64,000 nt of DNA from Aurantimicrobium sp. (lineage in GTDB: Bacteria; Actinomycetota; Actinomycetes; Actinomycetales; Microbacteriaceae). Positions within the stretch are counted from its first letter, which is position 1. Every line of letters begins with the position of its first letter. Below the pieces are notes generated by a model. That model searched no databases. It was not told the origin of the DNA and saw only the letters and a program-made list of their open reading frames with translations. This document shows positions 1 to 64,000 of this stretch, piece by piece. The stretch covers positions 6,099-70,098 of the forward strand of contig NZ_JAVWTF010000003.1 of NCBI RefSeq assembly GCF_036667855.1. Reading direction: 5' to 3'. The position numbers were made by a program, and so were the translations under genes.

Positions 1-336
1 CAACCACCGCTGTATCGATTGAAGTGGTCCAATGCAGATCACGAGTATGTGTACTCGGACGAACAGCGCGACCGTCAGCTGGAAGCGGGTCTGGCTTCGG
101 GAAAGAAGATCCCGAAGGACAACGGAATCCAGCGTTACAAGGGTCTCGGTGAGATGGATTACCGCGAGCTCTGGGATACCACGATGAACCCCGAAACGCG
201 CACCCTGCTCCAGGTCACCCTGGATGACGCAGTTGCTGCCGACGAAATTTTCTCAACCCTGATGGGTGAAGACGTGGAATCACGTCGAAACTTCATCCAG
301 AAGAATGCAAAGGATGTGCGTTTCCTTGACATCTAA
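1..336 (+). CDS. gyrB: DNA gyrase subunit B, C-terminal fragment (gene starts upstream of window)
   Basis: Frame 1 reads QPPLYRLKW...GLGEMD...[30 protein letters not shown], the typical GyrB C-terminus; directly upstream of gyrA. Confidence 0.95.
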
Positions 337-2884
337 CGACAACCTCGTCACCACTGACGAAAACGGAGAGAACCGCATCCAGCAGGTTGACCTGCAGCTG
401 GAGATGCAGCGTTCCTACCTCGACTACGCAATGAGCGTGATCGTGGGTCGCGCACTTCCCGACGTTCGTGACGGCCTCAAGCCCGTTCACCGTCGTGTGA
501 TCTACGCAATGTATGACGGTGGCTACCGCCCCGACAAGGCATTCTCCAAGTGTGCTCGTGTCGTTGGTGACGTCATGGGTCAATTCCACCCACACGGTGA
601 CTTGGCAATTTATGACGCACTGGTTCGTCTGGTTCAGCCCTGGTCGCTGCGCTACCCACTGGCTCTCGGTCAGGGTAACTTCGGCTCCGCCGGTAACGAC
701 TCTGCAGCTGCTCCTCGTTACACCGAAACCAAAATGGCTCCTCTGGCGCTGGAAATGGTTCGCGACATCGACGAAGAAACCGTCGACTTCCAGGACAACT
801 ACGACGGTCGCACCCAAGAGCCTTCGATTCTGCCTTCGCGCTTCCCCAACCTGCTGGTCAACGGTTCGGTGGGTATTGCCGTGGGTATGGCCACCAACAT
901 TCCTCCTCACAACCTGCGTGAGGTTGCCGAAGGTGCACTCTGGGCACTGGCCAACCCTGACGCAACTCGTGAAGAGCTGCTGGAAGCTCTCATCTCTCGT
1001 ATCAAGGGACCTGACTTCCCCACCGGTGCACAGATTCTCGGCATCAAGGGAATCCAGGACGCCTACCGCACTGGTCGTGGTTCCATCACGATGCGTGCCG
1101 TGGTCAATGTGGAAGAACTACAGGGTCGCACCTGCCTCGTAGTGACCGAGCTCCCCTACCAGGTCAACCCTGACAACCTCGCGATCAAGATCGCGGAGCT
1201 GGTCAAGGATGGCAAGATCACCGGTATCGCGGATATCCGCGATGAGACCTCGGGTCGTACCGGTCAGCGCCTGGTTATTGTGCTCAAGCGTGATGCTGTT
1301 GCCAAGGTTGTTCTCAACAACCTCTACAAACAGACTCAGCTTCAGGAAAACTTCGGCGCAAACATGCTGGCTATCGTCGATGGCATTCCTCGTACCCTCG
1401 CTATTGATGGATTCATCTCCAACTGGGTCGAGCACCAGATTGATGTCATTGTTCGCCGCACGCAGTTCCGTCTGCGCAAGGCAGAAGAACGTATGCACAT
1501 CCTCAAGGGTTACCTTGCCGCGCTCGATGCACTCGACGAAGTGATTGCTCTGATTCGCAAGAGCCCCACTGTTGAAGATGCCCGCGATGGACTGATGTCC
1601 TTCCTCAAGATTGACGAGCTTCAAGCACGCGCCATCTTGGAGATGCAGCTGCGTCGTCTGGCTGCTCTCGAGCGCCAGAAGATCATCGACGAAGCCAACG
1701 AGTTGGAAGCTCAGATCACTGAGTTCAACGCCATCTTGGCTAGCCCTTCACGTCAGCGTGAGATTGTTTCGGAAGAACTCACCGACATCGTTGCCCGTTA
1801 CGGCGATGACCGTCGCTCCGAAATCATGCCTGGCTTCGACGGGGACATGAACGTGGAAGACCTCATTCCTGAAGAGGAAATGGTCATCACCGTTACCCGT
1901 GGTGGTTACATTAAGCGCACCCGCAGCGACAACTACCGCAGTCAGCACCGTGGTGGCCGTGGCGTCAAGGGTGCACAGCTCCGTGCAGATGACGTAGTCG
2001 AGCACTTCTTCGTCACCACTACACACCACTGGCTGTTGTTCTTCACGAACACCGGACGCGTTTATCGCGCGAAGGCCTATGAAGTTCAAGAAGCAGGTCG
2101 TGACGCAAAGGGTCAGCACATTGCCAACCTGTTGGCTCTTGCTCCCGACGAGCAGGTCACCCAGATTCTCGACATCCGCGACTACCAGGCAGCTCAGTAC
2201 CTTGCTCTGGCAACTCGTGATGGTCTGATCAAGAAGACCGCACTGACTGAGTACGACACCAACCGCACCGGTGGCATCATCGCCATCAAGCTGCGCGAGG
2301 GTGACGAGCTCGTCTCAGCACTTCTTCTCGAAGCGGACTCAGATGTTCTCCTAGTTTCACGCAAGGGTATGAGCATCCGCTTCACCGCAACCGATGAGGC
2401 ACTGCGACCCATGGGTCGTTCCACCTCTGGTGTGACCGGTATGAAGTTCCGTGGCGGAGACAGTCTGCTTTCTGCCTCGTTGGTATCTGACTCAGGTTTC
2501 GTCTTTGTCGTCACCGAGGGTGGCTACGCTAAGCGCACCTCTGCCGATCAGTACCGCACACAAAACCGTGGTGGTCTGGGTATCAAGGTTGCCAAGCTCA
2601 GCGAAGACCGCGGAGACCTGGTCGGATCTCTCATCGTGGAAGAAGAAGACGAAGTTCTTGTTGTTCTGGAAACCGGCAAGGTTGTCCGCTCGGCAGTGAA
2701 CGAAGTTCCTGCCAAGGGACGTGACACCATGGGCGTTGTCTTCGCTCGATTCGAAGAGGGCGACAAGATTCTTGCCGTCGCACGCAATTCAGAGCGTAAT
2801 CTTGAATCTGCAGAAGATGCAGTTGAAGAAGATGTAGAAGCAACCAGCGGAGACGCTGTAGTGGAAGAGGCACCAAATGAGTAA
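314..2884 (+). CDS. gyrA: DNA gyrase subunit A
   Basis: [22 protein letters not shown] (catalytic Tyr region) and C-terminal beta-pinwheel repeats. Start uncertain (ATG 305/314 or TTG 326); the ORF-track start at 266 lies inside gyrB. Confidence 0.95.
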
Positions 2885-3311
2885 CGCATTGGCACAGAAG
2901 CTCAAAGACAAGCTTCCCAAGAGCGAGCCCAAGGCCCCTAAGGGTCCTGAGGCAAAGCAGGTTCGCCTGAAGCTCGTTTATGTCGACTTCATGTCTGCGC
3001 TCAAAATGTCATTCCTGCTCGGACTGGCGCAATTCATCGTTGTTGTCGTGGGAACCCTGCTTCTCTACTTAGTCTTCGTTCAGACCGGTATTTTCGAGAC
3101 CGCAAACAGCGTTGCAGGTGAGGTTCTGGGAAATAACTCCTTCGATATCAACAGCATTGCTTCCATTGGAAAGACCGTGGGTGCAGCTGCTGCAGTTGGC
3201 CTGGTCAACCTGATTGTGATCACCGTGTTGGGCGCAATTTGTGCAGTTCTGTATAACGCAGCAGCCAAGATTACCGGTGGTCTTTCTATCGGTTTCACCA
3301 ACCAGCAGTAA
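2877..3311 (+). CDS. DUF3566-type membrane protein conserved downstream of gyrA (Rv0007-like position)
   Basis: Lys-rich N-terminus followed by hydrophobic segments; overlaps the gyrA stop; conserved position before tRNA-Ile/Ala in actinobacteria. Confidence 0.7.
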
Positions 3312-3372
3312 AAAAACTCAGGCTCGATTTAGAGATTCGCCGGGATTCCGGTAGTCTCGAATCTGCCTAAGC

Positions 3373-3446
3373 GGGGCTATAGCTCAGGTGGTTAGAGCGC
3401 TTCACTGATAATGAAGAGGTCCCAGGTTCAAGTCCTGGTAGCCCCA
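3373..3446 (+). tRNA. tRNA-Ile (anticodon GAT)
   Basis: Acceptor stem GGGGCTA/TAGCCCC, anticodon arm cttca-CTGATAA-tgaag, T-arm ggttcaagtcc; no encoded CCA. Confidence 0.93.
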
Positions 3447-3490
3447 CGCAATTGCTCTTTATATTTTGATGTAAAGTAGTAAAAGCAATC

Positions 3491-3563
3491 GGGGCCTTAG
3501 CTCAATTGGTAGAGCGCCTGCTTTGCAAGCAGGAGGTCAGGAGTTCGATTCTCCTAGGCTCCA
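3491..3563 (+). tRNA. tRNA-Ala (anticodon TGC)
   Basis: Acceptor stem GGGGCCT/AGGCTCC with G3:U70, anticodon arm cctgc-TTTGCAA-gcagg, T-arm gagttcgattctc; no encoded CCA. Confidence 0.93.
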
Positions 3564-3564
3564 C
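3555..3564 (+). repeat. attL core (taggctccac), last 9 nt of tRNA-Ala plus 1 nt
   Basis: Identical 10-mer recurs at 11430-11439. Confidence 0.75.
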
Positions 3565-3573
3565 TCCCCCCAG

Positions 3574-3599
3574 AAAAACCCCCAGAAATGGGGGTTTTT
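3574..3599 (+). terminator. Rho-independent terminator after tRNA-Ala
   Basis: aaaaaccccc-agaaat-gggggttttt perfect 10-bp stem with a T run. Confidence 0.8.
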
Positions 3600-3618
3600 C
3601 TTTACCCAAAACGCTTTG

Positions 3619-3665
3619 ATAGGCGTAATCTATTGGCGTAATTTTTACAGCTAAATAGGCGTACT
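3619..3665 (+). repeat. Three direct copies of the 11-bp motif AT[A/T]GGCGTA[A/C]T (putative integrase arm-type sites, left arm)
   Basis: ataggcgtaat 3619-3629, attggcgtaat 3632-3642, ataggcgtact 3655-3665; the same motif occurs twice at 11344-11367. Confidence 0.8.
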
Positions 3666-3686
3666 TTCCCAGCTTTCCGAGCTACT

Positions 3687-4973
3687 GTGAAAGCTATGGG
3701 GGAACAAAACAAGCCACGACGGGAAAAGGGAACAGGTGCTTTGTACCTGCGAACCCGCGAAATACCAGGCGAAAAGGACTATGAGTTCTATCAAGCCGTC
3801 CTCGAAGTGAAGACTGAAACAGGCAAACGCAAACGCATTACAGGCAACGGAGCAACAAAATCTCTTGCCCAAGCAAAGCTCCAAGCCAACATAAATAAGT
3901 TTTATCAACGAGAAGCAGAAGGCACCGTCGCAGTTAGGCGGAAGAAGTCTTCGGGCATGACCGTTGAGGAATGGTTAGACGCCTGGTACGAAAGCCTGCA
4001 ATATCGTCGTCTGTCTGAAACGGTGCGAAGAAAATATAAAGGTTTTTACGAACACCACATAGTTCCCCATGTCGGTGATACTCCGCTGGCGGATCTTCAC
4101 GAAGACCAGTTGGAAGAACTATTCGGTACAACGCTCGTAAATAAAAGAAAGAAAATTAACGGCGTTGAGAGCGACCAACCGTTGTTGGGCAACTCTGCTC
4201 GTCGAAACATTTACAAGACGCTGAACACCGCTCTGAAAAGAGCAGTTGATAAGGGTCTTATTTCACGCAACCCGCTTGCACTCGTTCAGGCACCTGAACT
4301 GAAACAAGACCCAGACGAGAATGTGCCCAGCTATGCACATATCGTCCTGTCTCTTATGAAGCGAATGAGGGAGGACAACTACCCAGACTATTGCCGCTTC
4401 TTCTTCATGCTGTTAGGTGTTCGTAAAGCTGAACGAGTAGCAATATCGCTGACGAACATTCGGGGTCTAAAAACAAAAAACCCCACGCTGGTTATTAGTC
4501 AGCAAATAGCCAGGCACGCTGACGGTTCAGGTTGGTACATAAAGCCAGCGACAAAGAACGGCAAAGACAGAATGCTTCCTTTGCCCGAGATATTTGTCGA
4601 AGCACTCAACGACTATCTAAAAGTTCGTACCGCTTGGACAAAATCTCCGAACTGGAAACCAAAGCGAGAGTTTGAGGATCTACTCTTCATTCATGAAGAC
4701 GGTTCTCCGATAACTCTGAACCAGGACAACACAGACTGGCACAAGCTCCTCGACCATTACGGCTACCCGTACTTCCGTAGCCACCTTGTTCGACATGTTG
4801 CTGCAACTGTTCTTGCAGACCAGGAACCACCCGTTCCGTTCCAAGTTATTCAGAACATGCTTGGAAACGGTGTCGCTATGACGCAGTACTACGCCCGCAT
4901 TTCAGCGAAGCAAATGAAGACGCCACTCACGGCATATGGCGAAACTATCGCTGACCGTGTAAAGAAAAAATAA
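3687..4973 (+). CDS. int: Tyrosine recombinase / phage-type integrase
   Basis: N-terminal SAM-like core-binding region; C-terminal catalytic signature HLVRHVAATVLA (HxxR) and MTQYYARIS (Tyr). Adjacent to the tRNA target. Start GTG 3687 or ATG 3696. Confidence 0.9.
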   Translation: MKAMGEQNKPRREKGTGALYLRTREIPGEKDYEFYQAVLEVKTETGKRKRITGNGATKSLAQAKLQANINKFYQREAEGTVAVRRKKSSGMTVEEWLDAWYESLQYRRLSETVRRKYKGFYEHHIVPHVGDTPLADLHEDQLEELFGTTLVNKRKKINGVESDQPLLGNSARRNIYKTLNTALKRAVDKGLISRNPLALVQAPELKQDPDENVPSYAHIVLSLMKRMREDNYPDYCRFFFMLLGVRKAERVAISLTNIRGLKTKNPTLVISQQIARHADGSGWYIKPATKNGKDRMLPLPEIFVEALNDYLKVRTAWTKSPNWKPKREFEDLLFIHEDGSPITLNQDNTDWHKLLDHYGYPYFRSHLVRHVAATVLADQEPPVPFQVIQNMLGNGVAMTQYYARISAKQMKTPLTAYGETIADRVKKK

Positions 4974-5070
4974 AAACTTTTCAGAAAATTCCTGAAACTC
5001 AAAAAACCAGCCGATAAGTATTTCGAGGTCAAAATATGACTTCTAAAAATACGAATGAAAGTTGGTTCTC

Positions 5071-5427
5071 ATGTCCATTAACTATGGCTATTACCTCCCT
5101 CTAAATGCAGCAGATATGTACAAAGAAGTTCGCTTCTTGGACATTTCTCCAAAGACTGACGGTGTTGGTGAGCTTGCTCGTCAAACCACAGACAACGAGG
5201 GAACACCCAAGTGGGTTGTCTCCACACTTGTGAAGTACAAAGACCTCCCACAACAAACAGAGACATTCACTCTCGTTGCTTCACAAGCTGACGCAGAAAA
5301 AATAAACCTCATAGCTGACCTGACACCTATTCGTCTCCTAAACCTTTTAGGTGGCAAATGGTCAAAGGCTGGTGCAGACAAGACTTCTTGGAGCTTCCAG
5401 ATTTCAGGCGTTGAGGTCGCAAAGTAA
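5071..5427 (+). CDS. Hypothetical protein (island ORFan, about 118 aa)
   Basis: Clean ORF co-directional with int; TAATG coupling to the next ORF. No motif I recognise. Start TTG 5062 or ATG 5071. Confidence 0.5.
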   Translation: MSINYGYYLPLNAADMYKEVRFLDISPKTDGVGELARQTTDNEGTPKWVVSTLVKYKDLPQQTETFTLVASQADAEKINLIADLTPIRLLNLLGGKWSKAGADKTSWSFQISGVEVAK

Positions 5428-5777
5428 TGTCCATGAGTACCGCCACCCTCAAAGGAGTTGTCTGGCGTTTGTGGTGTGAGTACTTCGAGCAACAAGAAGA
5501 TCTCATTCCACCGCTTGCATTCCTGAAACAGGGTGCGGGAGAAGACGGTTTTTTCGTCTCTTCCGTCTCTGACGCAGAGATAGACAAGTTTGTCGCTGCT
5601 ATGAGAGCTAACCCAGAGGTTGAGTTCCTAACCAGAAAAGACTGGGCATTAGACCCGTCAGTTTGGTTTGGTTGGTGGTCTGTCTTTTTGGCGAGGCCCA
5701 AAACCCACACTCTGAAAACTCCGCGAGTAAGGAACCAGATAAACAGTTCCTCTCGTGGAAAGCGTCGGGGAGAGTAA
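5427..5777 (+). CDS. Hypothetical protein (island ORFan, 116 aa)
   Basis: Start overlaps the previous stop (TAATG); followed by a terminator hairpin at 5809-5835. Confidence 0.5.
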   Translation: MSMSTATLKGVVWRLWCEYFEQQEDLIPPLAFLKQGAGEDGFFVSSVSDAEIDKFVAAMRANPEVEFLTRKDWALDPSVWFGWWSVFLARPKTHTLKTPRVRNQINSSSRGKRRGE

Positions 5778-5808
5778 GACCGACAAAAGAGAAAGGTACG
5801 ACATGAAC

Positions 5809-5835
5809 GGCGAGGGTCTAACCCTCGCCGTTTTT
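5809..5835 (+). terminator. Rho-independent terminator
   Basis: ggcgaggg-tctaa-ccctcgcc followed by gttttt. Confidence 0.75.
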
Positions 5836-5938
5836 GCGTTCTGGGAGTGAGCACCTGACCGAGTGAAAGCGGTGCGGCAACGAGGAAGGTGCGAGAAGGA
5901 AGAAAAGCAACACAAGAAGTTAGTTCTGAAACCCATTC

Positions 5939-6202
5939 GTGATACCTGCCGATAGAGCAGGTATGACGAACAACGAAAAGGACGCCAAAGAGCAGGGGCT
6001 TGTTATATGTGGCATAAGTGCTCGTGAAGATACAGATATTGGTTTTGCCTCGCCAAAAGAGATAGACCACGCTGTCAGACATATTCCTGAAAGGACAACA
6101 GAACCTGAACTTGGTGAAGATAGGTACTCAATAACTCTTTCGCCTGGCTCTGTGAAGGTTTCGAGAAAACTTGGTTCTCCTGCTCCAAAGTCTGAAAACT
6201 AA
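5939..6202 (+). CDS. Hypothetical 87-aa ORF, in frame with the downstream Rep ORF and separated from it by a single TAA
   Basis: 5939 and 6248 are in the same frame. The only stop between them is TAA 6200-6202, and no start codon occurs in 6203-6247. Confidence 0.4.
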   Translation: MIPADRAGMTNNEKDAKEQGLVICGISAREDTDIGFASPKEIDHAVRHIPERTTEPELGEDRYSITLSPGSVKVSRKLGSPAPKSEN

Positions 6203-6247
6203 CCGAAGACTTCGATAACCAAATGGACTAAACAGTCCAGGTCAAAC

Positions 6248-7150
6248 ATGGTGGCAGTCCTGGCGAGCTTGGACTACAACCCACTTTTTGAGTTTGGTTA
6301 TTCCACTCCTGCCATGCTCACGCTGACTTACCCGAAGTCATGGGAAGTCGTAGCCCCCACCGCAGCGGACACTAAACGCCATATGAGGCTGTTTCGTCAA
6401 AGGTATGAACGAATGTTTGATAGAAAACTTCGTGGTTGTTGGAAGCTGGAATGGCAAGCACGCTCTGCTCCGCACATACACATATTCTGTGTTCCTCCCG
6501 AGATCCCAGAATTTCGTATGTGGTTATCTACGACTTGGGCAGACATAGTTAACGCTCCCGACCCAGAGGAAAAGAAAAAGCACCTCAAAGCGGGTACAGG
6601 TATTGACTACGGCGAAGGCATAAGAGCTTCTGACCCCAAGAGGTTAGCTGTGTATTTCACAAAGCATGGTTCAGCAAACTTCGGAGATAAGGAATATCAG
6701 AACCAACCGCCTGACCTATGGGTGAATGACGGCTCCATAGGTCGCCTGTGGGGGTATTACGGACTTAAAGCAGCGTTAGCAACCGTAGAGGTCGATACGG
6801 CAGACGCTCTCTTCATAGCCCGCACTCTTCGACGGTGGCAAAAAGCCCAGTCAAAACCTCGAAGGGTCAAAGTCTGGCGAACAAACTCTAAAACTGGTGA
6901 AGTGAAGCCACGCTATGTAAAGCGTAAAAAGAAATACCTCAAAAAGCGTTCAGGGTTTATGTCGGTGAATGACGGCTCTGTAATGGGGGAGACATTAGCG
7001 AGAGCACTCGCCGCTCATAAAGGTGAAGAAGTTAGCGTGCGGTCAGCAGACCAAGCAGACGCTCTATCTCCGCAGACTTCTCCTCGACCCGAGCTTCCGC
7101 AACTGCCACTCGTTGTGAAAGAGCGTCTCTCTCGACTGTTAGGTCTTTGA
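6248..7150 (+). CDS. rep: Rolling-circle (HUH) replication initiator protein
   Basis: Motif 1 MLTLTYP, motif 2 PHIHIFCV (HUH), motif 3 AVYFTKHG (Tyr-x-x-K); basic C-terminus. True N-terminus possibly upstream (see findings). Confidence 0.7.
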   Translation: MVAVLASLDYNPLFEFGYSTPAMLTLTYPKSWEVVAPTAADTKRHMRLFRQRYERMFDRKLRGCWKLEWQARSAPHIHIFCVPPEIPEFRMWLSTTWADIVNAPDPEEKKKHLKAGTGIDYGEGIRASDPKRLAVYFTKHGSANFGDKEYQNQPPDLWVNDGSIGRLWGYYGLKAALATVEVDTADALFIARTLRRWQKAQSKPRRVKVWRTNSKTGEVKPRYVKRKKKYLKKRSGFMSVNDGSVMGETLARALAAHKGEEVSVRSADQADALSPQTSPRPELPQLPLVVKERLSRLLGL

Positions 7151-7442
7151 CCTGTTCAGCAAGCTCACGAATACGAAGCACAGAAGAACGCTCCTGGACT
7201 TGTTCAGAAGTGTTGCGGTTATCTACGGGAAGCTCTGGTGCGTCAGGACTTAACCAGCCCATAGTCAAGAGGGCAGATCTTGGAATACGCCATACTCTGC
7301 CCGAGCAGTCCGACCCAAGTCGGTCGAGCTCTTGCTTGTTGGGTTCGTAGCGGAACTTTGTTGCGGAATAGCCAGTCAAAGACATGGCTTCGGCTACTGA
7401 ATAGTAGGGACGCTCTACTTCGTTCTTGGGCAGATATTCCAT
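7032..7442 (-). CDS. Excisionase/MerR-like HTH DNA-binding protein with C-terminal coiled coil
   Basis: YYSVAEAMSLTGYSATKFRY...RVWRIPRSALL resembles the Xis/AlpA-type winged HTH. Heptad-rich tail. GGAGGA lies 8 nt upstream of ATG 7442. The 3' end overlaps rep by 119 nt. Confidence 0.6.
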   Translation of the reverse strand: MEYLPKNEVERPYYSVAEAMSLTGYSATKFRYEPNKQELDRLGSDCSGRVWRIPRSALLTMGWLSPDAPELPVDNRNTSEQVQERSSVLRIRELAEQVKDLTVERDALSQRVAVAEARVEEKSAEIERLLGLLTAR

Positions 7443-7607
7443 TTGTTGTTCCTCCATAAAACTATTTTTAGCATTTCTAAAACTTTTTGTCAATATAACT
7501 TGCCATATTTATTATTTTATGATATGATAATAATATAATAAAAACAAACCAGACAAAAGTTTGGCGGAAAACCTCAAATAGAGGAGAACAAAAAGTAAGG
7601 AAAACTA
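7443..7607. promoter_or_regulatory. Very AT-rich divergent promoter region of the island
   Basis: Lies between divergent genes. Contains ttgtca/ttgcca and tataat-like hexamers and the repeated run atgatatgataataatataat. Confidence 0.5.
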
Positions 7608-8120
7608 ATGTCCAAGAAAAACCGTATTAAGAACAAAGAAGCAAACTTGCAGAAGCGTATAAACGCTGCTTCTAACCGCAACGCTGCTGCTTCCACCCCC
7701 ATTTCAGCCGAAGAGGAAATGCGAGCTACTGCGGAAGCAGTTATGGCTCACAGGTCAGACCTTTCTGCCAAAGGGCCTATGCGGGTAGTTGCTAAAACCT
7801 GTGGAAATGGAGAGGGCTGTTCTCCAAGTTGTGAATACTGCGGACTTTTCACTCTCGGACTATTGACCACCCCCGAAGTTGCAGAAGAACTTTTCTCAAA
7901 GTTGGACTTGTCTGCTATTCGCAACTATGTAGCCGTCCATGAAGCCTCTGCCGAAGAGGCGACTATGGATCTCGAAAGAAGGGGTTTTCCTATGGACTAC
8001 TTGGACGGTCACTATCTTGTGTTTGTAAAAATGCTGTTCGCACACGAACACGCAAGCCACCGTCTCGAAGAGTTTAAAGAGCACTTTCTCGGTGCCAACG
8101 AAGAGAAAGTTGCTGCCTAA
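7608..8120 (+). CDS. Hypothetical protein, 170 aa, with Cys cluster CX5CX3CX2C
   Basis: Good RBS (aaggaaaactaATG). Cys motif CGNGEGCSPSCEYC. No family recognised. Confidence 0.55.
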   Translation: MSKKNRIKNKEANLQKRINAASNRNAAASTPISAEEEMRATAEAVMAHRSDLSAKGPMRVVAKTCGNGEGCSPSCEYCGLFTLGLLTTPEVAEELFSKLDLSAIRNYVAVHEASAEEATMDLERRGFPMDYLDGHYLVFVKMLFAHEHASHRLEEFKEHFLGANEEKVAA

Positions 8121-8374
8121 TGTTTGGGCCAGAGACTGTCGAACTATATGAAAACTCAACTGCTTATGGCGTTTGCGAAACAACTATCTCCGAAGGTTAT
8201 GTAGTTGTAGGGCGGTGGAATGGAAGTGCAACAGTAAATGTCTCTCTGAAAGACGGCGAAGTATTTACTTGTTTCACGAACTACGAAATGAAATCTCTCG
8301 AAGAGTTTAAGGACGCCTTTATAGATTTTGTTCTTGGAGAAATGTCCAAGAAGCGAACTTCTAATGACTTCTGA
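8120..8374 (+). CDS. Hypothetical protein, 84 aa
   Basis: TAATG translational coupling to the previous ORF. Confidence 0.5.
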   Translation: MFGPETVELYENSTAYGVCETTISEGYVVVGRWNGSATVNVSLKDGEVFTCFTNYEMKSLEEFKDAFIDFVLGEMSKKRTSNDF

Positions 8375-8470
8375 AATAACTCCAAACATGAGAGAACCGC
8401 AACGCTGCTGAATGGTACGAGGACGAAGAACAGTTCATGACAGAGCGTGAGCATTACTTAATATGCTGTT

Positions 8471-8514
8471 GTCCTGCGGAAGCAAGTTCTTAACAGGATC
8501 TGCTTCCGCAGGAC
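8471..8514. promoter_or_regulatory. Perfect 14-bp inverted repeat (16-nt spacer) upstream of the MmeI-like gene
   Basis: gtcctgcggaagca (8471-8484) pairs with tgcttccgcaggac (8501-8514); no T tract follows. Confidence 0.6.
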
Positions 8515-8557
8515 ATGCCTTCGGCTCGTGGTCCGTGCCCTCGACTATGTTCGATAT

Positions 8558-11353
8558 ATGGAAGAAACAGGGGACTATTCGGTACATGCCGCAAGGCAGT
8601 TCGCGGAGAAATACAAGACCGCAACTTCCGAAAAAAGCCTCGCACAGTCCTTTTGGCGGGACTTCTTTCACCTGGTTTTCGGTATTGACGACCTTCTCGG
8701 CTCGGGTATCGAGTTTGAGCACCCCGTCCGTTCAGCGAGTACTGGTCAGACGAACTTTATTGACGTTTTTTGGTCTGGGGTTGTTCTTATAGAACACAAG
8801 TCCGCAGGTAAAGACCTTGACCTTGCGGAAAAGCAAGCTCGGGACTACTTGGTTTCGCTTGCCCCAGTTGCCAGACCTCCTGCGTTGGTCATTTGCGACT
8901 TCGCTCACTTCCGTATCGTCGAGGTTCTCGCGGGACAAACTATTGAGTTCCCTCTTGCCGAACTTCCTGACCACCTTCACCGTTTCGCAAGCATTTTCGG
9001 AGATAAGGCAAACGCTGCTGCTCGCCCAGAAGTATCAGCTGACGCCAAAGCAGCGGAGCTCATGTCGGAGCTCTATGTGGAGTTCGAAAAAGCTGGCTAT
9101 ACGGGACACCAGGTTTCGGTCTTCCTTGTTCGTGTTTTATTTCTGAACTTTGGCGACGATACGCGAATGTGGAAGCGAATAGGTCATGGCCTCTTTGCAA
9201 CGGTTGTTGAGAACTCTCCCGAAAGCGGTTCGGGACTTGGTGCAACCATTCAGGAGCTCTTCCAGGTACTTGATACTCCGAAAGATACGCGTCCCAAGAC
9301 GCTGTCTGCTGAACTCGAAGACTTCCCATATGTGAATGGTGGGCTATTTACAGAGCAGTTGCCTGTTTTCTCATTTACTCCTGCCATGCGACTGTCTCTC
9401 CTCAACGCCGCTTATTACGACTGGTCAAAAATAAGTCCCGCTATTTTCGGATCTATGTTCCAGACGGTAAAAAGCAAGGAAGACCGCAGGGAACTCGGAG
9501 AGCACTACACGAGTGAAGCAAACATTCTTAAAGTTATTCGTCCCCTTTTCTTGGACGACTACTTGGACAAACTTCATAAAGCGTGGGACAACGCTGCTGC
9601 TCTCAAACGCCTTCGCCTGGAACTGGGGCAGGCGAACTATCTTGACCCCGCAGCTGGTTCTGGAAACTTCCTCGTCGTTTCATATAAACGCCTTCGAGAA
9701 ATAGAACTTAAAATCCTTGCTCGCCTTCACGAGCTCGAAAACACCTTCGGTCAGCTCCAACTTGACGGAAGTTTTGGCTTACAGGTCAGGCTTTCCCAGT
9801 TCCACGCTATTGAGTATGAGGAATGGTCTTCTCAAATAGCCAGAGTTGCCATGTTCTTGGCTGACCACCAAGCGAACCTTGCGTTGGAAGAAATAACAGG
9901 AGCAACTCCAAACCGCTTCCCGCTAACGGAGAGTGCGGTCATTCGTCATGGGAATGCTCTGACGACGGACTGGTCAGAAGTTTGTCCCATGAATGAGAAC
10001 ACTTTCATAATGGGCAACCCGCCGTTTTATGGTTCGTCGCTCCAAAATGCAGAGCAAAAGTCTGAAACCCAAGCAGTTTGGAAGGCTATTGCTGGTGCGG
10101 GCACTCTGGACTATGTCGCAAACTGGTTCTTACTTGCCGCCCAGCACTCGGCAAAGTCTGGTGCAAGAGCTGCCTTCGTTTCGACTAACTCAATAACGCA
10201 AGGAGAGCAGCCCGCAGTTATCTGGGGACAGCTGTACCCGCTTGGTGTAGGTATTGACTTCGCTCATAGAACTTTCGCTTGGGACAACGACGCCAGCGGC
10301 AAAGCAGCAGTCCATGTCGTCATAGTCGGGCTGTCTGCGAAGCCAAAACCGAACAAGCGTCCTTTGTGGGTTTATAAGTCCGTAAAAGACACTCCTGAAC
10401 TACTTAACGCCAGCAATATCAACGGCTATTTATTGGACGCTCCTAACATTTTGGTCAGCTCCCGCACAAACCCGCTTCGCCCTGAAACTCAAAAAATGGA
10501 GAAGGGCAACATTCCCACAGACGGTGGCTATCTCTCAAACATTTCCGCAGAGGAAGCGTTTGAGATCCGAAACACCGACCCTGTTGCCGCAAAGTATCTT
10601 CGCAGGCTTATTGGTGCTCGCGAGTTAATCCACAACGAGGAACGATACTGTTTGTGGCTTTTAGGTGCTGACCCGCAAGACTTAAGAACTTCTACGACTT
10701 TGGCTTCACGAATAAAAGAGGTTCGTCTTCTTCGTGAAGCCTCTCCAAAGAAAATGACGCAGAAGGACGCCAACCGTCCAGCGGAGTTCCAGGAAATCCG
10801 TCAGCCCAAAACTGACTACATAGTCGTACCGCTTCACTCTTCGGAGGACAGGGAGTATGTCCCTATCGGCAGAATGAGCCCAGAAGTTATTGTCAATAAT
10901 GCTGTGGCTATTGTTGCTGACGGCAGTCTGACAACTTTCGGGCTGCTCATGTCCAAACCCTTTAACGTTTGGAATAAAGCAGTTTCGGGAAGGCTCGAAA
11001 GTCGAGTTCGTATTAGCAACACCATTACTTATAACAACTTCCCTTTCCCAGAAATAACCGAAGCTAACCGTGAAAAAGTCGTGCAGGCTGCCCAAGCTGT
11101 ACTCGACGCAAGAGCGAAGTACCCCTCGAACTCTCTCGCTGACCTTTACAACCGCGACGGTATGCCTGGCGAACTTCGCCAAGCACACAACAAACTCGAC
11201 GCGGCTGTTCTGACTGTTTTAGGTCTAAAAGCTGACGCAAGTGAAGAGCGTATTCTTGCCAGGCTCTTTGAGCTCTATGACGAGCTCACTCGGGGTCTGC
11301 TTGACGCTCAACCAGTCAAGAAGACCCGCAAGAAGCCCGAGATATTGGCGTAA
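8558..11353 (+). CDS. MmeI-family type IIL (IIG) restriction-modification enzyme: fused endonuclease, N6A methyltransferase and target recognition domain
   Basis: Motif-by-motif resemblance to MmeI as I recall it. Examples: FIDVFWSGVVLIEHKSAGKDL (D-X9-EXK nuclease), FLVRVLFLNFGDDT, WSKISPAIFGSMFQ, LGEHYTSEANILKVIRPLF, LDPAAGSGNFLV (motif I), MGNPPFYG (motif IV), FVSTNSITQGEQ, FAHRTFAW, RYCLWL, GRLESRVRIS. Start ATG 8558 preferred over GTG 8528. Confidence 0.9.
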   Translation: MEETGDYSVHAARQFAEKYKTATSEKSLAQSFWRDFFHLVFGIDDLLGSGIEFEHPVRSASTGQTNFIDVFWSGVVLIEHKSAGKDLDLAEKQARDYLVSLAPVARPPALVICDFAHFRIVEVLAGQTIEFPLAELPDHLHRFASIFGDKANAAARPEVSADAKAAELMSELYVEFEKAGYTGHQVSVFLVRVLFLNFGDDTRMWKRIGHGLFATVVENSPESGSGLGATIQELFQVLDTPKDTRPKTLSAELEDFPYVNGGLFTEQLPVFSFTPAMRLSLLNAAYYDWSKISPAIFGSMFQTVKSKEDRRELGEHYTSEANILKVIRPLFLDDYLDKLHKAWDNAAALKRLRLELGQANYLDPAAGSGNFLVVSYKRLREIELKILARLHELENTFGQLQLDGSFGLQVRLSQFHAIEYEEWSSQIARVAMFLADHQANLALEEITGATPNRFPLTESAVIRHGNALTTDWSEVCPMNENTFIMGNPPFYGSSLQNAEQKSETQAVWKAIAGAGTLDYVANWFLLAAQHSAKSGARAAFVSTNSITQGEQPAVIWGQLYPLGVGIDFAHRTFAWDNDASGKAAVHVVIVGLSAKPKPNKRPLWVYKSVKDTPELLNASNINGYLLDAPNILVSSRTNPLRPETQKMEKGNIPTDGGYLSNISAEEAFEIRNTDPVAAKYLRRLIGARELIHNEERYCLWLLGADPQDLRTSTTLASRIKEVRLLREASPKKMTQKDANRPAEFQEIRQPKTDYIVVPLHSSEDREYVPIGRMSPEVIVNNAVAIVADGSLTTFGLLMSKPFNVWNKAVSGRLESRVRISNTITYNNFPFPEITEANREKVVQAAQAVLDARAKYPSNSLADLYNRDGMPGELRQAHNKLDAAVLTVLGLKADASEERILARLFELYDELTRGLLDAQPVKKTRKKPEILA

Positions 11354-11367
11354 TAAATAGGCGTAAT
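11344..11367 (+). repeat. Two further copies of the 11-bp arm-type motif (right arm)
   Basis: attggcgtaat 11344-11354 (spans the MmeI-like stop codon) and ataggcgtaat 11357-11367, in the same orientation as the left-arm copies. Confidence 0.8.
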
Positions 11368-11414
11368 ATGACAAACTCAACCCTACTTCCTTTGTTTTAG
11401 GCGGTATCAGGGTA

Positions 11415-11439
11415 AGAGTTGGATTTAGATAGGCTCCAC
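11415..11439 (+). repeat. attR: degenerate copy of the tRNA-Ala 3' end ending in the core taggctccac
   Basis: 19/25 identity to 3540-3564; the last 10 nt are identical. Confidence 0.75.
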
Positions 11440-11445
11440 AACAAG

Positions 11446-11479
11446 AAACACCCGCCAGAAATGGCGGGTGTTTTGTTTT
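11446..11479. terminator. Bidirectional rho-independent terminator
   Basis: aaacacccgcc-agaaat-ggcgggtgttt followed by tgtttt; lies between convergent genes. Near-identical copy at 16507-16544. Confidence 0.8.
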
Positions 11480-11485
11480 CAAGCC

Positions 11486-12244
11486 TTACAAGTCTTCGAT
11501 TTTTGCGCTGATGACTAGTTTGTCAATGTATGCATCAAGCAATGTTGAACTTTGAACCATCTTCTCCTTCGAGGTGATGTCCCCTTGACCGCCAGCAGCG
11601 CCGGTCATCCACAGGGTTGGACCAACAAGAGCCCATTGAAGCCGGGCTGCAGTGGGCATTATGTCTTTGAGTTCTCCCTCAAGAAGCGCAACTGGAAGGT
11701 CAGAAATCTCCAGAGTGAAGGGGCTCATGTTGCCAGTTCGAAAATCCCTGATCAAAACCGCGGATACAGCGACGCCATAGGCAACGGCATCGGCAAGACG
11801 CTCTGGGAATTTTTCAGCAAGGATACGTTCAACGTTTTCTGAAACGTGGGGAAGGTGTGCAAGCCCAATGACGGAGCCATACGTTACTGCACGTTGAACC
11901 TGTGCCTTGATTACTGCTCGAAATCGCTCTTCAGGGTCGCTGTATTCCTGGCTGAGTGCTTGTCGAATACAGTCAATCCAGATGTCGTGTGCCTTGACGA
12001 ATACTTCAGCAAGCAATCCGTCGAAAGAGCCAAAGTGGTAGGTAACCAGCGAATAGTCAACGCCCAGAAGATCACACAAAGATCGCGCGTTGACGTCAAG
12101 AATTCCTCTACGAGAAATTTCAGACATCGCAAGGGCTACTAGCTTTCCCCGATTGTCTGAGTTTTCATCCAGCCCATATAGTGCCCAAAACTGCGCATCG
12201 AGGGGCGCAGAGGCTGTAGCTGAATTCTTTTTTGTTCTACTCAT
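11486..12244 (-). CDS. TetR/AcrR-family transcriptional regulator
   Basis: N-terminal HTH LVALAMSEISRRGILDVNARSLCDLLGVDYSLVTYHFGSFDGLL with an all-helical C-terminal part. Confidence 0.8.
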   Translation of the reverse strand: MSRTKKNSATASAPLDAQFWALYGLDENSDNRGKLVALAMSEISRRGILDVNARSLCDLLGVDYSLVTYHFGSFDGLLAEVFVKAHDIWIDCIRQALSQEYSDPEERFRAVIKAQVQRAVTYGSVIGLAHLPHVSENVERILAEKFPERLADAVAYGVAVSAVLIRDFRTGNMSPFTLEISDLPVALLEGELKDIMPTAARLQWALVGPTLWMTGAAGGQGDITSKEKMVQSSTLLDAYIDKLVISAKIEDL

Positions 12245-12314
12245 AAAATCACTTCCCCCGCATTTAGATTACTTGGGTTTTGAAGTAATAAACGCCTGAA
12301 ATTATGCGGAAAAA

Positions 12315-12338
12315 GACTCTATTCCATAGAATAGAGTC
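12315..12338. promoter_or_regulatory. Perfect 10-4-10 palindrome, candidate TetR operator
   Basis: gactctattc-cata-gaatagagtc in the divergent tetR/surface-protein intergenic region. A second small palindrome acgcaa-a-ttgcgt lies about 12388-12400. Confidence 0.6.
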
Positions 12339-12418
12339 GCTCATTTTGGTTTGCTGTATCCCCCTTGTTTTTCAACGCTTTTGAGCTACGCAAATTGCGT
12401 CAACAGGAGTAGATAAAA

Positions 12419-15400
12419 ATGAAAGTGCGGAAAATCAAACGCACATCAGCGATGACAAAGAAGCTATATTCACTCATAGCAGTGGTTGCACTGATTATCA
12501 GTACCTTCGCACTTGAGGTGACCCCAAGCCCAGCTTCAGCTGCTGATTATGAAGCATCTCTTAACACAGCTACCCCACTGACTGGATATAGTGTCAGCTC
12601 GTCAATCACGGGAAATGTTCGGGTTCTCATTAGAAGCAGCAATTCATCAGGCAGTCTCTCTGTTACTAGCTATGCAGGCCTTGTGGGAATCAGAAACACA
12701 ATCAACTACACAACGACCTCAGGTAATCAAACTTTAGGAACTGCAGCACAAATGATTGGCCTTGTTGGAACAGCGTCAAACATTAACACTGCCTTATCAA
12801 CATTGCAATACATTTCCCCAACACCAGGGACCGACACTATTACAATGTGGGTCTCTAACGGTTCTGAGTACATTCCAATCGTCAACGGAAACAATGTTGA
12901 ATTTCACTACTATTCGGCACAGACAAATGCCCTATCAGTCCCTGCTGCAAGGACAGCTGCTGCTGCAGTAGGGCAGATTGACGGTCAGCCCGCAACCACC
13001 TTTTTGGCGACGTTGAGATATTCCTTCGAGGACCTTTACGGAATGCAATTAGTGGCAGCACAAAACCTTCAAACTTGGATTAGCGCAGAGGATGTTGTTG
13101 AAGGTGTTTGGAAATGGGTTGGACCAGATGCTGATGGTGTCCAATTTTGGAGCGGGGATTCAAATGGCGCAGCTGTAAATGGCGAATATTGGAACTGGCA
13201 ACGAACGGCACCCAATACAGGGCTTATTAAGCCCGCGACTTCCACCATACGAAACTGCGCGATGCTTCTTGGGAACAACACTTGGGGACTGGTCCGGAGG
13301 GCTGATGGTGGCGGATGGTATGGATGGCACGATGGCCAGTGCCCTACTGGTAATTCATGGCTATTAGAAGCAATGACCTTTGATAAACCTGCGGGGCAAA
13401 ATACAAATGTTTCGGCTGCTCTGTATTCAATGACTCCCTTAGTGAAAACGGTTGTCGTTGCTACCCCACCCGATCAGCCAAACGCACTCAATGCAATTGC
13501 AAATTCAAGTGGTGACGTTGAACTCTCGTGGAGTGCACCAATAAACACAGGCTCAGATCCGCTAACCGATTACAAAGTTCAGTACTCGCAGTCATCCACT
13601 TTTGCTTCAGGTATTACTACCTGGAGCCACACTGCATCCACACAGACTTCGGCGACGATTACAGGACTAACAGCAGGAACAACTTATTACTTCCGCGTAG
13701 CTGCAGTGTCGACAATGACCGGTGCCTACAGTTCATCAAGTACCCTTACGCTTCCTCGTCTCCCGAGTGCACCTCAGTCACTAACCGTTACGCCCACTGA
13801 CCAGACCATTGATCTTTCTTGGACTGCTCCTAGCGACAACGGTGGCTCAACAATTACCGGCTACAAGGTCGAGTACAAAGCATCCTCTTCAGGAACGTGG
13901 ATCACCGCTAGTTCTAATGTTGTTGGAACGAGTTATCAGCTCACCTCGCTGACGAATGGAACAAACTACGACGTACGAGTCAGTGCGACAAATGGTTTCT
14001 GGGGAGCTCTCGCAACATCGAACGCCAACATGCCCTTCGGTGCAGTTTCGAATACCTCTGTTCCAACAGTTGGTGGCGCAAATGCTGCAGGTGAAATTCT
14101 CACTGGATCTGATGGAAGCTGGGATACAAACGGTTCTGCAGTTACAAGTACTACCTACCAATGGCAGTCTCGCTCGAATCCTTCGGACTCTTGGTCAAAC
14201 ATTTCTGGCGCGAACAGCTCAACTTATGTTCTAACCAGCAATGACGTAGGAAAGTACCTCAGACTTCAGGTATCCAAGACGAACGGTGCAAACAGCAACG
14301 CTTATATAACTGCATCTAGTTCCACAACCTCTGTAATTCAGACTGGTCTTGCATCAACACCAGGCAGCCTGAGTGCTGTTTATGGAAACCAATCAGCACA
14401 GGTGTCGTGGACTATCCCAGCAAGCAATGGTGGAACTATTTCCGGATTCCGAGTTGAGTACTCGACTGATGGAGATAACTGGACTTTGAGCCAACTTGTT
14501 TCTGCATCTGCAACTTCTCACACCATTACTGGCCTTACCAACGGAACAAGCTACTTTGTTCGCGTGACTGGTGTCACTGCTGCAGGTAATGGTGCATATG
14601 CCATCTCTGGCGATGCAGTTATTCCTGCGACTACTCCAACTAACACCTCAGTACCTACGGTGAGTGGCCAAAGCTCTTATGGTTCTGTGCTTTCAGCAAG
14701 TGCGGGCTCTTGGAACGCCAACGGTCGAGCTTTGGGTGCCGCGAACTACCAGTGGCAGTACTCAACAGATTCCGGATCAACCTGGAACGATTTGGTTGGT
14801 GAAACTAGTGATCAGCTCACTATCAACGGCAACATCGGTGCACTTCTTCGTATAAAGGTAACTCGTTCAAACGCAGTCGGCGCAACGATTGGCTATTCAA
14901 CTGCCACAACAGCTGTTACTGCATCGCCAGCCACAGGCCCACAGAGCGTTTCTGTAGTTCCTGGCGATCAAGGACTCACCGTAACTTGGTCAGCCCCCTC
15001 CAACACCGGTGGTGTTTCACTTACTGACTACCAAATCCAATATTCAACTGATGCTGTCACGTGGAACACGGTTTCAAGAACCGCATCGCTCACGACCAGC
15101 CAGCAGATCTCAAGCTTGACTAATGGAACAAGCTACTACGTACGAGTTCGTGCGTTGAATGGATTGAATGGTGCTTGGGCATTCTCAGGAACAACACAAG
15201 CTCCTCGCGGGTTGCCCATCGTTGTGACCGCTCCAACAATTTCAGGCACCAGTTCGTATCAGCAATTGCTCACCACAAACATCGGGACATGGAACAGTAA
15301 CGGCGCATCCATCACGAACACCACGTACCAGTGGCAGAGCTCCGTAGATGGAAACACATGGGTGGACATTGCTGGTGCTACGACAAACGAGTACCGAGTC

Positions 15401-16504
15401 ACCACCGCAATTGGCAACCGCATCCGTTTGAAAGTTACCCAGACTAACGCTGTGGGTTCTACCGAATCAATCACAAGTGCAACTAACGCTGTTGCTGCTG
15501 TGAACGCAGCAGCACCGGCAGTTGTACTGCGCGATACAGGTGACTCACAATTCACCGTTCGTTGGTCTGCACCATCTCACAATGGTGGGGTGGCTCTCAC
15601 GGGTTACACAGTTGATTATTCAACCGATCAGACAACATGGACCAGCGTTAATGCTGCAAGTTCTGCAACTGAAGCTCTTGTAACCGGTGCCACAAACGGT
15701 CAGACCTACTATGTACGTGTTCGCGCAGAAACCGATCGTCATGGTGAATGGTCAACTGTTCTTGGCCCGATTAGGCCGGCAGCTCCGGTGGTTCCCGTAG
15801 TCTCAACTGGACCTGTTCGAACCATTACGAGCAGTCCAGTAGTCACAGTGAGGCAAGTTCCAGCAAACCCTCTTGCTATTACGGACTGGTCAATCCTTCA
15901 GAACGTCATGCCAGTTCCGGTTGCCGCAGGATCAATCGCAAATACACCTGCTCAAGTGACGGCAGACGGGCGGATCGAACTACAGCCATCGACCTCAATT
16001 ATTTTGGTCAATGGCCAGGCGGCCCCCGACGCTGTTCTCACAGAGCAGGGCTCAACTGCAGTTGCCCAAAACGGTTCAACTCAATTCAACCTAGTTTTTG
16101 CATCAAATGCAGGCTTGGCTCAGCTCGGTGACGTGATCAACTTCTCTGGCGCTGGCTTCACGCCTGGCAGCCCGATTGTTGTCTGGATTCAATCCACTCC
16201 AACAAAGCTCAAGGAAGAAGTCACAGATTCGTCCGGAAGTAAATCGACTCAGTTCAAGATTCCTTCCAGCTTGACTCCAGGACAACACACTCTTCAGATC
16301 AACGGTGTTGATGCTGAAGGAAACGTTGTGAGCTTTGCATATGGAATCACGGTAGAGGACCCGACCAAATTAGCGGCAGATAGTCCAGGTAACAGTAGTA
16401 CTCAAATGAGCTCTTCTGTGTTGCTCATTAGCTTTTCGCTGCTGGGACTGCTCGCGTTGCTCGTGGCGATTTTGTGGCTAAGACGAGCTCGACGAAGTCA
16501 ATAA
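12419..16504 (+). CDS. Giant secreted, membrane-anchored surface protein: signal peptide, C-type-lectin-like domain, five FN3 domains alternating with three YQWQ-type Ig-like repeats, C-terminal TM anchor
   Basis: - Signal peptide: LIAVVALIISTFALEV..ASAAD.
- Lectin-like region: WKWVG..WSGDSNG..YWNWQ..NCAMLL..WHDGQC.
- FN3 signatures: LSWSAP..GG..ITGY.V.Y...YY.RV.
- C-terminus: LLISFSLLGLLALLVAILWLRRARRSQ. Confidence 0.85.
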   Translation: MKVRKIKRTSAMTKKLYSLIAVVALIISTFALEVTPSPASAADYEASLNTATPLTGYSVSSSITGNVRVLIRSSNSSGSLSVTSYAGLVGIRNTINYTTTSGNQTLGTAAQMIGLVGTASNINTALSTLQYISPTPGTDTITMWVSNGSEYIPIVNGNNVEFHYYSAQTNALSVPAARTAAAAVGQIDGQPATTFLATLRYSFEDLYGMQLVAAQNLQTWISAEDVVEGVWKWVGPDADGVQFWSGDSNGAAVNGEYWNWQRTAPNTGLIKPATSTIRNCAMLLGNNTWGLVRRADGGGWYGWHDGQCPTGNSWLLEAMTFDKPAGQNTNVSAALYSMTPLVKTVVVATPPDQPNALNAIANSSGDVELSWSAPINTGSDPLTDYKVQYSQSSTFASGITTWSHTASTQTSATITGLTAGTTYYFRVAAVSTMTGAYSSSSTLTLPRLPSAPQSLTVTPTDQTIDLSWTAPSDNGGSTITGYKVEYKASSSGTWITASSNVVGTSYQLTSLTNGTNYDVRVSATNGFWGALATSNANMPFGAVSNTSVPTVGGANAAGEILTGSDGSWDTNGSAVTSTTYQWQSRSNPSDSWSNISGANSSTYVLTSNDVGKYLRLQVSKTNGANSNAYITASSSTTSVIQTGLASTPGSLSAVYGNQSAQVSWTIPASNGGTISGFRVEYSTDGDNWTLSQLVSASATSHTITGLTNGTSYFVRVTGVTAAGNGAYAISGDAVIPATTPTNTSVPTVSGQSSYGSVLSASAGSWNANGRALGAANYQWQYSTDSGSTWNDLVGETSDQLTINGNIGALLRIKVTRSNAVGATIGYSTATTAVTASPATGPQSVSVVPGDQGLTVTWSAPSNTGGVSLTDYQIQYSTDAVTWNTVSRTASLTTSQQISSLTNGTSYYVRVRALNGLNGAWAFSGTTQAPRGLPIVVTAPTISGTSSYQQLLTTNIGTWNSNGASITNTTYQWQSSVDGNTWVDIAGATTNEYRVTTAIGNRIRLKVTQTNAVGSTESITSATNAVAAVNAAAPAVVLRDTGDSQFTVRWSAPSHNGGVALTGYTVDYSTDQTTWTSVNAASSATEALVTGATNGQTYYVRVRAETDRHGEWSTVLGPIRPAAPVVPVVSTGPVRTITSSPVVTVRQVPANPLAITDWSILQNVMPVPVAAGSIANTPAQVTADGRIELQPSTSIILVNGQAAPDAVLTEQGSTAVAQNGSTQFNLVFASNAGLAQLGDVINFSGAGFTPGSPIVVWIQSTPTKLKEEVTDSSGSKSTQFKIPSSLTPGQHTLQINGVDAEGNVVSFAYGITVEDPTKLAADSPGNSSTQMSSSVLLISFSLLGLLALLVAILWLRRARRSQ
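13463..15763 (+). repeat. Intragenic modular repeat region (FN3 x5 interleaved with about 90-aa YQWQ repeats x3)
   Basis: Repeat units at about aa 349-445, 446-540, 544-640, 645-735, 741-832, 836-928, 934-1025 and 1030-1118 of the 1361-aa protein. Confidence 0.8.
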
Positions 16505-16506
16505 TT

Positions 16507-16544
16507 GAAACTCCCGCCAGGAATGGCGGGTGTTTTCTTCTTTT
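16507..16544 (+). terminator. Rho-independent terminator, 31/36 identical to the one at 11445-11480
   Basis: gaaactcccgcc-aggaat-ggcgggtgtttt followed by cttctttt. Confidence 0.8.
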
Positions 16545-16600
16545 CCAACTCTTGTCGCTATTTGATTAATGTGCAAGATTGTAGTCGGGGGCATATTGAA

Positions 16601-17059
16601 ATGATTACGGAATATCGCTCTATTGAGCAGGATAGAAATTTCTGGAGAGGGCTCTCCGAAATTTTTATGGCTTTTGGAAAATTTCTTGCACGCTACAAAG
16701 GCCAATTTGGTTTGCTTCTTTTGTTCTTGTCATTGTCATTCTTTATGCCCATATTCATGGGGGTATTTTTCGTGGCGATCGGGGCCCTAGTTTCAAGAGC
16801 ATTATTTGACCAGGGAAGAACGGAACTGAGCCTTAAGAAGTTAATGTTTATTGGGGGAAGCCTCGTTGTTTTAGCTTTCACAATTTGGGCGCTCATATAT
16901 TTCACACCCTCCCTCAACACCGACTGGGAAACTGATGGGCCATATGACGGCCTGATCATTGCGATGATGGGGATTGCGTTTATTGCAGTTCTTTTGTTTT
17001 TGCCATTGGTTGGGTACTTGGCAGATCGCTATTTCCGAACGAAATCTACAAAGAATTAG
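16601..17059 (+). CDS. Hypothetical multi-pass membrane protein
   Basis: Several hydrophobic helices. The ORF-track start 16505 would include the terminator hairpin, so the ATG at 16601 is preferred. Confidence 0.5.
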   Translation: MITEYRSIEQDRNFWRGLSEIFMAFGKFLARYKGQFGLLLLFLSLSFFMPIFMGVFFVAIGALVSRALFDQGRTELSLKKLMFIGGSLVVLAFTIWALIYFTPSLNTDWETDGPYDGLIIAMMGIAFIAVLLFLPLVGYLADRYFRTKSTKN

Positions 17060-17425
17060 CTACTTCTTGGGCCGCAATGACCTGTAGTCCCAGATGATCT
17101 CTGTGCAAAGCCTGAGATAACGACGAAGGTCATCGATATCAACGTCAATGATTTCGTTGTAGGTAATACCGGCAGCACGGTGCTTTCCCATCCCTAGTAG
17201 CCCAGGTTCCCCGAAGTCTTTACCGCTCCAGAACAACACCTTCACACCGTCTTTGTGATCCTGATATCCCACGACAGGAATGTCATCTAAGAACCAGACA
17301 GGTGCACCATGCCACACCTTGTATTCGGCGGTCGGTAGAGCCTGGAGAAACTCTTGGAACAGGAACTCAATCATGGACCTGTTGGGTCCTTGAACGTTGA
17401 AGTTGTAATCCAGAACGCTGTTCAT
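17060..17425 (-). CDS. DUF1801 (YdhG-like) domain protein
   Basis: KVWHGAPVWFLDDIPVVGYQDHKDGVKVLFWSG pattern typical of DUF1801. Confidence 0.55.
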   Translation of the reverse strand: MNSVLDYNFNVQGPNRSMIEFLFQEFLQALPTAEYKVWHGAPVWFLDDIPVVGYQDHKDGVKVLFWSGKDFGEPGLLGMGKHRAAGITYNEIIDVDIDDLRRYLRLCTEIIWDYRSLRPKK

Positions 17426-17449
17426 AGCTTCAGACTACGCTTGTCATCA

Positions 17450-17656
17450 ATGATTAACATGAGCCCACGAATAGCAAAGATTCTTCACTTGTCACTCCTT
17501 GCGGTTGCAGGAGTATTGATTGCGATACAGATTTTCCAGATTGTCTCGGGCTCCAAAGTGGATCAGGTGATTGCCTGGGCGGCAATTATCTTGATTCTTC
17601 TCGATCTCTTTATTTCGCGGATGAATTCCACAAAGTCCAAACAATCTGAGGACTAA
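17450..17656 (+). CDS. Small membrane protein (2 TM)
   Basis: Two hydrophobic helices. ATG 17450 avoids overlap with the convergent upstream gene. Confidence 0.4.
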   Translation: MINMSPRIAKILHLSLLAVAGVLIAIQIFQIVSGSKVDQVIAWAAIILILLDLFISRMNSTKSKQSED

Positions 17657-17922
17657 TGTCTTCTCGTTCGATGCGTGACAAGAATGGAAATCTTCGTCGC
17701 AAACTGGTGGAGATGCCCGCAGATGTGAAACTCGCTCTCGAGCAAACGGGGCTGAGGGCAGACTATGACCACAGACCTGCCTATCAACGTAATGATTACT
17801 TAGCGTGGATTACTCGTGCGGTACGAACAGAGATCAGACTTAAGCGTTTGAATCAGATGTTGGATGAGCTTAAGAAGGGTGGTGTCTATATGCGAATGGA
17901 CCACCCAGCTTCCAAAAAATAG
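17656..17922 (+). CDS. YdeI/OmpD-associated (OmdA-like) family protein
   Basis: RPAYQRNDYLAWITRAVRTEIRLKRLNQMLDELKKG matches the YdeI C-terminal domain pattern. Confidence 0.6.
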   Translation: MSSRSMRDKNGNLRRKLVEMPADVKLALEQTGLRADYDHRPAYQRNDYLAWITRAVRTEIRLKRLNQMLDELKKGGVYMRMDHPASKK

Positions 17923-17945
17923 TTACGATTCGCTATATTTTGTAT

Positions 17946-18452
17946 ATGGCCATAACAAGTGCGGAAATACTCAAGGCCGCACGCCGCACAGCTCATCTGA
18001 CTCAGAGTGAACTAGCTGTGCGAGCTCATATAACTCAAAGCGTAATCAGCGCCTACGAATCTGGCCGTAGAGAACCTGCTCTCAGCACTTTAATGAAATT
18101 GGTTGAAGCTGCTGGCTGCGATATGAATATTGGTCTAGAACTCCGAGTTGTCCCCATTCCAGATTTCTTAGGACTTCTCCACCGCAACAAGAACAAGATC
18201 ATGAATCTGTGCAGAAATGCGGGAGTATCCAACATGAGAATTTTTGGAAGTGTAGCCCGAGGTACTGCAACAAAAGACAGTGATATCGACTTGGTTGTTG
18301 ACATATCTTCCGACATGGGCTTATTGGGGCTGATGAAACTTGAGGGTGATATTCAAGAACTTCTTGGGGTGAAGGTTGATTTGATTCCTTCAGAGGGACT
18401 CAAGTCTCACATGAAGCAGGAAGTTCTGAACGAGGCAATCCCTTTTGGTTAG
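17946..18452 (+). CDS. mntA: XRE-HTH fused to a minimal nucleotidyltransferase (MntA-type antitoxin)
   Basis: N-terminal LTQSELAVRAHITQSVISAYESGRREP (XRE HTH). C-terminal GSVARGTATKDSDIDLVVD (GSxxRG..DxD NTase). Confidence 0.8.
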   Translation: MAITSAEILKAARRTAHLTQSELAVRAHITQSVISAYESGRREPALSTLMKLVEAAGCDMNIGLELRVVPIPDFLGLLHRNKNKIMNLCRNAGVSNMRIFGSVARGTATKDSDIDLVVDISSDMGLLGLMKLEGDIQELLGVKVDLIPSEGLKSHMKQEVLNEAIPFG

Positions 18453-18792
18453 GGATGCTTTTGCCCGTTATCTAGATATTCAGCAGGCTTGTGCGGTTAT
18501 CCAACAATATGCAAACGAGCCACATATCGATAAGGGCCTGCGTTTTGATGCAATCAGAATGCGCCTTGTGGAAATAGGGGAAGCAGCAAAGGGTCTGGAT
18601 ATGGAACAAAGACTGTCTGCACCTGAAATCCCGTGGCAATTGATCACAGGGATGAGGGATCATTTAGCACACCGATACTGGGACACGGCAGAGCCGATTG
18701 TCATGAACGCGGCATTGAATGAAATCCCGTTATTGCTCGAGGCTGTTACTCAACTCATTGAGAAACACGAAGCCGACCCAAGGCAAGAATAG
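18445..18792 (+). CDS. hepT: HepT (DUF86) RNase toxin
   Basis: Rx4HxY motif RDHLAHRY. 8-nt overlap with the NTase gene. TTG start. Confidence 0.8.
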   Translation: MVRDAFARYLDIQQACAVIQQYANEPHIDKGLRFDAIRMRLVEIGEAAKGLDMEQRLSAPEIPWQLITGMRDHLAHRYWDTAEPIVMNAALNEIPLLLEAVTQLIEKHEADPRQE

Positions 18793-18795
18793 GAA

Positions 18796-19824
18796 TTAGT
18801 ACCAGTAGTCCTTGCGCAGGCGCGAGTAAAGGCCAAGAAACTTGGTCTCGAACTTGTTCCACAGCTTCTGCTTAGAGTTCAACGGATACTCAAAGGCGGG
18901 CATGTAGGTGTCGACGTTTGAGTTGAAGCCGGTCTTGAAGTGCCAGAGGCCTTCCATAGCGCCTGCAGTGATGTTCTCAGGATCTGGAACGTTACCCAGG
19001 TCATAGGCTTCAAAGCCTTCGGCTTTGAGATCGCGCATGATGGTCCACTGCATGAGGTGAGGTGCTGGCAGGCGCTTCTGGGTGCGAATAGAGCCGCCGT
19101 CTTTGTACCAGGCCTTTTTGCCGAAGGTGAAGACGACAGCTGCGGCAATGAGGGTGCCCTCATGGTGAGCCATGTAGAGACGAGCCTGTCCTGCTTCGTC
19201 GAAGGTGCCCCATGCTTTGCGGAGGTAATCCTCGGAACGGAAGAAGGCCCCAGAGCGATCTTTGGTGCCACCGACCAGTTCGAGGAGTTGACCAATGTTC
19301 TTTTCCTCGAAGGGAACACGGTTGACCTCAATGTCTGCCTTCATGGCAAAGCGAAGGTGGTTGCGCGCCTTGGGGCCAAAGTTCGCAAACATGGTTTCTT
19401 CATCAGGGGTGAGATCCACAGTGACTGACCACTGATACTGAGAAGGGTAGGCCTCGACCCAGCCATTGCTCTTATACGCAGCAATGAGTTCAGGGTCGCT
19501 CTGCTGATAGGTCTCGATCTTGTATGCGAGGTTCTTACCCCCACGCAACTTCTTGGCGTGCTCGGTGAGAACCTTCACCTTGTCTGGCGTAATGCCGGAG
19601 ACGCGGGGGGCGTGGATCAAGTTGCCCAAGCCAAAGGCGGGACGAGTGAACTCTTGAACGGCAAGAACTTCCTCACCGGCGGCGTTGGTCAAGTGCTGAC
19701 CGGAGGGTTCCCAACCGGAACCCGTCTTGAACTGTGCCCAAGCCAGAGACTGCATGAAGTGAGGGTGGTGTTGCGTGCGCAACACAGCGTCATTCCATGA
19801 TTCTGGGGACTGTGAGCCGGTCAT
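18796..19824 (-). CDS. FemAB-family peptidoglycan interpeptide-bridge aminoacyltransferase
   Basis: FMQSLAWAQFK..., about 340 aa GNAT-duplication architecture typical of the FemABX family. Confidence 0.75.
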   Translation of the reverse strand: MTGSQSPESWNDAVLRTQHHPHFMQSLAWAQFKTGSGWEPSGQHLTNAAGEEVLAVQEFTRPAFGLGNLIHAPRVSGITPDKVKVLTEHAKKLRGGKNLAYKIETYQQSDPELIAAYKSNGWVEAYPSQYQWSVTVDLTPDEETMFANFGPKARNHLRFAMKADIEVNRVPFEEKNIGQLLELVGGTKDRSGAFFRSEDYLRKAWGTFDEAGQARLYMAHHEGTLIAAAVVFTFGKKAWYKDGGSIRTQKRLPAPHLMQWTIMRDLKAEGFEAYDLGNVPDPENITAGAMEGLWHFKTGFNSNVDTYMPAFEYPLNSKQKLWNKFETKFLGLYSRLRKDYWY

Positions 19825-19843
19825 TGCTCAAGTATCTCGCAGG

Positions 19844-20482
19844 TCAGTCTGTGCGCTGGGGTGACTCCCCGGCATCGAGACCATCAAGGAAGCGGTTACC
19901 GCCAGCGCAGATTGCCAGCGCAGTTTCGATGAGGGTTTCGAGGTCTTCGGATTCGAGCATGGTGTGCTGTTCCTGAGGAGGAACAGGGAGCATGGCCGCC
20001 AATTGCCAGATAGCAGCAACGGGCTCTTCAGAAACTTCCGTATCTGGCTCCCACATCATCTCGCCATAAGCACTGGCTCGGGTGAGGAGTCCACGAACTT
20101 CTAATTCAAGAGACATTTTTTGAGAATCAAACTTCTCATCCCAAACCAGATCTGGCAGGTAAGCCACCTCGGCACGAGGATAGGGGTCAGCTTCCAGCCA
20201 CTTGGTAATGACAAATCTCTTGGTGCCCGTGGCGGTGATGCCCAGGTGTTCATCGGTCATGCCAAAGTCTTCGACTTTAGCCACGGTGCCAATGGTGAGG
20301 CGTTCAGGTTGTTCACCGGCAGCTACGCGTTGCGGATAGAGGGGAACACCAAAGATGGGGTTCTCAGATCCCACAAGGTCACCCATGAGCTTGAGATAGC
20401 GAGGTTCAAATACGCGCAACGCCAAAGGCATGTAGGGCATCAACACTGACCCCACAGGAAATTGGGGCAGGACTAAAGCCAT
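19844..20482 (-). CDS. LON substrate-binding (Lon N-terminal) domain protein
   Basis: LPQFPVGSVLMPYMPLALRVFEPRYLKLM signature of the Lon N-domain. Confidence 0.75.
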   Translation of the reverse strand: MALVLPQFPVGSVLMPYMPLALRVFEPRYLKLMGDLVGSENPIFGVPLYPQRVAAGEQPERLTIGTVAKVEDFGMTDEHLGITATGTKRFVITKWLEADPYPRAEVAYLPDLVWDEKFDSQKMSLELEVRGLLTRASAYGEMMWEPDTEVSEEPVAAIWQLAAMLPVPPQEQHTMLESEDLETLIETALAICAGGNRFLDGLDAGESPQRTD

Positions 20483-20488
20483 GAGGGC

Positions 20489-20959
20489 TTATTCGTCTTC
20501 AGAGACCCAGAGTTCGTCGTCGGCGCGGAAGGTCTGCCAGACAACGTAACCAATACCCAGAAGTGCTGCGATACCAATACCAGCAGCAATGTACTTACCC
20601 GCGCTCGACGAAGCAGCAGGGGCAACAACTTTCTTGCCCGCAGTGAGCTTGGCAACCTGCTTGGTCACTTCCTTCACACGCTTGTCGCGAGCGGCGTCAA
20701 TGACAGACAGAGTTGAGCCAATAACGGAGGCAACGGTGGGGAGCACTTCATCGACGAGCTTGTCGCGAGTGGTCTGTGCAGCTACGCGAGTTCCTCTGGC
20801 CACGCGAGGGAAAACCTCTTCGCTGGTGACCCGGCCGAGTTCACGGCTTGCTTCACGCACTACCGAGCCAGCGTGCGCGAGAACGCGTTGCTGTTCGTGC
20901 AGGAGTTCTTCTGCGTGTGCCTTGAGTGCTTCTGCTTCAGTCATCTTTTTGCGAGCCAT
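20489..20959 (-). CDS. C-terminally TM-anchored protein at the cwsA (Rv0008c) position, divergent from ppiA
   Basis: Coiled N-terminus and a single C-terminal TM (YIAAGIGIAALLGIGYVVW). Assignment is by position only. Start ATG 20959 chosen so as not to overlap ppiA. Confidence 0.5.
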   Translation of the reverse strand: MARKKMTEAEALKAHAEELLHEQQRVLAHAGSVVREASRELGRVTSEEVFPRVARGTRVAAQTTRDKLVDEVLPTVASVIGSTLSVIDAARDKRVKEVTKQVAKLTAGKKVVAPAASSSAGKYIAAGIGIAALLGIGYVVWQTFRADDELWVSEDE

Positions 20960-21059
20960 AGTTACATCTTGCCACTGTTGGCTGTGAATGCCACTAGAGC
21001 TGTTCCCCGGTGAGCGAACGATGAGCATTTTGTGAGGCGCCGTGTGAAAAGATTGAGCC

Positions 21060-21599
21060 ATGTCTATTCACACTGCAGTTGCCACGATGAACACCACTCT
21101 TGGCCCCATCAAGATCAACCTCTACGGAAACCACGCTCCTAAGACCGTGAAGAACTTCGTAGGTCTCGCCACTGGAGATATCGAGTGGACTGACCCCAAG
21201 ACCGGTGCCAAGCGCAACGACCCTCTCTACAACGGCGTTGTCTTCCACCGCATCATCCCCGACTTCATGATCCAGGGTGGCGACCCACTCGGTACCGGTA
21301 CCGGTGGCCCCGGCTACCAGTTCGATGACGAGATTCACCCCGAGCTCAACTTCACCCAGCCCTACATCCTCGCGATGGCTAACGCTGGAACCTATGGCGG
21401 TAAGGGAACCAACGGTTCTCAGTTCTTCATCACCACTGCTCCCACGACCTGGTTGCAGGGCAAGCACACCATCTTCGGTGCTGTGGAAGATGAAGCCAGC
21501 CGTGCCATTGTTGACCAGCTGGGCAATGTTTCGACCGATGGTCGCGACCGCCCCCTGGATGACGTCGTGATCGAGTCGATCACCATCGAGCAGGTCTAA
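21060..21599 (+). CDS. ppiA: Cyclophilin-type peptidyl-prolyl cis-trans isomerase
   Basis: FHRIIPDFMIQGGDP, GPGYQFDDE, MANAG..NGSQFFIT. Confidence 0.95.
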   Translation: MSIHTAVATMNTTLGPIKINLYGNHAPKTVKNFVGLATGDIEWTDPKTGAKRNDPLYNGVVFHRIIPDFMIQGGDPLGTGTGGPGYQFDDEIHPELNFTQPYILAMANAGTYGGKGTNGSQFFITTAPTTWLQGKHTIFGAVEDEASRAIVDQLGNVSTDGRDRPLDDVVIESITIEQV

Positions 21600-21605
21600 C
21601 TCTTC

Positions 21606-22487
21606 GTGAGTAACGAAACAGGCTTTGGGGCTACCGCTGAGGAAGCCCCTTCCTGTTACCGCCACCCGGATGCACCGACCTTTATTCGGTGCCAGCGCTG
21701 CGAACGCCCGGTGTGTGTGCAGTGCCAGATTCCGGCACCAGTTGGCGTGATCTGCCCTGAGTGTTTAGGCCAAGCACAAGCGCGTGCACCCCGCGTGGGG
21801 CGTGAGGCATTGGGTGGCCGCAGTAACCAAACGCCAGTCGTGACCTATTCGCTGATTGCCATCACAGCGTTGTTCTATCTGATTCAGTGGATTCCTGGTT
21901 TAGGAGCAACAAATTACTTGGCCTATTCGCCGCTGTATAGCTATGGCGAATACGCAGCCGTCGGGGCTCCCTATGAGCCCTGGCGCATGATTACCTCTGT
22001 TTTTACGCACTCAACAGGCTTTGTTTTCCACATCTTGCTGAATATGTATACGTTGTGGATTTTCGGGCAAATGCTCGAGCGTTTGCTCGGCAGGGCACGT
22101 TTCCTCACCCTCTACTTAGCTTCTGGACTTGCTGGTTCCTTGGGAGTGATGTTCTGGGCGCCTCACGACACCTTTGTTGTTGGTGCATCAGGAGCGATCT
22201 TTGGTTTGATGGGCGCCTTCTTAGTGATCCAACGTAAGCTCGGCGGCGAAACTACCCAGTTATTAGTGCTGGTGGGCATCAACTTAGTCATTGGCTTTTT
22301 GCCGGGCATGAGTATCTCCTGGCAAGCGCACTTGGGTGGTTTGCTGGGCGGAGCCCTGCTGGGCTTTATCTTCGTCCAGACTCGGAAATACACCCAAAAG
22401 AGACTTCAACTGGCTTTAGTCAGCGTGACAGTGCTCGTTTTTGTGGCATTAGCTCTCTCTCATGCCCCCATGTTTGTGCAGGGTTAA
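21606..22487 (+). CDS. Rhomboid-family intramembrane serine protease with N-terminal zinc ribbon
   Basis: CYRHP..CQRCERPVCVQC, GASGAIFGL (catalytic Ser), AHLGG (His). Confidence 0.9.
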   Translation: MSNETGFGATAEEAPSCYRHPDAPTFIRCQRCERPVCVQCQIPAPVGVICPECLGQAQARAPRVGREALGGRSNQTPVVTYSLIAITALFYLIQWIPGLGATNYLAYSPLYSYGEYAAVGAPYEPWRMITSVFTHSTGFVFHILLNMYTLWIFGQMLERLLGRARFLTLYLASGLAGSLGVMFWAPHDTFVVGASGAIFGLMGAFLVIQRKLGGETTQLLVLVGINLVIGFLPGMSISWQAHLGGLLGGALLGFIFVQTRKYTQKRLQLALVSVTVLVFVALALSHAPMFVQG

Positions 22488-22546
22488 CAACAAAAGTTAT
22501 CCACATGGTTGTCCACATGGGGAGAATTACACGAGTGTAATTAGAG

Positions 22547-22801
22547 TTAGCGCCACCGTGTGGTCATCAGGAAGCCGATGAAGGCAATGCCGAATCCGAC
22601 CAGGATGTTCCAGGAACCGAGGGCCAGGATGGGCAATGTTCCCTGGCTGATGTAAAACACAATGATCCAGACCAAGCCGATCAGCATGAAGCCGAACATA
22701 ACGGGCTTGAACCATACGGGGTTCGGTGCGTCTGCGCCGCTCGCCTCGGGGTTACGAGGAGCCTTTGTGCGCTTCTTCTTTTCTGCAGCCATAGTGCTCA
22801 A
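22547..22801 (-). CDS. crgA: Cell division protein CrgA
   Basis: NPVWFKPVMFGFMLIGLVWIIVFY...NILVGFGIAFIGFLMTTRWR; conserved position. Confidence 0.9.
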   Translation of the reverse strand: MSTMAAEKKKRTKAPRNPEASGADAPNPVWFKPVMFGFMLIGLVWIIVFYISQGTLPILALGSWNILVGFGIAFIGFLMTTRWR

Positions 22802-22863
22802 AAGTCTACCCTTTCTTCAGCTGCTCCACAGGATGGGTCAGTTCTGACGGGTAAAGTTGATAC

Positions 22864-23595
22864 GTGTTCAAGCCAGCAACTCTCTCCCGCGTCATGGGCA
22901 TTGTTGGCGAACTCCTCATCACCTTCGGTGCCATAGTTCTGTTGTTTTTGGCATGGCAGTTGTGGATCAACAATGCAGTTGTTGCAGATCAACAACACAA
23001 GGCTTCTCAAGAACTCACTCAAGAGTGGTCTACGGATAAAGATAAAACGGCCTCAGCACCCGCCAATGAAGACTTTGGCCCGGCACCTGCCTTTGCTGGC
23101 GTGGGTGAAGGCGCCAAGTTCGCCACTATCTATATCCCTCGCTTGGGTTCGGATTCCACACGCGTTGTGAAAAACGGAATCGACCTCCCAACCATTTTGA
23201 ATAACGGATATTACGGTCATTACCCCGACACTCAATGGCCAGGTCAGCCAGGCAACTTTGCGGTGGCGGTTCACCGCACCAACTGGGGAAGTCCGTTTGG
23301 TGACGCACCCAAACTTCAAGTCGGCGACAAGATTTACGTTGAAACCGCTGATGGCTATTACACCTATGCGTTCCGCAACTATGAGTTTGTTCTTCCTTCT
23401 GCGGTGGATGTTCTGCTTCCCGTTCCTGGAACGAATGAATCTCCAGGTGATCAAAGCATTTTGACTATCACCACCTGCAACCCCCTCTTGGGTGCTGCAG
23501 AACGCATGATTGTCTACAGCGTTTTGGAATCGTGGCGACCACATTCTGCTGGTCCTCCAGCAGAAATGGCGAAGACGCAGAAGGTGGAGTCCTGA
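22864..23595 (+). CDS. Class E sortase
   Basis: N-terminal TM, HRTNWG (His), LTITTCNP (TxxTC catalytic Cys). Confidence 0.85.
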   Translation: MFKPATLSRVMGIVGELLITFGAIVLLFLAWQLWINNAVVADQQHKASQELTQEWSTDKDKTASAPANEDFGPAPAFAGVGEGAKFATIYIPRLGSDSTRVVKNGIDLPTILNNGYYGHYPDTQWPGQPGNFAVAVHRTNWGSPFGDAPKLQVGDKIYVETADGYYTYAFRNYEFVLPSAVDVLLPVPGTNESPGDQSILTITTCNPLLGAAERMIVYSVLESWRPHSAGPPAEMAKTQKVES

Positions 23596-23753
23596 TGTAT
23601 GCAGCGTTATGGCGAGTATTGCCCGGCAGCCTCTGGATCAAGATTGCGATCTTGACGGCGACTGCCGCAGTAGTGATCACCGTGTTGATGATGTTTGTGT
23701 TCCCAGCTGTGGATACGGCAATTACCGTGCGAGAGGTTACGGTTAACCAATGA
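23595..23753 (+). CDS. Small membrane protein (52 aa) coupled to sortase (TGATG)
   Basis: Hydrophobic stretch IKIAILTATAAVVITVLMMFVF. Start overlaps the sortase stop and its end overlaps the trpG start. Confidence 0.45.
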   Translation: MYAALWRVLPGSLWIKIAILTATAAVVITVLMMFVFPAVDTAITVREVTVNQ

Positions 23754-24382
23754 CCAGGATCTTGGTAATCGATAACTACGACAGCTTTGTGTATACCCTC
23801 AACGGGTATTTGCAGGAGCTCGGTGCCGAAACCGTTGTTGTGCGCAATGACCAAATTCCTCTAGCCAAGCTAGATGCCACTCTGGCAGAGTATGACGGGG
23901 TACTGGTTTCACCAGGCCCCGGTAAGCCCTCAGATGCTGGTGTTTCTATTGCTGCCGTGCACTCCGCACGTAAGCAAGGTATTCCGCTGCTGGGTGTGTG
24001 CCTCGGCCACCAGGCCATTGGTGAAGCTTTTGGTGCAACGGTGACCAATGCCGAAGAGCTTATGCACGGGAAGACGTCACTGATCACGCACAACGACAGC
24101 ACGCTGTACACCGCCGTGCCCCAACCCTTCACGGCAACCCGTTACCACTCGCTTGCCGTGGTGAATGAGACAGTTCCTGCTGAACTGGTCGTCACCAGCT
24201 CAACGGCGGGGGGAGTCATCATGGGACTTCAGCACACCGAAGCACCGATTTATGGCGTTCAGTTCCACCCGGAGTCAGTCTTGACCGAAGGCGGCTACAC
24301 CATGCTCGGCAACTGGTTGGAAGTGTGTGGACTTGAGGGCGCAGCGAAACTGGCTCTGACGAAGAGCCCACTCATCCGCTAG
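23750..24382 (+). CDS. trpG: Glutamine amidotransferase, anthranilate/PABA synthase component II
   Basis: IDNYDSFVY, LLGVCLGHQ (catalytic Cys), GVQFHPES. Confidence 0.9.
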   Translation: MTRILVIDNYDSFVYTLNGYLQELGAETVVVRNDQIPLAKLDATLAEYDGVLVSPGPGKPSDAGVSIAAVHSARKQGIPLLGVCLGHQAIGEAFGATVTNAEELMHGKTSLITHNDSTLYTAVPQPFTATRYHSLAVVNETVPAELVVTSSTAGGVIMGLQHTEAPIYGVQFHPESVLTEGGYTMLGNWLEVCGLEGAAKLALTKSPLIR

Positions 24383-24385
24383 GAA

Positions 24386-26146
24386 CTAACCTGCGCAGTA
24401 GGCAATGGTGACAGGGGTTCCCTGTGACACCACACCGGGAGCAGGAGACTGTGAGCGCACCGTGGGCTGTTCAGCCTTAGCGCAGGTCGTATCTGCCTGA
24501 ACCGTGGGAGTAATCGACAGAGTGCTCAGGAGGTTATTGGCGTCGGTGACCGTCTTGCCCTTGAGGTCTGGAATCTCGATCTTTCCATCTGAGACCAGAA
24601 CGTTCACCTTGCTACCTTGAATGAGTTTCGTACCCAACGTTGGTGTGGTGCTGATAACCAAGCCAGCCGCATACGAAGGAGAGTGACTTTCAGTAGTTGT
24701 GCCAAGAACTAAACCAACTGCTTCCAGTTGAACCTTGGCATCAGCCACCGTCATATCTGCAACCTGGGGAACTTCCACCATGGTCTTGCCCGCAGAGACA
24801 TAAACAGTAATGGGTGTTCCGGGGTCGATCACAGCACCCTTTTCAGGCTCGGTGCGAATGACCTTGCCTTTTTTGACCAGTGCAGAGTTCTCAACCACGA
24901 TGCTCGTAATGAGATCTAGATCTTGAAGTTCTTTGACGGCATCCTTCTCGGCAACGTTCTTGAGCGTGGGAACGGTCACGGTTGAGGAGGGGAAAATATT
25001 GGTCGGCTGCAAAGTTGCAACCCAGAGACCCATACCGGCGATAGCGCCAAAGACCAAAGCAATAACGGCAACGGCAGTAATGACTCGCTTGCGTTCAGGA
25101 CGGAATTGCTCAGGCTGAATCAGCGTGGGGGCAGTTTGGGGGTCATCACCAAAGAGGAAAAGGAAATCGTCAGGGAGTTCTGAAATTGAGTCAGATTTTT
25201 CAGCAGCTGGTTCTGAAATGGGTGAACCCAATAAAGAATCAACGTCATTCTCGACGACCGGCTGTGCTTTCACGGCCTTAGGCGCAGTTGCCTTTGCTGC
25301 TTCTGCTAAACGCAACTCTCGCCCAAATTCAGCAGTTGTCTGAAAGCGGTCAACTTTGTCCTTGGCCAATGCCGTGAATACGACCTGGTCAAGCGCAAGC
25401 GAAACCTTGGGGTTGATGGAGCTAGGTGCTGGGGGGTGAGCATGAATGTGTTGGTGGGCAACCGCAACAGCAGTGTCACCGGTGAAAGGAATCTTGCCGG
25501 TCAACATTTCAAACAGCACGATGCCAATGGCGTAGATGTCTGTGCGAATATCGACCTTCTGACCCTGAGCTTGTTCAGGAGAGAAGTAGGCCGCTGTGCC
25601 CAAGATGGATGTTGTAGTGGCGATGTCATCAAAGGTTTCTGCCACAGCACGGGCAATACCGAAGTCGAGAACCTTCACCTTGCCAGCACGCGTGAGCATG
25701 ATGTTGTCCGGCTTGATATCGCGGTGAACGATTCCTTTGTTGTGGGCAAATTCAACAGCAGAAAGCAATTCCTTTGTCACACGAATTGCCTCAGGAACCT
25801 TGAGGGGTCCTCGGGCAACGAGTTTGGAGAGCTCCAGGCCATCCACGTATTCCATGACGAGGAACGCATAGGTGTGCTTGACGCCATTCTCATCTGTCTC
25901 AGTGGTCTCACCGGCGTCTAACACCTGGACGATGTTGGGGTGATCCATTGAGGAAGCAGACTTAGCTTCCTGCTTGAAGCGCTGGCTGAACTTCTTGTTT
26001 GCAGCAAGTTCCTCATTGAGAACCTTAATGGCAACTTTGCGTCCAAGGACAGAATCATGCGCCACATAGACATCTGCCATCCCACCGCTGCCTATGAGCT
26101 TGGTGAGTTGGTAGCGCCCAGAAATGACCTTGTTACTCAGTGGCAC
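24386..26146 (-). CDS. pknB: Ser/Thr protein kinase PknB with three extracellular PASTA domains
   Basis: GSGGMADVY, HRDIKPDN, DFGIA, TM segment, then three PASTA-like repeats. Confidence 0.9.
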   Translation of the reverse strand: MPLSNKVISGRYQLTKLIGSGGMADVYVAHDSVLGRKVAIKVLNEELAANKKFSQRFKQEAKSASSMDHPNIVQVLDAGETTETDENGVKHTYAFLVMEYVDGLELSKLVARGPLKVPEAIRVTKELLSAVEFAHNKGIVHRDIKPDNIMLTRAGKVKVLDFGIARAVAETFDDIATTTSILGTAAYFSPEQAQGQKVDIRTDIYAIGIVLFEMLTGKIPFTGDTAVAVAHQHIHAHPPAPSSINPKVSLALDQVVFTALAKDKVDRFQTTAEFGRELRLAEAAKATAPKAVKAQPVVENDVDSLLGSPISEPAAEKSDSISELPDDFLFLFGDDPQTAPTLIQPEQFRPERKRVITAVAVIALVFGAIAGMGLWVATLQPTNIFPSSTVTVPTLKNVAEKDAVKELQDLDLITSIVVENSALVKKGKVIRTEPEKGAVIDPGTPITVYVSAGKTMVEVPQVADMTVADAKVQLEAVGLVLGTTTESHSPSYAAGLVISTTPTLGTKLIQGSKVNVLVSDGKIEIPDLKGKTVTDANNLLSTLSITPTVQADTTCAKAEQPTVRSQSPAPGVVSQGTPVTIAYCAG

Positions 26147-26177
26147 TGATTCCCCTTGATAAGACTATGTGTCTAAT

Positions 26178-27848
26178 CTAGCCCAGCGCCGAGACGGTGA
26201 AGGTTGTCAGAGGAGAGCTGTTTGAGATAGCAAGCCCAGCACACGTCACCTGGTATGCAATGGTGTGGTTACCCAAAGCTGATGGTGCTGTGAACGGAGC
26301 AGTTGCGTTTGGAACCGAAGAGACGGGGGAACCGTCAACCAGAACGGTGTAGCTTTCCAAGCTGTGACCAGATGGGCAGGAGGTGTATCCAGCCCAGGTC
26401 GCGATGAGAGCCTGACCAGGAGTCGCGTTGTCATCGTTGAGGCTCGGTGCAGCTGTAGGAGCTGGCGCAACAGGAAGATCACCGTAGTAGGTCACGTTAA
26501 TCGTGGTGCCGTTTGGAACCTGGGGACCGGTTGGGTTGACGTCATAGACGATACCCACCTTGTCAGCACTTGGTGCCGCAGTTCCCTTGACGGCATTGAC
26601 ATTCATGTTGAGCTTTTCCAGCGCAGCGGTGGCGTCTGCCAGAGACTTGCCCACATAGTCAGCCTTGTTGATAGCTGCTGCGGTGGGAGTTGCAGAACCC
26701 GTGGGGGTGGCTGTGGGCGTCTTGGACTTAGTCGGGCTAGCCGACTGTGTGGTGTCGGTGGGCTTTGGCTCGGGTGAGTTACCACCAGATGTCAGTGCCA
26801 CAACAGCACCAATCAAGACCAGAACGAGAACACCGATCAGAGCAATGAGCGGCCACGTCCAGGGACTGCGCTTCTTCTTTTCAGTGGACTGAACGGGCTC
26901 TGGTGCATCGGGGATGTTCAAAACGGTTGTCGCTCCGGTTTCAGCAGTACGTGGCATCACCACGGTTGCGTCCAATGGGGTGGTTGTGGTGCCAAGAACA
27001 CCAGGAACTGCAGCAGCAGCACCTTGCAGGTCTCCGCGGCGTAGGGCCTGAGCTGCACGAGCAAGGTTCGCTGAAGATGCGGGACGATCTGCGGGCTTCT
27101 TTGCAATGCAGGAGTAGACCAGGTTGCGCACGGGCTCAGCTATGGTGTCTGGAAGTGGTGGAGGCTCTTCATTGATTTGAGCCATCGCAATGGCAACCTG
27201 TGATTCACCAGTGAAGGGGCGCTTACCTGCGAGGCATTCGTAGGCGACGATACCGAGCGAGTAAATGTCAGTTGACGGTGAAGCGGGGTGGCCAGAGGCC
27301 TGTTCAGGCGAGAGGTACTGAACAGTACCCATGACCTGGCCGGTTGCGGTCAGGGGAACCTGATCTGCAATACGGGCAATACCGAAGTCGGTGATTTTGA
27401 CGCGGCCTTCAGGGGTAATGAGCATGTTGCCGGGCTTGATGTCGCGGTGGACGAGGCCAGCGCTGTGCGCGGCTTGCAGTGCGGCAGAAGTCTGGGCAAT
27501 GATGTCCAAGACCTTGTCAATGGACAGAGTTTTCTCACGCTCAATGACTGCGGAGAGAGGTTCGCCGGGAACGAGTTCCATGACGAGGTAGGCAGAGCCT
27601 TCTTCCTCGCCGTAGTCGTAGACATTTGCAATACCTTCGTGGTTCACCAAGGCAGCGTGACGAGCTTCGGCGCGGAAGCGCTCGAGGAAGCCGGGGTCAC
27701 CCAGGTACTCGTCCTTCAAGATCTTGATCGCGACGAGGCGACCAATGACAAGGTCAGTTGCTTGCCATACCTCGCCCATGCCACCTATGGCAATGCGCGA
27801 CTGGAGCTCATAGCGACCGCCGAAGGTCATTCCAGCTGTTGGTCTCAT
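26178..27848 (-). CDS. Second Ser/Thr protein kinase (pknA position) with TM, one PASTA-like repeat and a Cys-containing C-terminal beta domain
   Basis: GGMGEVW, HRDIKPGN, DFGIA. Extracellular part: KADYVGKSLADATAALEKLNMNV...TINVTYYG. Confidence 0.85.
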   Translation of the reverse strand: MRPTAGMTFGGRYELQSRIAIGGMGEVWQATDLVIGRLVAIKILKDEYLGDPGFLERFRAEARHAALVNHEGIANVYDYGEEEGSAYLVMELVPGEPLSAVIEREKTLSIDKVLDIIAQTSAALQAAHSAGLVHRDIKPGNMLITPEGRVKITDFGIARIADQVPLTATGQVMGTVQYLSPEQASGHPASPSTDIYSLGIVAYECLAGKRPFTGESQVAIAMAQINEEPPPLPDTIAEPVRNLVYSCIAKKPADRPASSANLARAAQALRRGDLQGAAAAVPGVLGTTTTPLDATVVMPRTAETGATTVLNIPDAPEPVQSTEKKKRSPWTWPLIALIGVLVLVLIGAVVALTSGGNSPEPKPTDTTQSASPTKSKTPTATPTGSATPTAAAINKADYVGKSLADATAALEKLNMNVNAVKGTAAPSADKVGIVYDVNPTGPQVPNGTTINVTYYGDLPVAPAPTAAPSLNDDNATPGQALIATWAGYTSCPSGHSLESYTVLVDGSPVSSVPNATAPFTAPSALGNHTIAYQVTCAGLAISNSSPLTTFTVSALG

Positions 27849-29302
27849 TTGTTTAACCCTGCCTCTAGGACTGTTCTTGCGATTGGCACTGCGATGTCAT
27901 TGGTGTAACCATTTTGTCCGAGCCCGCCACCGTTTTCTATTACAACAGTGATGGCGTATCTCGGAGCATCAGCCGGAGCGAAGCCGGTGAACCAGAATGT
28001 GTACGGTTCCCCGTCCCCATTTTGGGCCGTACCAGTTTTACCCGCGACCTTTACTCCCTCAATTCTCACATTAGTTATGAGATTGCTGTTATCTACGTTG
28101 TTGATCATCATTTGGGTGATGGTCGCGGACGTTTCTGGGCTAACTGCCTGAGAGAATTCTTTCGCTTCAAACTGGGAAATTGGTTTGAGCGTGGGTTCGA
28201 GGATTTGGTCGAGCACGGTGGGATACATCACCTTGCCGCCATTGGCGATCGCAGCAGAGACCATCGCTATTTGAAGCGGGGTCGCGCGGACGTCATATTG
28301 TCCAAAAGAGGACAGTGCTGTCTGCGGGTCATTCATGACGACCGGGAATTCACTCGCTGCCGCTTTCATGGGCACATCAAACGAGGTGTTGAAGCCAAAT
28401 TTCTTTGCTTGTTCCAAAATGGCTTTGCGACCGAGCTCCAGTCCAAGTTCGGCAAAGGGAATATTGCAGCTCAAACGCAATGCCGTTGCCAGGGTGACAG
28501 TGGCACCAGGCCCACACGAGGTGAAAGTCGAGTTCTGAATGAATACGTCGGTGCCCGGGAGCTGGAATCGAGAAGGATTATCGAAAGTGCTTTCGGGAGT
28601 GTATTTCCCCGATTCCAGAGCCGCGGCAACCATGACCAGCTTGAACACAGAACCAGGAGGGTTCATGTCACCTGCGATGGCCTTATTGATCAGGGGCTTA
28701 AGCGGATCTGAATTGAGGGCGTCATAGGTCGCAATAACTTCGTCGGCATTGTGAGAGGCAAGCATGTTGGGGTCATAACTTGGCTTGGATGCCATCACGA
28801 GGATTTTGCCGGTGCTGGGCTCGGTCACGACAACCGCACCCTCATAGTCCCCAAGAGCATCAAATGCGGCTTGCTGCATCACAGGGTCCAGCGTCAAAGC
28901 AACAGTGGCTCCTTGAGGTTCTTGACCGGTCAGGATGGAGTTGAGCTGGTTGAGGAACTGCGACCCAGTTTTTCCGCTGAGATAGTTATTGAGGGTTCCT
29001 TCAATACCGGTCATGCCCTGGTTCAGGGTGAAATATCCGGTGACATTGGCATAGGTCGCAGCGTTGGGATAGGTGCGCTGGTATCGGTAGTTGTCCTCGA
29101 TGGGGACAGATTCGGCAATGGGTGCACCAGCAACCAAAATCGAGCCGCGCTTGTAGCGGTAGCTATCAAAGATGGTGCGCGTGTTTCTGGAATCCGCGTA
29201 GAGCAGATCTGCCGTAAAGACCTGAATCGTACTTGCCGCCAAGAACAGCACGACAAACATGCCAATCACCACCATGGTGACGCGTTTGAGCTCCCGGTTC
29301 AT
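27845..29302 (-). CDS. pbpA: Penicillin-binding protein A (class B transpeptidase)
   Basis: PPGSVFK (SxxK), SCN (SxN), KTGTA (KTG). Confidence 0.9.
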   Translation of the reverse strand: MNRELKRVTMVVIGMFVVLFLAASTIQVFTADLLYADSRNTRTIFDSYRYKRGSILVAGAPIAESVPIEDNYRYQRTYPNAATYANVTGYFTLNQGMTGIEGTLNNYLSGKTGSQFLNQLNSILTGQEPQGATVALTLDPVMQQAAFDALGDYEGAVVVTEPSTGKILVMASKPSYDPNMLASHNADEVIATYDALNSDPLKPLINKAIAGDMNPPGSVFKLVMVAAALESGKYTPESTFDNPSRFQLPGTDVFIQNSTFTSCGPGATVTLATALRLSCNIPFAELGLELGRKAILEQAKKFGFNTSFDVPMKAAASEFPVVMNDPQTALSSFGQYDVRATPLQIAMVSAAIANGGKVMYPTVLDQILEPTLKPISQFEAKEFSQAVSPETSATITQMMINNVDNSNLITNVRIEGVKVAGKTGTAQNGDGEPYTFWFTGFAPADAPRYAITVVIENGGGLGQNGYTNDIAVPIARTVLEAGLNK

Positions 29303-30690
29303 CCGACCACCAGCCTCGGCTCGCTCCGAATGGAATCAGAGAGGCGAAGCAGGAGTGCAGCGATAATCCAGTTAGCAACCAGTGAACTACCACCGGCGGC
29401 AAGGAAAGGAGTGGTGAGACCGGTCAAAGGAATGACGCGCATCACACCACCAATCACGATGAAGCACTGCAGTGCAATGGTGAAAGACAAGCCAACAGCA
29501 AGTAACTTGCTGAAGTCATCGTGGCCAGCAAAACCAATACGAAGGCCTCGGCCGACAAGGAGTAAGTAGAGGCAGAGGATGGCAAAGATTCCAGCCAGAC
29601 CGAGTTCTTCACCCAAGCTGGCAATGATGTAGTCACTCTGAGAGACCGGGGTTACTTCGGGCATTCCTTCGCCCAGACCGGTTCCGATCACACCTCCATG
29701 GGCTAGACCAAAGAGTCCTTGCACCAGCTGGTAGCTGCCACCGTCAGCAGAGAAGTTGTTGTCATTGAATGCGTCGTACCAGTTAGCGAAGCGGCCATTG
29801 ACGTAATCCAGGGTTTGGTTTGCCACCACGGCACCGAGACCAACCAGGCTCAGACCCAGGGCAACCCAGCTGCCGCGACCGGTAGCGACATAGAGCATGA
29901 CGAGGAACAAGCCAAAGAACAGCAAACCGGTTCCCAGGTCACGCTGGAATACGATGACGGCCATCGACAATGCCCAGACCACAATAATGGGCCCGAGGTC
30001 ACGGCCGCGGGGGAAGCGCATTCCGAGGAAGGTGCGCCCCACCATCGACAGACTTTCGCGGCGCTGAACGAGGTAGCCGGCAAAGAAGACTGCCAAGGCA
30101 ATTTTGGCAATCTCGCCCGGCTGGAAAGTCAGCGTACCCAGCTGGATCCACACACGAGCACCATTGATGGAAATACCTAGACCGGGAACCATGGGCAGTG
30201 CAACCAAAATCACAGCAAACAGACCAGCCACATAGGTATAGCGCTGGAGAATGCGCTGGTGCTTGATCAGGATGATGGTGGCAAGTGCCGCACCCAATGC
30301 CAAAGCAGTCCAGGCAATCTGCTTATTAGCCAGCGAATCCCAGCCTTCATTGCCCAGCGCTAAATCGATGCGGTAAATCTCGGCAATACCGAGACCATTG
30401 AGCACGGTGGCAACGGGGAGAATGAGGGCATCTGCTTGCGGGGCCACAAACCTCATGGCGACGTGAATGGCGATGACAAGCACAGCAAGCAGTCCACAAA
30501 TGGCGAGCGGACCGGCATCAATTTTGCCCAGCACGCCCCACTGCACAAGAACAAGGGAGGCAACATTGATAGCGCTCGCGACAAGAACCAGAATCAACTC
30601 AACGTTGCGCATGCGTTGGGAGGAGCGCACGCGTTTGAGTCGACCAATGGAACCGGTGGCGACAAAGTCAGGAGTAGCAGGTGCAGACAT
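29299..30690 (-). CDS. rodA: SEDS-family peptidoglycan polymerase RodA/FtsW
   Basis: Multi-pass membrane protein with FQPGEIAK and the SDYIIA..GEELG motif. Confidence 0.9.
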   Translation of the reverse strand: MSAPATPDFVATGSIGRLKRVRSSQRMRNVELILVLVASAINVASLVLVQWGVLGKIDAGPLAICGLLAVLVIAIHVAMRFVAPQADALILPVATVLNGLGIAEIYRIDLALGNEGWDSLANKQIAWTALALGAALATIILIKHQRILQRYTYVAGLFAVILVALPMVPGLGISINGARVWIQLGTLTFQPGEIAKIALAVFFAGYLVQRRESLSMVGRTFLGMRFPRGRDLGPIIVVWALSMAVIVFQRDLGTGLLFFGLFLVMLYVATGRGSWVALGLSLVGLGAVVANQTLDYVNGRFANWYDAFNDNNFSADGGSYQLVQGLFGLAHGGVIGTGLGEGMPEVTPVSQSDYIIASLGEELGLAGIFAILCLYLLLVGRGLRIGFAGHDDFSKLLAVGLSFTIALQCFIVIGGVMRVIPLTGLTTPFLAAGGSSLVANWIIAALLLRLSDSIRSEPRLVVG

Positions 30691-31919
30691 TACCCAGTGG
30701 CTCCTGAAGTGAGCGAGGCAACGAGGTCTTGGGCTTCGGTGTAACTACCGAAGGGAATCCCGTTCTTGATTTGCTGCTGTTGGTAAGCAGTCAGGGATGC
30801 CAGAGGAATATCTGTATCGACATAGACGTGGGACAAACTCACCCCAGCCACGTTCTGCGAGATGCCCTGATAGATCACCACGGAGTCTGTATCGCTACCC
30901 ACATAGAACTGGGTCTGGCTCCAGCGATAACCCAGGATGGCGCTGATCACAATCACACCTAAGACCAAGATCATGGAGCCAATCAACACAGCACGACGGC
31001 GAATGCGCTTGGCCTTGACCGCATCGAGCTGAGCAGTGAGGGCAGTGGGAGGAACACTCATGCCACCAGTGGAGATGGGTAGCTTCTTCGGCTTTGGCCG
31101 AGGCTTCAAGTTGGGTGTGGGAATGAGCTTGGCCTCAGGCGCCTTCACGGCCATCGGACCGGCAGCTGATCCCACGAGTTCGGAAATACTTTCTGGTTCA
31201 CCTGCCGTGATGTCAACCACCACCACGGTGACATTGTCTGGTGCACCACCGGTGAGGCTCGCCTGCACCAAAGTGTCAGCTGCATCATCAGCGGTTTCTG
31301 CTTCCATCAAGAAAGGCTTTAACCGGTCGCTATAGACAACACCGGTGAGACCATCTGAGCACAGCATCCACCGGTCACCTTCGGCAACATCGAGAACAGT
31401 GGTGTCGAGTTCCGGTGATGCATCCACGTCACCAAGAACGCGCATGAGCACGGAGCGACGTGGGTGATCGTGCGCCTCTTCCTCGGTGATGCGTCCGCTA
31501 TCAATCAAGCGCTGAACAAAGGTGTGGTCCACAGTGACTTGGGAGAGGTTTCCCTCGCGCAGGAGATAAATGCGTGAGTCACCAATGTGGGCGATGACAA
31601 CCTGTGTGCCTACCCGAAGCATGGCACTGACGGTTGTTCCTAACCCTGCAAGCTCTGGGTGTTCATAGACAACATCAGAGAGCATGTCGTTGGCCTGCAG
31701 CAACGTGGCGATGAGATCTTGCTGGGCGGCGACAACGTCCTCATATTTCTTATCCAGCTGCAGCAGGTGACGAATGACGAGGTGGGAAGCAACGTCACCA
31801 CCAGCATGGCCACCCATGCCGTCGGCAACAACGCTGAGATACGTACCTGCGTAGCCAGCATCCTGATTGGATGCTCGAACCATGCCCACGTTCGAGGCGG
31901 CTGCGCTGTGCTTGGACAT
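30690..31919 (-). CDS. pstP: PP2C-family Ser/Thr phosphatase PstP
   Basis: VADGMGGHAGG, LLCSDGL, C-terminal TM and extracellular tail. Confidence 0.9.
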   Translation of the reverse strand: MSKHSAAASNVGMVRASNQDAGYAGTYLSVVADGMGGHAGGDVASHLVIRHLLQLDKKYEDVVAAQQDLIATLLQANDMLSDVVYEHPELAGLGTTVSAMLRVGTQVVIAHIGDSRIYLLREGNLSQVTVDHTFVQRLIDSGRITEEEAHDHPRRSVLMRVLGDVDASPELDTTVLDVAEGDRWMLCSDGLTGVVYSDRLKPFLMEAETADDAADTLVQASLTGGAPDNVTVVVVDITAGEPESISELVGSAAGPMAVKAPEAKLIPTPNLKPRPKPKKLPISTGGMSVPPTALTAQLDAVKAKRIRRRAVLIGSMILVLGVIVISAILGYRWSQTQFYVGSDTDSVVIYQGISQNVAGVSLSHVYVDTDIPLASLTAYQQQQIKNGIPFGSYTEAQDLVASLTSGATG

Positions 31920-31928
31920 AACAGGCGC

Positions 31929-32453
31929 CTAGCGGCGAACCTCAAAGGTCATCGAGCCCACAACAATAGGTGTGTTCAAAGGAATAGGGGTGGGGCTTGT
32001 CACACGAGCACCAGCAAGGGTTGTGCCGTTGGTGGAGTCAAGGTCACGAAGGAGCCAGCTACCTCCACGAGTTTCCAGACGTGCATGGTGGGTCGAGGTG
32101 TAGTCGTCCTGAATCACCAGGCTGGAATCAGGCGAGCGACCAATAGTGATGACGTCGCCCTGGAGAGGAAGTTCCTGACCCTGAAGTGCACCGGAGGTGA
32201 TAACGAGTTTCAGTGGTGTTCCGTCGGCTGGAGCGAGTTCTGTTGCAGAAACCGGTGCGGCAATCCGTGGCTGTGCCGAGGTGAGGAACGCACTGGCATC
32301 CGGGGAGACCGCAGGCGCGGCAGAGGCAGCGGGCATCTTGCGTACACGCTGACCAAAGAGATCACTGCGCACGGCATAGACCACGAAGAAGACGAAAACC
32401 CACAGCGCAATGAGGAATCCAATGCGCAGGATCAGAAGTGTGAGCTCACTCAC
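31929..32453 (-). CDS. fhaB: FHA-domain protein FhaB/FipA (N-terminal TM plus C-terminal FHA)
   Basis: ITIGRSPDSSLVIQDDYTSTHHARL..DLDSTNGT. Probable GTG start at 32453, overlapping the fhaA stop (GTGAGTGA). Confidence 0.8.
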   Translation of the reverse strand: MSELTLLILRIGFLIALWVFVFFVVYAVRSDLFGQRVRKMPAASAAPAVSPDASAFLTSAQPRIAAPVSATELAPADGTPLKLVITSGALQGQELPLQGDVITIGRSPDSSLVIQDDYTSTHHARLETRGGSWLLRDLDSTNGTTLAGARVTSPTPIPLNTPIVVGSMTFEVRR

Positions 32454-33195
32454 GGGGACCCCAGAATCCACCGGGCTCAGCAGCGCGAGGTGTCTGCACA
32501 GTCTCTGTAGCGGGAGTCGAAGCTCCACCACTGGCTTGGGGGAGCAAGCGAAGAACTATCGAGGTCTGGCCGATGGTGATCACCGAGTCTGCTTCAAGTG
32601 CGGCGGAGACGAGGCGTTGACCGTTGAGCTTAGAACCGTTGGTTGAGCCCAAGTCATTAGCCTGAGCCCGGGTTCCATCCCACAGCACCTCAACGTGCTT
32701 GCGAGAAATACCAGAGTCATCAACGGTGATGTCGGCTTCAGTGCCACGACCAATCACAGTGCGCGACTTTGAGATGGGATAGCGCTTACCGGCAATCTCC
32801 AGCACGGCAACCCAAGTCACCGAGCCGCTGACGTTCTCAGAATCAACCTGCACCACACCCACAGCAAGAGAGGGGTCTGAACGCAGAGCAACCTTGATAC
32901 CACCAGCGAACTGGTAGTGCTGGGTAGCAGCGTGCTTCGTCACGAGGCGAATGAGCTCATCGGTGAGCGTTGCCCCCATTGCCTTCATGCGTTCGTAGTC
33001 ATCGGGTGCCAACCGAACAGTGAAGTTGTTAGGAACCAGAATGCGATCGCGAGAAACAACGGCAGCTTTGGTGTCGAGCTCACGGCGCAGTGCAGCGGTG
33101 ATTTCTACGGGCTGCAAGCCCGAGCGGAACGTCTTCGCGAACGCACCATTGACAACGCGCTCCAAGCCGCGCTCAAGGTTGTCGAGAATGCCCAC
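32446..33195 (-). CDS. fhaA: FHA-domain protein FhaA (DUF3662 plus FHA)
   Basis: MGILDNLERGLERVVNGAFAK (DUF3662 N-terminus); C-terminal TVIGRG..ISRKHVEV..DLGSTNGS. Confidence 0.9.
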   Translation of the reverse strand: MGILDNLERGLERVVNGAFAKTFRSGLQPVEITAALRRELDTKAAVVSRDRILVPNNFTVRLAPDDYERMKAMGATLTDELIRLVTKHAATQHYQFAGGIKVALRSDPSLAVGVVQVDSENVSGSVTWVAVLEIAGKRYPISKSRTVIGRGTEADITVDDSGISRKHVEVLWDGTRAQANDLGSTNGSKLNGQRLVSAALEADSVITIGQTSIVLRLLPQASGGASTPATETVQTPRAAEPGGFWGPRE

Positions 33196-33338
33196 CGGTC
33201 TCCTTCATCAGGGTAAAACTCCTTCCCAAATCGTACTCGGCGAGCTTGGAGCAAGCTGGATGCGCGCCGGGAGTCAGCCACCTTCTCTTGTGCTCAAATG
33301 GCGCACAGGTATCACTCCGTGATAGCCTCGACCAGTTC

Positions 33339-33421
33339 GCGCGAGTGGCGAAATGGCAGACGCGCTGGCTTCAGGTGCCAGTGCCCGCAAGGGCGTGGGG
33401 GTTCAAGTCCCCCCTCGCGCA
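33339..33421 (+). tRNA. tRNA-Leu (anticodon CAG), long variable arm
   Basis: Acceptor stem GCGCGAG/CTCGCGC, anticodon arm ctggc-TTCAGGT-gccag, T-arm ggggttcaagtcccc. Same position as leuT after fhaA in mycobacteria. Confidence 0.9.
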
Positions 33422-33427
33422 CGAACG

Positions 33428-33457
33428 AAATCCCCGGTAGTCATACCGGGGATTTTT
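33428..33457 (+). terminator. Rho-independent terminator after tRNA-Leu
   Basis: aaatccccgg-tagtcata-ccggggattt followed by ttc. Confidence 0.75.
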
Positions 33458-33529
33458 CTTTTGCTCTTGAAAAGTCACCGCATAAATTTCATACCGCTCA
33501 TTGTCTGAGGCATTAGGTATATTCGCGAT

Positions 33530-34318
33530 ATGAGGAACCTCGACCCAGGACACCTGCTTTCATATATCGATGAGTCAGGAGATACCGGGTTTGGCAAACA
33601 ACAGTCTTCGACTACTTACACTTTGGGCTGTGTAGTAATCAATAGCGCTCATTGGGGCGGCGTCCTCGATGAGTTTGTTGAATTTAGAAGAAGGCTGAAA
33701 AGTAAATTCAAAATACCGATGAGGTCGGAACTGAAGGCAAATTATGTGCTCCGAGGAACTGGAACGCTCAAACATCTCAATTTATCTCCTGGGGAGCGCA
33801 GCCTAATTTTCAGAAGCCACGTGAAATTCGTTGCTGAAAATCCATACCTCCACGTATTTGCTGTTGTAGCAACAAAATCCGGACGCCTCACCGGTAGTCA
33901 GCTGTTCGACGAATCTTGGGTTCGATTGTTCCAACGCTTGGAACGAACGAGTGATGCCTTAGGGGCCTCAACAGTTCAACTTGTACACGATCACGGGGAA
34001 GATGAATCAATTCGGAAATTAGCTCGGTGGTCACGACGACGGCTCACAGCTGGATCTCAAACCGGCTCAGGTTTGATTGCTCGACCTTTCAAGAATCTTG
34101 TTGAAGATCCAGTTTCCAGAGACTCTCAAGCAAGCTACTTCATTCAAATGGCGGATTTCGCCGCATACGCCGCCTATAGGCGGCTTCATCCCGGGACGGA
34201 AAAAGTCCAGCAAATAGTGCCCCAGGATTCTTGGGACCTGTACGGAGATGCATTGCTCTCTCGAGTAACTGGTGTACGACTGGGTGAGCCGAAAGCCATA
34301 GTCACACTTCAGGCATAA
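33530..34318 (+). CDS. DUF3800 family protein
   Basis: N-terminal YIDESGDTG and C-terminal FIQMADFAAYA are the two hallmark DUF3800 motifs. A tatatt -10-like hexamer ends 6 nt before the ATG with no RBS, so the mRNA may be leaderless. Confidence 0.75.
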   Translation: MRNLDPGHLLSYIDESGDTGFGKQQSSTTYTLGCVVINSAHWGGVLDEFVEFRRRLKSKFKIPMRSELKANYVLRGTGTLKHLNLSPGERSLIFRSHVKFVAENPYLHVFAVVATKSGRLTGSQLFDESWVRLFQRLERTSDALGASTVQLVHDHGEDESIRKLARWSRRRLTAGSQTGSGLIARPFKNLVEDPVSRDSQASYFIQMADFAAYAAYRRLHPGTEKVQQIVPQDSWDLYGDALLSRVTGVRLGEPKAIVTLQA

Positions 34319-34322
34319 AAAG

Positions 34323-34374
34323 GCCCCCGGTTTAACCCGGGGGCGGCTAGGGCCGCCCTCACCCAAAGGGGGTG
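34323..34374. terminator. Cluster of three consecutive GC-rich hairpins between convergent genes
   Basis: gcccccgg-tttaac-ccgggggc; ggcggc-tagg-gccgcc; caccc-aaagg-gggtg. Confidence 0.5.
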
Positions 34375-34456
34375 GATTGGTCCTAATAACAATATAAACC
34401 CACCCACTGTCATTCAGCTAAAAACCCTGGTAGCTGGGTGTCGTCGAACAGTTGAA

Positions 34457-34750
34457 CTAACCCTGTCGTGCCTTGATGAGCTCGGCTGCGGTCAGTTTGT
34501 GTGGCTTTGCCGTCACCATGTCGCCACTGAGCCCAGAGATCATCAGGCCAGGGTCAACCTCGAGAACGCTCGTAATGCGCAGAAGAGTGTGCAAGTTTGG
34601 ATTCGCGCGACCGCGCTCGATCTTGCCGTAGTTGGACACATGCATTGCAGACATGTGAGCTACATCCTCCTGGCTTAAGCCGAGGCTTTCGCGGCGTTCG
34701 CGGAGCCGGCTTCCCAGTATTTGAGCCGCCGCAGAAGCAATTGAATCCAT
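34457..34750 (-). CDS. XRE-family HTH transcriptional regulator (97 aa), divergent from the MTase operon
   Basis: LGSRLRERRESLGLSQEDVAHMSAMHVSNYGKIERGRANPNLHTLLRI is a canonical XRE/Cro HTH. Confidence 0.85.
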   Translation of the reverse strand: MDSIASAAAQILGSRLRERRESLGLSQEDVAHMSAMHVSNYGKIERGRANPNLHTLLRITSVLEVDPGLMISGLSGDMVTAKPHKLTAAELIKARQG

Positions 34751-34828
34751 ACCTCAAGCGTTCCGGCATCACACTTCATTAACCAGAGTTTAAAAGCCTG
34801 AGGTATTAACGCTACTTTTAACCCCTAA

Positions 34829-34846
34829 CCGCGGCGCCGGCCGCGG
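34829..34846. promoter_or_regulatory. GC-only palindrome ccgcggc-gccg-gccgcgg 16 nt upstream of the MTase start
   Basis: 7-4-7 inverted repeat. The upstream intergenic region also has repeated ATTAAC motifs (about 34778, 34805 and 34817). Confidence 0.45.
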
Positions 34847-34861
34847 CATCAGGGGGATGCG

Positions 34862-36019
34862 GTGGCCAACGAAGACCTGGGAAATGCTCGAAAAGCAAAA
34901 GGCGATGAGTTCTATACGCAGTTCGTCGACATCCAGAAAGAAATGAATGCCTATCTGGAATTCAACCCAGATGTGTTCAGGGGCAAAACTGTTCTTCTGC
35001 CTTGCGATGACCCCGAGTGGAGTAACTTCACCAAGTACTTTGCGCAGAACTTTGAGGCCCTAGGCCTCAAGAAACTGATCAGCACGAGCTATGCCCCGGA
35101 CAGCAAGCCAGACGCTATTCCTTACCAGCCCACACTGTTCGAAATGGAAAGTCCTGGGTATGACCCAGAGAAGACCCAGACCAAGGGAAAGATCTTCACC
35201 CTCACCCACGACAAGACAGGTGACAACGTCATCAACTTTGATGACCTCGAGTGGTCATATCTCGAAGGTGGCGGTGACTTCCGCAGCGAAGAGATCACGA
35301 AGTTACGTGACGAGGCAGACATCGTTGTGACGAACCCACCGTTTTCGTTGTTCAGGGAGTTCCTGGCTTGGCTGGAAGAGGCAAATAAGAGCTATGTGAT
35401 TCTCGGCAATATGAATGCGATTACTTACAAAGAGGTGTTCCCGCTCATAAAGGAGAACAAACTCTGGCTTGGTGCTTCTATTCACTCAGGAGATAGAGAG
35501 TTCCGAATTCCTCCAACAAGCATCACCCGCTCACCATCAAGAAGGACCGATGAGGATGGCAATGTATTTCTGAGAGTCCCAGGAATTCGCTGGTTCACGA
35601 ACCTGGATCATGGTCTTCGCCATGAACCACTTTCTTTGATGTCAGAAAAAGACAACATCAAGTTCAGTAAGCACAAAGAAGTCAAAGGTGTTGGGTATAC
35701 CAATTACGAAAACTTTGATGCCATCGAGGTTCCATTTACAGATTCGATTCCTGCTGACTTCAGTGGATTGATGGGCGTCCCAATAAGTTTCCTCAGTAAA
35801 TACAACCCTGAACAGTTTGAAATATTAGGCAATGGACAAACCATGGCAAATGAACTGGGAATCAAGCCTGTTGGGCAGAAGTTTGTTGACGACTATTACG
35901 CACAGGGAAACAAAGGCCAGATAAGCGCAAAGTGGAACAACCTTGTTTACCGACGTGATGAAACTGTTGTTGTTCCTTATCAACGCATCATCATCAAACA
36001 CAAGCAGGTAAAAAAGTGA
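34862..36019 (+). CDS. N6-adenine DNA methyltransferase, EcoRI-MTase-like family
   Basis: N-terminal [23 protein letters not shown], catalytic [13 protein letters not shown] start preceded by aggggga. Confidence 0.8.
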
Positions 36020-37182
36020 AGACAACCCTGAACCACTACTCCGTCAAGGAACTCTCCGAAGGCTTCGTCTATAACGAGCTCGAGGGTAAAGGTCTTTTTG
36101 GCTTGGCAGGACGTCTAACCATTCAGCCCGAGTACCAGCGCAACTACATCTATGCCGATGGCAAGAGAGACGTTGCTGTGATTGAGTCACTGCTCAAGGG
36201 TTACCCACTTGGATTGATCTATTTCAACAAGGTGCACGAGGACAACCTCGAAGTTCTTGATGGCCAGCAACGCATCACCAGCTTTGGCCGCTTCATCACG
36301 GGCAAGTTCGCTATCAAAGATGAACGTGGCATGGAGCAATATTTCTCTGGCCTCCCAAAGGACAAACAAGAAATCATCCTGAACTCAGAGATTCTTGTCT
36401 ATGAATGTGAAGGCACCGAGAGCGAAATCAAAGAGTGGTTCAAGACCATCAACACTGTTGGTGTTCCTTTGAATGACCAAGAACTTCTCAACGCTGTGTA
36501 TTCAGGGCCGTTTGTGACGGCAGGTAAAGCAGAGTTCAGTAACAGCCAGAACTCCAACATCATGAAGTGGAGTGCCTACGTCAGCGGTTCTGCTCTTCGT
36601 CAGGATTTCTGGGAACGTGCACTGGAGTGGGTGAGCAAAGGCAAGGCCAACATTGGCGGTTACATGAGCCAGCACCGTAATGACCGTGAGATCACGGAAG
36701 TGAAGAATTACTTCACTTCTGTCATTGATTGGGTTTCCTCCGTTTTCACTGATGTGGAGAGCGAGATGCGGGGATTGGAATGGGGTCGCCTTTATGAACA
36801 GTTCCATGGCACTGCCTACAACCCCAGCAAGGTGTCTGAAGCCGTGCAGGCTCTCTATGGCGACTCATATGTGAAGAACCGCAAGGGCATCTGGGAATAC
36901 GTGCTTGGCGGCTCTCAAGAAACCAAGCTGCTTGAGGTGCGGGTCTTCGACGACGCCACGAAGAAGTCGACGTTTGCCGAGCAAACACAAGACGCTCAGA
37001 ATGCCGGGCGTTCCAACTGTTCTCACTGTGCATTGGGGCACGACGCGAACAAAGCCAAAATGTGGAAGCTTGAGGAAATGGATGCCGACCACGTTGCGGC
37101 GTGGAGCAAGGGCGGTGCTACCTCGGCCGAAAACTGCGAGTTGCTTTGTAAGACGCACAACCGAGCTAAAGGTAATCGCTAG
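36016..37182 (+). CDS. DUF262 (ParB/GmrS-like) domain protein with C-terminal HNH endonuclease
   Basis: [11 protein letters not shown] and LDGQQRITS (DUF262). C-terminal CSHCALGHD...[32 protein letters not shown] (HNH). GTGA overlap with the MTase stop. Confidence 0.85.
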
Positions 37183-37190
37183 CAAAAAGC

Positions 37191-37221
37191 AAAGCCTCTG
37201 GCGAGAAGGGCCAGAGGCTTT
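37191..37221 (+). terminator. Terminator hairpin after the DUF262-HNH gene
   Basis: aaagcctctggc-gagaagg-gccagaggcttt. Confidence 0.65.
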
Positions 37222-37426
37222 ACATATGAAGCTTAATTGAACAAGTTCCCAAAGCAAATACCTTCATAGACACTTAATCCTTCGGCGCTCAATAAAGACC
37301 ACGGGCAATCCCTCATCAAAGTGTTCACCACATCGTTATCGACCAATAGTCTGCTTTTGCTCAGCTAACTGCCAGAATTGCAGTGCGCACCGTTGCGCAC
37401 CACCTCATCACTAAGGAGTCATTTTC

Positions 37427-37831
37427 ATGACTAAGTTCACACTGCGCAAGGTTGCTGTTGTTGCAGCAATTGCTTCTGTCGCAACTTTCGGTCTTTCGGC
37501 TTGTGCAACCCCCGCACCTGAGCCCACTCAGTCAGCCATCGGTGGAGACATTGTTGCTCCCATCGAACTGAACTACCAGGACATAGACGGCCAGACCCTG
37601 GAGCTTGTTGTAGGCCAGGTTGTCAACATCAACTACGGCGGCATCAACGACGGAGAAGTAACTGTCGACATCTCTGACCCCAAGGTTGTTGAGTACTCAG
37701 CCGCAGCTTACGAAAACGACACTCAGTACTCCGCGGGTCTACTTGCACTCTCCGGTGGCGAGTCAACCGTGACCTTTACCTTTACCGGTGAAGAGCCCAA
37801 GGTTCTCAACATCCAGGTACTTCTGAAGTAA
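37427..37831 (+). CDS. Small lipoprotein (paralog 1)
   Basis: Signal peptide with lipobox FGLSAC; beta-rich about 110-aa mature part. Confidence 0.7.
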   Translation: MTKFTLRKVAVVAAIASVATFGLSACATPAPEPTQSAIGGDIVAPIELNYQDIDGQTLELVVGQVVNINYGGINDGEVTVDISDPKVVEYSAAAYENDTQYSAGLLALSGGESTVTFTFTGEEPKVLNIQVLLK

Positions 37832-38023
37832 TTCGGTTTACACACAGAGGGCGTCCCTTCGGGGGCGCCCTCTTGTTGTTTAACCCACTCACATAGCTCC
37901 CAGAAAACTCTCAGACTACACACAGCTAAATCCCAACTTAAACGAATGGTACAGAGATAACGTTGTCTCAAGAGCAACCCGCTCACACAGCAAAGACTTC
38001 ACAACCCAAGGAGAAAAGCAATC

Positions 38024-38440
38024 ATGATGAAGAACAAGAACATCGCAAAAGCAAGTGCATTTGTCGCTCTCGCAGCTGCTACCGCAATCAGCCTCTCGGC
38101 ATGCTCAACTGCTGCTGACGAAGACAGCTCTGGTGCAGACGAGTCCAGCGAAACCAGCCAGGTAGTGGCACCCACAATTATTGACGTCGCAACCGCAGAC
38201 GGACAAACCATTGACATTAGCAACGGTGGCTTTGTCGACATCACCACCGGTGACACCGACCCAGCTGACTGGTCTGCAGTGATCTCAGACCCCGCAGTCG
38301 CAGCCTTCACCGCTGGTGGTAAGTCTGGTGACGCTGTCATGAACCCTGGTCTTCAGGGAACTGCAGCTGGAACCACCAAGGTTGAGCTGACCAATAAGAC
38401 CACTGGTCAGGTTGTCACCTTCACTGTCAACGTCAAGTAA
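38024..38440 (+). CDS. Small lipoprotein (paralog 2)
   Basis: Signal peptide with lipobox ISLSAC. Same length and C-terminal pattern (..VTFT..V..K) as 37427-37831. Confidence 0.7.
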   Translation: MMKNKNIAKASAFVALAAATAISLSACSTAADEDSSGADESSETSQVVAPTIIDVATADGQTIDISNGGFVDITTGDTDPADWSAVISDPAVAAFTAGGKSGDAVMNPGLQGTAAGTTKVELTNKTTGQVVTFTVNVK

Positions 38441-38522
38441 GTACCCCTAGAAAAACAAGCACGGCCTCCAAAAAAGCAACGGCCCTTCCCGAATACGGGA
38501 GGGGCCGTTAGCCGTTTAACTT

Positions 38523-39194
38523 CTAGTTGCCTAGGAGAAGCTCACGCAAGCGATCAGCCGAGTACACCGTGGCAATAGCACCGACGGCTTCAGTCGGTGA
38601 GCCGTATCCCCACTCCACGATGATGGTGGGAACGTTGTGGGCTGCAGCGCCCTCCACGTCATAAATGCGGTCACCAATGAGAACGGCTTGGCTGGTATCT
38701 GCGCCTGCTTTACCGAGCTCAGTTAGGGCATGACCCACCACATGTGCTTTAGAAGTGCGTGCATCATCTTCTGACGCACCAGCAATCACGGTGAAGTAGT
38801 CGGTGAGACCAAAGTGATCCAAGATAGGCCGTGCTTGGGTCTCTGGCTTGCTGGTGGCAATAGCCAGGGGAACTCCTGCATCGCGCAGCGAATCCAGTAA
38901 GCCAATAACGCCGGGGAAGATCGCGGAGTCAAAAGCACCGTCTCTGCGGAAATCATTGCGATAAATCGCTAGTGCCTCACGGGCCTTCTCTTCTGAGAGA
39001 CCAGCGCGCTCTTGCAGTGAGGCTAGAAGTGGCGGACCGATGTAGGCCATGAAGTCTTCTCGAGAAGGAACGGGTAGACCTAAGTGATTAAAGGTGTCCG
39101 TCAAGGCATCGATGATGCCGGGGGCGGAGTCCAGAATGGTGCCATCCAGATCAAAGAGGACAGAGGACCATGTGCGGGTAACGACAGAATTCAT
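38523..39194 (-). CDS. HAD-superfamily phosphatase (phosphoglycolate phosphatase-like)
   Basis: LFDLDGTILDS (DxDGT), ATSK, IGDRIYDVEGA. Confidence 0.8.
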   Translation of the reverse strand: MNSVVTRTWSSVLFDLDGTILDSAPGIIDALTDTFNHLGLPVPSREDFMAYIGPPLLASLQERAGLSEEKAREALAIYRNDFRRDGAFDSAIFPGVIGLLDSLRDAGVPLAIATSKPETQARPILDHFGLTDYFTVIAGASEDDARTSKAHVVGHALTELGKAGADTSQAVLIGDRIYDVEGAAAHNVPTIIVEWGYGSPTEAVGAIATVYSADRLRELLLGN

Positions 39195-39262
39195 AACTTG
39201 GCAAGCTTAGGCGCCTGAGCTGAAAACCACGGTAACCGAGTGAGGCTTTTCCACCTTGTGGA

Positions 39263-39958
39263 CTAAAAGAGTCGACCGTGCTTGTCTTCGATGCCCCGCA
39301 TCTCGTCGTAATCGAGGATGAGGGTTCGAATGCCACGATCTTCAGCCAGAGTCTTGGCCTGTGGCTTGATTTCTTGAGCAGCAAAGACACCGGTGACTGG
39401 TGCGAGGTGGGGGTCACGGTTCATCAACTCGAGGTAGCGGGTGAGTTGTTCCACGCCATCAATTTCTCCGCGGCGTTTAATTTCCACAGCAACAGAGTTG
39501 CCGTTCTCATCGCGGGCAAGAATGTCTACCGGCCCAATCGCGGTGAAGTATTCACGACGAACAAGGGTGTAACCCTCGCCGAGGAGTTCTATCTGGGCTG
39601 CGAGGAGTTCTTGCAGCTCTGCTTCAACACCGTTCTTGATGAGCCCGGGGTCTTCACCGAGCTCATGTTCGACGTCGTTATAAATCTCATAGATGCTCAC
39701 AACGAGCATGTCTGCTGTCTTGGCATGCGTCACGCGCCAAATCTCGGTCACACCGACATCGGCCTGATCTTTCTCTGGCTCTTCTGTGGCGAGGGTGCAG
39801 GGCGGGCTCATCCAGTTGAGGGGCTTATAGGAGCCACCATCTGAGTGGATAAGAAGTGAGCCATCTTGCTTGAGCATGAGCACACGGGTTGCCAAAGGGA
39901 GGTGGGCACTGAGCCTTCCGGCATAGTCCACCGAACATTTAGCAACAACGAGACGCAT
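39263..39958 (-). CDS. nucS: Endonuclease NucS (EndoMS mismatch-specific endonuclease)
   Basis: [21 protein letters not shown]..., C-terminal [22 protein letters not shown] (PD-D/ExK). Confidence 0.9.
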
Positions 39959-39963
39959 GAGAA

Positions 39964-40686
39964 TTAGGCTACTTTGCCTGAACCCAACAGAAGTTCCAAC
40001 AACTCGGTTTCATTAGAGACCGTGGCCATCGCGCCAGCAAACTCTTTCTCGTGGGCATAGCCCCAGCGCACCAACACCGTGGGGATGCCATTGAGTGCAG
40101 CACCATCGGTGTCATAGAAACGGTCACCAATCATCAGGGCGTTGTCGTTGCCCAACTGCCGCAACACTTCAGCAATGACTGAGGCCTTGTCCTTGCGTTC
40201 TTCATTCCCGCCCACGATTGCGGTGAAGTAGGGCGTCATTCCATAGGCATCGCAGAGACGCTCTGCTTCGTGTTGAGGCTTGCTTGTGGCCACACCCATC
40301 GGGATGCCCGCTTCATGCAGCGTCTTCAGTGTGGAGAGAATCCAAGGAAAGAGTTGTTGATCCTTGAGGCCATCACGTTCAGACAGAGAGCGGTAGTAGG
40401 CACGTGATTCATCAATGCGTGCTGTGCCAATGAATCGAAGTAATGAAGTTCCGGTCGGGGGACCAATCAAGAACTTGAGCTGGTCATCGCTCGGTGGTGT
40501 CACACCGAAGTGCAGCAGGGTCTCGCGCAAGCGACGAACAATGGCCACTGCTGAGTCCAGGAGGGTGCCATCCATGTCCCAGAGCAGAGGAGTCCAAGGA
40601 CCTTCAGTCTTCAGCACGGGTCCGGGGGTGTAATCAACTTCAACCGTGGTGGGTGGGTTGTGTACGACGTCGGGGTGTTCACTCAT
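39964..40686 (-). CDS. HAD-superfamily phosphatase (second paralog)
   Basis: [26 protein letters not shown]. Confidence 0.8.
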
Positions 40687-41486
40687 GCGCGGGGTACTCG
40701 TTCCTCACCAATGGTGTTGCCGCCATCAACGGTGATGACCTGGCCGGTGATGTAGCTGGCGCCAGGAGAAGCCAGCCACGCAACGGCGGAGGCAATCTCG
40801 TCAGGGTTTCCACTGCGCCCAGCAGGAACCAGCCTGCCCTCGGCAGCCTCAGATTCCAGCTGGCTACCGGTGGCAATCCACCCGGGGGCAACGGCATTAG
40901 ATGTAATACCGTGGTGGGCTTCGTCAACGGCAAGGCCACGAGTGAGGCCGACCATGCCTGCCTTTGCGGCGGCATAGCCAAGGTCTCCCCGAGTGGCCAT
41001 AGATGATCCAGACACGCTCGTGATGTTAATGATGCGACCCCACTTGGCAGAGCGCATGAAATGCACCACGGTCTGGGTGGCATGGAAAGCCGTGGTGAGG
41101 TTCATCCCCAATGAGTCGTTCCACTCAGTAGTGGTCATGTCGATGCTGCCTTGAGCGATGGTCTCATCTGAGACGGTGACCATGCCTGCATTGTTAACCA
41201 GGATGGTGGGCTGGGCAGAAACATTAGCTAAAGAAGTGACCAAACCAGCAGCGCCCTCTTCCGAGTCGAGGCGGCACACAATGCCCACGGCGTCGATATC
41301 GAGTGCTTCGAGTTCGCCCACACGCTCGTGGATGCGGTCGGTCGTACCGGTGATGATGACACGGGCACCGAGTTCACCTAACGCCTTGGCAGAAGCGAAG
41401 CCAATGCCGGTGGCACTGCCCGCACCGGTGATGAGTGCAGTCTTGCCCTCGAGTGTGAGCGAAGGGGGAAGCTGGGGAAATGCCAT
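40683..41486 (-). CDS. Short-chain dehydrogenase/reductase (FabG-like)
   Basis: [12 protein letters not shown] (TGxxxGxG), [11 protein letters not shown] (YxxxK). Confidence 0.85.
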
Positions 41487-41550
41487 AACTTCAGGCTACC
41501 TAACAGCGAACATGCACGAAGTGCGCCCAGCCAACTTCTAGGCTGGTGGA

Positions 41551-43599
41551 ATGAGTGAAAACACTGCCCTCTCTGGAATCGACATCACTGAGCTTGATGA
41601 GAAGGTTCGTCCCCAGGATGACCTCTATCGCCACGTGAACGGCAAGTGGGAAGAGCGCACGCCTATTCCCGCAGACAAGGCTCGCTATGGCTCATTCCAC
41701 ATCCTCGCGGAGGAGGCAGAAAAGGCCGTCCGCGACATCATCATTGAGGGACAGAACGCACCTGAAGGTACTCAGCAACGCACCGTGGGTGATCTGTACA
41801 CCAGCTTCATGGACACCGAACTCATCGAATCTCTCGGAGTTGCCCCCATCGAATCTCAGCTTGCCTTCGCTGGCAATGTGGCCACCATCTCCCAGCTGCT
41901 CGACACTGTCGCTCGTCTCGAGCGTCACGGTGTGGGTGGCTTTATGGAGCTCTTCGTGGACAACGATCCAGGGAACCCTGAGCGCTACCTCGTTTTCACC
42001 GAGCAGGGTGGTCTCAACCTTCCTGATGAGAGCTACTACCGCGAGGAGAAGTTCGCGTCAGCTCGTGAGGCCTACCTTGGCCACATCCAGCGCATGTTTG
42101 AACTGACCGCAGAGCACCTGCCCTCCACGGCGGGCCTCGACAACGCCGCTGTTCGTGCCCAGCGCGTGTTTGATCTCGAGACTGCGCTCGCCGCAGCGCA
42201 CTGGGACAACGTGAAAACCCGCGACTCTGTTGCCACCTATAACCCCATGAGCTGGGCAGAGGTGAAAGAACTCGTAGCAAAGGGTGCACGCAGCGCCATT
42301 GAGCTCGAAGCAACTGTGGGCTCGGATGTGGACCAGCACGTGGCAGACCTGGATATCTGGCTCACCGCGTTGGAAGCACCTGCCGGCGCTTTGGACACTG
42401 TCGTGGTGCGCGAACCCAGCTTCCTCGAAGGCCTCGGCGCCCTGCTGACCCAGGAGCACCTCGAGGCATGGCGCGATTGGCTCAGCTGGAACATCATCCA
42501 CTCGGCAGCCCCATTTCTTCCAGCTGCCTTTGTCTCTGAAAACTTCGACTTCTATGGCCGCACTCTCACCGGAACCCCTGAACAGCGCGAGCGCTGGAAG
42601 CGCGGTGTCTCTCTGGTTGAAGGATCCATGGGTGAAGCAGTGGGCCGCGTTTATGTGGAGCGTCACTTCCCTGAGCGTGCCAAGGCAGAGATGGATGTGT
42701 TGGTTTCCAACCTGATTGAGGCTTACCGCGAATCCATCACCAACCTGGATTGGATGAGCGAAGAGACTCGAGCACGTGCACTGGAAAAGCTCGACAAGTT
42801 CACTCCCAAGGTCGGCTACCCCGTCAAGTGGCGTGACTACTCGGCTCTCGTGGTGAGCCCCACTGACCTGGTGGGCAATATGCGCCGCGTTGCTGAGTTC
42901 GAGTTTGCGCGCGAGCTGGGCAAGATCGGCAAGCCCATTGACCGTGATGAGTGGTTCATGACTCCCCAGACCGTCAATGCTTATTACAACCCTGGCTTCA
43001 ACGAGATTGTGTTCCCTGCAGCAATCCTGCAGCCCCCCTTCTTCCACCCAGATTGGGATGACGCAGCCAACTACGGCTCCATCGGTGCCGTCATTGGCCA
43101 CGAAATCGGTCACGGCTTTGATGACCAGGGCTCACGCTTTGACGGGGATGGCTTGCTCACCGATTGGTGGACGGACGCTGACCGCGAAGCATTCGAGAAG
43201 CGCACCACGTCACTCATTGATCAATACAACGAGCTTTCCCCCAAGCAGGTCCCTGGCCACTTTGTGAACGGCGAGCTCACCATTGGTGAAAACATCGGTG
43301 ACCTTGGTGGTCTGGCTATTGCCTGGAAGGCCTACCTCATTTCCCTCAAGGGTGAAGAGCCTCCTGTGATTGACGGTCTCACCGGTGCACAACGCTTCTT
43401 CCTGAGCTGGGCCCAGTCCTGGCAGCAGAAGGGTCGTGATGAAGAAGTGATCCGCCTGTTGGCCATTGATCCCCACTCACCCAACGAATTCCGTTGCAAC
43501 CAAATCATCCGCAACATCGATGCGTTCTATGACGCTTTCGATGTCCAACCCACTGATGACCATTGGCTCGACGCCGACAAGCGCGTCAGCATCTGGTAG
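41551..43599 (+). CDS. M13-family zinc metallopeptidase (PepO/neprilysin-like)
   Basis: NAYYNP, HEIGHGFD (HExxH), GENIGDLGG, C-terminal RVSIW. Confidence 0.9.
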   Translation: MSENTALSGIDITELDEKVRPQDDLYRHVNGKWEERTPIPADKARYGSFHILAEEAEKAVRDIIIEGQNAPEGTQQRTVGDLYTSFMDTELIESLGVAPIESQLAFAGNVATISQLLDTVARLERHGVGGFMELFVDNDPGNPERYLVFTEQGGLNLPDESYYREEKFASAREAYLGHIQRMFELTAEHLPSTAGLDNAAVRAQRVFDLETALAAAHWDNVKTRDSVATYNPMSWAEVKELVAKGARSAIELEATVGSDVDQHVADLDIWLTALEAPAGALDTVVVREPSFLEGLGALLTQEHLEAWRDWLSWNIIHSAAPFLPAAFVSENFDFYGRTLTGTPEQRERWKRGVSLVEGSMGEAVGRVYVERHFPERAKAEMDVLVSNLIEAYRESITNLDWMSEETRARALEKLDKFTPKVGYPVKWRDYSALVVSPTDLVGNMRRVAEFEFARELGKIGKPIDRDEWFMTPQTVNAYYNPGFNEIVFPAAILQPPFFHPDWDDAANYGSIGAVIGHEIGHGFDDQGSRFDGDGLLTDWWTDADREAFEKRTTSLIDQYNELSPKQVPGHFVNGELTIGENIGDLGGLAIAWKAYLISLKGEEPPVIDGLTGAQRFFLSWAQSWQQKGRDEEVIRLLAIDPHSPNEFRCNQIIRNIDAFYDAFDVQPTDDHWLDADKRVSIW

Positions 43600-43620
43600 T
43601 CCTCGGTAAGATTGCTCGTT

Positions 43621-45006
43621 ATGGCCCCCAGCACTCGTCTTGACTCAGTAATTGCCCTCGCTCAGCACCGTGGCTTCGTTTTCCAAGCCGGTGAGATCTA
43701 TGGCGGATCCCGTTCCGCATGGGACTACGGCCCCTTGGGTGTTGCCCTCAAAGAGAACATCAAGAAGCAGTGGTGGAACTTCATGGTTCAGCGCCGCGAC
43801 GATGTTGTCGGCCTGGACTCGTCTGTCATTCTTCCCCGCAAGGTGTGGGAAGCATCCGGTCACGTAGAGGTTTTCTCTGACCCACTCGTGGAGTGCACCA
43901 GCTGCCACAAGCGTCACCGCGAAGACCACCTGATCGAGGCATTCGAAGAGCGCAAGGGCCGCGCTCCAGAAGGCGGACTCGCAGAAGTTCCCTGCCCTGA
44001 CTGTGGTACTCGCGGCGCATGGACCGAACCCAAGCCTTTCTCTGGTCTGCTCAAGACCTACCTCGGCCCCGTGGCTGAAGAAGCAGGTATGCACTACCTG
44101 CGTCCCGAGACTGCCCAGGGCATCTTTGTGAACTTCGCCAACGTGTTGCAGGCAGCACGCATGAAGCCTCCCTTCGGCATCGGCCAGATTGGAAAGAGCT
44201 TCCGTAACGAGATCACTCCCGGAAACTTCATCTTCCGCACCCGTGAGTTCGAACAGATGGAGATGGAATTCTTCGTCGAGCCTGGCACGGACGAAGAGTG
44301 GCACCAGTACTGGATTGACCAGCGCTTCAACTGGTATGTCGACCTGGGTATTGATCCTGAAAACCTGCGTCTCTACGAGCACGCCAAGGAAAAGCTCTCT
44401 CACTATTCCAAGCGCACCGTGGACATTGAGTACCGCTTCGGTTTCCAAAGCGGCGAGTTCGGTGAGCTTGAAGGTATTGCGAACCGCACAGACTTCGACC
44501 TCAAGACTCACTCGGAGCACTCCGGCAAGGACCTCTCCTACTTCGACCAGAACAAGAACGAGCGTTGGACCCCCTACGTCATCGAACCTGCGGCTGGTCT
44601 GACTCGTTCTCTCATGGCTTTCCTCGTGGACGCCTTTGTTGAAGAAGAGGTCGAGACCGCCAAGGGAGGAACCGACAAGCGCACGGTCTTGAAGCTTGAC
44701 CCACGTCTGGCCCCCATCAAGGCAGCTGTTCTTCCTCTGTCTCGTAATGAGCAGCTCTCGCCCATGGCTAAGGAGCTGGCAGCGGAATTGCGCATGTCCT
44801 GGAACATCGACTTCGATGACTCCGGCGCTATCGGCCGCCGCTACCGCCGCCAGGATGAGATCGGCACTCCGTTCTGCATCACCGTCGACTTTGAATCCCT
44901 CGAGGACAAGGCAGTGACTGTGCGTCACCGCGACACCATGGCTCAGGAACGTATCCTCATCGAGGACCTGCACATGTATCTCGCACTTGCTCTCAAGGGT
45001 GCATAA
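43621..45006 (+). CDS. glyQS: Glycine--tRNA ligase (dimeric class II)
   Basis: [49 protein letters not shown]. Start ATG 43621 or TTG 43612. Confidence 0.93.
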
Positions 45007-45021
45007 GAACAGGTAGTCATC

Positions 45022-45921
45022 ATGGCCGCAGCAAAGGCAGCGAACCGCTGTGACGTGCTGGCCATCGGCAGCGACCTTGCTGTCTTTGCCGCTGCATTGG
45101 ATTGCGCGCGCATCGGGCTCAAGGTTGACGTCTGGATCCCTCAGGCAGATGAGAATCAAGGACCAGCTAACTTTTCTCACCGCGGCGGGGTCGTGGCCGA
45201 GCTCTTGGATCAACTGGGTGTCTCCTACGACATCGTCATCCCTGCACCAGGTGAAGAAGAAATCTGTGGCATCCCTGGAAACCCTTTCTCGCTTCGTGTG
45301 AGAAAGACCCTCGGCTGGGGCGGTGCCTGGCGGGTTTATCTTGATCGCATCAAACCGGTGCTCACCATCGGCACCGAGCCCAACCTAGGCAAACTGGTTC
45401 GCACCCGGATGGGTGATGCCGCCCTAGAGAAACTGGTCAACCCAGTTGTGCTCGAGCGCTACGGTCTTCCTGCGGATGAACTGAATGTGGACGCCGTCGC
45501 GCAGGGACTTTCTCAAGCAATGACCCGTGGTGGTTCGTTGAGTAATGGCGTGCTCGAACTTCTGGCCGAAGACCCCCGCGTTGCACAACGTGTTGTTGTT
45601 CCTGGCGGAACAGAAGCAATCACCGCGGCAGCGACGAGCAAGCTTGAATACTTCGCTGCCACCGTCACCAGAGTTGCTGACCCCACCAAGAAGTTGGCAT
45701 CGGGATATAAGAAAGCTGGCGTCGTGCTCGCAGACTTCGGCGATGTTGAGCTGCCTGAGGGCATCGACACCGAGCGGGTTGCCGAAGTGGGTATTTCCTC
45801 CGAGAACCCAGGTTTAGAGCGGGCAATTCCCGCTTCTCAACATGCCGCATTGAGCATGCGCAGAGTCCTTTTGAGTGACCCTGAAAAACCTCCCGTTGGG
45901 ACTCTCAGCTTCGAGGGCTAG
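45022..45921 (+). CDS. Conserved hypothetical protein with degenerate N-terminal dinucleotide-binding-like motif
   Basis: DVLAIGSDLAVFAAALDCARIG resembles a decayed GxGxxG Rossmann start; no further motif recognised. Confidence 0.4.
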   Translation: MAAAKAANRCDVLAIGSDLAVFAAALDCARIGLKVDVWIPQADENQGPANFSHRGGVVAELLDQLGVSYDIVIPAPGEEEICGIPGNPFSLRVRKTLGWGGAWRVYLDRIKPVLTIGTEPNLGKLVRTRMGDAALEKLVNPVVLERYGLPADELNVDAVAQGLSQAMTRGGSLSNGVLELLAEDPRVAQRVVVPGGTEAITAAATSKLEYFAATVTRVADPTKKLASGYKKAGVVLADFGDVELPEGIDTERVAEVGISSENPGLERAIPASQHAALSMRRVLLSDPEKPPVGTLSFEG

Positions 45922-45970
45922 GCTATAACCGCAACATATGCGATTTTTGACATATTGAACGGAAGAAATC

Positions 45971-46300
45971 ATGAGAGGCAAGTTCCTTTTCATTGTGGGT
46001 CTAGCTATTGGCTACGTCTTTGGTACTCGTGCTGGACGTAAGCGCTACGAGCAGATCAAGTCCGCAGCTCAGAACATCTGGGAATCAGAACCCGTTCAGT
46101 GGTCGGTCAAGCAAGCACAGGACGCCGTCGGCGATGTTGCTGAAGAAGCCATCACCGCCGCCAAGCGCGTGATCCACCAGGTCACGGGCGACAAGCCTGC
46201 TGCCAAGAAGGCACCAGCAGCAAAGCCCGCAGCTAAGCCTGCTGCGAAGGCAGCGACCGAACCCGCTGCCAAGGTAGCCCCTAAGCCTGCTGCGAAGTAA
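45971..46300 (+). CDS. YtxH-domain protein with C-terminal (P/K)AAK repeat tail
   Basis: KFLFIVGLAIGYVFGTRAGRKRYEQIK; tail AAKKAPAAKPAAKPAAKA. Confidence 0.7.
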   Translation: MRGKFLFIVGLAIGYVFGTRAGRKRYEQIKSAAQNIWESEPVQWSVKQAQDAVGDVAEEAITAAKRVIHQVTGDKPAAKKAPAAKPAAKPAAKAATEPAAKVAPKPAAK

Positions 46301-46302
46301 TC

Positions 46303-46737
46303 ATGGCAACTGCATCATCTTCTCCTGACAAGGAGAGCACTCAGAAAGAAGAGCGTTCGCTCTTCACTTTGCTGCGCGATCTGCCCGGCATTCTGATGGA
46401 CCTCGTTCGCGCAGAGTTTGAACAGCTCAAGCGCGAGATGGCTCGCAAGCTCAAGAGCCTAGGCATTGGCGCAATCCTTGTTGTGATCGCGCTTGTCCTG
46501 TTGAGTTTCCTCACCTTCACTCTGCTGCTGGCTGGCATCTTCGCGCTTGCGCTCGTGATGCCACCCTGGGCAGCAGCGCTCACTGTCTCCGGAATTCTCT
46601 TGCTGGTGATTCTTGGTCTGATCGGCGCTGCCGCTCTTCAGTTCAAGAAGGGCAGCCCACCTCTTCCCACCGAGACGTTCGACAGTGTTGTGAAGGACTC
46701 TCACGCATTCAAGGGAGATGGCGACTATGGCATCTAA
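46303..46737 (+). CDS. Holin-X / Phage_holin_3_6 (DUF1469) family membrane protein
   Basis: LLRDLPGILMDLVRAEFEQLKREMARK followed by two TM helices. Confidence 0.65.
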   Translation: MATASSSPDKESTQKEERSLFTLLRDLPGILMDLVRAEFEQLKREMARKLKSLGIGAILVVIALVLLSFLTFTLLLAGIFALALVMPPWAAALTVSGILLLVILGLIGAAALQFKKGSPPLPTETFDSVVKDSHAFKGDGDYGI

Positions 46738-47041
46738 CTCCAAGCTTTCTAAGGTTTCAGAAGACGAGTTCTTTACAGAGCCTTCATTTGTTTCCACACT
46801 CAGCAACGCTGAACTGCAAGAACACCTTGCTGCCACCCGCGACAAGCTCTCCTCCACATTGGATGAGCTGGAAGACAAGGCGAACGTTCCCAAGCAATTG
46901 GGTAAGGCAAAGGATCGCTTGCAGGAACGCTTCACGGTGATGAAGCAGGAGCAGCCTCTGGTTCTTCTCGGCATTGGTGTGGGAGCTGTGGCTCTTGCAG
47001 GTGCAATTATTGTGGGCGTATTCCGCTCGGGTCGTCGATAA
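46718..47041 (+). CDS. DUF3618 domain protein
   Basis: ELQEHLAATRDKLSSTLDELEDK and a C-terminal TM; 20-nt overlap with the preceding gene. Confidence 0.6.
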   Translation: MATMASNSKLSKVSEDEFFTEPSFVSTLSNAELQEHLAATRDKLSSTLDELEDKANVPKQLGKAKDRLQERFTVMKQEQPLVLLGIGVGAVALAGAIIVGVFRSGRR

Positions 47042-47112
47042 CCTTTTGGTTACAGTCCCGCCATTAAAGGCGGAAACTTGTTTTCTCAGTTTGTTGTCTT
47101 GCGCAACAGTCG

Positions 47113-47916
47113 GTGACAATAGAGGCGATGTCTTTTACCTCTCCTATTGAGACGCGTCCCCTTTATGGGCATCGCGTACTTGTGCCTCGCGGTGGACCTT
47201 GGGGCGACTCTGTCGCATCCGCTCTCCGCGCTAAAGGCGCATCTGCGGTAATCGCACCCATGGTGAACTTTGCACCAACCGATGATGCACCCGCACTCGA
47301 GACTGCCCTCAAGGAACTCGCTGCTGGTGAGTTCGACTGGGTTACGCTCACCAGTGCCACCACGGTGGATGTGCTGATGGCGCACCAGGCTGTCATTCCT
47401 CCCACCACCAAGGTGGCATGCGTTGGTGAAACCACGGCTACCGCGTTGGCTGCAGCTGGATACAAAGCAGACCTCGCTCCCAGCGAAGAGAACACGGCGC
47501 ACGGTCTGCTCGAAGAATGGACCACAGCAACTGGTGGTGTCGTTCCGCTTCGTGTTCTGACACTGCGTTCACAGATTGCTGTTCCCGTGCTGACCGAGGG
47601 GCTCATCCGTATCGGCCACAGCGTGAAGTCGGTTGTTGCCTACCGCTCGGTCGGTGTTGATGTTGCCGAAGGCGTCATCAACGATGTGCGTGCCGGCAAG
47701 ATCACCGACATCTTGGTGACCTCAGGTTCGGTTGCTGAACAGATCTCCATTCAGATCGGTGACATCCCAGCCAAGACGCTGGTTTCCGCGATTGGCCCTC
47801 GCACCGCAAAAGATGCTGAAGCATTTGGGCTCCGTGTTGATGCCGTTGCTGAAGAAATCAACATCGAATCCATGGTCGACCTACTGGTCGAACGGGCTCT
47901 GAGCGTTAAGCCGTAA
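47113..47916 (+). CDS. hemD: Uroporphyrinogen-III synthase
   Basis: GHRVLVPRG..., [13 protein letters not shown]; two-lobed HemD pattern. Start uncertain (GTG 47113 or ATG 47128). Confidence 0.75.
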
Positions 47917-48811
47917 CCTTCGAGTGTTCTTCACAGAACACATCCACAGCGGCACACTCTTCGCAGACAACCATTTGTTCGCGGCACATCTTGTCCGCGC
48001 AGTTGATCATATGGTTTGACTTGGTGCCGCAGCACTTACACGTTCCGATCAGAGCTACATCGGGAGCAAAGTCCATCGAGATGCGCTTGTCGAAAACATA
48101 GAGCGAGCCTTCCCACAGACCCTGGTTTCCGCGCGCTTCGCCATAGCGAACTATGCCACCATCAATTTGGTAAATCTCCTTGAAGCCACGTGCCTTCATG
48201 ATGGGGGTCAAGATTTCGCAGCGGATGCCGCCGGTGCAGTAGGTGACGATGGGCTTGTCCTTGATGTGGTCATACTTGCCACTCTCAAGTTCACGCACGA
48301 AGTCATGGGTGGTCTTCACATCAGGAATGATGGCGTTCTTGAAACGGCCAATCTCTGCTTCCCAGGCATTACGACCGTCGAAGAAGACAACTTCGTCACC
48401 ACGCTCTTCAACCAATGCGTCGAGCTCGTGGGGCTTGAGCTTCTTACCGCCACCCACGATTCCCTTGTGATTGACCTCAATCTCGTCGGGAACACCGAAA
48501 GCCACGATCTCTGGACGTGCCTTGACGCTCAGACGAGGGAAGTCGAGGCTGAGGCCGTTCTCGTCCAGACCGGTGCCGTCACTCCACTTGGCATCCATCT
48601 TCTTGAAGCCGGGGTATTCCTTGGTCTTACGCAGATACATCTTGACGTCGTCGATGTCTCCACCGACGGTTCCGTTGATGCCGTGCTTGGAGATGAGGAT
48701 GCGTCCACGCAGGTTCAAGCCTTCGCAGAGGTCGCGTTGCCACAGGCGCACTGCCTCGGGGTCAGCTACGGGTGCGAATGCGTAATACAGAAGAACTTTG
48801 GGGACTGCCAT
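47906..48811 (-). CDS. trhO: Rhodanese-domain tRNA uridine(34) hydroxylase TrhO (UPF0176/YceA)
   Basis: VLLYYAF, rhodanese loop YCTGGIRCE, Cys-rich C-terminus CKCCG..C..C. ATG 48811 preferred. Confidence 0.85.
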
Positions 48812-48855
48812 GTATATAAGGGTACGCGCCCGAAGCGAACATCGCACTATTCATA

Positions 48856-48872
48856 TTGACAATCATTCTCAA
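48856..48872. promoter_or_regulatory. Zur-box-like palindrome upstream of the metal ABC operon
   Basis: TTGACAATCATTCTCAA: 7 of 8 palindromic pairs, 19 nt upstream of the ATG at 48891. Resembles the actinobacterial Zur consensus TGAAAATGATTTTCA. Confidence 0.65.
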
Positions 48873-48890
48873 TAAGAATACTTTCGAGGT

Positions 48891-49874
48891 ATGAAAGTTC
48901 TTGGAATCCTTGCCGCCAGTGTGCTCATTGCCGGCAGCCTGAGTGCCTGCTCATCTTCGTCGGCACAAAGTGAAGAATTCCAGGTAGTTGCAACCACCAC
49001 TCAGGTCACCGAGTTCACGCGTGCCGTTGTCGGGGACACGGGCACAGTGACAGGACTCATTCAGCCCAATCAAAGCGCACACTCCTTTGACCCTTCTGCA
49101 AAGCAACTGCTTGCCCTTTCCCAGGCGGATGCAGTCGTCATCAACGGCGCTGACCTTGAGCCATGGATTTCAGATGCTCTCTCTGCCTCAAACTTCTCGG
49201 GAGAGATCATCGATGCGTCAACAGGAATCGAGCTCTTGGCAGCCGGCGAGGCAGAAGAAGACCACGCAGCACACGCAGCAGAAGATGAACATGCACATGG
49301 AGAAGGTGATCCCCACATCTGGACTTCTCCTCTCAAAGCCCAAGTGATGGTGAAAAACATTGCGACGGGACTTGAGGCAGTGAACCCTGCAGACGCCACT
49401 GTGATGGAAGACAATGCTGCTTCCTACTCAGCACAACTTGCCAGCCTCAATGAGTGGGTGATGGCAAACTTTGACCAGGTTCCTGTTGACCAGCGATTAC
49501 TGGTGACTAACCACGATGCATTTACCTACTTCGTCTCGGAATATGGCATTACCTTTGTCGGCTCTATCATCCCCAGTTTTGATGACAACGCAGAACCCAG
49601 CGCAGCTGAGATTGATGCTCTGATTGCGTTGATCAAGCAGTCTGGCGCCAAAGCTGTTTTCTCTGAGGCGTCCATTTCACCCAAACTGGCTAAGACCATC
49701 GCCAGCGAAGCGGGCGTGAAGGTGTATTCGGGTGACAATGCCCTCTATTCCGATTCCCTTGGAGTCACCGGCTCCGATGGTGAAACCTACATCAAGGCAA
49801 CCATTCACAACGTCACCATGTTGATGAACGCGTGGGGCTATCCCGTCCTGCCACTACCTGCGGAGCTGAGCTGA
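48891..49874 (+). CDS. znuA: Metal (probably Zn) ABC transporter substrate-binding lipoprotein, ZnuA/TroA family, with His/acidic loop
   Basis: Lipobox GSLSAC; His-rich loop EEDHAAHAAEDEHAHGEGDPH typical of ZnuA. Confidence 0.8.
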   Translation: MKVLGILAASVLIAGSLSACSSSSAQSEEFQVVATTTQVTEFTRAVVGDTGTVTGLIQPNQSAHSFDPSAKQLLALSQADAVVINGADLEPWISDALSASNFSGEIIDASTGIELLAAGEAEEDHAAHAAEDEHAHGEGDPHIWTSPLKAQVMVKNIATGLEAVNPADATVMEDNAASYSAQLASLNEWVMANFDQVPVDQRLLVTNHDAFTYFVSEYGITFVGSIIPSFDDNAEPSAAEIDALIALIKQSGAKAVFSEASISPKLAKTIASEAGVKVYSGDNALYSDSLGVTGSDGETYIKATIHNVTMLMNAWGYPVLPLPAELS

Positions 49875-50653
49875 TGAGTCCACGCACCAGACCCATCCCC
49901 ATCATTACTGAAGATGCCCTCACCATTACAGGCGGCGCTTTCAGCTATGGCAACACCCCTGCACTCACCGATGTCAACATCTCGGTGAAGCCGGGTGACG
50001 CGATGGCACTCATTGGCCCGAATGGCTCTGGGAAGTCGACCCTGCTCAAGGGAGTGCTGGGACTCATTCCACTGGTTGAAGGCTCGATGGGTTTTGGAAA
50101 GACCGCAGACTCCGTCGGCTATCTACCTCAGACCGAACATATTGATCCCGAGTTCCCGGTCACCCTCAAGCAGGTCGTGATGATGGGTCGCTACCGCAAG
50201 TTGGGTCTCCTGAGATTCCCCGGCAAGGCAGACCGCGCAGCTGTTCGCTCCGCGATCGCTGCAGTCGGTCTGACCAATGTTGCCCACAAGCGCTTTGGCT
50301 CTCTTTCTGGCGGTCAACAGCAACGCGGCTTCTTGGCACGTGCCCTGGCATCCGAGCCAGGACTGCTGCTCTTGGATGAGCCCTTCAACGGCCTGGACCA
50401 GCCCAACCGTGATGCACTTCTCCAGACCATTCGCGAGCTCAAGAAGGCAGGCGTGGCCATCATCGTGACCACACACGACCTCGACCTCGCTCGCGAGGTC
50501 TGTGACACCGTGCTGTTTGTGAACGGTCGACAGATCGCCTTCGGCCCCAAGGACGAGGTTCTCACTTTGGCTAACCTGCAAGAGGTATTCCACGAATACC
50601 AGGTTGAAATCGATGAGCACACGGTAGTCGTGCCAGGTCACGAAGGCCACTAG
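49874..50653 (+). CDS. znuC: Metal ABC transporter ATP-binding protein
   Basis: GPNGSGKST (Walker A), LSGGQQQR, LLLDEP. TGATG coupling at 49872-49876. Confidence 0.85.
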   Translation: MSPRTRPIPIITEDALTITGGAFSYGNTPALTDVNISVKPGDAMALIGPNGSGKSTLLKGVLGLIPLVEGSMGFGKTADSVGYLPQTEHIDPEFPVTLKQVVMMGRYRKLGLLRFPGKADRAAVRSAIAAVGLTNVAHKRFGSLSGGQQQRGFLARALASEPGLLLLDEPFNGLDQPNRDALLQTIRELKKAGVAIIVTTHDLDLAREVCDTVLFVNGRQIAFGPKDEVLTLANLQEVFHEYQVEIDEHTVVVPGHEGH

Positions 50654-50655
50654 TC

Positions 50656-51510
50656 GTGAATCTGCTCGACTCACTCACCACTGCATTCGCGCTGCCCTTT
50701 ATGGGTCGCGCGCTGTTGGTGTTGATTGTGTTGAGTGTTGCAGCCGGAGTGATTGGTGTCTTTATTAACCTTCGGGGGCTTGAGTTCCTCAGCGATGGTC
50801 TCACCCATGCCGTGTTCCCTGGTTTGGCAGCAGGCTTCGTCTTTGGCGGGCAGGGCGGCGTTCTCATCGGAGCCCTTGTCGCAGCCGCTGCCGCCACCAT
50901 CGTGCTCACCCTGATGAGCAATAACCGGGTCACCTCCGATGCGACGACAGCCATTGTTCTCACGGCCATGTTCAGCATTGGTGTGATTATTGTCTCAGCT
51001 TCCCCGGGTCGAGCCGGCGGCCTCGAGCAATTGCTTTTTGGTCACCTGCTCACCGTGACAGACAGTGAAGCCATCACCACTGCGGTTGTTGCTGGTGTTG
51101 CGCTGATGCTGGTGCTCCTCACGTTCCGCCGCCAGGTCTTCCGCGCTTTCGACCCTGAAGGCAGTGCTGCTGCCGGCTATCGCCGGGTCAGCACAGAGCT
51201 TGTCTTGAACGTTTCAATCGCCTTGGTCATTGTTGCTGCTTCGAATGCGGTGGGTAATCTTTTGGTTCTCGCGGTACTGATTGTTCCGGGGGCACTCTCT
51301 CGTTTGGTGACCACCAAGCTGGGTGGCCTCTTTGCTGTTGCTGTGGGAGCAGCCCTTCTGGCGTCCTGGATTGGGCTGGCTCTGGGATTCAACATCTCGG
51401 TCGTCGGCGGTGTTGATGTTCCGGCGGGTGCAACCGTTGCGCTCAGTTTTGTGGCGTTCTATGCAATCGCTTTGATTGTGCGCGTGCTCCGCAAGGGGGT
51501 CAACGCATGA
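50656..51510 (+). CDS. Metal ABC transporter permease (first of two)
   Basis: ABC-3 family multi-pass permease; GTG start. Confidence 0.8.
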   Translation: MNLLDSLTTAFALPFMGRALLVLIVLSVAAGVIGVFINLRGLEFLSDGLTHAVFPGLAAGFVFGGQGGVLIGALVAAAAATIVLTLMSNNRVTSDATTAIVLTAMFSIGVIIVSASPGRAGGLEQLLFGHLLTVTDSEAITTAVVAGVALMLVLLTFRRQVFRAFDPEGSAAAGYRRVSTELVLNVSIALVIVAASNAVGNLLVLAVLIVPGALSRLVTTKLGGLFAVAVGAALLASWIGLALGFNISVVGGVDVPAGATVALSFVAFYAIALIVRVLRKGVNA

Positions 51511-52316
51511 GTTACTTCGAACGTGCCCTGATTGTCATCATGCTGGTGGGAGCACTCGCTGGCCTGGCTGGTGTCCTGGTTGTGCTGCGCAAAAGAGTGC
51601 TCTTTGCCCAGGCGCTGACTCACGCAACTTTTCCCGGTGCAGTCATTGCCACCATCCTGGGAGCTAGCCTCCAGATTGGGGCACTCATTGCCTGCATGAG
51701 CTTGGCCATCATCTTGAGCTTCCTCAGCAGGATCCGCGGACAAGGAACACAGGCCGCCTCGGGCGTGATGCTCACAGCAGGCTTTGCTGCCGGAGTTCTG
51801 CTGCAGGCAATGAACCCGAGCATCCCCATTCAGATAGACAGTTTCTTGTTTGGTTCCATCCTCTCGGCAACATGGGTTGATGGACTGGTTGCCGGTGTTG
51901 CTCTTCTCGCGGTGATTGCAACGATGCTCATCTGGGGCAAGCAGATCCTGTTCTTCCTCTTTGACCCCGAAGCCTTCGCAGCAACCGGCGCCAAGCCATG
52001 GATGCTGGATGCGGTGCTTCTCCTGATCACCACTGTTGCTGTGGTGGCTGCTCTGCCGGCGGCAGGAGCAATCCTGGCCATTGCTTTGATTGCTTCACCT
52101 GCTGCCGCTGCTCGCTATTTCACCGACAAGATCAATGTCATGTTCTGGCTGGCGCCAAGCCTCGGAGCGCTTGCCGGTGTAGCAGGCTTGCTCATTTCTC
52201 GCTGGCTGGGTGTCAGTGCAGGAGCCAGCATTTCACTCGTGGCAGCGACCATCTTCTTTATTGCATGGGGAACCTTCACCATGCGCCGTCCCGCTGTGAG
52301 GGGAGTAGCTGCATGA
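51507..52316 (+). CDS. Metal ABC transporter permease (second of two)
   Basis: ABC-3 family permease paralog; overlaps neighbours by 4 nt on both sides. Confidence 0.8.
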   Translation: MSYFERALIVIMLVGALAGLAGVLVVLRKRVLFAQALTHATFPGAVIATILGASLQIGALIACMSLAIILSFLSRIRGQGTQAASGVMLTAGFAAGVLLQAMNPSIPIQIDSFLFGSILSATWVDGLVAGVALLAVIATMLIWGKQILFFLFDPEAFAATGAKPWMLDAVLLLITTVAVVAALPAAGAILAIALIASPAAAARYFTDKINVMFWLAPSLGALAGVAGLLISRWLGVSAGASISLVAATIFFIAWGTFTMRRPAVRGVAA

Positions 52317-52702
52317 AGCGCAACACGTGGCAACGCGAAGCAGTCAGAACTGCATTGAATGAGCGCGGAGATTTCATCTCTGCCCAGAAGCTGCACTCTG
52401 AGCTCAAGGCCAAAGGCTCCACGATTGGCCTGGCCACGGTTTATCGTGCCCTGACCGATCTTGTCACTGCAGATGAAGCAGATGCACTGCAATCACCAGA
52501 TGGAGAAAACCTCTACCGCGCTTGTTCGAGTGATGGTCACCACCACCACCTGATTTGTCGCCAGTGTGGACACACTGAAGAAATTGAAGCCGAAGCGGTG
52601 GAGTCGTGGGCAGCCAAGGTCGCAGCAGAGCATGGATTTACCCAACCCCGTCACGTGGTGGACGTATTCGGCTTCTGCGGGAAGTGCAACTCAACTAGCT
52701 GA
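52313..52702 (+). CDS. zur: Fur-family zinc uptake regulator
   Basis: TWQREAVRTAL..SAQKLH..GLATVYRAL, HHHHLICRQCG, FGFCGKC. ATGA overlap with the permease stop. Confidence 0.85.
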   Translation: MKRNTWQREAVRTALNERGDFISAQKLHSELKAKGSTIGLATVYRALTDLVTADEADALQSPDGENLYRACSSDGHHHHLICRQCGHTEEIEAEAVESWAAKVAAEHGFTQPRHVVDVFGFCGKCNSTS

Positions 52703-52768
52703 CTCCAATTTCAGTAGTTCCGACTAGTTTTTCTCTGAGACGGAGGGGATTCACTAGAGAGGAACACA

Positions 52769-53752
52769 GTGGACCCCAAATCCGAAAATGAAAATTCGGT
52801 CGAGCTTTACAGGAGCAAAGACGGCTTAGTTGAATTACAAGTTCGAACCGATGGTCAGTCAGTCTGGCTCAATCGCCAGCAACTTTCAGTTCTCTTCAAT
52901 CGAGATGTGAAAACCATTGGTAAACACATCACGAATGCAGTAACTGAAGAACTAGCTGGCCTTAGAACTGTCGCAAAATTTGCGACAGTTCAACTCGAAG
53001 GTTCCAGGCGGGTTGAAAGAGAGATAGAACACTACAGTCTTGATGTTGTCATTTCGGTTGGATATCGGGTCAAGTCCGTTGAGGGAGTTCATTTTCGCCG
53101 CTGGGCGGCTGAAGTACTCAGGCGATATTTGCTTGACGGGGTAGTTACGAATGATCGTCGACTACAGGAAATCGGTTCTCTCGTCAGAATTTTGAGCCGT
53201 GCTTCGAATGAACTCGTGTCAGGGATAGCAGATGTGCTTCAAGATTATTTGCCTGGTCTACGACTTCTTAAGGAGTATGACCAGGGAGTAATAATTTCTC
53301 CTTCAGGGATTACGCCTAGTTGGAAACTCACAATCGAGGAAGCCAGAAAAATAATTAGTTTGGTAGCTGACTCGTTTCCAGAAGACAGTCTGTTTGGAAT
53401 CGAAAGAGGCGGCAGCCTGGAGGCAGTTGTTGAGGGGATCTATCAAGAATTTGCAGGATTTCCTCTGTATCCAAGCGTTGAGAAAAAGGCAGCAAATCTT
53501 TTGTACCTTGTCGTCAAGGACCATCCGCTTTCAGACGGTAATAAACGAAGCGCCGCAGCTCTTTTCGTTACATTTTTGGCAAAAAATGAAATCTTAAAGA
53601 ACGAACAAGGCGAAGAGCGAATTTCAAATAATGCACTTGCAGCTCTAACTCTCATGGTTGCAATTAGCGAGCCGAAAGAAAAAGAGCTCATGATTTCATT
53701 ACTGATCCGCATGTTGTCCCCGGCAGAAACGGTTACTCGTTTAGCTGCGTAA
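52769..53752 (+). CDS. RhuM-family N-terminal region fused to a Fic/Doc-like C-terminal domain
   Basis: N-terminal VELYRSKDG.VELQV....VWLNRQQLSVLFNRDVKTIGKHI..., HFRRWAAEVLRRYLLDG (RhuM-like). C-terminal HPLSDGNKRSAAALF (Doc-type HxFxDGNKR with F to L). Confidence 0.7.
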   Translation: MDPKSENENSVELYRSKDGLVELQVRTDGQSVWLNRQQLSVLFNRDVKTIGKHITNAVTEELAGLRTVAKFATVQLEGSRRVEREIEHYSLDVVISVGYRVKSVEGVHFRRWAAEVLRRYLLDGVVTNDRRLQEIGSLVRILSRASNELVSGIADVLQDYLPGLRLLKEYDQGVIISPSGITPSWKLTIEEARKIISLVADSFPEDSLFGIERGGSLEAVVEGIYQEFAGFPLYPSVEKKAANLLYLVVKDHPLSDGNKRSAAALFVTFLAKNEILKNEQGEERISNNALAALTLMVAISEPKEKELMISLLIRMLSPAETVTRLAA

Positions 53753-53950
53753 TCATTGATTTCATGCCGAAGTTGAGCTGCCCGAGTTTGCTTTAAGAAT
53801 CACACTCAACGTAGACTGGATCCTTGGCTGCGCGGAATTCCTCGCGTAAGCAGTACACGTTCTCTCTCACTTCGTGAGTTGTGGGTGTTCGTGTGCAGAC
53901 AAGGAATCTTGGGCAAGACAATCCCGTCTTGCGGTATTAGGAGGATAGAC

Positions 53951-54187
53951 ATGGCTGCGACCTGTCAGGTGACCGGAGCCGTACCCGGCTTTGGGCACGC
54001 AATTTCACACTCGCACCGACGCACCAAGCGTCGTTTCGACCCCAACATTCAGAAGAAGACGTACTACGTACCTTCTCTTCGTCGTAATGTAACGCTGACT
54101 CTGTCGGCAAAGGGAATCAAGGTTATCGACGCACGCGGCATTGAGTCCGTCGTCAAGGACCTTCTCGCACGTGGGGAGAAAATCTAA
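53951..54187 (+). CDS. rpmB: 50S ribosomal protein L28 (no CxxC zinc ribbon)
   Basis: [31 protein letters not shown]; GGAGGA RBS. Confidence 0.9.
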
Positions 54188-54354
54188 TGGCTAAGGCACA
54201 GGACGTACGTCCCATCATCAAGTTGCGCTCGACTGCAGGCACCGGTTACACCTACGTGACTCGCAAGAACCGTCGTAACACCCCTGACCGTCTTGTACTC
54301 AAGAAGTACGACCCCGTAGTGCGTCAGCACGTTGAATTCCGTGAGGAGCGCTAA
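54187..54354 (+). CDS. rpmG: 50S ribosomal protein L33 (Cys-less form, 55 aa; below the ORF-track cutoff)
   Basis: Hand translation: [60 protein letters not shown] coupling to rpmB. Confidence 0.85.
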
Positions 54355-54660
54355 ATGGCTAAGAAAAGCAAGATTGCTCGTAACGAGCAGCGTAAGGTAA
54401 TTGTTGAGCGTTACGCAGCTAAGCGTCTCGAGATCAAGAAGGCACTCGTTGACCGCAACGGTACTGACGCATCTCGCGAAGAGGCACGTATTGCTCTCCA
54501 GAAGCTTCCTCGTAACGCTTCTCCCATCCGTGTTCGCAGCCGCGACGCGATCGATGGCCGTCCCCGCGGTGTTCTCACTAAGTTCGGTATTTCTCGTGTG
54601 CGTTTCCGCGAAATGGCACACCGTGGCGAACTGCCCGGTATCACCAAGTCGAGCTGGTAG
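54355..54660 (+). CDS. rpsN: 30S ribosomal protein S14 (long, Cys-less form)
   Basis: [14 protein letters not shown]...[21 protein letters not shown]. Confidence 0.9.
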
Positions 54661-54678
54661 TCCCAGTCAGATTTAAGC

Positions 54679-54720
54679 GTGAAAGCCATGGACCTCACAG
54701 TCCATGGCTTTCACTGTTTT
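54679..54720 (+). terminator. Strong rho-independent terminator after rpsN
   Basis: gtgaaagccatggac-ctcaca-gtccatggctttcac followed by tgtttt; 15-bp perfect stem. Confidence 0.9.
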
Positions 54721-54908
54721 AACCCTGTTTTAAACCCTCAACCTTGGGTCGAGGTCTTCTCGTGCCACGCCGACACGAATTGCCTGTAAATACGCGGATG
54801 TGCTGATACTTTTTCGATTGGTCATACAGACCAAACGAGACGGCCCTTGTGGCTCAACCGTTCCAAACAAAGTGCTACCTCGGTAGCTCAACGTCCAGGA
54901 GGACACAA

Positions 54909-55187
54909 ATGGCTCTCAACAAGTCTGAGGTTGTCGCAGCAGTTGCCGCTCACACCAACCTTTCGCAGGCAAACGTAAACGGCGTCATCGACGCTCTCTT
55001 CGCAGTTGTATCTGCTGAAGTTGCTCAGGGTGGAAAGGTAACCATCCCCGGCTTCATCTCCTTCGAGCGCACCAACCGTGCAGCTCGCACCGGTCGTAAC
55101 CCTCAGACCGGCGCAACCATCCAGATTGCCGCATCCAAGTCGGTAAAGGTCTCGGCTGGTAGCAAGCTCAAGGCTGCTGTCAAGTAG
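54909..55187 (+). CDS. hup: Nucleoid-associated protein HU
   Basis: MALNKSEVVAAVA...GFISFERTNRAARTGRNPQTGATIQI; AGGAGGA RBS. Confidence 0.9.
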   Translation: MALNKSEVVAAVAAHTNLSQANVNGVIDALFAVVSAEVAQGGKVTIPGFISFERTNRAARTGRNPQTGATIQIAASKSVKVSAGSKLKAAVK

Positions 55188-55278
55188 TCACGAGTTTCAC
55201 TCGCTTTGGTGGGTGTGGGCCTTCGGGTCCACACCCACTATGCACTTAAGCTTCAGCAATAATCTCTAGGCTTGAGTT

Positions 55279-57252
55279 GTGCCCCGTTTATTCAAGATAA
55301 CTATCCCCGCAGTGACCGTGCTGGTTGCGCTTGTCGTCTTGCTCGGGGCCCTTGCTTTTGGCGGTGGTTCACGCACTCCCGCCTTGGGGGATCCAGGCGT
55401 TGTTGTTCGCGTCGGCTTGCCCATTGCCAAGCTGTTGGTCGATCTCTCGGCAGCAACAATGATTGGTTCGCTGGCACTTGCGTTGTGGGCTTTCGCCTCG
55501 CGGGAACGTGCCTATGTTCGCAGCATTGATATTGCTGCAGCTGCAGCCCTCGTCATGACTTTGGCTTCAGCGGCAACTGGTTTCCTCACGTTCATGAACG
55601 TGAGCTTGACGCCCTTCTCCCTGGACTCCACCTTCGGCAATCAATTGGGTTTCTTCTTTACGGGCATTGAACTGGGTCAGGCGTGGCTGATTACTACGTT
55701 GCTTGCTGCCCTAGTTGCGGTGCTGTGTATTGCAGTGACAAACCAGACCGCGCTCTTCTTTGTCGGCTTGGCAGCGGTGGGCACATTGGTGCCCATGGCG
55801 CTGCAAGGACACTCAGCTAGTGTCTCGGGTCACGCCATGGCGATTACCTCGATGGGCCTGCACTTAGTCTTTGTCTCTGTCTGGCTGGGCGGCGTGCTCA
55901 CGCTGATTCTCCTACGCGGCATCATCGACGCTGACCGCTTGCCAGTGATTGTCTCCCGTTTCTCCACTCTGGCCATCATCGCCTTCATTGTTGTTGCAGT
56001 TTCGGGAGTAGCCAACGCGATGGTGCGCATTGGGAGCATTGACACCCTTGTCGGCACACCTTATGGCCAGCTAGTGCTGGCCAAGGTTGCCGCCATGGTT
56101 GTCCTCGGTGCCTTCGGGTTCTGGCAGCGTGGCTACCTGGTGAAGCGCATGACAGGCGCGGCCACCCAGAAGATGTTCTGGTGGTTCATATCGCTAGAGC
56201 TCATCATCATGGGAGTGACAGCAGGCTTGGCTGCTGGACTTGCGCGCACGCCCACTCCGGTTAGTGAGACGCTCAACCAGAACCCCACCCCTGCGGAGAT
56301 TCTCACTGGCAGCCCGCTTCCACCAGAGTTCACGTTGGACCGCTACTTCACGGTCTGGAACTTTGACCTGATCTGGTTGCTGTTCTGTGCTTTCGCTGTC
56401 TTCTTCTATCTGGTGGGCGTCTATCGACTTCACAAGCGTGGGGATAAGTGGCCTTGGTATCGCACTGTGCTGTGGGTTGCCGGTATGGCTCTGCTGTTCT
56501 ACATCACCAACGGCGGCATCAACTCGTACGAGATGTATCTCTTCTCCGCTCACATGGGCGCTCATATGACCCTGGGCATGATGGTTCCGATATTTCTGGT
56601 ACCGGGTGCTCCGGTGACCTTGGCCATGCGTGCGGTGAACAAGCGCCAAGACGACAGCCGTGGTGGACGCGAGTGGATACTCAAGGCAGTCCACTCAGGC
56701 TACGCCAATGTGATTTCTCACCCACTCTTTGCCACCATCAACTTTGTTGGCTCCCTGTGGCTGTTCTATTACACGCCCATCTTCCGATGGGCGACGAGTG
56801 ACCACATCGGTCACGAGTGGATGATTGTCCACTTCCTGCTTGCTGGGTATTTGTTTGTGCAATCCTTGATTGGCATTGACCCGGTCAAGACTCGTTACCC
56901 CTACCCCTTCCGCCTCATTCAACTTCTGGCTGCGATGACGGTGCACGCCTTCTTTGGTCTGGGCATTATGTCGAGCGAGAACTTGCTCCTTGCTGATTGG
57001 TATGGAGCCATGGGTCGCACGTGGGGTTCCACTCCGCTGGAAGACCAGCAAGCCGGTGGGGCGATCGCGTGGAGTGTGGGAGAACTTCCCAACCTTGTCC
57101 TTGCGCTCATCATTGGCTATCAGTGGAACCGTTCAGACGCGAAAGAAGCAAAGCGCAAAGACCGCCAAGCAGATCGTGACGAAGATGCCGAGCTCAAGGC
57201 ATATAACGCCATGCTTGCTCAGCAGGCAGCTGCTGATTTGAAGCAGAACTAG
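55279..57252 (+). CDS. Fused CopD-like copper resistance / CtaG (caa3-type cytochrome oxidase assembly) membrane protein
   Basis: About 16 predicted TM helices. The fusion architecture is common in actinobacteria. Charged C-terminal tail. Confidence 0.65.
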   Translation: MPRLFKITIPAVTVLVALVVLLGALAFGGGSRTPALGDPGVVVRVGLPIAKLLVDLSAATMIGSLALALWAFASRERAYVRSIDIAAAAALVMTLASAATGFLTFMNVSLTPFSLDSTFGNQLGFFFTGIELGQAWLITTLLAALVAVLCIAVTNQTALFFVGLAAVGTLVPMALQGHSASVSGHAMAITSMGLHLVFVSVWLGGVLTLILLRGIIDADRLPVIVSRFSTLAIIAFIVVAVSGVANAMVRIGSIDTLVGTPYGQLVLAKVAAMVVLGAFGFWQRGYLVKRMTGAATQKMFWWFISLELIIMGVTAGLAAGLARTPTPVSETLNQNPTPAEILTGSPLPPEFTLDRYFTVWNFDLIWLLFCAFAVFFYLVGVYRLHKRGDKWPWYRTVLWVAGMALLFYITNGGINSYEMYLFSAHMGAHMTLGMMVPIFLVPGAPVTLAMRAVNKRQDDSRGGREWILKAVHSGYANVISHPLFATINFVGSLWLFYYTPIFRWATSDHIGHEWMIVHFLLAGYLFVQSLIGIDPVKTRYPYPFRLIQLLAAMTVHAFFGLGIMSSENLLLADWYGAMGRTWGSTPLEDQQAGGAIAWSVGELPNLVLALIIGYQWNRSDAKEAKRKDRQADRDEDAELKAYNAMLAQQAAADLKQN

Positions 57253-57259
57253 TCAGCGA

Positions 57260-58261
57260 TTACTGCGAGAGCACGATGGCAAGGTTGCCATCGGCTCGAA
57301 TGGAAATGTTGATGTTGAACACTGCATCAACAATTTCATCCAGCGGCGAGATGGTGCCGTCATAGAGGGACTGCACTTCGCCGGTGATGCGGAGCTTTCC
57401 TACCGCGTTCCTGACCGCCCACGTGGTGTCCCCGGGGACGACAGTGATGACAGGATATTCCGCTACTTCCCAGGTGGGTTCTCCCACAATACGATTACCG
57501 GTTTGGTAGCCAAAGGGGCAGCCGGCGGGCTGGAGCACATGTTGCTTCACGCAGCTGTCGAGGTAGTCGTCGACTTCTTTTTGCACACGCTTGGTGAAAG
57601 CCTTGTTGGCCTGCACGTCCACGACGACCTCGGCGGTTTCACCAGGTGTTGCAATATCGAGCACAACCTTCTTTGCCGTGAGCCAGGTGGAGGTGTGGTC
57701 GAAGACATAGTTGCCGGGGGCAAAGAGGAGATACGTTCCAGTTCCACCCCAGACCGTGGCGTCCTTGGCTGAGTCGGTCGAGCGCAGATCAATCAGCCCT
57801 GAGTTCCCCACATCAAATGCAGCGTCGTGCCACACGGTGACCTTTGCCTTCGCCACGGGCAGTTCTGCGAAAGCCCAGGATTCAAAGAAGCCCATGGTGC
57901 TGCCAATGCGCGTGACCACGAAGGTGCCCGTGGCTTTTTCGCCACCGAGCAGGTAGCTCGCCGTGACCTTGGTCTTGGCGTCGTTGCCGGAAACCTTGGT
58001 GATGGTGATGTCACTGAGCTCACCCATGGCGGATCCGCGCAACAATGTGCGGTCGGCATCAGCTGGAAGTTTGTCGCCCACGCCCGGCATCGACAAAGCT
58101 GATGCGGCATCATGGCGCGAGAGCGCAGAGAGATATTGGCTCACAAAACCAGAGGCGCTATAGAGCGACTGGTTGATCCCCACGCCTACAAAGATGGTGA
58201 CCAGGAGTAGCACAGCTGCGGCCAACCCCAGATAGGTTCCTTGGCGTCTGGTCAGTTTCAC
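57260..58261 (-). CDS. N-terminally membrane-anchored extracytoplasmic hypothetical protein
   Basis: Single TM (YLGLAAAVLLLVTIFVGVGI) followed by a beta-rich about 290-aa domain; no family recognised. Confidence 0.5.
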   Translation of the reverse strand: MKLTRRQGTYLGLAAAVLLLVTIFVGVGINQSLYSASGFVSQYLSALSRHDAASALSMPGVGDKLPADADRTLLRGSAMGELSDITITKVSGNDAKTKVTASYLLGGEKATGTFVVTRIGSTMGFFESWAFAELPVAKAKVTVWHDAAFDVGNSGLIDLRSTDSAKDATVWGGTGTYLLFAPGNYVFDHTSTWLTAKKVVLDIATPGETAEVVVDVQANKAFTKRVQKEVDDYLDSCVKQHVLQPAGCPFGYQTGNRIVGEPTWEVAEYPVITVVPGDTTWAVRNAVGKLRITGEVQSLYDGTISPLDEIVDAVFNINISIRADGNLAIVLSQ

Positions 58262-58327
58262 TTCTTCATCCTACAAAGCGCCTGTGGGCAACAAGCTGTG
58301 CAAGCACAGCGCCGGTAAACTTCGGGA

Positions 58328-59623
58328 GTGAACAAAGTCTCCTTATCTGCGCAGCAGCAGGAGGTCTTTAACCTCATTGAGGAAACTCGAGAGCATGTGT
58401 TCATCACAGGTCGTGCCGGTACGGGTAAATCCACCCTGCTGAACCACCTCGCCTTCACCACCGAGAAGACCATTGCGGTGTGTGCTCCAACGGGTGTGGC
58501 CGCATTGAATGTCGGCGGCCAGACAATTCACTCTCTGTTCCGTCTGCCCACCGGCTTGATTGGTTCGCTGGACCTCAACCACGGCCCCGATCAGCGCAAG
58601 ATCTTGAACGCCATCGACACTCTCGTGATCGATGAAGTCTCCATGGTCAACGCCGACATCATGGACGCCATCGATCGCGCCCTCCGCGAGGCCCGCCACC
58701 GCAAAAAGGAAAGCTTCGGCGGCGTGCAGGTCATCATGTTCGGTGACCCCTACCAACTCTCTCCGGTTCCTCCCCGCACTCCAGAGGAGAAGGAATACCT
58801 GCAAGCTCGGTATGCCTCAAACTGGTTCTTTGACGCAGCGGTCTGGCAAGACACTCCTTTGCGCATTATTGAACTCACCGAAATTCACCGTCAGCGTGAC
58901 GATGCGTTTAAAGAAATGTTGAATGCTGTTCGTCACGGAACGGTGACCCCGACTCTGGGTGCAGCTCTCAATTCTGCAGGCAACCGCCCTGTTCCTGAGG
59001 GCGAAGACATCATTATCTTGGCCACCACCAATGCGCGCGTGAACGCCATTAATGCAGAGCAGCTAGCCAAGCTTCCAGGTAAGAAGAAGGTCGCTGCGGC
59101 TGATGTGAGCGGGGACTTCGCCGCGAATGCATTCCCTGCTGATGAGGACCTCGAGCTCAAGCTCGGAGCTCAGGTGATGTTCCTGCAGAACGACAGCGAA
59201 GGCCGCTGGGTCAACGGCACCGTGGGAACCGTGACCAAGATCACGGACACCGTCTTTGTCACCGTGGCAGGTTCTGAATACGAAGTGCACCCGGTCACCT
59301 GGGAGCGTTACAAATACTCCTATAAGCAGAGCACGGATGAGCTCAGCCGAGACGTGGTTGCCGAGTTCACCCAGTTCCCTTTGCGCCTGGCCTGGGCAGT
59401 CACCATTCACAAGGCACAGGGTCAGACCTATGACCGTGCGCTGATCGATATGGGTTCACGCGCCTTCGCACCGGGGCAGACCTATGTGGCACTGAGCCGG
59501 ATCACCTCGCTTGAAGGCCTCTATCTCTCACGCCCACTCCGTCCCTCCGACGTCATTGTGGATCCCGACGTGGAACGTTTCATGGGCCGGGTTGAATCAC
59601 TCGGCCAGCCCCTCGAAGGTTAA
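58328..59623 (+). CDS. Pif1/RecD-like SF1B DNA helicase
   Basis: TGRAGTGKST (Walker A), LVIDEVSMV (Walker B), GDPYQLSPV, TIHKAQGQTYD. Confidence 0.8.
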   Translation: MNKVSLSAQQQEVFNLIEETREHVFITGRAGTGKSTLLNHLAFTTEKTIAVCAPTGVAALNVGGQTIHSLFRLPTGLIGSLDLNHGPDQRKILNAIDTLVIDEVSMVNADIMDAIDRALREARHRKKESFGGVQVIMFGDPYQLSPVPPRTPEEKEYLQARYASNWFFDAAVWQDTPLRIIELTEIHRQRDDAFKEMLNAVRHGTVTPTLGAALNSAGNRPVPEGEDIIILATTNARVNAINAEQLAKLPGKKKVAAADVSGDFAANAFPADEDLELKLGAQVMFLQNDSEGRWVNGTVGTVTKITDTVFVTVAGSEYEVHPVTWERYKYSYKQSTDELSRDVVAEFTQFPLRLAWAVTIHKAQGQTYDRALIDMGSRAFAPGQTYVALSRITSLEGLYLSRPLRPSDVIVDPDVERFMGRVESLGQPLEG

Positions 59624-59627
59624 GAGC

Positions 59628-60050
59628 ATGATTGCCCTCATCGATGGCGACTGCGCACTGTGTGTGGGACTGGTCGAATGGTTGGGCAAGCGCATTACTG
59701 CAGAGAAGCTCAACCCAGCACACATCATGTTCGTGCCCGGAGAGTCTGACTGGGGAACTGAGCTCCTTCGAGAAGCGCAGGTCACCGGTTTTGATTCCGT
59801 CGTGGTTCTGAACAAGGGTCAAGTCCTACAAGAAGGCGATGCTGTGCTCGCGCTCGCCGAGGTATTGCCCAAGCGCTGGAAGGTCATCGCGGCACTGGGA
59901 AAGATAGTTCCCAGGCCCTTGAGAAACGCTGTGTATCGCCAGGTGGCAAGGAATCGGATCTCGTGGTTTGGCCGCAAGGAGGTCTGTGCGATTGACTCCC
60001 GCGTGGCTGGTGTGACCTATGGTCCTCGTGGACTTCTTAAACGCCCGTAA
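59628..60050 (+). CDS. DCC1-like thiol-disulfide oxidoreductase (DUF393)
   Basis: N-terminal IDGDCALC motif; about 140 aa. Confidence 0.65.
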   Translation: MIALIDGDCALCVGLVEWLGKRITAEKLNPAHIMFVPGESDWGTELLREAQVTGFDSVVVLNKGQVLQEGDAVLALAEVLPKRWKVIAALGKIVPRPLRNAVYRQVARNRISWFGRKEVCAIDSRVAGVTYGPRGLLKRP

Positions 60051-60091
60051 CCTGCCTCAACACCGCCCTTTTCCTTAGATAGGCTTAGAAC

Positions 60092-60697
60092 ATGCTTCTT
60101 TCTGATCGCGATATTCGTGCTGAACTCGAGTCGGGCCGTATCGGCCTAGATCCTTCGGCTGACGACATGATTCAGCCCTCGAGCGTTGACGTTCGCATTG
60201 ACCGGTACTTCCGTCTCTTCGACAACCACAAGTACCCCTACATCGACCCTGCTGAAGACCAGCCAGACCTCACCCGTCTGATCGAGGTTGACCCCAACGA
60301 GCCTTTCATTCTGCACCCTGGAGAATTTGTTCTCGGCGCGACCTACGAGCAGGTTTCCCTGCCCGACGACATCGCTGCTCGCCTGGAAGGTAAGAGCTCA
60401 CTGGGTCGTCTGGGTCTGGTTACCCACTCCACCGCAGGTTTCATTGACCCTGGCTTCTCCGGCCACATCACTCTAGAACTGTCCAACATGGCAACTTTGC
60501 CCATCAAGCTCTGGCCAGGTATGAAGATCGGTCAGCTCTGCTTCTTCAAGCTGACCTCACCTGCAGAGAAGCCCTATGGTTCTGCTGAATACAAGTCCCG
60601 CTACCACGGTCAGCGTGGACCCACAGCTTCTCGCTCTTTCCTCAACTTCCACCGCACTGATGTCAGTGCAACAGATGCCGGAGCAATCGGCGGCTAA
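60092..60697 (+). CDS. dcd: dCTP deaminase (possibly bifunctional dCTP deaminase/dUTPase)
   Basis: [12 protein letters not shown]..., [25 protein letters not shown]. Confidence 0.92.
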
Positions 60698-60711
60698 GAA
60701 AAACTTGAAAA

Positions 60712-60736
60712 GGGGGCCATCGTGGCCCCCTTTTTT
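60712..60736 (+). terminator. Rho-independent terminator after dcd
   Basis: gggggcca-tcg-tggccccc followed by tttttt. Confidence 0.85.
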
Positions 60737-60771
60737 GTTGGCTCTGGTCTTTGTCTGTGGTGAGTGATAAT

Positions 60772-60792
60772 CTGGCTAAGTAATCTAGCCAG
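60772..60792. promoter_or_regulatory. Inverted repeat ctggcta-N7-tagccag upstream of phd/vapC (candidate antitoxin operator)
   Basis: 7-bp perfect arms 12 nt upstream of the antitoxin ATG. Also a direct repeat taatctggc/taatctagc. Confidence 0.5.
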
Positions 60793-60803
60793 AAAGTAGC
60801 ATC

Positions 60804-61058
60804 ATGCAGCAAGTCAATATCCTCGAAGCGAGAAACTCATTGTCTCGTTTGGTGAGTTTCGCTGTTCAGGGTGAAGAGATTGTTATCGCAAATCGCGGTA
60901 AAGCTGTTGTTCGCCTGGTTCCCACCGAGCCTGCTCCCGTGAAATCGGGGAAAGCAGCGGCAATGTGGCTTCTGAAGAACCCACCGCCAACTCCCACGTC
61001 ACGCACAAAGCAAGAACTCGAGACACAAATTCAAGAAAACCGTGAGGCGTGGGATTGA
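60804..61058 (+). CDS. Phd/YefM-family type II antitoxin
   Basis: VNILEARNSLSRLVSFAVQGEEIVIANRGKAVVRLVP. Confidence 0.8.
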   Translation: MQQVNILEARNSLSRLVSFAVQGEEIVIANRGKAVVRLVPTEPAPVKSGKAAAMWLLKNPPPTPTSRTKQELETQIQENREAWD

Positions 61059-61447
61059 TCTACCTAAATTCTTGTGTCGTCATTTTTGCGGTTGAAGATG
61101 AATCCTCTGAGGGAGAGTTCATTAGACAGAAACTCGCAGATCTCGGTGATGAAGAAGTCATGATTACACCGCTTGTCACGATGGAATGCGTCACAGGTCC
61201 TCTGAGGGATGACAACCTCGTCCTCCATGATCACTACATTCGCGCCCTCTCCCAATTTGAAAAGCGGGAGCTGGGCGAAGAGCAATTCCTCAGAGCTGCT
61301 TCGCTCAGGGTGAAACACGGTTTGAAAACACCTGACGCTCTTCACCTTGCTGCTGCCCAGCTGCACGGATGTCGAGAACTATGGACTAGAGATTCTAAAT
61401 TGGTTTCTGCAGCCCCTGGGTTTGCCATTGATCTGCAAAGTCAGTGA
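61049..61447 (+). CDS. vapC: PIN-domain VapC-type toxin (first acidic residue replaced by Asn)
   Basis: LIYLNSCVVI..., TMECV, TPDALHLAAA, WTRD. 10-nt overlap with the antitoxin. GTG start. Confidence 0.75.
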   Translation: MGLIYLNSCVVIFAVEDESSEGEFIRQKLADLGDEEVMITPLVTMECVTGPLRDDNLVLHDHYIRALSQFEKRELGEEQFLRAASLRVKHGLKTPDALHLAAAQLHGCRELWTRDSKLVSAAPGFAIDLQSQ

Positions 61448-61448
61448 C

Positions 61449-61994
61449 CTACCCGGCTGGAGATAAATACCCGGCAACAGCTAACCGGGGCAACTGCAGT
61501 GTGAGCCAGGGGCTAAACGCGAAGGCGGACTTTTCCACCGAGGCAAGCAGAGCCACGGGCTCGGCCCAGGCGTATTCCGCAACCTCAGCTGGATTGGGAA
61601 CAGGCTCGTCATCCACGATGGCGATGAAGACAGGGCAGATTTCGTTTTCTACGATGCCGGAAGCATCCACGGCGCGGTAACGGAAGTCAGGAAGAGCACT
61701 TTTCACCGAAGCAAGTTTGAGCCCCAGCTCTTGCTCAGCACGACGGTGAATGGCTTCGACGAAGTCTTCCTCTGGTGCAGGGTGGCCACAGAACGAGTTC
61801 GTCCATACACCAGGCCAGGTCTTCTTTTCCAGCGCGCGGCGAGTGACCAGGATCTGACCTTCGCGATTGAACACGTGGCACGAGAAGGCAAGGTGAAGGT
61901 GAGTGTCTTCAGTATGAACAGTGGCCTTCTCGGCGGTGCCGATGGCGGCACCGTCCTCAGACAGAAGCACAACAAGTTCTGGGGATTCACCCAT
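61449..61994 (-). CDS. idi: Isopentenyl-diphosphate delta-isomerase, type 1 (Nudix)
   Basis: LHLAFSCHVFN..., WTNSFCGHP, RRAEQELG. Confidence 0.88.
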   Translation of the reverse strand: MGESPELVVLLSEDGAAIGTAEKATVHTEDTHLHLAFSCHVFNREGQILVTRRALEKKTWPGVWTNSFCGHPAPEEDFVEAIHRRAEQELGLKLASVKSALPDFRYRAVDASGIVENEICPVFIAIVDDEPVPNPAEVAEYAWAEPVALLASVEKSAFAFSPWLTLQLPRLAVAGYLSPAG

Positions 61995-62028
61995 GTTTTG
62001 CTCCCGTCTGGTCAGTTAGTCTGGAGAG

Positions 62029-63099
62029 GTGAGCATTCCCAGCCAAGAAGCCGAAATGACGCGCCATCTCGCGCTCGTCGAAGAGGTACTTGAGCGCTTC
62101 TTTAGCCTATCCACTCAACGGGCTGCCACACTCGCTCCAGCGTATGAAGCGCTCTGGAAAACCCTCCGCTCCAACACGGCCGGCGGCAAGCGTTTCCGCC
62201 CACAAATGGTGATGACCGCCTACACAGCACTGGGTGGTTCGGATCTTCGCTCTGCAGCACACGTGGGTGCTTCCTTTGAACTTCTTCACACCGCACTGAT
62301 TGTTCACGACGACGTTGTCGATCGTGACTTTGTCCGCCGAGGAATTCCTAACGTATCCGGCAGCTATCGAGACGTGGCACAAACCGCTGGTTTGTCTCTT
62401 CCGACAGCTGAACATCGAGGCATGTCTGTTGCCGTCATTGCCGGTGACTTGGCTCTGACCGGATCATTCCGATTGATGGAGCGGGCAAGTGCGAACCCTG
62501 AGGTTCGTGACGCTCTGGTTGAGCTGCTGGACCGTGCCGTCTTTGACTCTGCTGCCGGTGAACTCATTGACGTGGACTTCTCGTTGTATTCAGGAATGCC
62601 CAGCATCGAAGAGATTGTTCACATGGAACGACTCAAAACGGCGGTGTATTCGTTCGAAGCACCGCTGCAAGCAGGTGCACTGCTGGCTGGTGCAACCCAC
62701 GACGTCATCGCTGCACTGGGCGAGTTTGGTCGCAACATTGGTATTGCGTATCAAATAGTGGATGACTTACTCGGTGTCTTTGGCAACGAAGCATCCACCG
62801 GTAAGACCACTCTGGGTGATCTTCGTGAAGGTAAGCGCACGGCACTGATTGCCTTCGCCTCGCAGACTGCTGAGTGGAGCTCCATTTCACAGCTCGTGGG
62901 AGATAGTGAACTTTCTGCCGAAGACGCTGCAACCGTGCGTGAGGTTCTCGAACGCACTGGTGCCAAGAAGTTCACGCAGCGCCTCGCCTCGGACTACGCC
63001 GATGAGGCTGTCGCTGCGCTGCACGGGGCGGGCATTCCTCAGCAACTCATCGAACAACTCACCCCACTCGTCACTGCGGTCGTGGAGCGCGTGCGATGA
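62029..63099 (+). CDS. crtE: Polyprenyl (geranylgeranyl) diphosphate synthase
   Basis: First DDxxD LIVHDDVVDRD and second QIVDDLLG. Start GTG 62029 or ATG 62056. Confidence 0.85.
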   Translation: MSIPSQEAEMTRHLALVEEVLERFFSLSTQRAATLAPAYEALWKTLRSNTAGGKRFRPQMVMTAYTALGGSDLRSAAHVGASFELLHTALIVHDDVVDRDFVRRGIPNVSGSYRDVAQTAGLSLPTAEHRGMSVAVIAGDLALTGSFRLMERASANPEVRDALVELLDRAVFDSAAGELIDVDFSLYSGMPSIEEIVHMERLKTAVYSFEAPLQAGALLAGATHDVIAALGEFGRNIGIAYQIVDDLLGVFGNEASTGKTTLGDLREGKRTALIAFASQTAEWSSISQLVGDSELSAEDAATVREVLERTGAKKFTQRLASDYADEAVAALHGAGIPQQLIEQLTPLVTAVVERVR

Positions 63100-64000
63100 G
63101 TAACGACAAGCTTGTCCAGGATGCCTCTGTGCCCGTGAGTGAACAGCCCACCAGGCAGAGTGCCCTCTATGACCGCGTTGCGGAGCAAACCGCGAGCATG
63201 ATCATTCGTGAGTACTCAACCTCCTTCGGAATGGCAGCTCGCCTACTGGGTGCTGGCGTGCGTCAAGACGTCGAGAACATCTATGGCCTCGTTCGTCTCG
63301 CCGATGAAATCGTCGATGGCGTTGCCGCGTATGCAGGAGTGAGCGAACAAGAGATTCGCCGTCTCCTCGATGAACTTGAAGAAGAAACCGAAGCCGCGAT
63401 GCAGCGCGGCTACAGCACCAATCTGGTGGTGCACGCTTTTGCCTTGACCGCGCGCAGGACAGGAATCGAGCCCGACCTGACTCGCCCGTTCTTTAAGTCG
63501 ATGCGCACCGACATCACTCGTGTGACCCACACGCCCAGAAGCTTCGACGAATATGTTTATGGCTCGGCTGAGGTTGTTGGTTTGATGTGCTTGAAGGCAT
63601 TCCTGGTCGGGATAGATCTCACTCCCGAAGAGAATGACACTTTTGTTACCGGCGCTCGCAAACTCGGTGCTGCCTTCCAGAAGGTGAACTTCCTGCGCGA
63701 TCTCAGTGCTGATGTGGACGCCTTGGGTCGCAGCTATTTCCCTGGCATCAACATCGCCACCTTTACCGAGGCTGACAAACAACGTCTCGTCGAAGACATC
63801 GACGCTGACCTAGCAGTCTCGGGCGCGATTGTTCCTTTGCTTCCCGCCAGCAGTCGTAAGGCTGTGGCGCTGGCCCAAAATCTTTTTGCTGAGCTCAACC
63901 GCAGGATTGCACGCACTCCTGCAGCTGAGCTGAAGCACACCCGCGTGAGCGTGCCGACACTCGTCAAGGCCCGCCTCGCACTTGCAGCACTGATGGGAAG
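63096..64000 (+). CDS. crtB: Phytoene synthase, 5' part (runs off the window)
   Basis: Hand translation from ATG 63096 (ATGA overlap with crtE): MSNDKLVQ...IIREYSTSFGMAARLL...IYGLVRLADEIVDG. No stop before 64000. Confidence 0.85.
   Translation, partial: MSNDKLVQDASVPVSEQPTRQSALYDRVAEQTASMIIREYSTSFGMAARLLGAGVRQDVENIYGLVRLADEIVDGVAAYAGVSEQEIRRLLDELEEETEAAMQRGYSTNLVVHAFALTARRTGIEPDLTRPFFKSMRTDITRVTHTPRSFDEYVYGSAEVVGLMCLKAFLVGIDLTPEENDTFVTGARKLGAAFQKVNFLRDLSADVDALGRSYFPGINIATFTEADKQRLVEDIDADLAVSGAIVPLLPASSRKAVALAQNLFAELNRRIARTPAAELKHTRVSVPTLVKARLALAALMG

What the first reader, a model, noticed from the sequence alone, without database searches (positions are those of the whole stretch)
3555..11439. 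Compact 7.9-kb integrative element in tRNA-Ala with readable att sites
**Visible ends.**
- attL: the core taggctccac forms the end of the intact tRNA-Ala (3555-3564).
- attR: the same 10-mer closes a 19/25 degenerate copy of the tRNA T-arm and acceptor end (11415-11439).
- Each end is followed by a hairpin terminator with the same AGAAAT loop.

**Content.**
- Inside are an integrase, an HUH Rep, an Xis-like gene, four ORFans and one large defence gene.
- There is no FtsK/Tra-type transfer gene and there are no capsid or morphogenesis genes.

**Interpretation.** It is smaller than typical actinomycete integrative conjugative elements. Its layout (int, regulators, rep, cargo) resembles phage-satellite or mobilisable islands, which are poorly described in this group of actinobacteria.
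Basis: partly seen in the sequence, partly recalled or inferred. Interest (0 to 1): 0.65.

Follow-up and report, generated by a model that had tools for sequence, protein, structure and literature searches.

The report
Small integrated rolling-circle plasmid carrying restriction enzyme
A 7.9-kb mobile element sits in a tRNA-Ala gene of a freshwater Aurantimicrobium; it belongs to a previously unnamed family of tiny integrating, self-replicating elements that have no transfer genes and always carry a restriction-modification system.

Summary
A 7,875-bp insertion (3565-11439) lies at the 3' end of tRNA-Ala(UGC). The 10-bp core TAGGCTCCAC occurs only at its two ends, and conspecific contigs carry the exact empty site.

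- The "Xis-like" ORF (5939-6202) is the N-terminus of the HUH Rep. In this copy a 3-bp deletion creates an in-frame stop; the intact protein is 396 aa.
- That ORF also holds a 14-nt motif, GGGCTTGTTATATG, which is nearly invariant across this Rep family and is probably the nick site.
- Two "ORFans" are conserved core genes. One models as an SSB-like OB fold.
- A minus-strand gene with a weak HTH match was missed.
- The defence gene is a complete MmeI-type IIL/IIG enzyme.

The Rep belongs to the pSAM2 RepSA family of actinomycete conjugative elements. A clade of at least 7 distinct 5.7-7.9-kb Microbacteriaceae/Micrococcales elements shares int, SSB-like, orf116 and rep. Those with both ends readable also share arm repeats, and all carry restriction or methylase cargo. 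None has an FtsK-type Tra.

It is best read as a tra-less derivative of these conjugative elements: an integrative rolling-circle plasmid that needs help to transfer. No evidence supports a phage satellite.

The parts
3491..3564 (+). tRNA-Ala(UGC), the integration target. It stays intact because the element re-supplies its 3' end.
   Evidence: ARAGORN. The same tRNA is found in the empty site of L001.
3555..3564 (+). attL core TAGGCTCCAC, the crossover region
   Evidence: Only two copies in the window, 0.08 expected. The empty-site junction falls here.
3572..3601 (+). Element-borne hairpin plus T-run that replaces the host terminator behind tRNA-Ala
   Evidence: Perfect 13-nt arms (I25); -21.3 kcal/mol. 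L012 has a different hairpin at the same place.
3619..3664 (+). P' arm: three direct arm-type sites AT(A/T)GGCGTAAT at 3619-3629 and 3632-3642, and ATAGGCGTAC at 3655-3664. These are candidate integrase arm-binding sites.
   Evidence: GGCGTAAT has 6 hits in the window against 0.75 expected, and 4 of them flank the element. Relatives have paired repeats of different sequence in equivalent positions near both ends.
3696..4973 (+). int, a tyrosine recombinase of 425 aa (the ORF opens at GTG 3687)
   Evidence: Pfam Phage_integrase 1.8e-13 plus Phage_int_SAM_3. PHROG 1 integrase 5e-37. Window vs L004: 81 synonymous and 40 non-synonymous codon changes.
5071..5427 (+). orf118, a conserved core gene. 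It is predicted to be an OB-fold, SSB-like protein that binds single-stranded DNA.
   Evidence: 42 homologue clusters, named ones from Microbacteriaceae. AF2 pLDDT 84.8. Foldseek top 50 almost all SSB/PriB, E 3e-3 to 5e-2, TM 0.34-0.49. 33 synonymous vs 2 non-synonymous changes.
5427..5777 (+). orf116, a conserved core gene of unknown function. It sits between orf118 and rep wherever an orf118 homologue was detected.
   Evidence: BLASTP 1e-13 to 1e-25 to the gene in the same position in L013, L109, L110, L113, L115 and L117, and weaker to L014. No Pfam, PHROG, PADLOC or PDB match. The single-sequence model is unusable, pLDDT 46.
5805..5834 (+). Strong hairpin plus T-run about 130 bp upstream of rep. 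It is a terminator or attenuator, or possibly a single-strand origin.
   Evidence: -27.6 kcal/mol. By inspection of the sequences printed, a GC-rich hairpin lies at a similar position upstream of rep in most relatives examined; it was not folded or scored there.
5946..5955 (+). CTGCCGATAG box directly before the rep start codon. It is specific to this clade and is a candidate Rep-binding or translational control site.
   Evidence: Present, with small variations, upstream of rep in every clade member examined and not at that position in the distant relatives.
5963..7150 (+). rep, an HUH rolling-circle initiator of the RepSA (pSAM2) family. It is interrupted here by a stop at 6200-6202, created by a 3-bp deletion. 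The intact form is 396 aa.
   Evidence: Comparison with the 99.94% identical L002: AAC TAT AAA becomes AAC TAA. Pfam REP_ORF2-G2P. 7 of 22 aligned relatives also hit PF20199 RepSA. Motifs LTLTYP, PHIHIF and VYFTKH are invariant.
5996..6009 (+). GGGCTTGTTATATG, the probable double-strand-origin nick site, lying inside the rep 5' coding region (codons G-L-V-I-C)
   Evidence: A 12-nt core of it (GGCTTGT[T/C]ATAT) is present in 71 of 96 Rep-bearing loci, in 64 distinct contexts, at 56-72% G+C. It resembles the pC194-family nick site CTTGAT, the family in which pSAM2 is placed (PMC2440964).
7032..7442 (-). orf136r, a minus-strand gene with a weak HTH_17-like N-terminus and a C-terminal half read as a possible coiled coil. 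It is a candidate excisionase (RDF) or regulator. It overlaps the 3' end of rep convergently.
   Evidence: HTH_17 E 0.014, below the Pfam cut-off. 41 synonymous vs 9 non-synonymous changes, with 43 of 61 differences at third codon positions, against L004. Called as a gene in L004, L009 and L012.
7443..7607 (.). AT-rich divergent control region between orf136r and orf170
   Evidence: Five promoter-like hits on both strands. AT-rich palindrome at 7508-7542 (I24).
7608..8374 (+). orf170 (7608-8120) and orf84 (8120-8374), variable genes of unknown function upstream of the RM gene
   Evidence: No family hits. In L004, orf170 is replaced after its first 18 codons and orf84 is 54% identical.
8528..11353 (+). 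MmeI-family type IIL/IIG restriction-modification enzyme of 941 aa, the cargo
   Evidence: All five MmeI Pfam domains. PADLOC REase_MTase_IIG 1014.8 bits. Full-length match to MmeI structure 5HR4, E 1.4e-212, with the D...ExK stretch, DPAxGxGNFL and NPPF aligned.
11344..11367 (+). P arm: two direct arm-type sites, ATTGGCGTAAT and ATAGGCGTAAT. The first overlaps the mmeI stop codon.
   Evidence: D2.
11415..11439 (+). attR: a degenerate copy of the tRNA T-arm and acceptor end (19 of 25) ending in the core TAGGCTCCAC (11430-11439)
   Evidence: D7.
11445..11473 (.). Host terminator hairpin that follows tRNA-Ala in empty sites. It is not part of the element.
   Evidence: The identical sequence follows the tRNA in L001; -23.0 kcal/mol.

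Best explanation
This is an integrated, plasmid-like mobile element derived from the pSAM2/AICE lineage that has no conjugation gene. It is a member of a distinct clade of 5.7-7.9-kb [quoted passage not shown] elements in Microbacteriaceae and Micrococcales.

**Shown.**
- It is a precise 7,875-bp insertion in the 3' end of tRNA-Ala, with an empty site in conspecifics.
- Its gene set is under purifying selection.
- It shares its architecture with relatives that sit in tRNA-Ala or tRNA-Ser sites.

**Inferred mechanism.**
- The tyrosine integrase binds the 10-bp core and the five AT(A/T)GGCGTAAT arm sites. It recombines attP with the tRNA end. The element restores the tRNA 3' end and supplies a new terminator.
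- Excision, perhaps helped by the minus-strand HTH-like protein, gives a 7.9-kb circle.
- Rep nicks at GGGCTTGTTATATG inside its own gene and drives rolling-circle replication.
- The OB-fold protein coats the displaced strand.
- The MmeI-type enzyme protects the host from phage and favours retention of the element. Its specificity domain is exchanged between otherwise near-identical copies.
- Cell-to-cell transfer is not encoded, so it must depend on a helper (phage or conjugative element) or on uptake of free DNA.

**This copy.** rep carries a premature stop, so this copy is probably unable to replicate, although int and the att sites look intact.
For: **Insertion and att sites.** Exact empty site. 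Unique core repeat. Arm-site pairs at both ends here, and pairs of different sequence in equivalent positions in L013, L014, L113/114 and L115/116.

**Rep.**
- HUH motifs and RepSA relatives.
- Distant relatives sit beside FtsK-type Tra, Nudix and GntR genes, as in pSAM2-type elements.
- A nearly invariant 14-nt motif lies inside rep.
- pSAM2 replicates by rolling circle, and its replication is needed for transfer (PMC2440964).

**Other genes.** SSB-like fold for orf118. Conserved orf116.

**No Tra.** An HMM built from TraSA-like genes hits 20 distant loci and no gene inside any of the 12 clade loci, which represent about 7 distinct elements. No virion genes.

**RM cargo in every member read**.

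**Selection and variation.** Purifying selection on the backbone. Domain-specific divergence of MmeI. In the 23 conspecific contigs read, empty sites far outnumber occupied ones.
Against: - No circular attP junction or replicating form was observed. The only collections that could be scanned for it do not hold this element at all.
- The SSB assignment rests on a fold match of moderate strength (TM 0.34-0.49) with no sequence support.
- The nick site is inferred from conservation and from resemblance to CTTGAT, not from an assay.
- The RDF assignment rests on a sub-threshold HTH_17 hit.
- orf116, orf170 and orf84 are unexplained, and one of them could be an unrecognised transfer or packaging function.
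- The stop in rep could be an assembly error.
Confidence: 0.72

Rival explanations
1. It is a phage satellite. The element is induced by a helper phage. Its rolling-circle concatemers are packaged into helper capsids, and the RM gene acts as interference or defence cargo.
For: - Small size; int plus replication plus defence layout; no transfer genes.
- Marine virion-encapsidated elements without capsid genes were detected as concatemers consistent with rolling-circle replication, and some carry RM genes (PMC9618062).
- Three genes remain unexplained.
Against: - No terminase, pac/cos, capsid-remodelling or AlpA-type gene in Pfam or PHROGs.
- Only 20 distant Rep relatives in IMG/VR, none from this clade.
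- No attP junction in IMG/VR.
- The Rep lineage is that of conjugative actinomycete plasmids and AICEs.
Confidence: 0.13
2. It is a decayed AICE remnant. On this view it was once a conjugative element that lost tra and is now an immobile genomic island kept only for its RM gene.
For: - Elements lacking tra or rep have been called AICE remnants or mobilizable integrating elements (PMC3218068).
- This copy has a broken rep.
Against: - The same tra-less design recurs in about 7 distinct elements, with Rep identity down to 44% and integrases only 31-53% identical. They sit in tRNA-Ala and tRNA-Ser and have intact cores and matched arm sites.
- Backbone genes are under purifying selection.
- The site is empty in most conspecifics, and three variants occupy it.
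- The rep lesion is a single 3-bp change, absent from the other near-identical copies in which that position is readable (L002, L012).
Confidence: 0.1
3. It is an integrated filamentous or other single-stranded-DNA phage. The Rep hits the G2P/ORF2 Pfam family and an OB-fold single-strand-binding protein is encoded, as in inoviruses.
For: Pfam REP_ORF2-G2P. SSB-like OB fold next to rep.
Against: - No Zot/pI-type morphogenesis ATPase and no coat-like small membrane proteins were recognised.
- No PHROG hit for any gene except int, mmeI and a marginal match of unknown function for orf136r (E 0.0038).
- The conserved core is only four genes.
Confidence: 0.03

Closest known systems
AICEs of the pSAM2 type (actinomycete integrative and conjugative elements; te Poele 2008 PMC2440964, Ghinet 2011 PMC3218068)
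   Same: - A tyrosine integrase next to att sites in the 3' end of a tRNA gene.
- A RepSA-family rolling-circle initiator.
- A pC194-like nick motif.
- The same modular layout.
- An actinobacterial host.
   Different: - No FtsK/SpoIIIE Tra, spd, Nudix (pif) or GntR (korSA) genes.
- Size 5.7-7.9 kb, against 10.9 kb or more for the characterised AICEs named in the review (pSAM2, SLP1, pMEA300).
- It encodes its own SSB-like protein and a conserved orf116.
- The cargo is an RM system or methyltransferase in every member read.
Integrative and mobilizable elements (IMEs) / hitcher genetic elements (PMC5704250, PMC11389934)
   Same: It has its own integration and excision module and no mating apparatus. 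It presumably depends on a helper.
   Different: IMEs are defined by an oriT, with or without a relaxase, used by a type IV secretion system. Neither an oriT nor a helper is identified here. Most actinomycete conjugation instead uses a double-stranded-DNA translocase.
pC194-family rolling-circle plasmids
   Same: An HUH Rep with a single YxxK tyrosine motif. A nick motif of the CTTG/ATA type. A single-stranded intermediate is expected.
   Different: This element is chromosomally integrated through its own integrase. The nick motif lies inside the rep coding sequence.
Virion-encapsidated integrative mobile elements and minimalist phage satellites (PMC9618062)
   Same: Small elements without capsid genes. 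Rolling-circle-type replication. Some carry RM cargo.
   Different: No evidence of encapsidation and no packaging gene. A different Rep lineage.
MmeI (type IIL RM enzyme, PDB 5HR4)
   Same: Full-length collinear homologue with the nuclease, helical spacer, gamma-class N6-adenine methyltransferase, TRD and C-terminal domains.
   Different: It is carried on a mobile element. The TRD differs between element copies (69.6% and 57.5% identity), which suggests different recognition sequences.

Membership tests
AICE | Site-specific recombinase gene adjacent to an att site; element flanked by direct repeats, usually at a tRNA 3' end | tested here: met
   int at 3696-4973 lies beside attL. The core repeat and the empty site are shown.
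AICE | Replication gene of RepSA, RepAM or Prim-Pol type | tested here: met
   The Rep is homologous to proteins that hit PF20199 RepSA. It is interrupted in this copy.
AICE | FtsK/SpoIIIE-domain Tra translocase | tested here: not met
   No Pfam hit in any ORF. A TraSA-like HMM finds 20 distant loci but nothing inside the 12 clade loci.
Integrative mobilizable element | Integration and excision module without a mating-pair or translocation apparatus | tested here: met
Integrative mobilizable element | oriT and/or relaxase recognised by a helper conjugative element; demonstrated mobilisation | not testable with these tools
   The HUH Rep and its nick site could in principle serve as relaxase and oriT. 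No helper is known.
Phage satellite (PICI, P4, PLE and similar) | Genes for hijacking helper packaging or capsid (TerS, capsid-size, head-tail adaptor, Psu/Sid-like) | tested here: not met
   PHROGs gives no hit for any gene except int, mmeI and a marginal match of unknown function for orf136r. Three ORFs remain unassigned.
Phage satellite (PICI, P4, PLE and similar) | Presence in virions; induction by a helper phage | tested here: inconclusive
   No clade member and no attP junction in IMG/VR. No virome from the source habitat was available.
HUH rolling-circle Rep (pC194-type) | Motif I, the HUH metal-binding motif and a catalytic Tyr motif (YxxK) | tested here: met
   LTLTYP, H172-I-H174 and Y232-F-T-K235 are invariant in 22 sequences.
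HUH rolling-circle Rep (pC194-type) | Conserved nick site at the double-strand origin | tested here: inconclusive
   GGGCTTGTTATATG is conserved at the DNA level and resembles CTTGAT. Nicking was not assayed.
Inovirus-type prophage | Zot/pI morphogenesis ATPase and small coat proteins | tested here: not met
   No such Pfam or PHROG hits.
MmeI-family type IIL/IIG RM enzyme | A single polypeptide with an N-terminal D...ExK nuclease, N6-adenine methyltransferase motifs I and IV (NPPF), and a TRD | tested here: met
   Five Pfam MmeI domains. Alignment to 5HR4 shows FIDVFWSGVVLIEHKS, DPAAGSGNFL and GNPPFYG. PADLOC.
Bacterial SSB/PriB OB-fold proteins (for orf118) | Five-stranded OB barrel with a helix between strands 3 and 4; binding of single-stranded DNA | tested here: inconclusive
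   The fold is predicted at pLDDT 84.8 and matches SSB/PriB chains. There is no sequence-level link, and binding is untested.

The most novel reading that the evidence does not exclude
These elements are a dedicated, self-replicating vehicle for restriction-modification genes in genome-streamlined freshwater Actinobacteria. They would spread without any conjugation gene. The route would be SSB-coated single-stranded circles or rolling-circle concatemers that are taken up directly or packaged by phages or vesicles. orf116 would then be a new accessory factor for that route.
Probability: 0.25. Interest if true: 0.75.

Novelty: new variant of a known kind. Interest (0 to 1): 0.5.

Why it matters
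**A stable minimal lineage.** The AICE replication and integration chassis exists as a stable, minimal, tra-less lineage rather than only as decayed remnants. It occurs in tiny-genome planktonic Actinobacteria, here Aurantimicrobium with a 1.6-Mb assembly.

**A route for defence genes.** The clade gives a concrete route by which defence genes move and diversify in these populations. In every member read the cargo is a restriction system or a methyltransferase. Near-identical backbones carry MmeI enzymes with different specificity domains.

**A testable origin.** The 14-nt motif conserved inside rep across the RepSA family gives a directly testable origin and nick site for a whole family of actinomycete elements.

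**A possible tool.** The compact int/att/rep module could serve as a genetic tool for organisms that currently lack one.

Tried and rejected
- **attP junction search.** An exact junction pattern was searched in JGI metagenomes and IMG/VR and gave no hits. The attR control also gave none, so the collection simply lacks this element and the result is uninformative.
- **Circular-form check.** The 7,950-bp Logan contig L012 looked like a possible circular form. It is an integrated copy cut at both flanks, with no terminal overlap.
- **orf116.**
  - The word-indexed homologue search found only one near-identical protein.
  - The single-sequence model has pLDDT 46 and was not used.
  - A profile search against PDB sequences gave nothing.
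- **orf118.** A profile search against 1.84 billion representatives found 23 clusters, none of which can be linked to SSB by sequence.
- **Broken Rep elsewhere.** An exact look-up of the truncated 300-aa product found no other contig with the same lesion.
- **CTTGATA as nick site.** One copy lies inside mmeI (window 9269) and is not conserved, so it was rejected in favour of the family-wide motif.
- **orf67 (7147-7350).** It was rejected as a gene. Identity to L004 is 74%, with near-equal synonymous and non-synonymous changes, whereas the opposite-strand orf136r is clearly constrained.
- **orf251 (5327-6082, minus strand).** It was not treated as a gene, because it overlaps the conserved plus-strand genes.
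- **Literature.** No open-access paper was found that describes this clade or the motif.

Full report
**1. The observation**

ARAGORN places tRNA-Ile at 3373-3447 and tRNA-Ala(UGC) at 3491-3564. They lie behind gyrA and a DUF3566 gene. This is the usual origin-proximal block dnaA-dnaN-recF-DciA-gyrB-gyrA of Actinobacteria (gene maps).

The 10-mer TAGGCTCCAC occurs only at 3555-3564 and 11430-11439. The expected count is 0.08, and 0 of 100 shuffles reached two. The right copy closes a degenerate copy of the tRNA T-arm and acceptor end, 19 of 25 by reading and 31 nt at 74%.

Both ends are followed by strong hairpins with an AGAAAT centre (-21.3 and -23.0 kcal/mol). The right hairpin is the host's own tRNA terminator, because it follows the tRNA in empty sites. 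The left hairpin belongs to the element and replaces it. A nearly identical element (L012) has a different hairpin there. The shared loop is therefore not a conserved feature.

**2. Empty and occupied sites**

An exact-protein look-up of the DUF3566 gene returned conspecific contigs whose flanks are 97-98% identical.
- In L001 and L005 the tRNA is followed directly by ...TAGGCTCCAC|AACAAGAAACACCCGCCAGAAATGGCGGG... This is the window's left flank joined to its right flank without a base gained or lost. The insertion is therefore 3565-11439, 7,875 bp.
- Of the 23 contigs read, the two empty arrangements stand for 10 and 7 places. Occupied sites are few: L002, L004 and L006.
- The occupied sites hold three variants. 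L002 is 99.94% identical. L012 is 96-100% identical except in the cargo. L004 is about 85-90% identical in the backbone.
- The left flank is 87.5% identical in DNA to Aurantimicrobium minutum, and GyrA is 97% identical. The host is therefore an Aurantimicrobium-like member of the Microbacteriaceae.

**3. Genes**

| Gene | Coordinates | Finding |
|---|---|---|
| int | 3696-4973 (+) | Tyrosine recombinase |
| orf118 | 5071-5427 (+) | SSB-like OB fold (predicted) |
| orf116 | 5427-5777 (+) | Conserved, function unknown |
| rep | 5963-7150 (+) | HUH Rep, interrupted at 6200-6202 |
| orf136r | 7032-7442 (-) | Weak HTH_17 match; candidate excisionase or regulator |
| orf170, orf84 | 7608-8374 (+) | Variable, no match |
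| mmeI | 8528-11353 (+) | Complete MmeI homologue |

In L002 and L004 they form one 396-aa gene. The window differs from L002 by a 3-bp deletion that turns AAC-TAT-AAA into AAC-TAA. The N-terminal 80 residues are conserved in all 22 aligned relatives. So are the HUH motifs LTLTYP, PHIHIF and VYFTKH. A restart at Met97 would lose the invariant W89, S93 and R94, so this copy's Rep is probably inactive.

*orf118.* It has 42 homologue clusters, and the named ones come from Microbacteriaceae. The model has pLDDT 84.8. Its best PDB matches are almost exclusively SSB and PriB OB folds (E 3e-3 to 5e-2, TM 0.34-0.49). A full profile search found only 23 clusters, so the family is narrow.

*orf116.* It has no detectable family. 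A homologue nevertheless sits between orf118 and rep in most relatives examined.

*orf136r.* Against L004 it shows 41 synonymous and 9 non-synonymous changes. Its HTH_17 match is sub-threshold (E 0.014). It is the only candidate excisionase or regulator.

*orf170 and orf84.* These are variable and unmatched.

*The cargo.* The gene at 8528-11353 is a complete MmeI homologue. It has five Pfam domains and E 1.4e-212 to PDB 5HR4, with the nuclease and methyltransferase motifs aligned. PADLOC classifies it as type IIG.

**4. att architecture**

GGCGTAAT occurs six times in the window against 0.75 expected. Four of the copies lie as 13-bp-spaced pairs just inside each end (3622, 3635, 11347, 11360). 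A fifth, related site lies at 3655-3664.

Relatives show the same layout with different words:

| Locus | Arm word (two copies at each end) |
|---|---|
| L013 | GGCTTAA |
| L014 | TGCGTATC |
| L113/114 | GTTGCTTAAAA |
| L115/116 | GGCGTAGT |

This is the pattern expected of arm-type binding sites that co-vary with their integrases. The integrases are only 31-53% identical to the window's.

**5. The family**

The Rep has 336 detectable relatives in the protein collection. Seven of 22 aligned members also hit Pfam RepSA, the pSAM2 initiator.

In GTDB genomes the profile finds 142 stretches that encode a relative. Most are in Mycobacteriaceae, Streptomyces and small actinomycete plasmids. One of these plasmids (L082) has an FtsK/SpoIIIE gene directly upstream of rep, plus Nudix and ParA genes. 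Another (L017) has a GntR regulator. These are the classical pSAM2/AICE modules described in PMC2440964 and PMC3218068.

An HMM built from those Tra genes hits 20 distant loci. It hits no gene inside any of the 12 clade loci. The single weak L113 hit is an ABC ATPase outside the element.

The clade itself has Rep 44-54% identical to the window's. All members have int followed by rep and cargo, and in all but L014 an orf118-like and an orf116-like gene were identified between int and rep (in L014 only a weak orf116-like reading frame).

| Locus | Host or source | Site | Size | Cargo |
|---|---|---|---|---|
| L013 | Microbacteriaceae MAG | Same gyrA/tRNA-Ala site | 5.68 kb | NotI-like nuclease + m5C methylase |
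| L014 | Micrococcales MAG | tRNA-Ser | 6.8 kb | HNH + m5C methylase |
| L109 | A. minutum | Same tRNA-Ala site | Cut by the record end | Cut by the record end |
| L113/114 | MAG GCA_947454255.1 / ENA metagenome | 17-bp tRNA-like core repeat | 5.67 kb | N4/N6 methylase + unknown |
| L115/116 | Metagenome | tRNA-Ser | About 6.8 kb | Dam-like methylase fusion |
| L117 | Metagenome | Not determined | Not determined | MmeI-like |

Every member that could be read carries restriction or methylase cargo.

**6. Origin**

The 14-mer GGGCTTGTTATATG lies at 5996-6009, inside the 5' end of rep (codons G-L-V-I-C). Its 12-nt core is present in 71 of 96 Rep-bearing loci. These give 64 distinct sequence contexts, in DNA of 56-72% G+C. 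Proteins 35-50% identical would not keep those codons by chance in such DNA, so the constraint is on the DNA itself.

The motif resembles the CTTGAT nick site of the pC194 family, to which pSAM2 is assigned (PMC2440964). I read it as the double-strand-origin nick site.

Two further features lie upstream of rep. A CTGCCGATAG box sits directly before the rep start codon throughout the clade. By inspection, a GC-rich hairpin lies about 100-130 bp upstream of rep in most members.

**7. Cargo dynamics**

Between the window and L012 the backbone is 96-100% identical. Nucleotide identity falls to 62-73% across 10000-11250 and returns to 95% at the P arm.
- At protein level against L012, the MmeI N-terminal domain is 98.8% identical and the TRD 69.6%.
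- Against L004 the TRD is 57.5% identical.

This is recombinational replacement of the specificity region inside a fixed vehicle.

**8. What it is and how it probably works**

The data fit an integrative rolling-circle plasmid derived from the AICE lineage that lacks conjugation genes.
- Shown: the precise insertion, the empty site, the gene homologies, the family architecture and purifying selection.
- Inferred: Int-mediated recombination using the core and arm sites; excision aided by orf136r; Rep nicking at the conserved motif; coating of the displaced strand by orf118; retention and host benefit through the RM enzyme.
- Not encoded: transfer between cells. A helper phage, a helper conjugative element or free-DNA uptake are all possible, and no data here discriminate among them.

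The satellite idea has no positive support. There are no packaging genes, no clade member in IMG/VR and no attP junction there. It is not excluded, because capsid-gene-free rolling-circle elements are known from virions (PMC9618062). The remnant idea is contradicted at family level but may describe this particular copy, whose rep is broken.

**9. Novelty and verdict**

I found no open-access description of this clade, of its RM-only cargo or of the conserved motif. [quoted passage not shown]

I rate it a new variant of a known kind, of moderate interest. The finding is real and well delimited. The mechanism of integration and replication is conventional. The transfer route and two or three genes remain open.

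Noticed in passing
window 5124-5152 and 8334-8362: A perfect 29-nt inverted repeat. One arm lies inside orf118 (codons KEVRFLDISPK) and the other in the last codons of orf84. It is present in the window, L002 and L012 but absent from L004, whose orf84 homologue has a different C-terminus. Chance is negligible. It could be a recombination scar or a long-range pairing element in the transcript or in the single-stranded replication intermediate.
   Followed up: partly
window 8470-8515: A 15-bp perfect inverted repeat (-34.3 kcal/mol when folded with its flanks) lies 13 bp upstream of the mmeI start and has no T-run. It is a possible control element for expression of the restriction enzyme.
   Followed up: no
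window 10000-11250 (mmeI 3' half), compared with L012 and L004: The MmeI gene is mosaic. Near-identical backbones carry target-recognition domains only 57-70% identical, which implies swapping of specificity between element copies.
   Followed up: partly
window 11486-19000: The region right of attR also has low G+C (0.43-0.50) and is itself variable. It holds a 252-aa TetR-like gene, a 1,361-aa fn3/F5_F8-type surface protein, and a nucleotidyltransferase/HepT toxin-antitoxin pair (17940-18792). Conspecific L003 lacks the first two genes. No att-like repeat bounds the region.
   Followed up: partly
L013-L108 (Rep-bearing loci); window 5996-6009: GGGCTTGTTATATG, followed by GTGCCAAAAGTGTCCGC-like sequence, is nearly invariant at the DNA level inside the 5' end of RepSA-family rep genes. 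It holds from DNA of about 50% to 72% G+C, including Mycobacterium, Streptomyces and plasmids.
   Followed up: yes
L082 (Sphaerimonospora plasmid NZ_CP192058.1); also L020, L047, L075: The 14.1-kb plasmid record L082 consists of two copies of a 7.07-kb unit (FtsK-type Tra, Rep, Nudix, ParA). In L020, L047 and L075 either the Tra-like ORF or the Rep nick motif appears twice, about 7-10 kb apart. These look like small circular replicons assembled as dimers or with terminal overlaps.
   Followed up: no
L001 5537-7460: In this empty-site metagenome scaffold the gyrB gene is called only as a 115-aa C-terminal fragment, preceded by two 122-aa minus-strand ORFs. The other conspecific contigs have an intact 657-aa gyrB. 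This may be an assembly problem or an insertion.
   Followed up: no
L059 (Leucobacter MAG) 9359-19301: A more distant Rep relative lies about 6 kb from an MmeI-like 902-aa gene (35% identical) and a Schlafen/AlbA_2-domain gene. This suggests the same Rep lineage carries defence genes in larger islands too.
   Followed up: no

Follow-up and report, generated by a model that had tools for sequence, protein, structure and literature searches.

A widespread two-gene module of an EcoRI-family methylase with exchangeable cassettes and a conserved DUF262-HNH nuclease, with possible Type III-like logic

GmrSD and BrxU, which share part of their domain plan with the nuclease described here, are solitary enzymes that attack modified DNA, and their NTP-stimulated cleavage is documented. 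The activity of SspE depends on the phosphorothioate (PT) mark of the host. In EcoRI restriction-modification, the endonuclease has a PD-(D/E)XK fold, its gene precedes that of the methylase, and residue H235 of M.EcoRI governs DNA intercalation and specificity. Here, we analysed a locus of Aurantimicrobium sp. (assembly GCF_036667855.1, contig NZ_JAVWTF010000003.1, positions 6,099-70,098 of the forward strand; this whole stretch of 64,000 nt is called the window) that joins elements of these systems. Its methylase, M, is a full-length homologue of M.EcoRI with the same motifs. Its nuclease, R, is unrelated to R.EcoRI, and its gene follows that of the methylase instead of preceding it. Like GmrSD and BrxU, R has an N-terminal DUF262 domain with the NTP-binding motifs QR and DGQQR, followed by a helical part and a nuclease of the His-Me-finger type. 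Unlike them, it is about 200 aa shorter, it ends in a zinc-bound HNH (PF01844) instead of DUF1524, and it is near-obligately linked to a methylase. We conclude that the locus is a real and very widespread two-gene restriction-modification module. How its two proteins divide the work is a matter on which several readings have to be weighed.

Architecture and setting of the locus

The module starts with a divergent XRE gene and continues with the M gene, which overlaps the R gene; a tRNA-Leu gene lies nearby. In window coordinates, the features are:

33339-33422, + strand: tRNA-Leu(CAG), the landmark that adjoins the HTH-M-R module in the Aurantimicrobium lineage; the same tRNA stands beside the module in the related loci L006 and L007
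33530-34318: DUF3800 gene
34457-34750, - strand: XRE/HTH_3 regulator of 97 aa, a candidate controller (C-like) protein (Pfam HTH_3 1.5e-13; PADLOC Control_protein 1.5e-10)
34751-34861, unstranded: control region lying between the divergent HTH and M genes, with inverted repeats and a GC hairpin
34749-34762/34793-34806 and 34785-34796/34815-34826: inverted repeats of the control region
34829-34846: GC hairpin of the control region, just upstream of the GGGGGA ribosome-binding site
34862-36019, + strand: M, EcoRI-family gamma-class N6-adenine DNA methyltransferase, 385 aa (PF13651)
35333-35344, + strand: catalytic motif IV of M, NPPF (aa 158-161), read from the sequence and invariant in the alignment
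35474-35590, + strand: VR1, one of two variable cassettes of M (aa 205-243) and putatively an element of target recognition
35828-35977, + strand: VR2, the other cassette of M (aa 323-372), likewise putatively an element of target recognition
36016-36019, + strand: GTGA overlap of the M stop codon TGA (36017-36019) with the GTG start of R (36016), indicating translational coupling
36016-37182, + strand: R, DUF262 (ParB/Srx-like NTPase)-helical-HNH nuclease, 388 aa (Pfam GmrSD_N and HNH)
36118-36501, + strand: DUF262/GmrSD_N domain of R, aa 35-162 (PF03235, 4.4e-22), with the QR motif at Q41 and R42
36259-36273: DGQQR motif of R, aa 82-86
37018-37179, + strand: HNH nuclease of R (PF01844, 1e-6), with a Cys4 zinc site at C335, C338, C374 and C378
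37189-37223, unstranded: terminator-like hairpin directly 3' of the R stop codon (inverted repeat I11)

The two genes, their motifs and the GTGA overlap had been described by a sequence-only reading of this DNA, and all can be read directly in the letters. The start of R is consistent with the N-termini of its homologues. Among 66 complete M-R pairs the same 4-nt overlap recurs in 30, and in about 50 the distance between M and R is within 1 nt. Pfam places both proteins as that reading had anticipated, M in PF13651 and R in PF03235 plus PF01844, with no match of R to DUF1524 (PF07510). None of M, R and the DUF3800 protein is represented by an NCBIfam model.

M matches the EcoRI_methylase profile PF13651 over positions 2-345 of 345 (3e-122; 408.7 bits for a gathering cut-off of 26.4) and the PADLOC model MTase_II at 7e-89. 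It is 42-46% identical to an authentic M.EcoRI, one that adjoins R.EcoRI on plasmid pU90-3. Its motifs include [13 protein letters not shown] and VTNPPF, and its DEFYTQ and CDDP blocks are invariant in the alignment with the authentic enzyme. VR1 ends just ahead of the invariant R253-H254 of M, the equivalent of H235 in M.EcoRI. A sequence search of the PDB with M returned no match, and there is no solved structure of an EcoRI-family methylase.

R carries the motif [13 protein letters not shown] and the C-terminal signature CSHC...DADHV..WSKGG...NCELLC..HNRAKGN, in which D358-H359 are catalytic and are accompanied by N373 and N382. In an alignment of 55 family members, down to 33% identity, Q41, R42, D82, G83 and R86 are invariant and Q84 and Q85 are at least 90% conserved; the catalytic and zinc residues of the HNH are invariant family-wide. 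Since QR and DGQQR are kept throughout the family, it is plausible that R uses NTP. An AF2 model of R from a shallow alignment was unusable (pLDDT 54.6), and we used one built from 96 sequences (pLDDT 84.6). Searched against the PDB with Foldseek, this model gave partial matches only, to ParB-CTP, BrxU and the Gme HNH. The closest matches of its N-terminal domain were CTP-bound ParB clamps and BrxU, and its HNH resembled 4h9d (Gme HNH) with a probability of 0.98. No PDB match reached E <=0.001 and no restriction-enzyme structure resembled R. The PDB sequence search with R returned BrxU as its sole match (E 0.17).

The architecture is not unrecognised: the REBASE-style PADLOC model REase_II PDLC03418 already covers the full length of R (1e-85; positions 1-371 of the 372 in the profile), so that standard tools would label the locus an ordinary Type II restriction-modification system. 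R homologues from Gardnerella, Campylobacter, Mammaliicoccus and Aeromonas match the same model at 456-562 bits, a Gardnerella homologue reaching 1.5e-169, and its seeds appear to come from a clade of proteins of 360-364 aa that are 35-45% identical to R. A literature search found no paper characterising the R family or the combination of DUF262-HNH with an EcoRI-family methylase.

The locus is indeed an AT-richer, integrase-less islet at a tRNA-Leu gene: GC is 0.44-0.50 across the module genes and 0.55-0.58 in the flanks, and the ORF list of the window contains no integrase. No att-type direct repeats flank the islet. Yet nucleotide identity to the sister genomes carrying L006 and L007 is 78-82% for the module and 77-81% for the flanking core genes, and the module is thus not a recent arrival. 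Judged by these identities, it is stably inherited at one chromosomal site through Aurantimicrobium speciation. The neighbouring DUF3800 gene had been taken as a sign of a defence-island context. We excluded it from the module because it is missing from L006 and L007, two syntenic loci that retain tRNA-Leu and HTH-M-R.

The divergent XRE regulator is present, as claimed, and matches HTH_3, but it is a lineage trait and not a family-wide one. It is 89-91% identical in L006 and L007 and missing from the other 78 genome loci, i.e. it is confined to three related genomes of the Aurantimicrobium lineage. The control region has a mean column identity of 93% among the window, L006 and L007, against about 80% for coding DNA, and the arms of its hairpin show a compensatory G:C to A:T change among the three. 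In systems controlled by C proteins the HTH gene is co-oriented upstream of R, whereas here it is divergent. The regulator and its highly conserved control region might tune expression of the module in Aurantimicrobium.

Distribution of the methylase-nuclease pair

The R family reaches at least 585 species genomes from more than 10 phyla, and it is also present in 207 viral contigs and on many plasmids. We examined 80 genome loci: M lies directly upstream of R in 71, one gene is inserted between them in 7 more, and no locus with enough flanking sequence clearly lacks M. In viral contigs, 72 of the 75 loci that could be judged have M on the same strand, and M is directly followed by R in 60 of 80. 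The pairing extends to plasmids and to a cultured Flavobacterium phage, and it is kept in clades only 35-45% identical, some of which have the reversed order R then M. Insertions of known defence genes between M and R recur, as in restriction-modification operons. Hence, the two families are near-obligately linked across phyla, plasmids and phages, and their association is not a peculiarity of this genome. The linkage also agrees with the earlier suggestion of a methylase-linked DUF262-HNH module instead of a solitary Type IV enzyme, and it is the reason for which we reject a Type IV reading of R.

A few loci depart from the pair in informative ways. One prophage (L119) encodes two tandem M paralogues and one R; the N-termini of the paralogues are identical and both of their cassettes differ. 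An intact R stands without any M within 4 kb in three prophage loci. In one metagenome-assembled genome (MAG) the M of an R locus is truncated, and in one natural M-R fusion the M domain is degenerate, with FPSF in place of NPPF, and R is intact. That R is tolerated without a working M fits an R that is inert by itself. Such cases are few, most of them derive from MAGs or viral contigs, and the genome could encode a protecting methylase at another site.

Cassette exchange in the methylase and its readings

The 66 complete pairs show a uniformly conserved R beside an M with a conserved core and two hypervariable, cassette-like regions. Median pairwise identity is 0.77 for R, in which there is no hypervariable block, and 0.73 for the core of M, against 0.23 for VR1 and 0.19 for VR2. 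The cassettes fall into discrete types, 12 for VR1 and about 25 for VR2. Identity inside one type is 0.6-0.95, the distribution of VR1 identities is bimodal, and the members of a type remain strongly conserved even when they come from different phyla. VR1 and VR2 assort independently, with 53 combinations in 66 loci and 23 four-gamete quartets. R does not follow these changes: its identity is 0.771 between loci sharing a VR1 type and 0.768 between loci differing in it, the Spearman correlation of R and VR1 identities is 0.03, and we found no covariation of R columns with VR1 type, the maximum AMI (0.15) being equal to the permutation maximum.

The exchange can be followed between sister genomes at the same tRNA-Leu locus, where R is 91-93% identical. 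In L006 VR2 has been replaced, the remainder of M has hardly changed, and the blastn alignment breaks exactly at nt 963-1121 of M. In L007 both VR1 and VR2 have been replaced by other types, again within an otherwise nearly identical M. By contrast, methylases paired with classical R.EcoRI in E. coli, Klebsiella and Leuconostoc, a control set of three members only, keep one type each of VR1 and VR2, even though the pairs differ from the E. coli enzymes (R 91% and 65% identical, M 83% and 66%).

By analogy with the shuffling of target-recognition domains in Type I, III and IIG systems, and given the proximity to H235, we infer that VR1 and VR2 set sequence specificity. In some members of the M family one cassette, VR1 or VR2, is almost the same as in M.EcoRI. 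Both cassettes of the window M are of other types, and GAATTC specificity cannot be assumed for it. Palindromes of 4 and 6 nt, counted over the 64-kb window, show generic 4-mer depletion only, with neither GAATTC (13 observed, 10.7 expected) nor CAATTG depleted, and are uninformative on specificity.

That M swaps its cassettes while R stays constant suggests that R depends on M or its mark to find its targets. The high conservation of R would also fit one conserved specificity, as expected of a classical Type II enzyme (IIP or IIS) that recognises one fixed sequence by itself, all partner M variants protecting that sequence. The full-length REase_II match, the typical two-gene layout with a C-like regulator, carriage by plasmids and phages, and the close relation of M to M.EcoRI are all in line with such an enzyme, and the match would carry more weight if PDLC03418 derives from a characterised, sequence-specific one. 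Mosaicism alone could result from recombination among diverged alleles of one shared specificity. But 12 VR1 types that cannot be aligned with one another and about 25 VR2 types would then need to have identical specificity, whereas true EcoRI systems hold both regions of M constant along with R. Moreover, the tandem paralogues of L119, which differ in their cassettes alone, would be redundant, and an intact R without an adjacent working M should be lethal. We regard a classical Type II system as rather unlikely. A constant R beside an M of changing specificity is accounted for equally well by a nuclease that reads m6A status regardless of sequence, with no physical need for M, and cuts or nicks unmarked DNA. 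This might be a scanning NTP-driven ParB-like clamp turned off by m6A, or an SspE-like NTPase triggered by the self mark. The DUF262 domains of GmrSD, BrxU and SspE do sense modified DNA, SspE needing the host PT mark, and the N-terminal domain of R is structurally closest to CTP-bound ParB clamps and BrxU. Yet an R held back by m6A alone should be toxic once M is lost, at odds with the loci carrying R only, a truncated M or a dead-M fusion. Sparse sites of 5-6 bp would require protection over long distances, and both the tight translational coupling and the M-R fusion point to a physical partnership. Such mark sensing seems to us unlikely.

One might finally ask whether the module serves host defence at all. 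It could be a selfish addiction or homing cassette, or a Type IV nuclease lying beside an unrelated methylase: HNH nucleases are often homing enzymes, the module moves readily among phyla, plasmids and phages, and characterised DUF262 enzymes are Type IV. However, near-obligate linkage to one methylase family over deep divergence is unexpected for an unrelated neighbour, and a nuclease requiring m6A would be suicidal when coupled to a methylase that makes this mark. The persistence of the module at one chromosomal site through Aurantimicrobium speciation and the insertion of known defence genes between M and R also speak against this idea, which is very improbable.

We tentatively favour, at somewhat short of an even chance, a system in which specificity resides in M alone and R is a generic, probably NTP-gated effector that cuts unmarked DNA, with a logic like that of Type III systems. 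M would mark host DNA with m6A, and it alone would carry sequence specificity, through the exchangeable VR1 and VR2 in its C-terminal half. R would be a co-translated effector without specificity of its own, whose ParB-like NTP-binding domain probably controls the HNH nuclease by gating or licensing it, and would attack DNA lacking the mark of M. Most likely it would do so together with M at unmodified sites, combining Mod-like recognition with Res-like NTP-dependent cleavage. On this reading R would depend on M, be gated by NTP and act against phages. That the module amounts to a distinct type of restriction-modification is a possibility we hold with some doubt: a two-cassette Mod would set the specificity of both methylation and restriction, and an unspecific Res would be recruited or licensed at unmodified sites, maybe with clamping or sliding like that of ParB-CTP. 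The non-canonical logic proposed from the sequence gains real support from the shuffling of cassettes in M against a conserved R. PADLOC files R as Type II.

Significance and relation to known systems

If M alone sets specificity, an abundant family, in at least 585 species, more than 10 phyla, over 200 viral contigs and many plasmids, has been mis-filed as Type II. It would represent a new programmable form of restriction, in which two small cassettes in a 385-aa M retarget an unchanged nuclease, and this would make it attractive for enzyme engineering. It would also help explain the fast turnover of specificity in streamlined freshwater bacteria and CPR organisms, and give further immune roles to ParB-like NTPase domains. 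Even if R proves to be a classical enzyme, these genomes contain a large uncharacterised family of HNH restriction enzymes with a conserved NTP-binding domain.

The departure from EcoRI goes beyond the nuclease fold and gene order, since EcoRI-type pairs keep both cassettes fixed and the cassettes here are shuffled. The SspABCD-SspE system also pairs a DUF262-nuclease effector with a host DNA-modification module, and the locus might be the first m6A-linked counterpart of the PT-linked SspE. Yet the PT mark is made by a four-protein machine and m6A here by a single methylase, SspE carries DUF1524 and a separate PT-sensing patch, and its similarity to R in sequence and fold is weak (Foldseek E 0.3). 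In the logic we propose, where R would depend on M, the closest parallels are Type III systems (for example EcoP15I Mod/Res) and the shuffling of target-recognition domains in Type I hsdS, which also keep exchangeable recognition cassettes in the modification subunit. As in Type III, the NTP-dependent nuclease subunit would be conserved, devoid of its own specificity and harmless alone. There is no homology between the two: Type III Mod is a beta-class methylase and Res an SF2 helicase with a PD-(D/E)XK nuclease, whereas here a gamma-class PF13651 methylase is joined to a ParB-like NTPase (GmrSD_N) with an HNH. If our reading is correct, hundreds of bacterial species and phages carry a functional analogue of Type III restriction built from unrelated proteins.

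The locus and its genomic setting

The sequence-only reading had described two coupled genes, an EcoRI-family N6-adenine methylase (M) and a DUF262(ParB-like NTPase)-HNH nuclease (R), and we recovered both with the same coordinates, motifs and GTGA overlap.

Features of the locus in the window
33339-33422: tRNA-Leu(CAG)
33530-34318: DUF3800 gene (Pfam DUF3800 match)
34457-34750, divergent: HTH gene, 97 aa (Pfam HTH_3 match)
34829-34846: GC hairpin CCGCGGC-N4-GCCGCGG, just 5' of the M ribosome-binding site
34862-36019, + strand: M, 385 aa, with motifs DEFYTQ, CDDP and NPPF
36016-36019, + strand: M/R overlap, the GTG start of R being shared with the TGA stop of M
36016-37182, + strand: R, 388 aa, with [13 protein letters not shown] and a C-terminal CxxC...DH...N...CxxxC..HN block

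M covers the entire Pfam profile EcoRI_methylase (PF13651, 3e-122). R matches GmrSD_N/DUF262 (4e-22) and HNH (1e-6) and shows no DUF1524 match in the Pfam search, which bears out the proposal of a DUF262 N-terminus with HNH in place of DUF1524. The closest database proteins are from Aurantimicrobium, a genus of Microbacteriaceae. A terminator-like hairpin lies downstream of R. The description of an AT-richer islet by a tRNA-Leu with a divergent HTH regulator also holds, given the tRNA, the HTH_3 match and a GC content of 0.44-0.50 across M and R versus 0.55-0.58 in the flanks.

The same HTH-M-R module adjoins the same tRNA-Leu in two related genomes, A. minutum MWH-Mo2 (L007) and an actinobacterial MAG (L006). 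Its nucleotide identity between the window and these genomes (78-82%) equals that of the flanking core genes, and hence the module is an old resident and was not newly inserted. The DUF3800 gene, which in the window sits between the tRNA-Leu and the module, had been taken as defence-island context of the pair. Yet, it is absent from both otherwise syntenic genomes, and is thus a small element that entered beside this tRNA independently, outside the restriction-modification (R-M) system.

Between the HTH gene and M lie 111 bp whose conservation among the three genomes (93%) exceeds that of coding DNA. This stretch holds inverted repeats and the GC hairpin, whose pairing is kept in L006 and L007 by a compensatory change from G:C to A:T, i.e. 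by covariation. Together, conservation, repeats and compensatory change are consistent with a regulatory role for this stretch. The HTH protein matches the PADLOC model 'Control_protein' (1.5e-10) and is restricted, among the loci compared, to these three genomes.

Most 4-bp palindromes are depleted throughout the window (TGCA, CATG, CTAG, AATT and GGCC at z -5 to -6), and the most depleted 6-mer is GGTACC (3 observed, 9.8 expected). This could be the footprint of other restriction systems of the host.

Spread of the pair and previous recognition

At least 8000 database proteins are close relatives of R, which hits 414 clusters (50% identity) at E<=1e-30 and 5112 at E<=1e-3. When one genome was scanned per species, at least 585 species proved to encode a relative. 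The best 80 of these genome relatives are 71-93% identical to R and come from Actinomycetota, Bacteroidota, Patescibacteria, Chloroflexota, Proteobacteria, Firmicutes, Omnitrophota, Elusimicrobiota, Verrucomicrobia and Spirochaetes. Of the 80 loci, 71 have an EcoRI-family methylase gene immediately upstream of R in the same orientation and 7 have one upstream with a single intervening gene, the remainder being too close to a contig end for linkage to be judged. In IMG/VR there are 207 R hits; among the 80 viral contigs examined, M is on the same strand as R in 72 of the 75 judgeable ones. Plasmids of Moraxella, Arthrobacter, Rhodococcus, Enterococcus faecium, lactobacilli and others carry the pair, as does the cultured Flavobacterium phage laban6-1, and the partnership is kept in clades only 35-45% identical (for example Gardnerella vaginalis, Macrococcoides, Variovorax, Aeromonas, Mammaliicoccus). 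At one locus the order is reversed, with R preceding M. The commonest junction is a 4-nt overlap (30 of 66 complete pairs). Co-occurrence, which the sequence-only reading had put forward as a test, thus extends far beyond this genome, to other genomes, viral contigs and plasmids.

The Gardnerella vaginalis module carries two further ORFs kept in three assemblies (L086-L088), one of 57-65 aa 5' of M (3636-3833) and one of 264 aa 3' of R (6106-6900), the latter without a Pfam match. Both could be additional components of the module.

The PADLOC model PDLC03418 'REase_II' (Type II restriction enzyme) matches R end to end (1e-85) and its Gardnerella homologue at 1.5e-169, while 'MTase_II' matches M. 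Hence, standard defence finders would label the locus Type II R-M. Our literature search found no paper pairing a DUF262-HNH enzyme with an EcoRI-like methylase, and the DUF262 systems in reviews are only GmrSD, BrxU, SspE, Menshen, Dazbog and PD-T4-2. No solved structure is near in sequence. The AF2 model of R is predicted confidently (pLDDT 84.6) and gives weak, domain-level Foldseek matches only: CTP-bound ParB (probability 0.91), BrxU, SspE, McrA and the Gme HNH nickase (probability 0.98). Throughout the R family, down to 33% identity, the motifs QR and DGQQR do not vary, nor do the HNH and zinc residues, which suggests that NTP binding and cleavage are both under selection.

Cassette shuffling in M beside a steady R

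Window M is 42-46% identical over its entire length to authentic M.EcoRI, encoded beside R.EcoRI on plasmid pU90-3. Among 66 complete M-R pairs, median pairwise identity of R is 0.77, evenly spread and with no block under ~0.6, and the M core is similar (0.73). M has two hypervariable segments.

Hypervariable segments of M
aa 205-243: VR1
aa 323-372: VR2

Their identities are bimodal: segments of one type are 0.6-0.95 identical, even when they come from different phyla, and those of different types ~0.1-0.3. The 12 VR1 and ~25 VR2 types occur in 53 combinations, and 23 four-gamete quartets indicate recombination between cassettes. R ignores these changes: its identity is 0.771 between pairs with the same VR1 type and 0.768 between pairs with different ones (Spearman 0.03), and the R alignment has no column whose covariation with VR1 type exceeds that under permutation (maximum AMI 0.15 in real and permuted data alike). 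The sharpest example is the syntenic Aurantimicrobium locus, where R is 91-93% identical and long stretches of M are identical among the three genomes, with VR2 wholly different in L006 and both segments wholly different in L007.

As a control we used methylases partnered with classical EcoRI-family PD-(D/E)XK nucleases from E. coli, Klebsiella and Leuconostoc. Relative to the E. coli enzymes, the nucleases are 91% and 65% identical and the methylases 83% and 66%, and VR1 and VR2 do not change type, nor do they outpace the core in divergence. The cassettes thus seem frozen with a self-recognising partner and free to change with DUF262-HNH. Just beyond the end of VR1 lies the invariant R253-H254, equivalent to H235 of mature M.EcoRI, whose mutation changes DNA intercalation and specificity (PMC2396439). 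This position would put VR1 in the DNA-contacting part of M.

Unusual loci and the proposed dependence of R on M

Some loci depart from the one-to-one pairing. A prophage/viral contig (L119) carries tandem M paralogues (1636-2766 and 2889-4001) followed by a single R (4001-5161); the paralogues share their first ~65 residues and differ in the types of both VR1 and VR2. Three prophage loci on viral contigs (L115, L137, L142) have an intact R with no methylase within 4 kb and a CI/LexA-like repressor gene where M sits elsewhere. In a Cohnella MAG M is truncated and frameshifted (L040:4414-4965) and R intact. A natural fusion of 688 aa (P0189, L096:5001-7067), found on two contigs, joins an EcoRI-methylase-like domain with degenerate catalytic motifs (FPSF in place of NPPF, no DEFYTQ) to an intact DUF262-HNH; its contig has 33% GC and genetic code 4, and no second methylase in the flanks of the fusion. 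Single defence-type genes (OLD-like AAA_15-TOPRIM, RhuM, Bro-N, PIN_8, MUG113/T5orf172, Shedu SduA_C, GIY-YIG) have also inserted repeatedly at the M-R junction, much as Type I R-M operons have embedded accessory genes.

Insertions at the M-R junction (compared locus:coordinates within it)
L013:3109-4938
L024:4156-5004
L045:3950-4999
L063:3627-4985
L067:610-1212
L019:50-1093
L042:228-659
L140:3127-3978

The simplest account of VR1 and VR2 is that they are target-recognition cassettes. If so, partners of near-identical nucleases differ in specificity, and R would have no matching specificity of its own. A classical Type II reading of the pair is less likely and would need dozens of unalignable, internally conserved cassettes to encode one and the same specificity. 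We favour the reading that R depends on M, which might recruit or license it at unmodified sites in a Type III-like manner. Such dependence would also explain why the two genes are so tightly coupled in translation, why a fusion protein exists, what benefit a second M brings and why R is tolerated where no working M accompanies it. The data also fit an R that reads m6A status regardless of sequence, either like SspE or as a ParB-like scanning clamp turned off by m6A, although we prefer dependence on M.

The interpretation of the locus as a non-canonical module hence stands in one respect, since the pair appears to evolve unlike a classical Type II system, and falls in another, since it is a very common R-M module that REBASE-style models already cover. 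There is a substantial, though less than even, chance that the pair constitutes an R-M architecture of its own. Classical EcoRI pairs combine a PD-(D/E)XK nuclease with fixed cassettes, whereas the family found in the window combines a DUF262-HNH nuclease with swapped ones.
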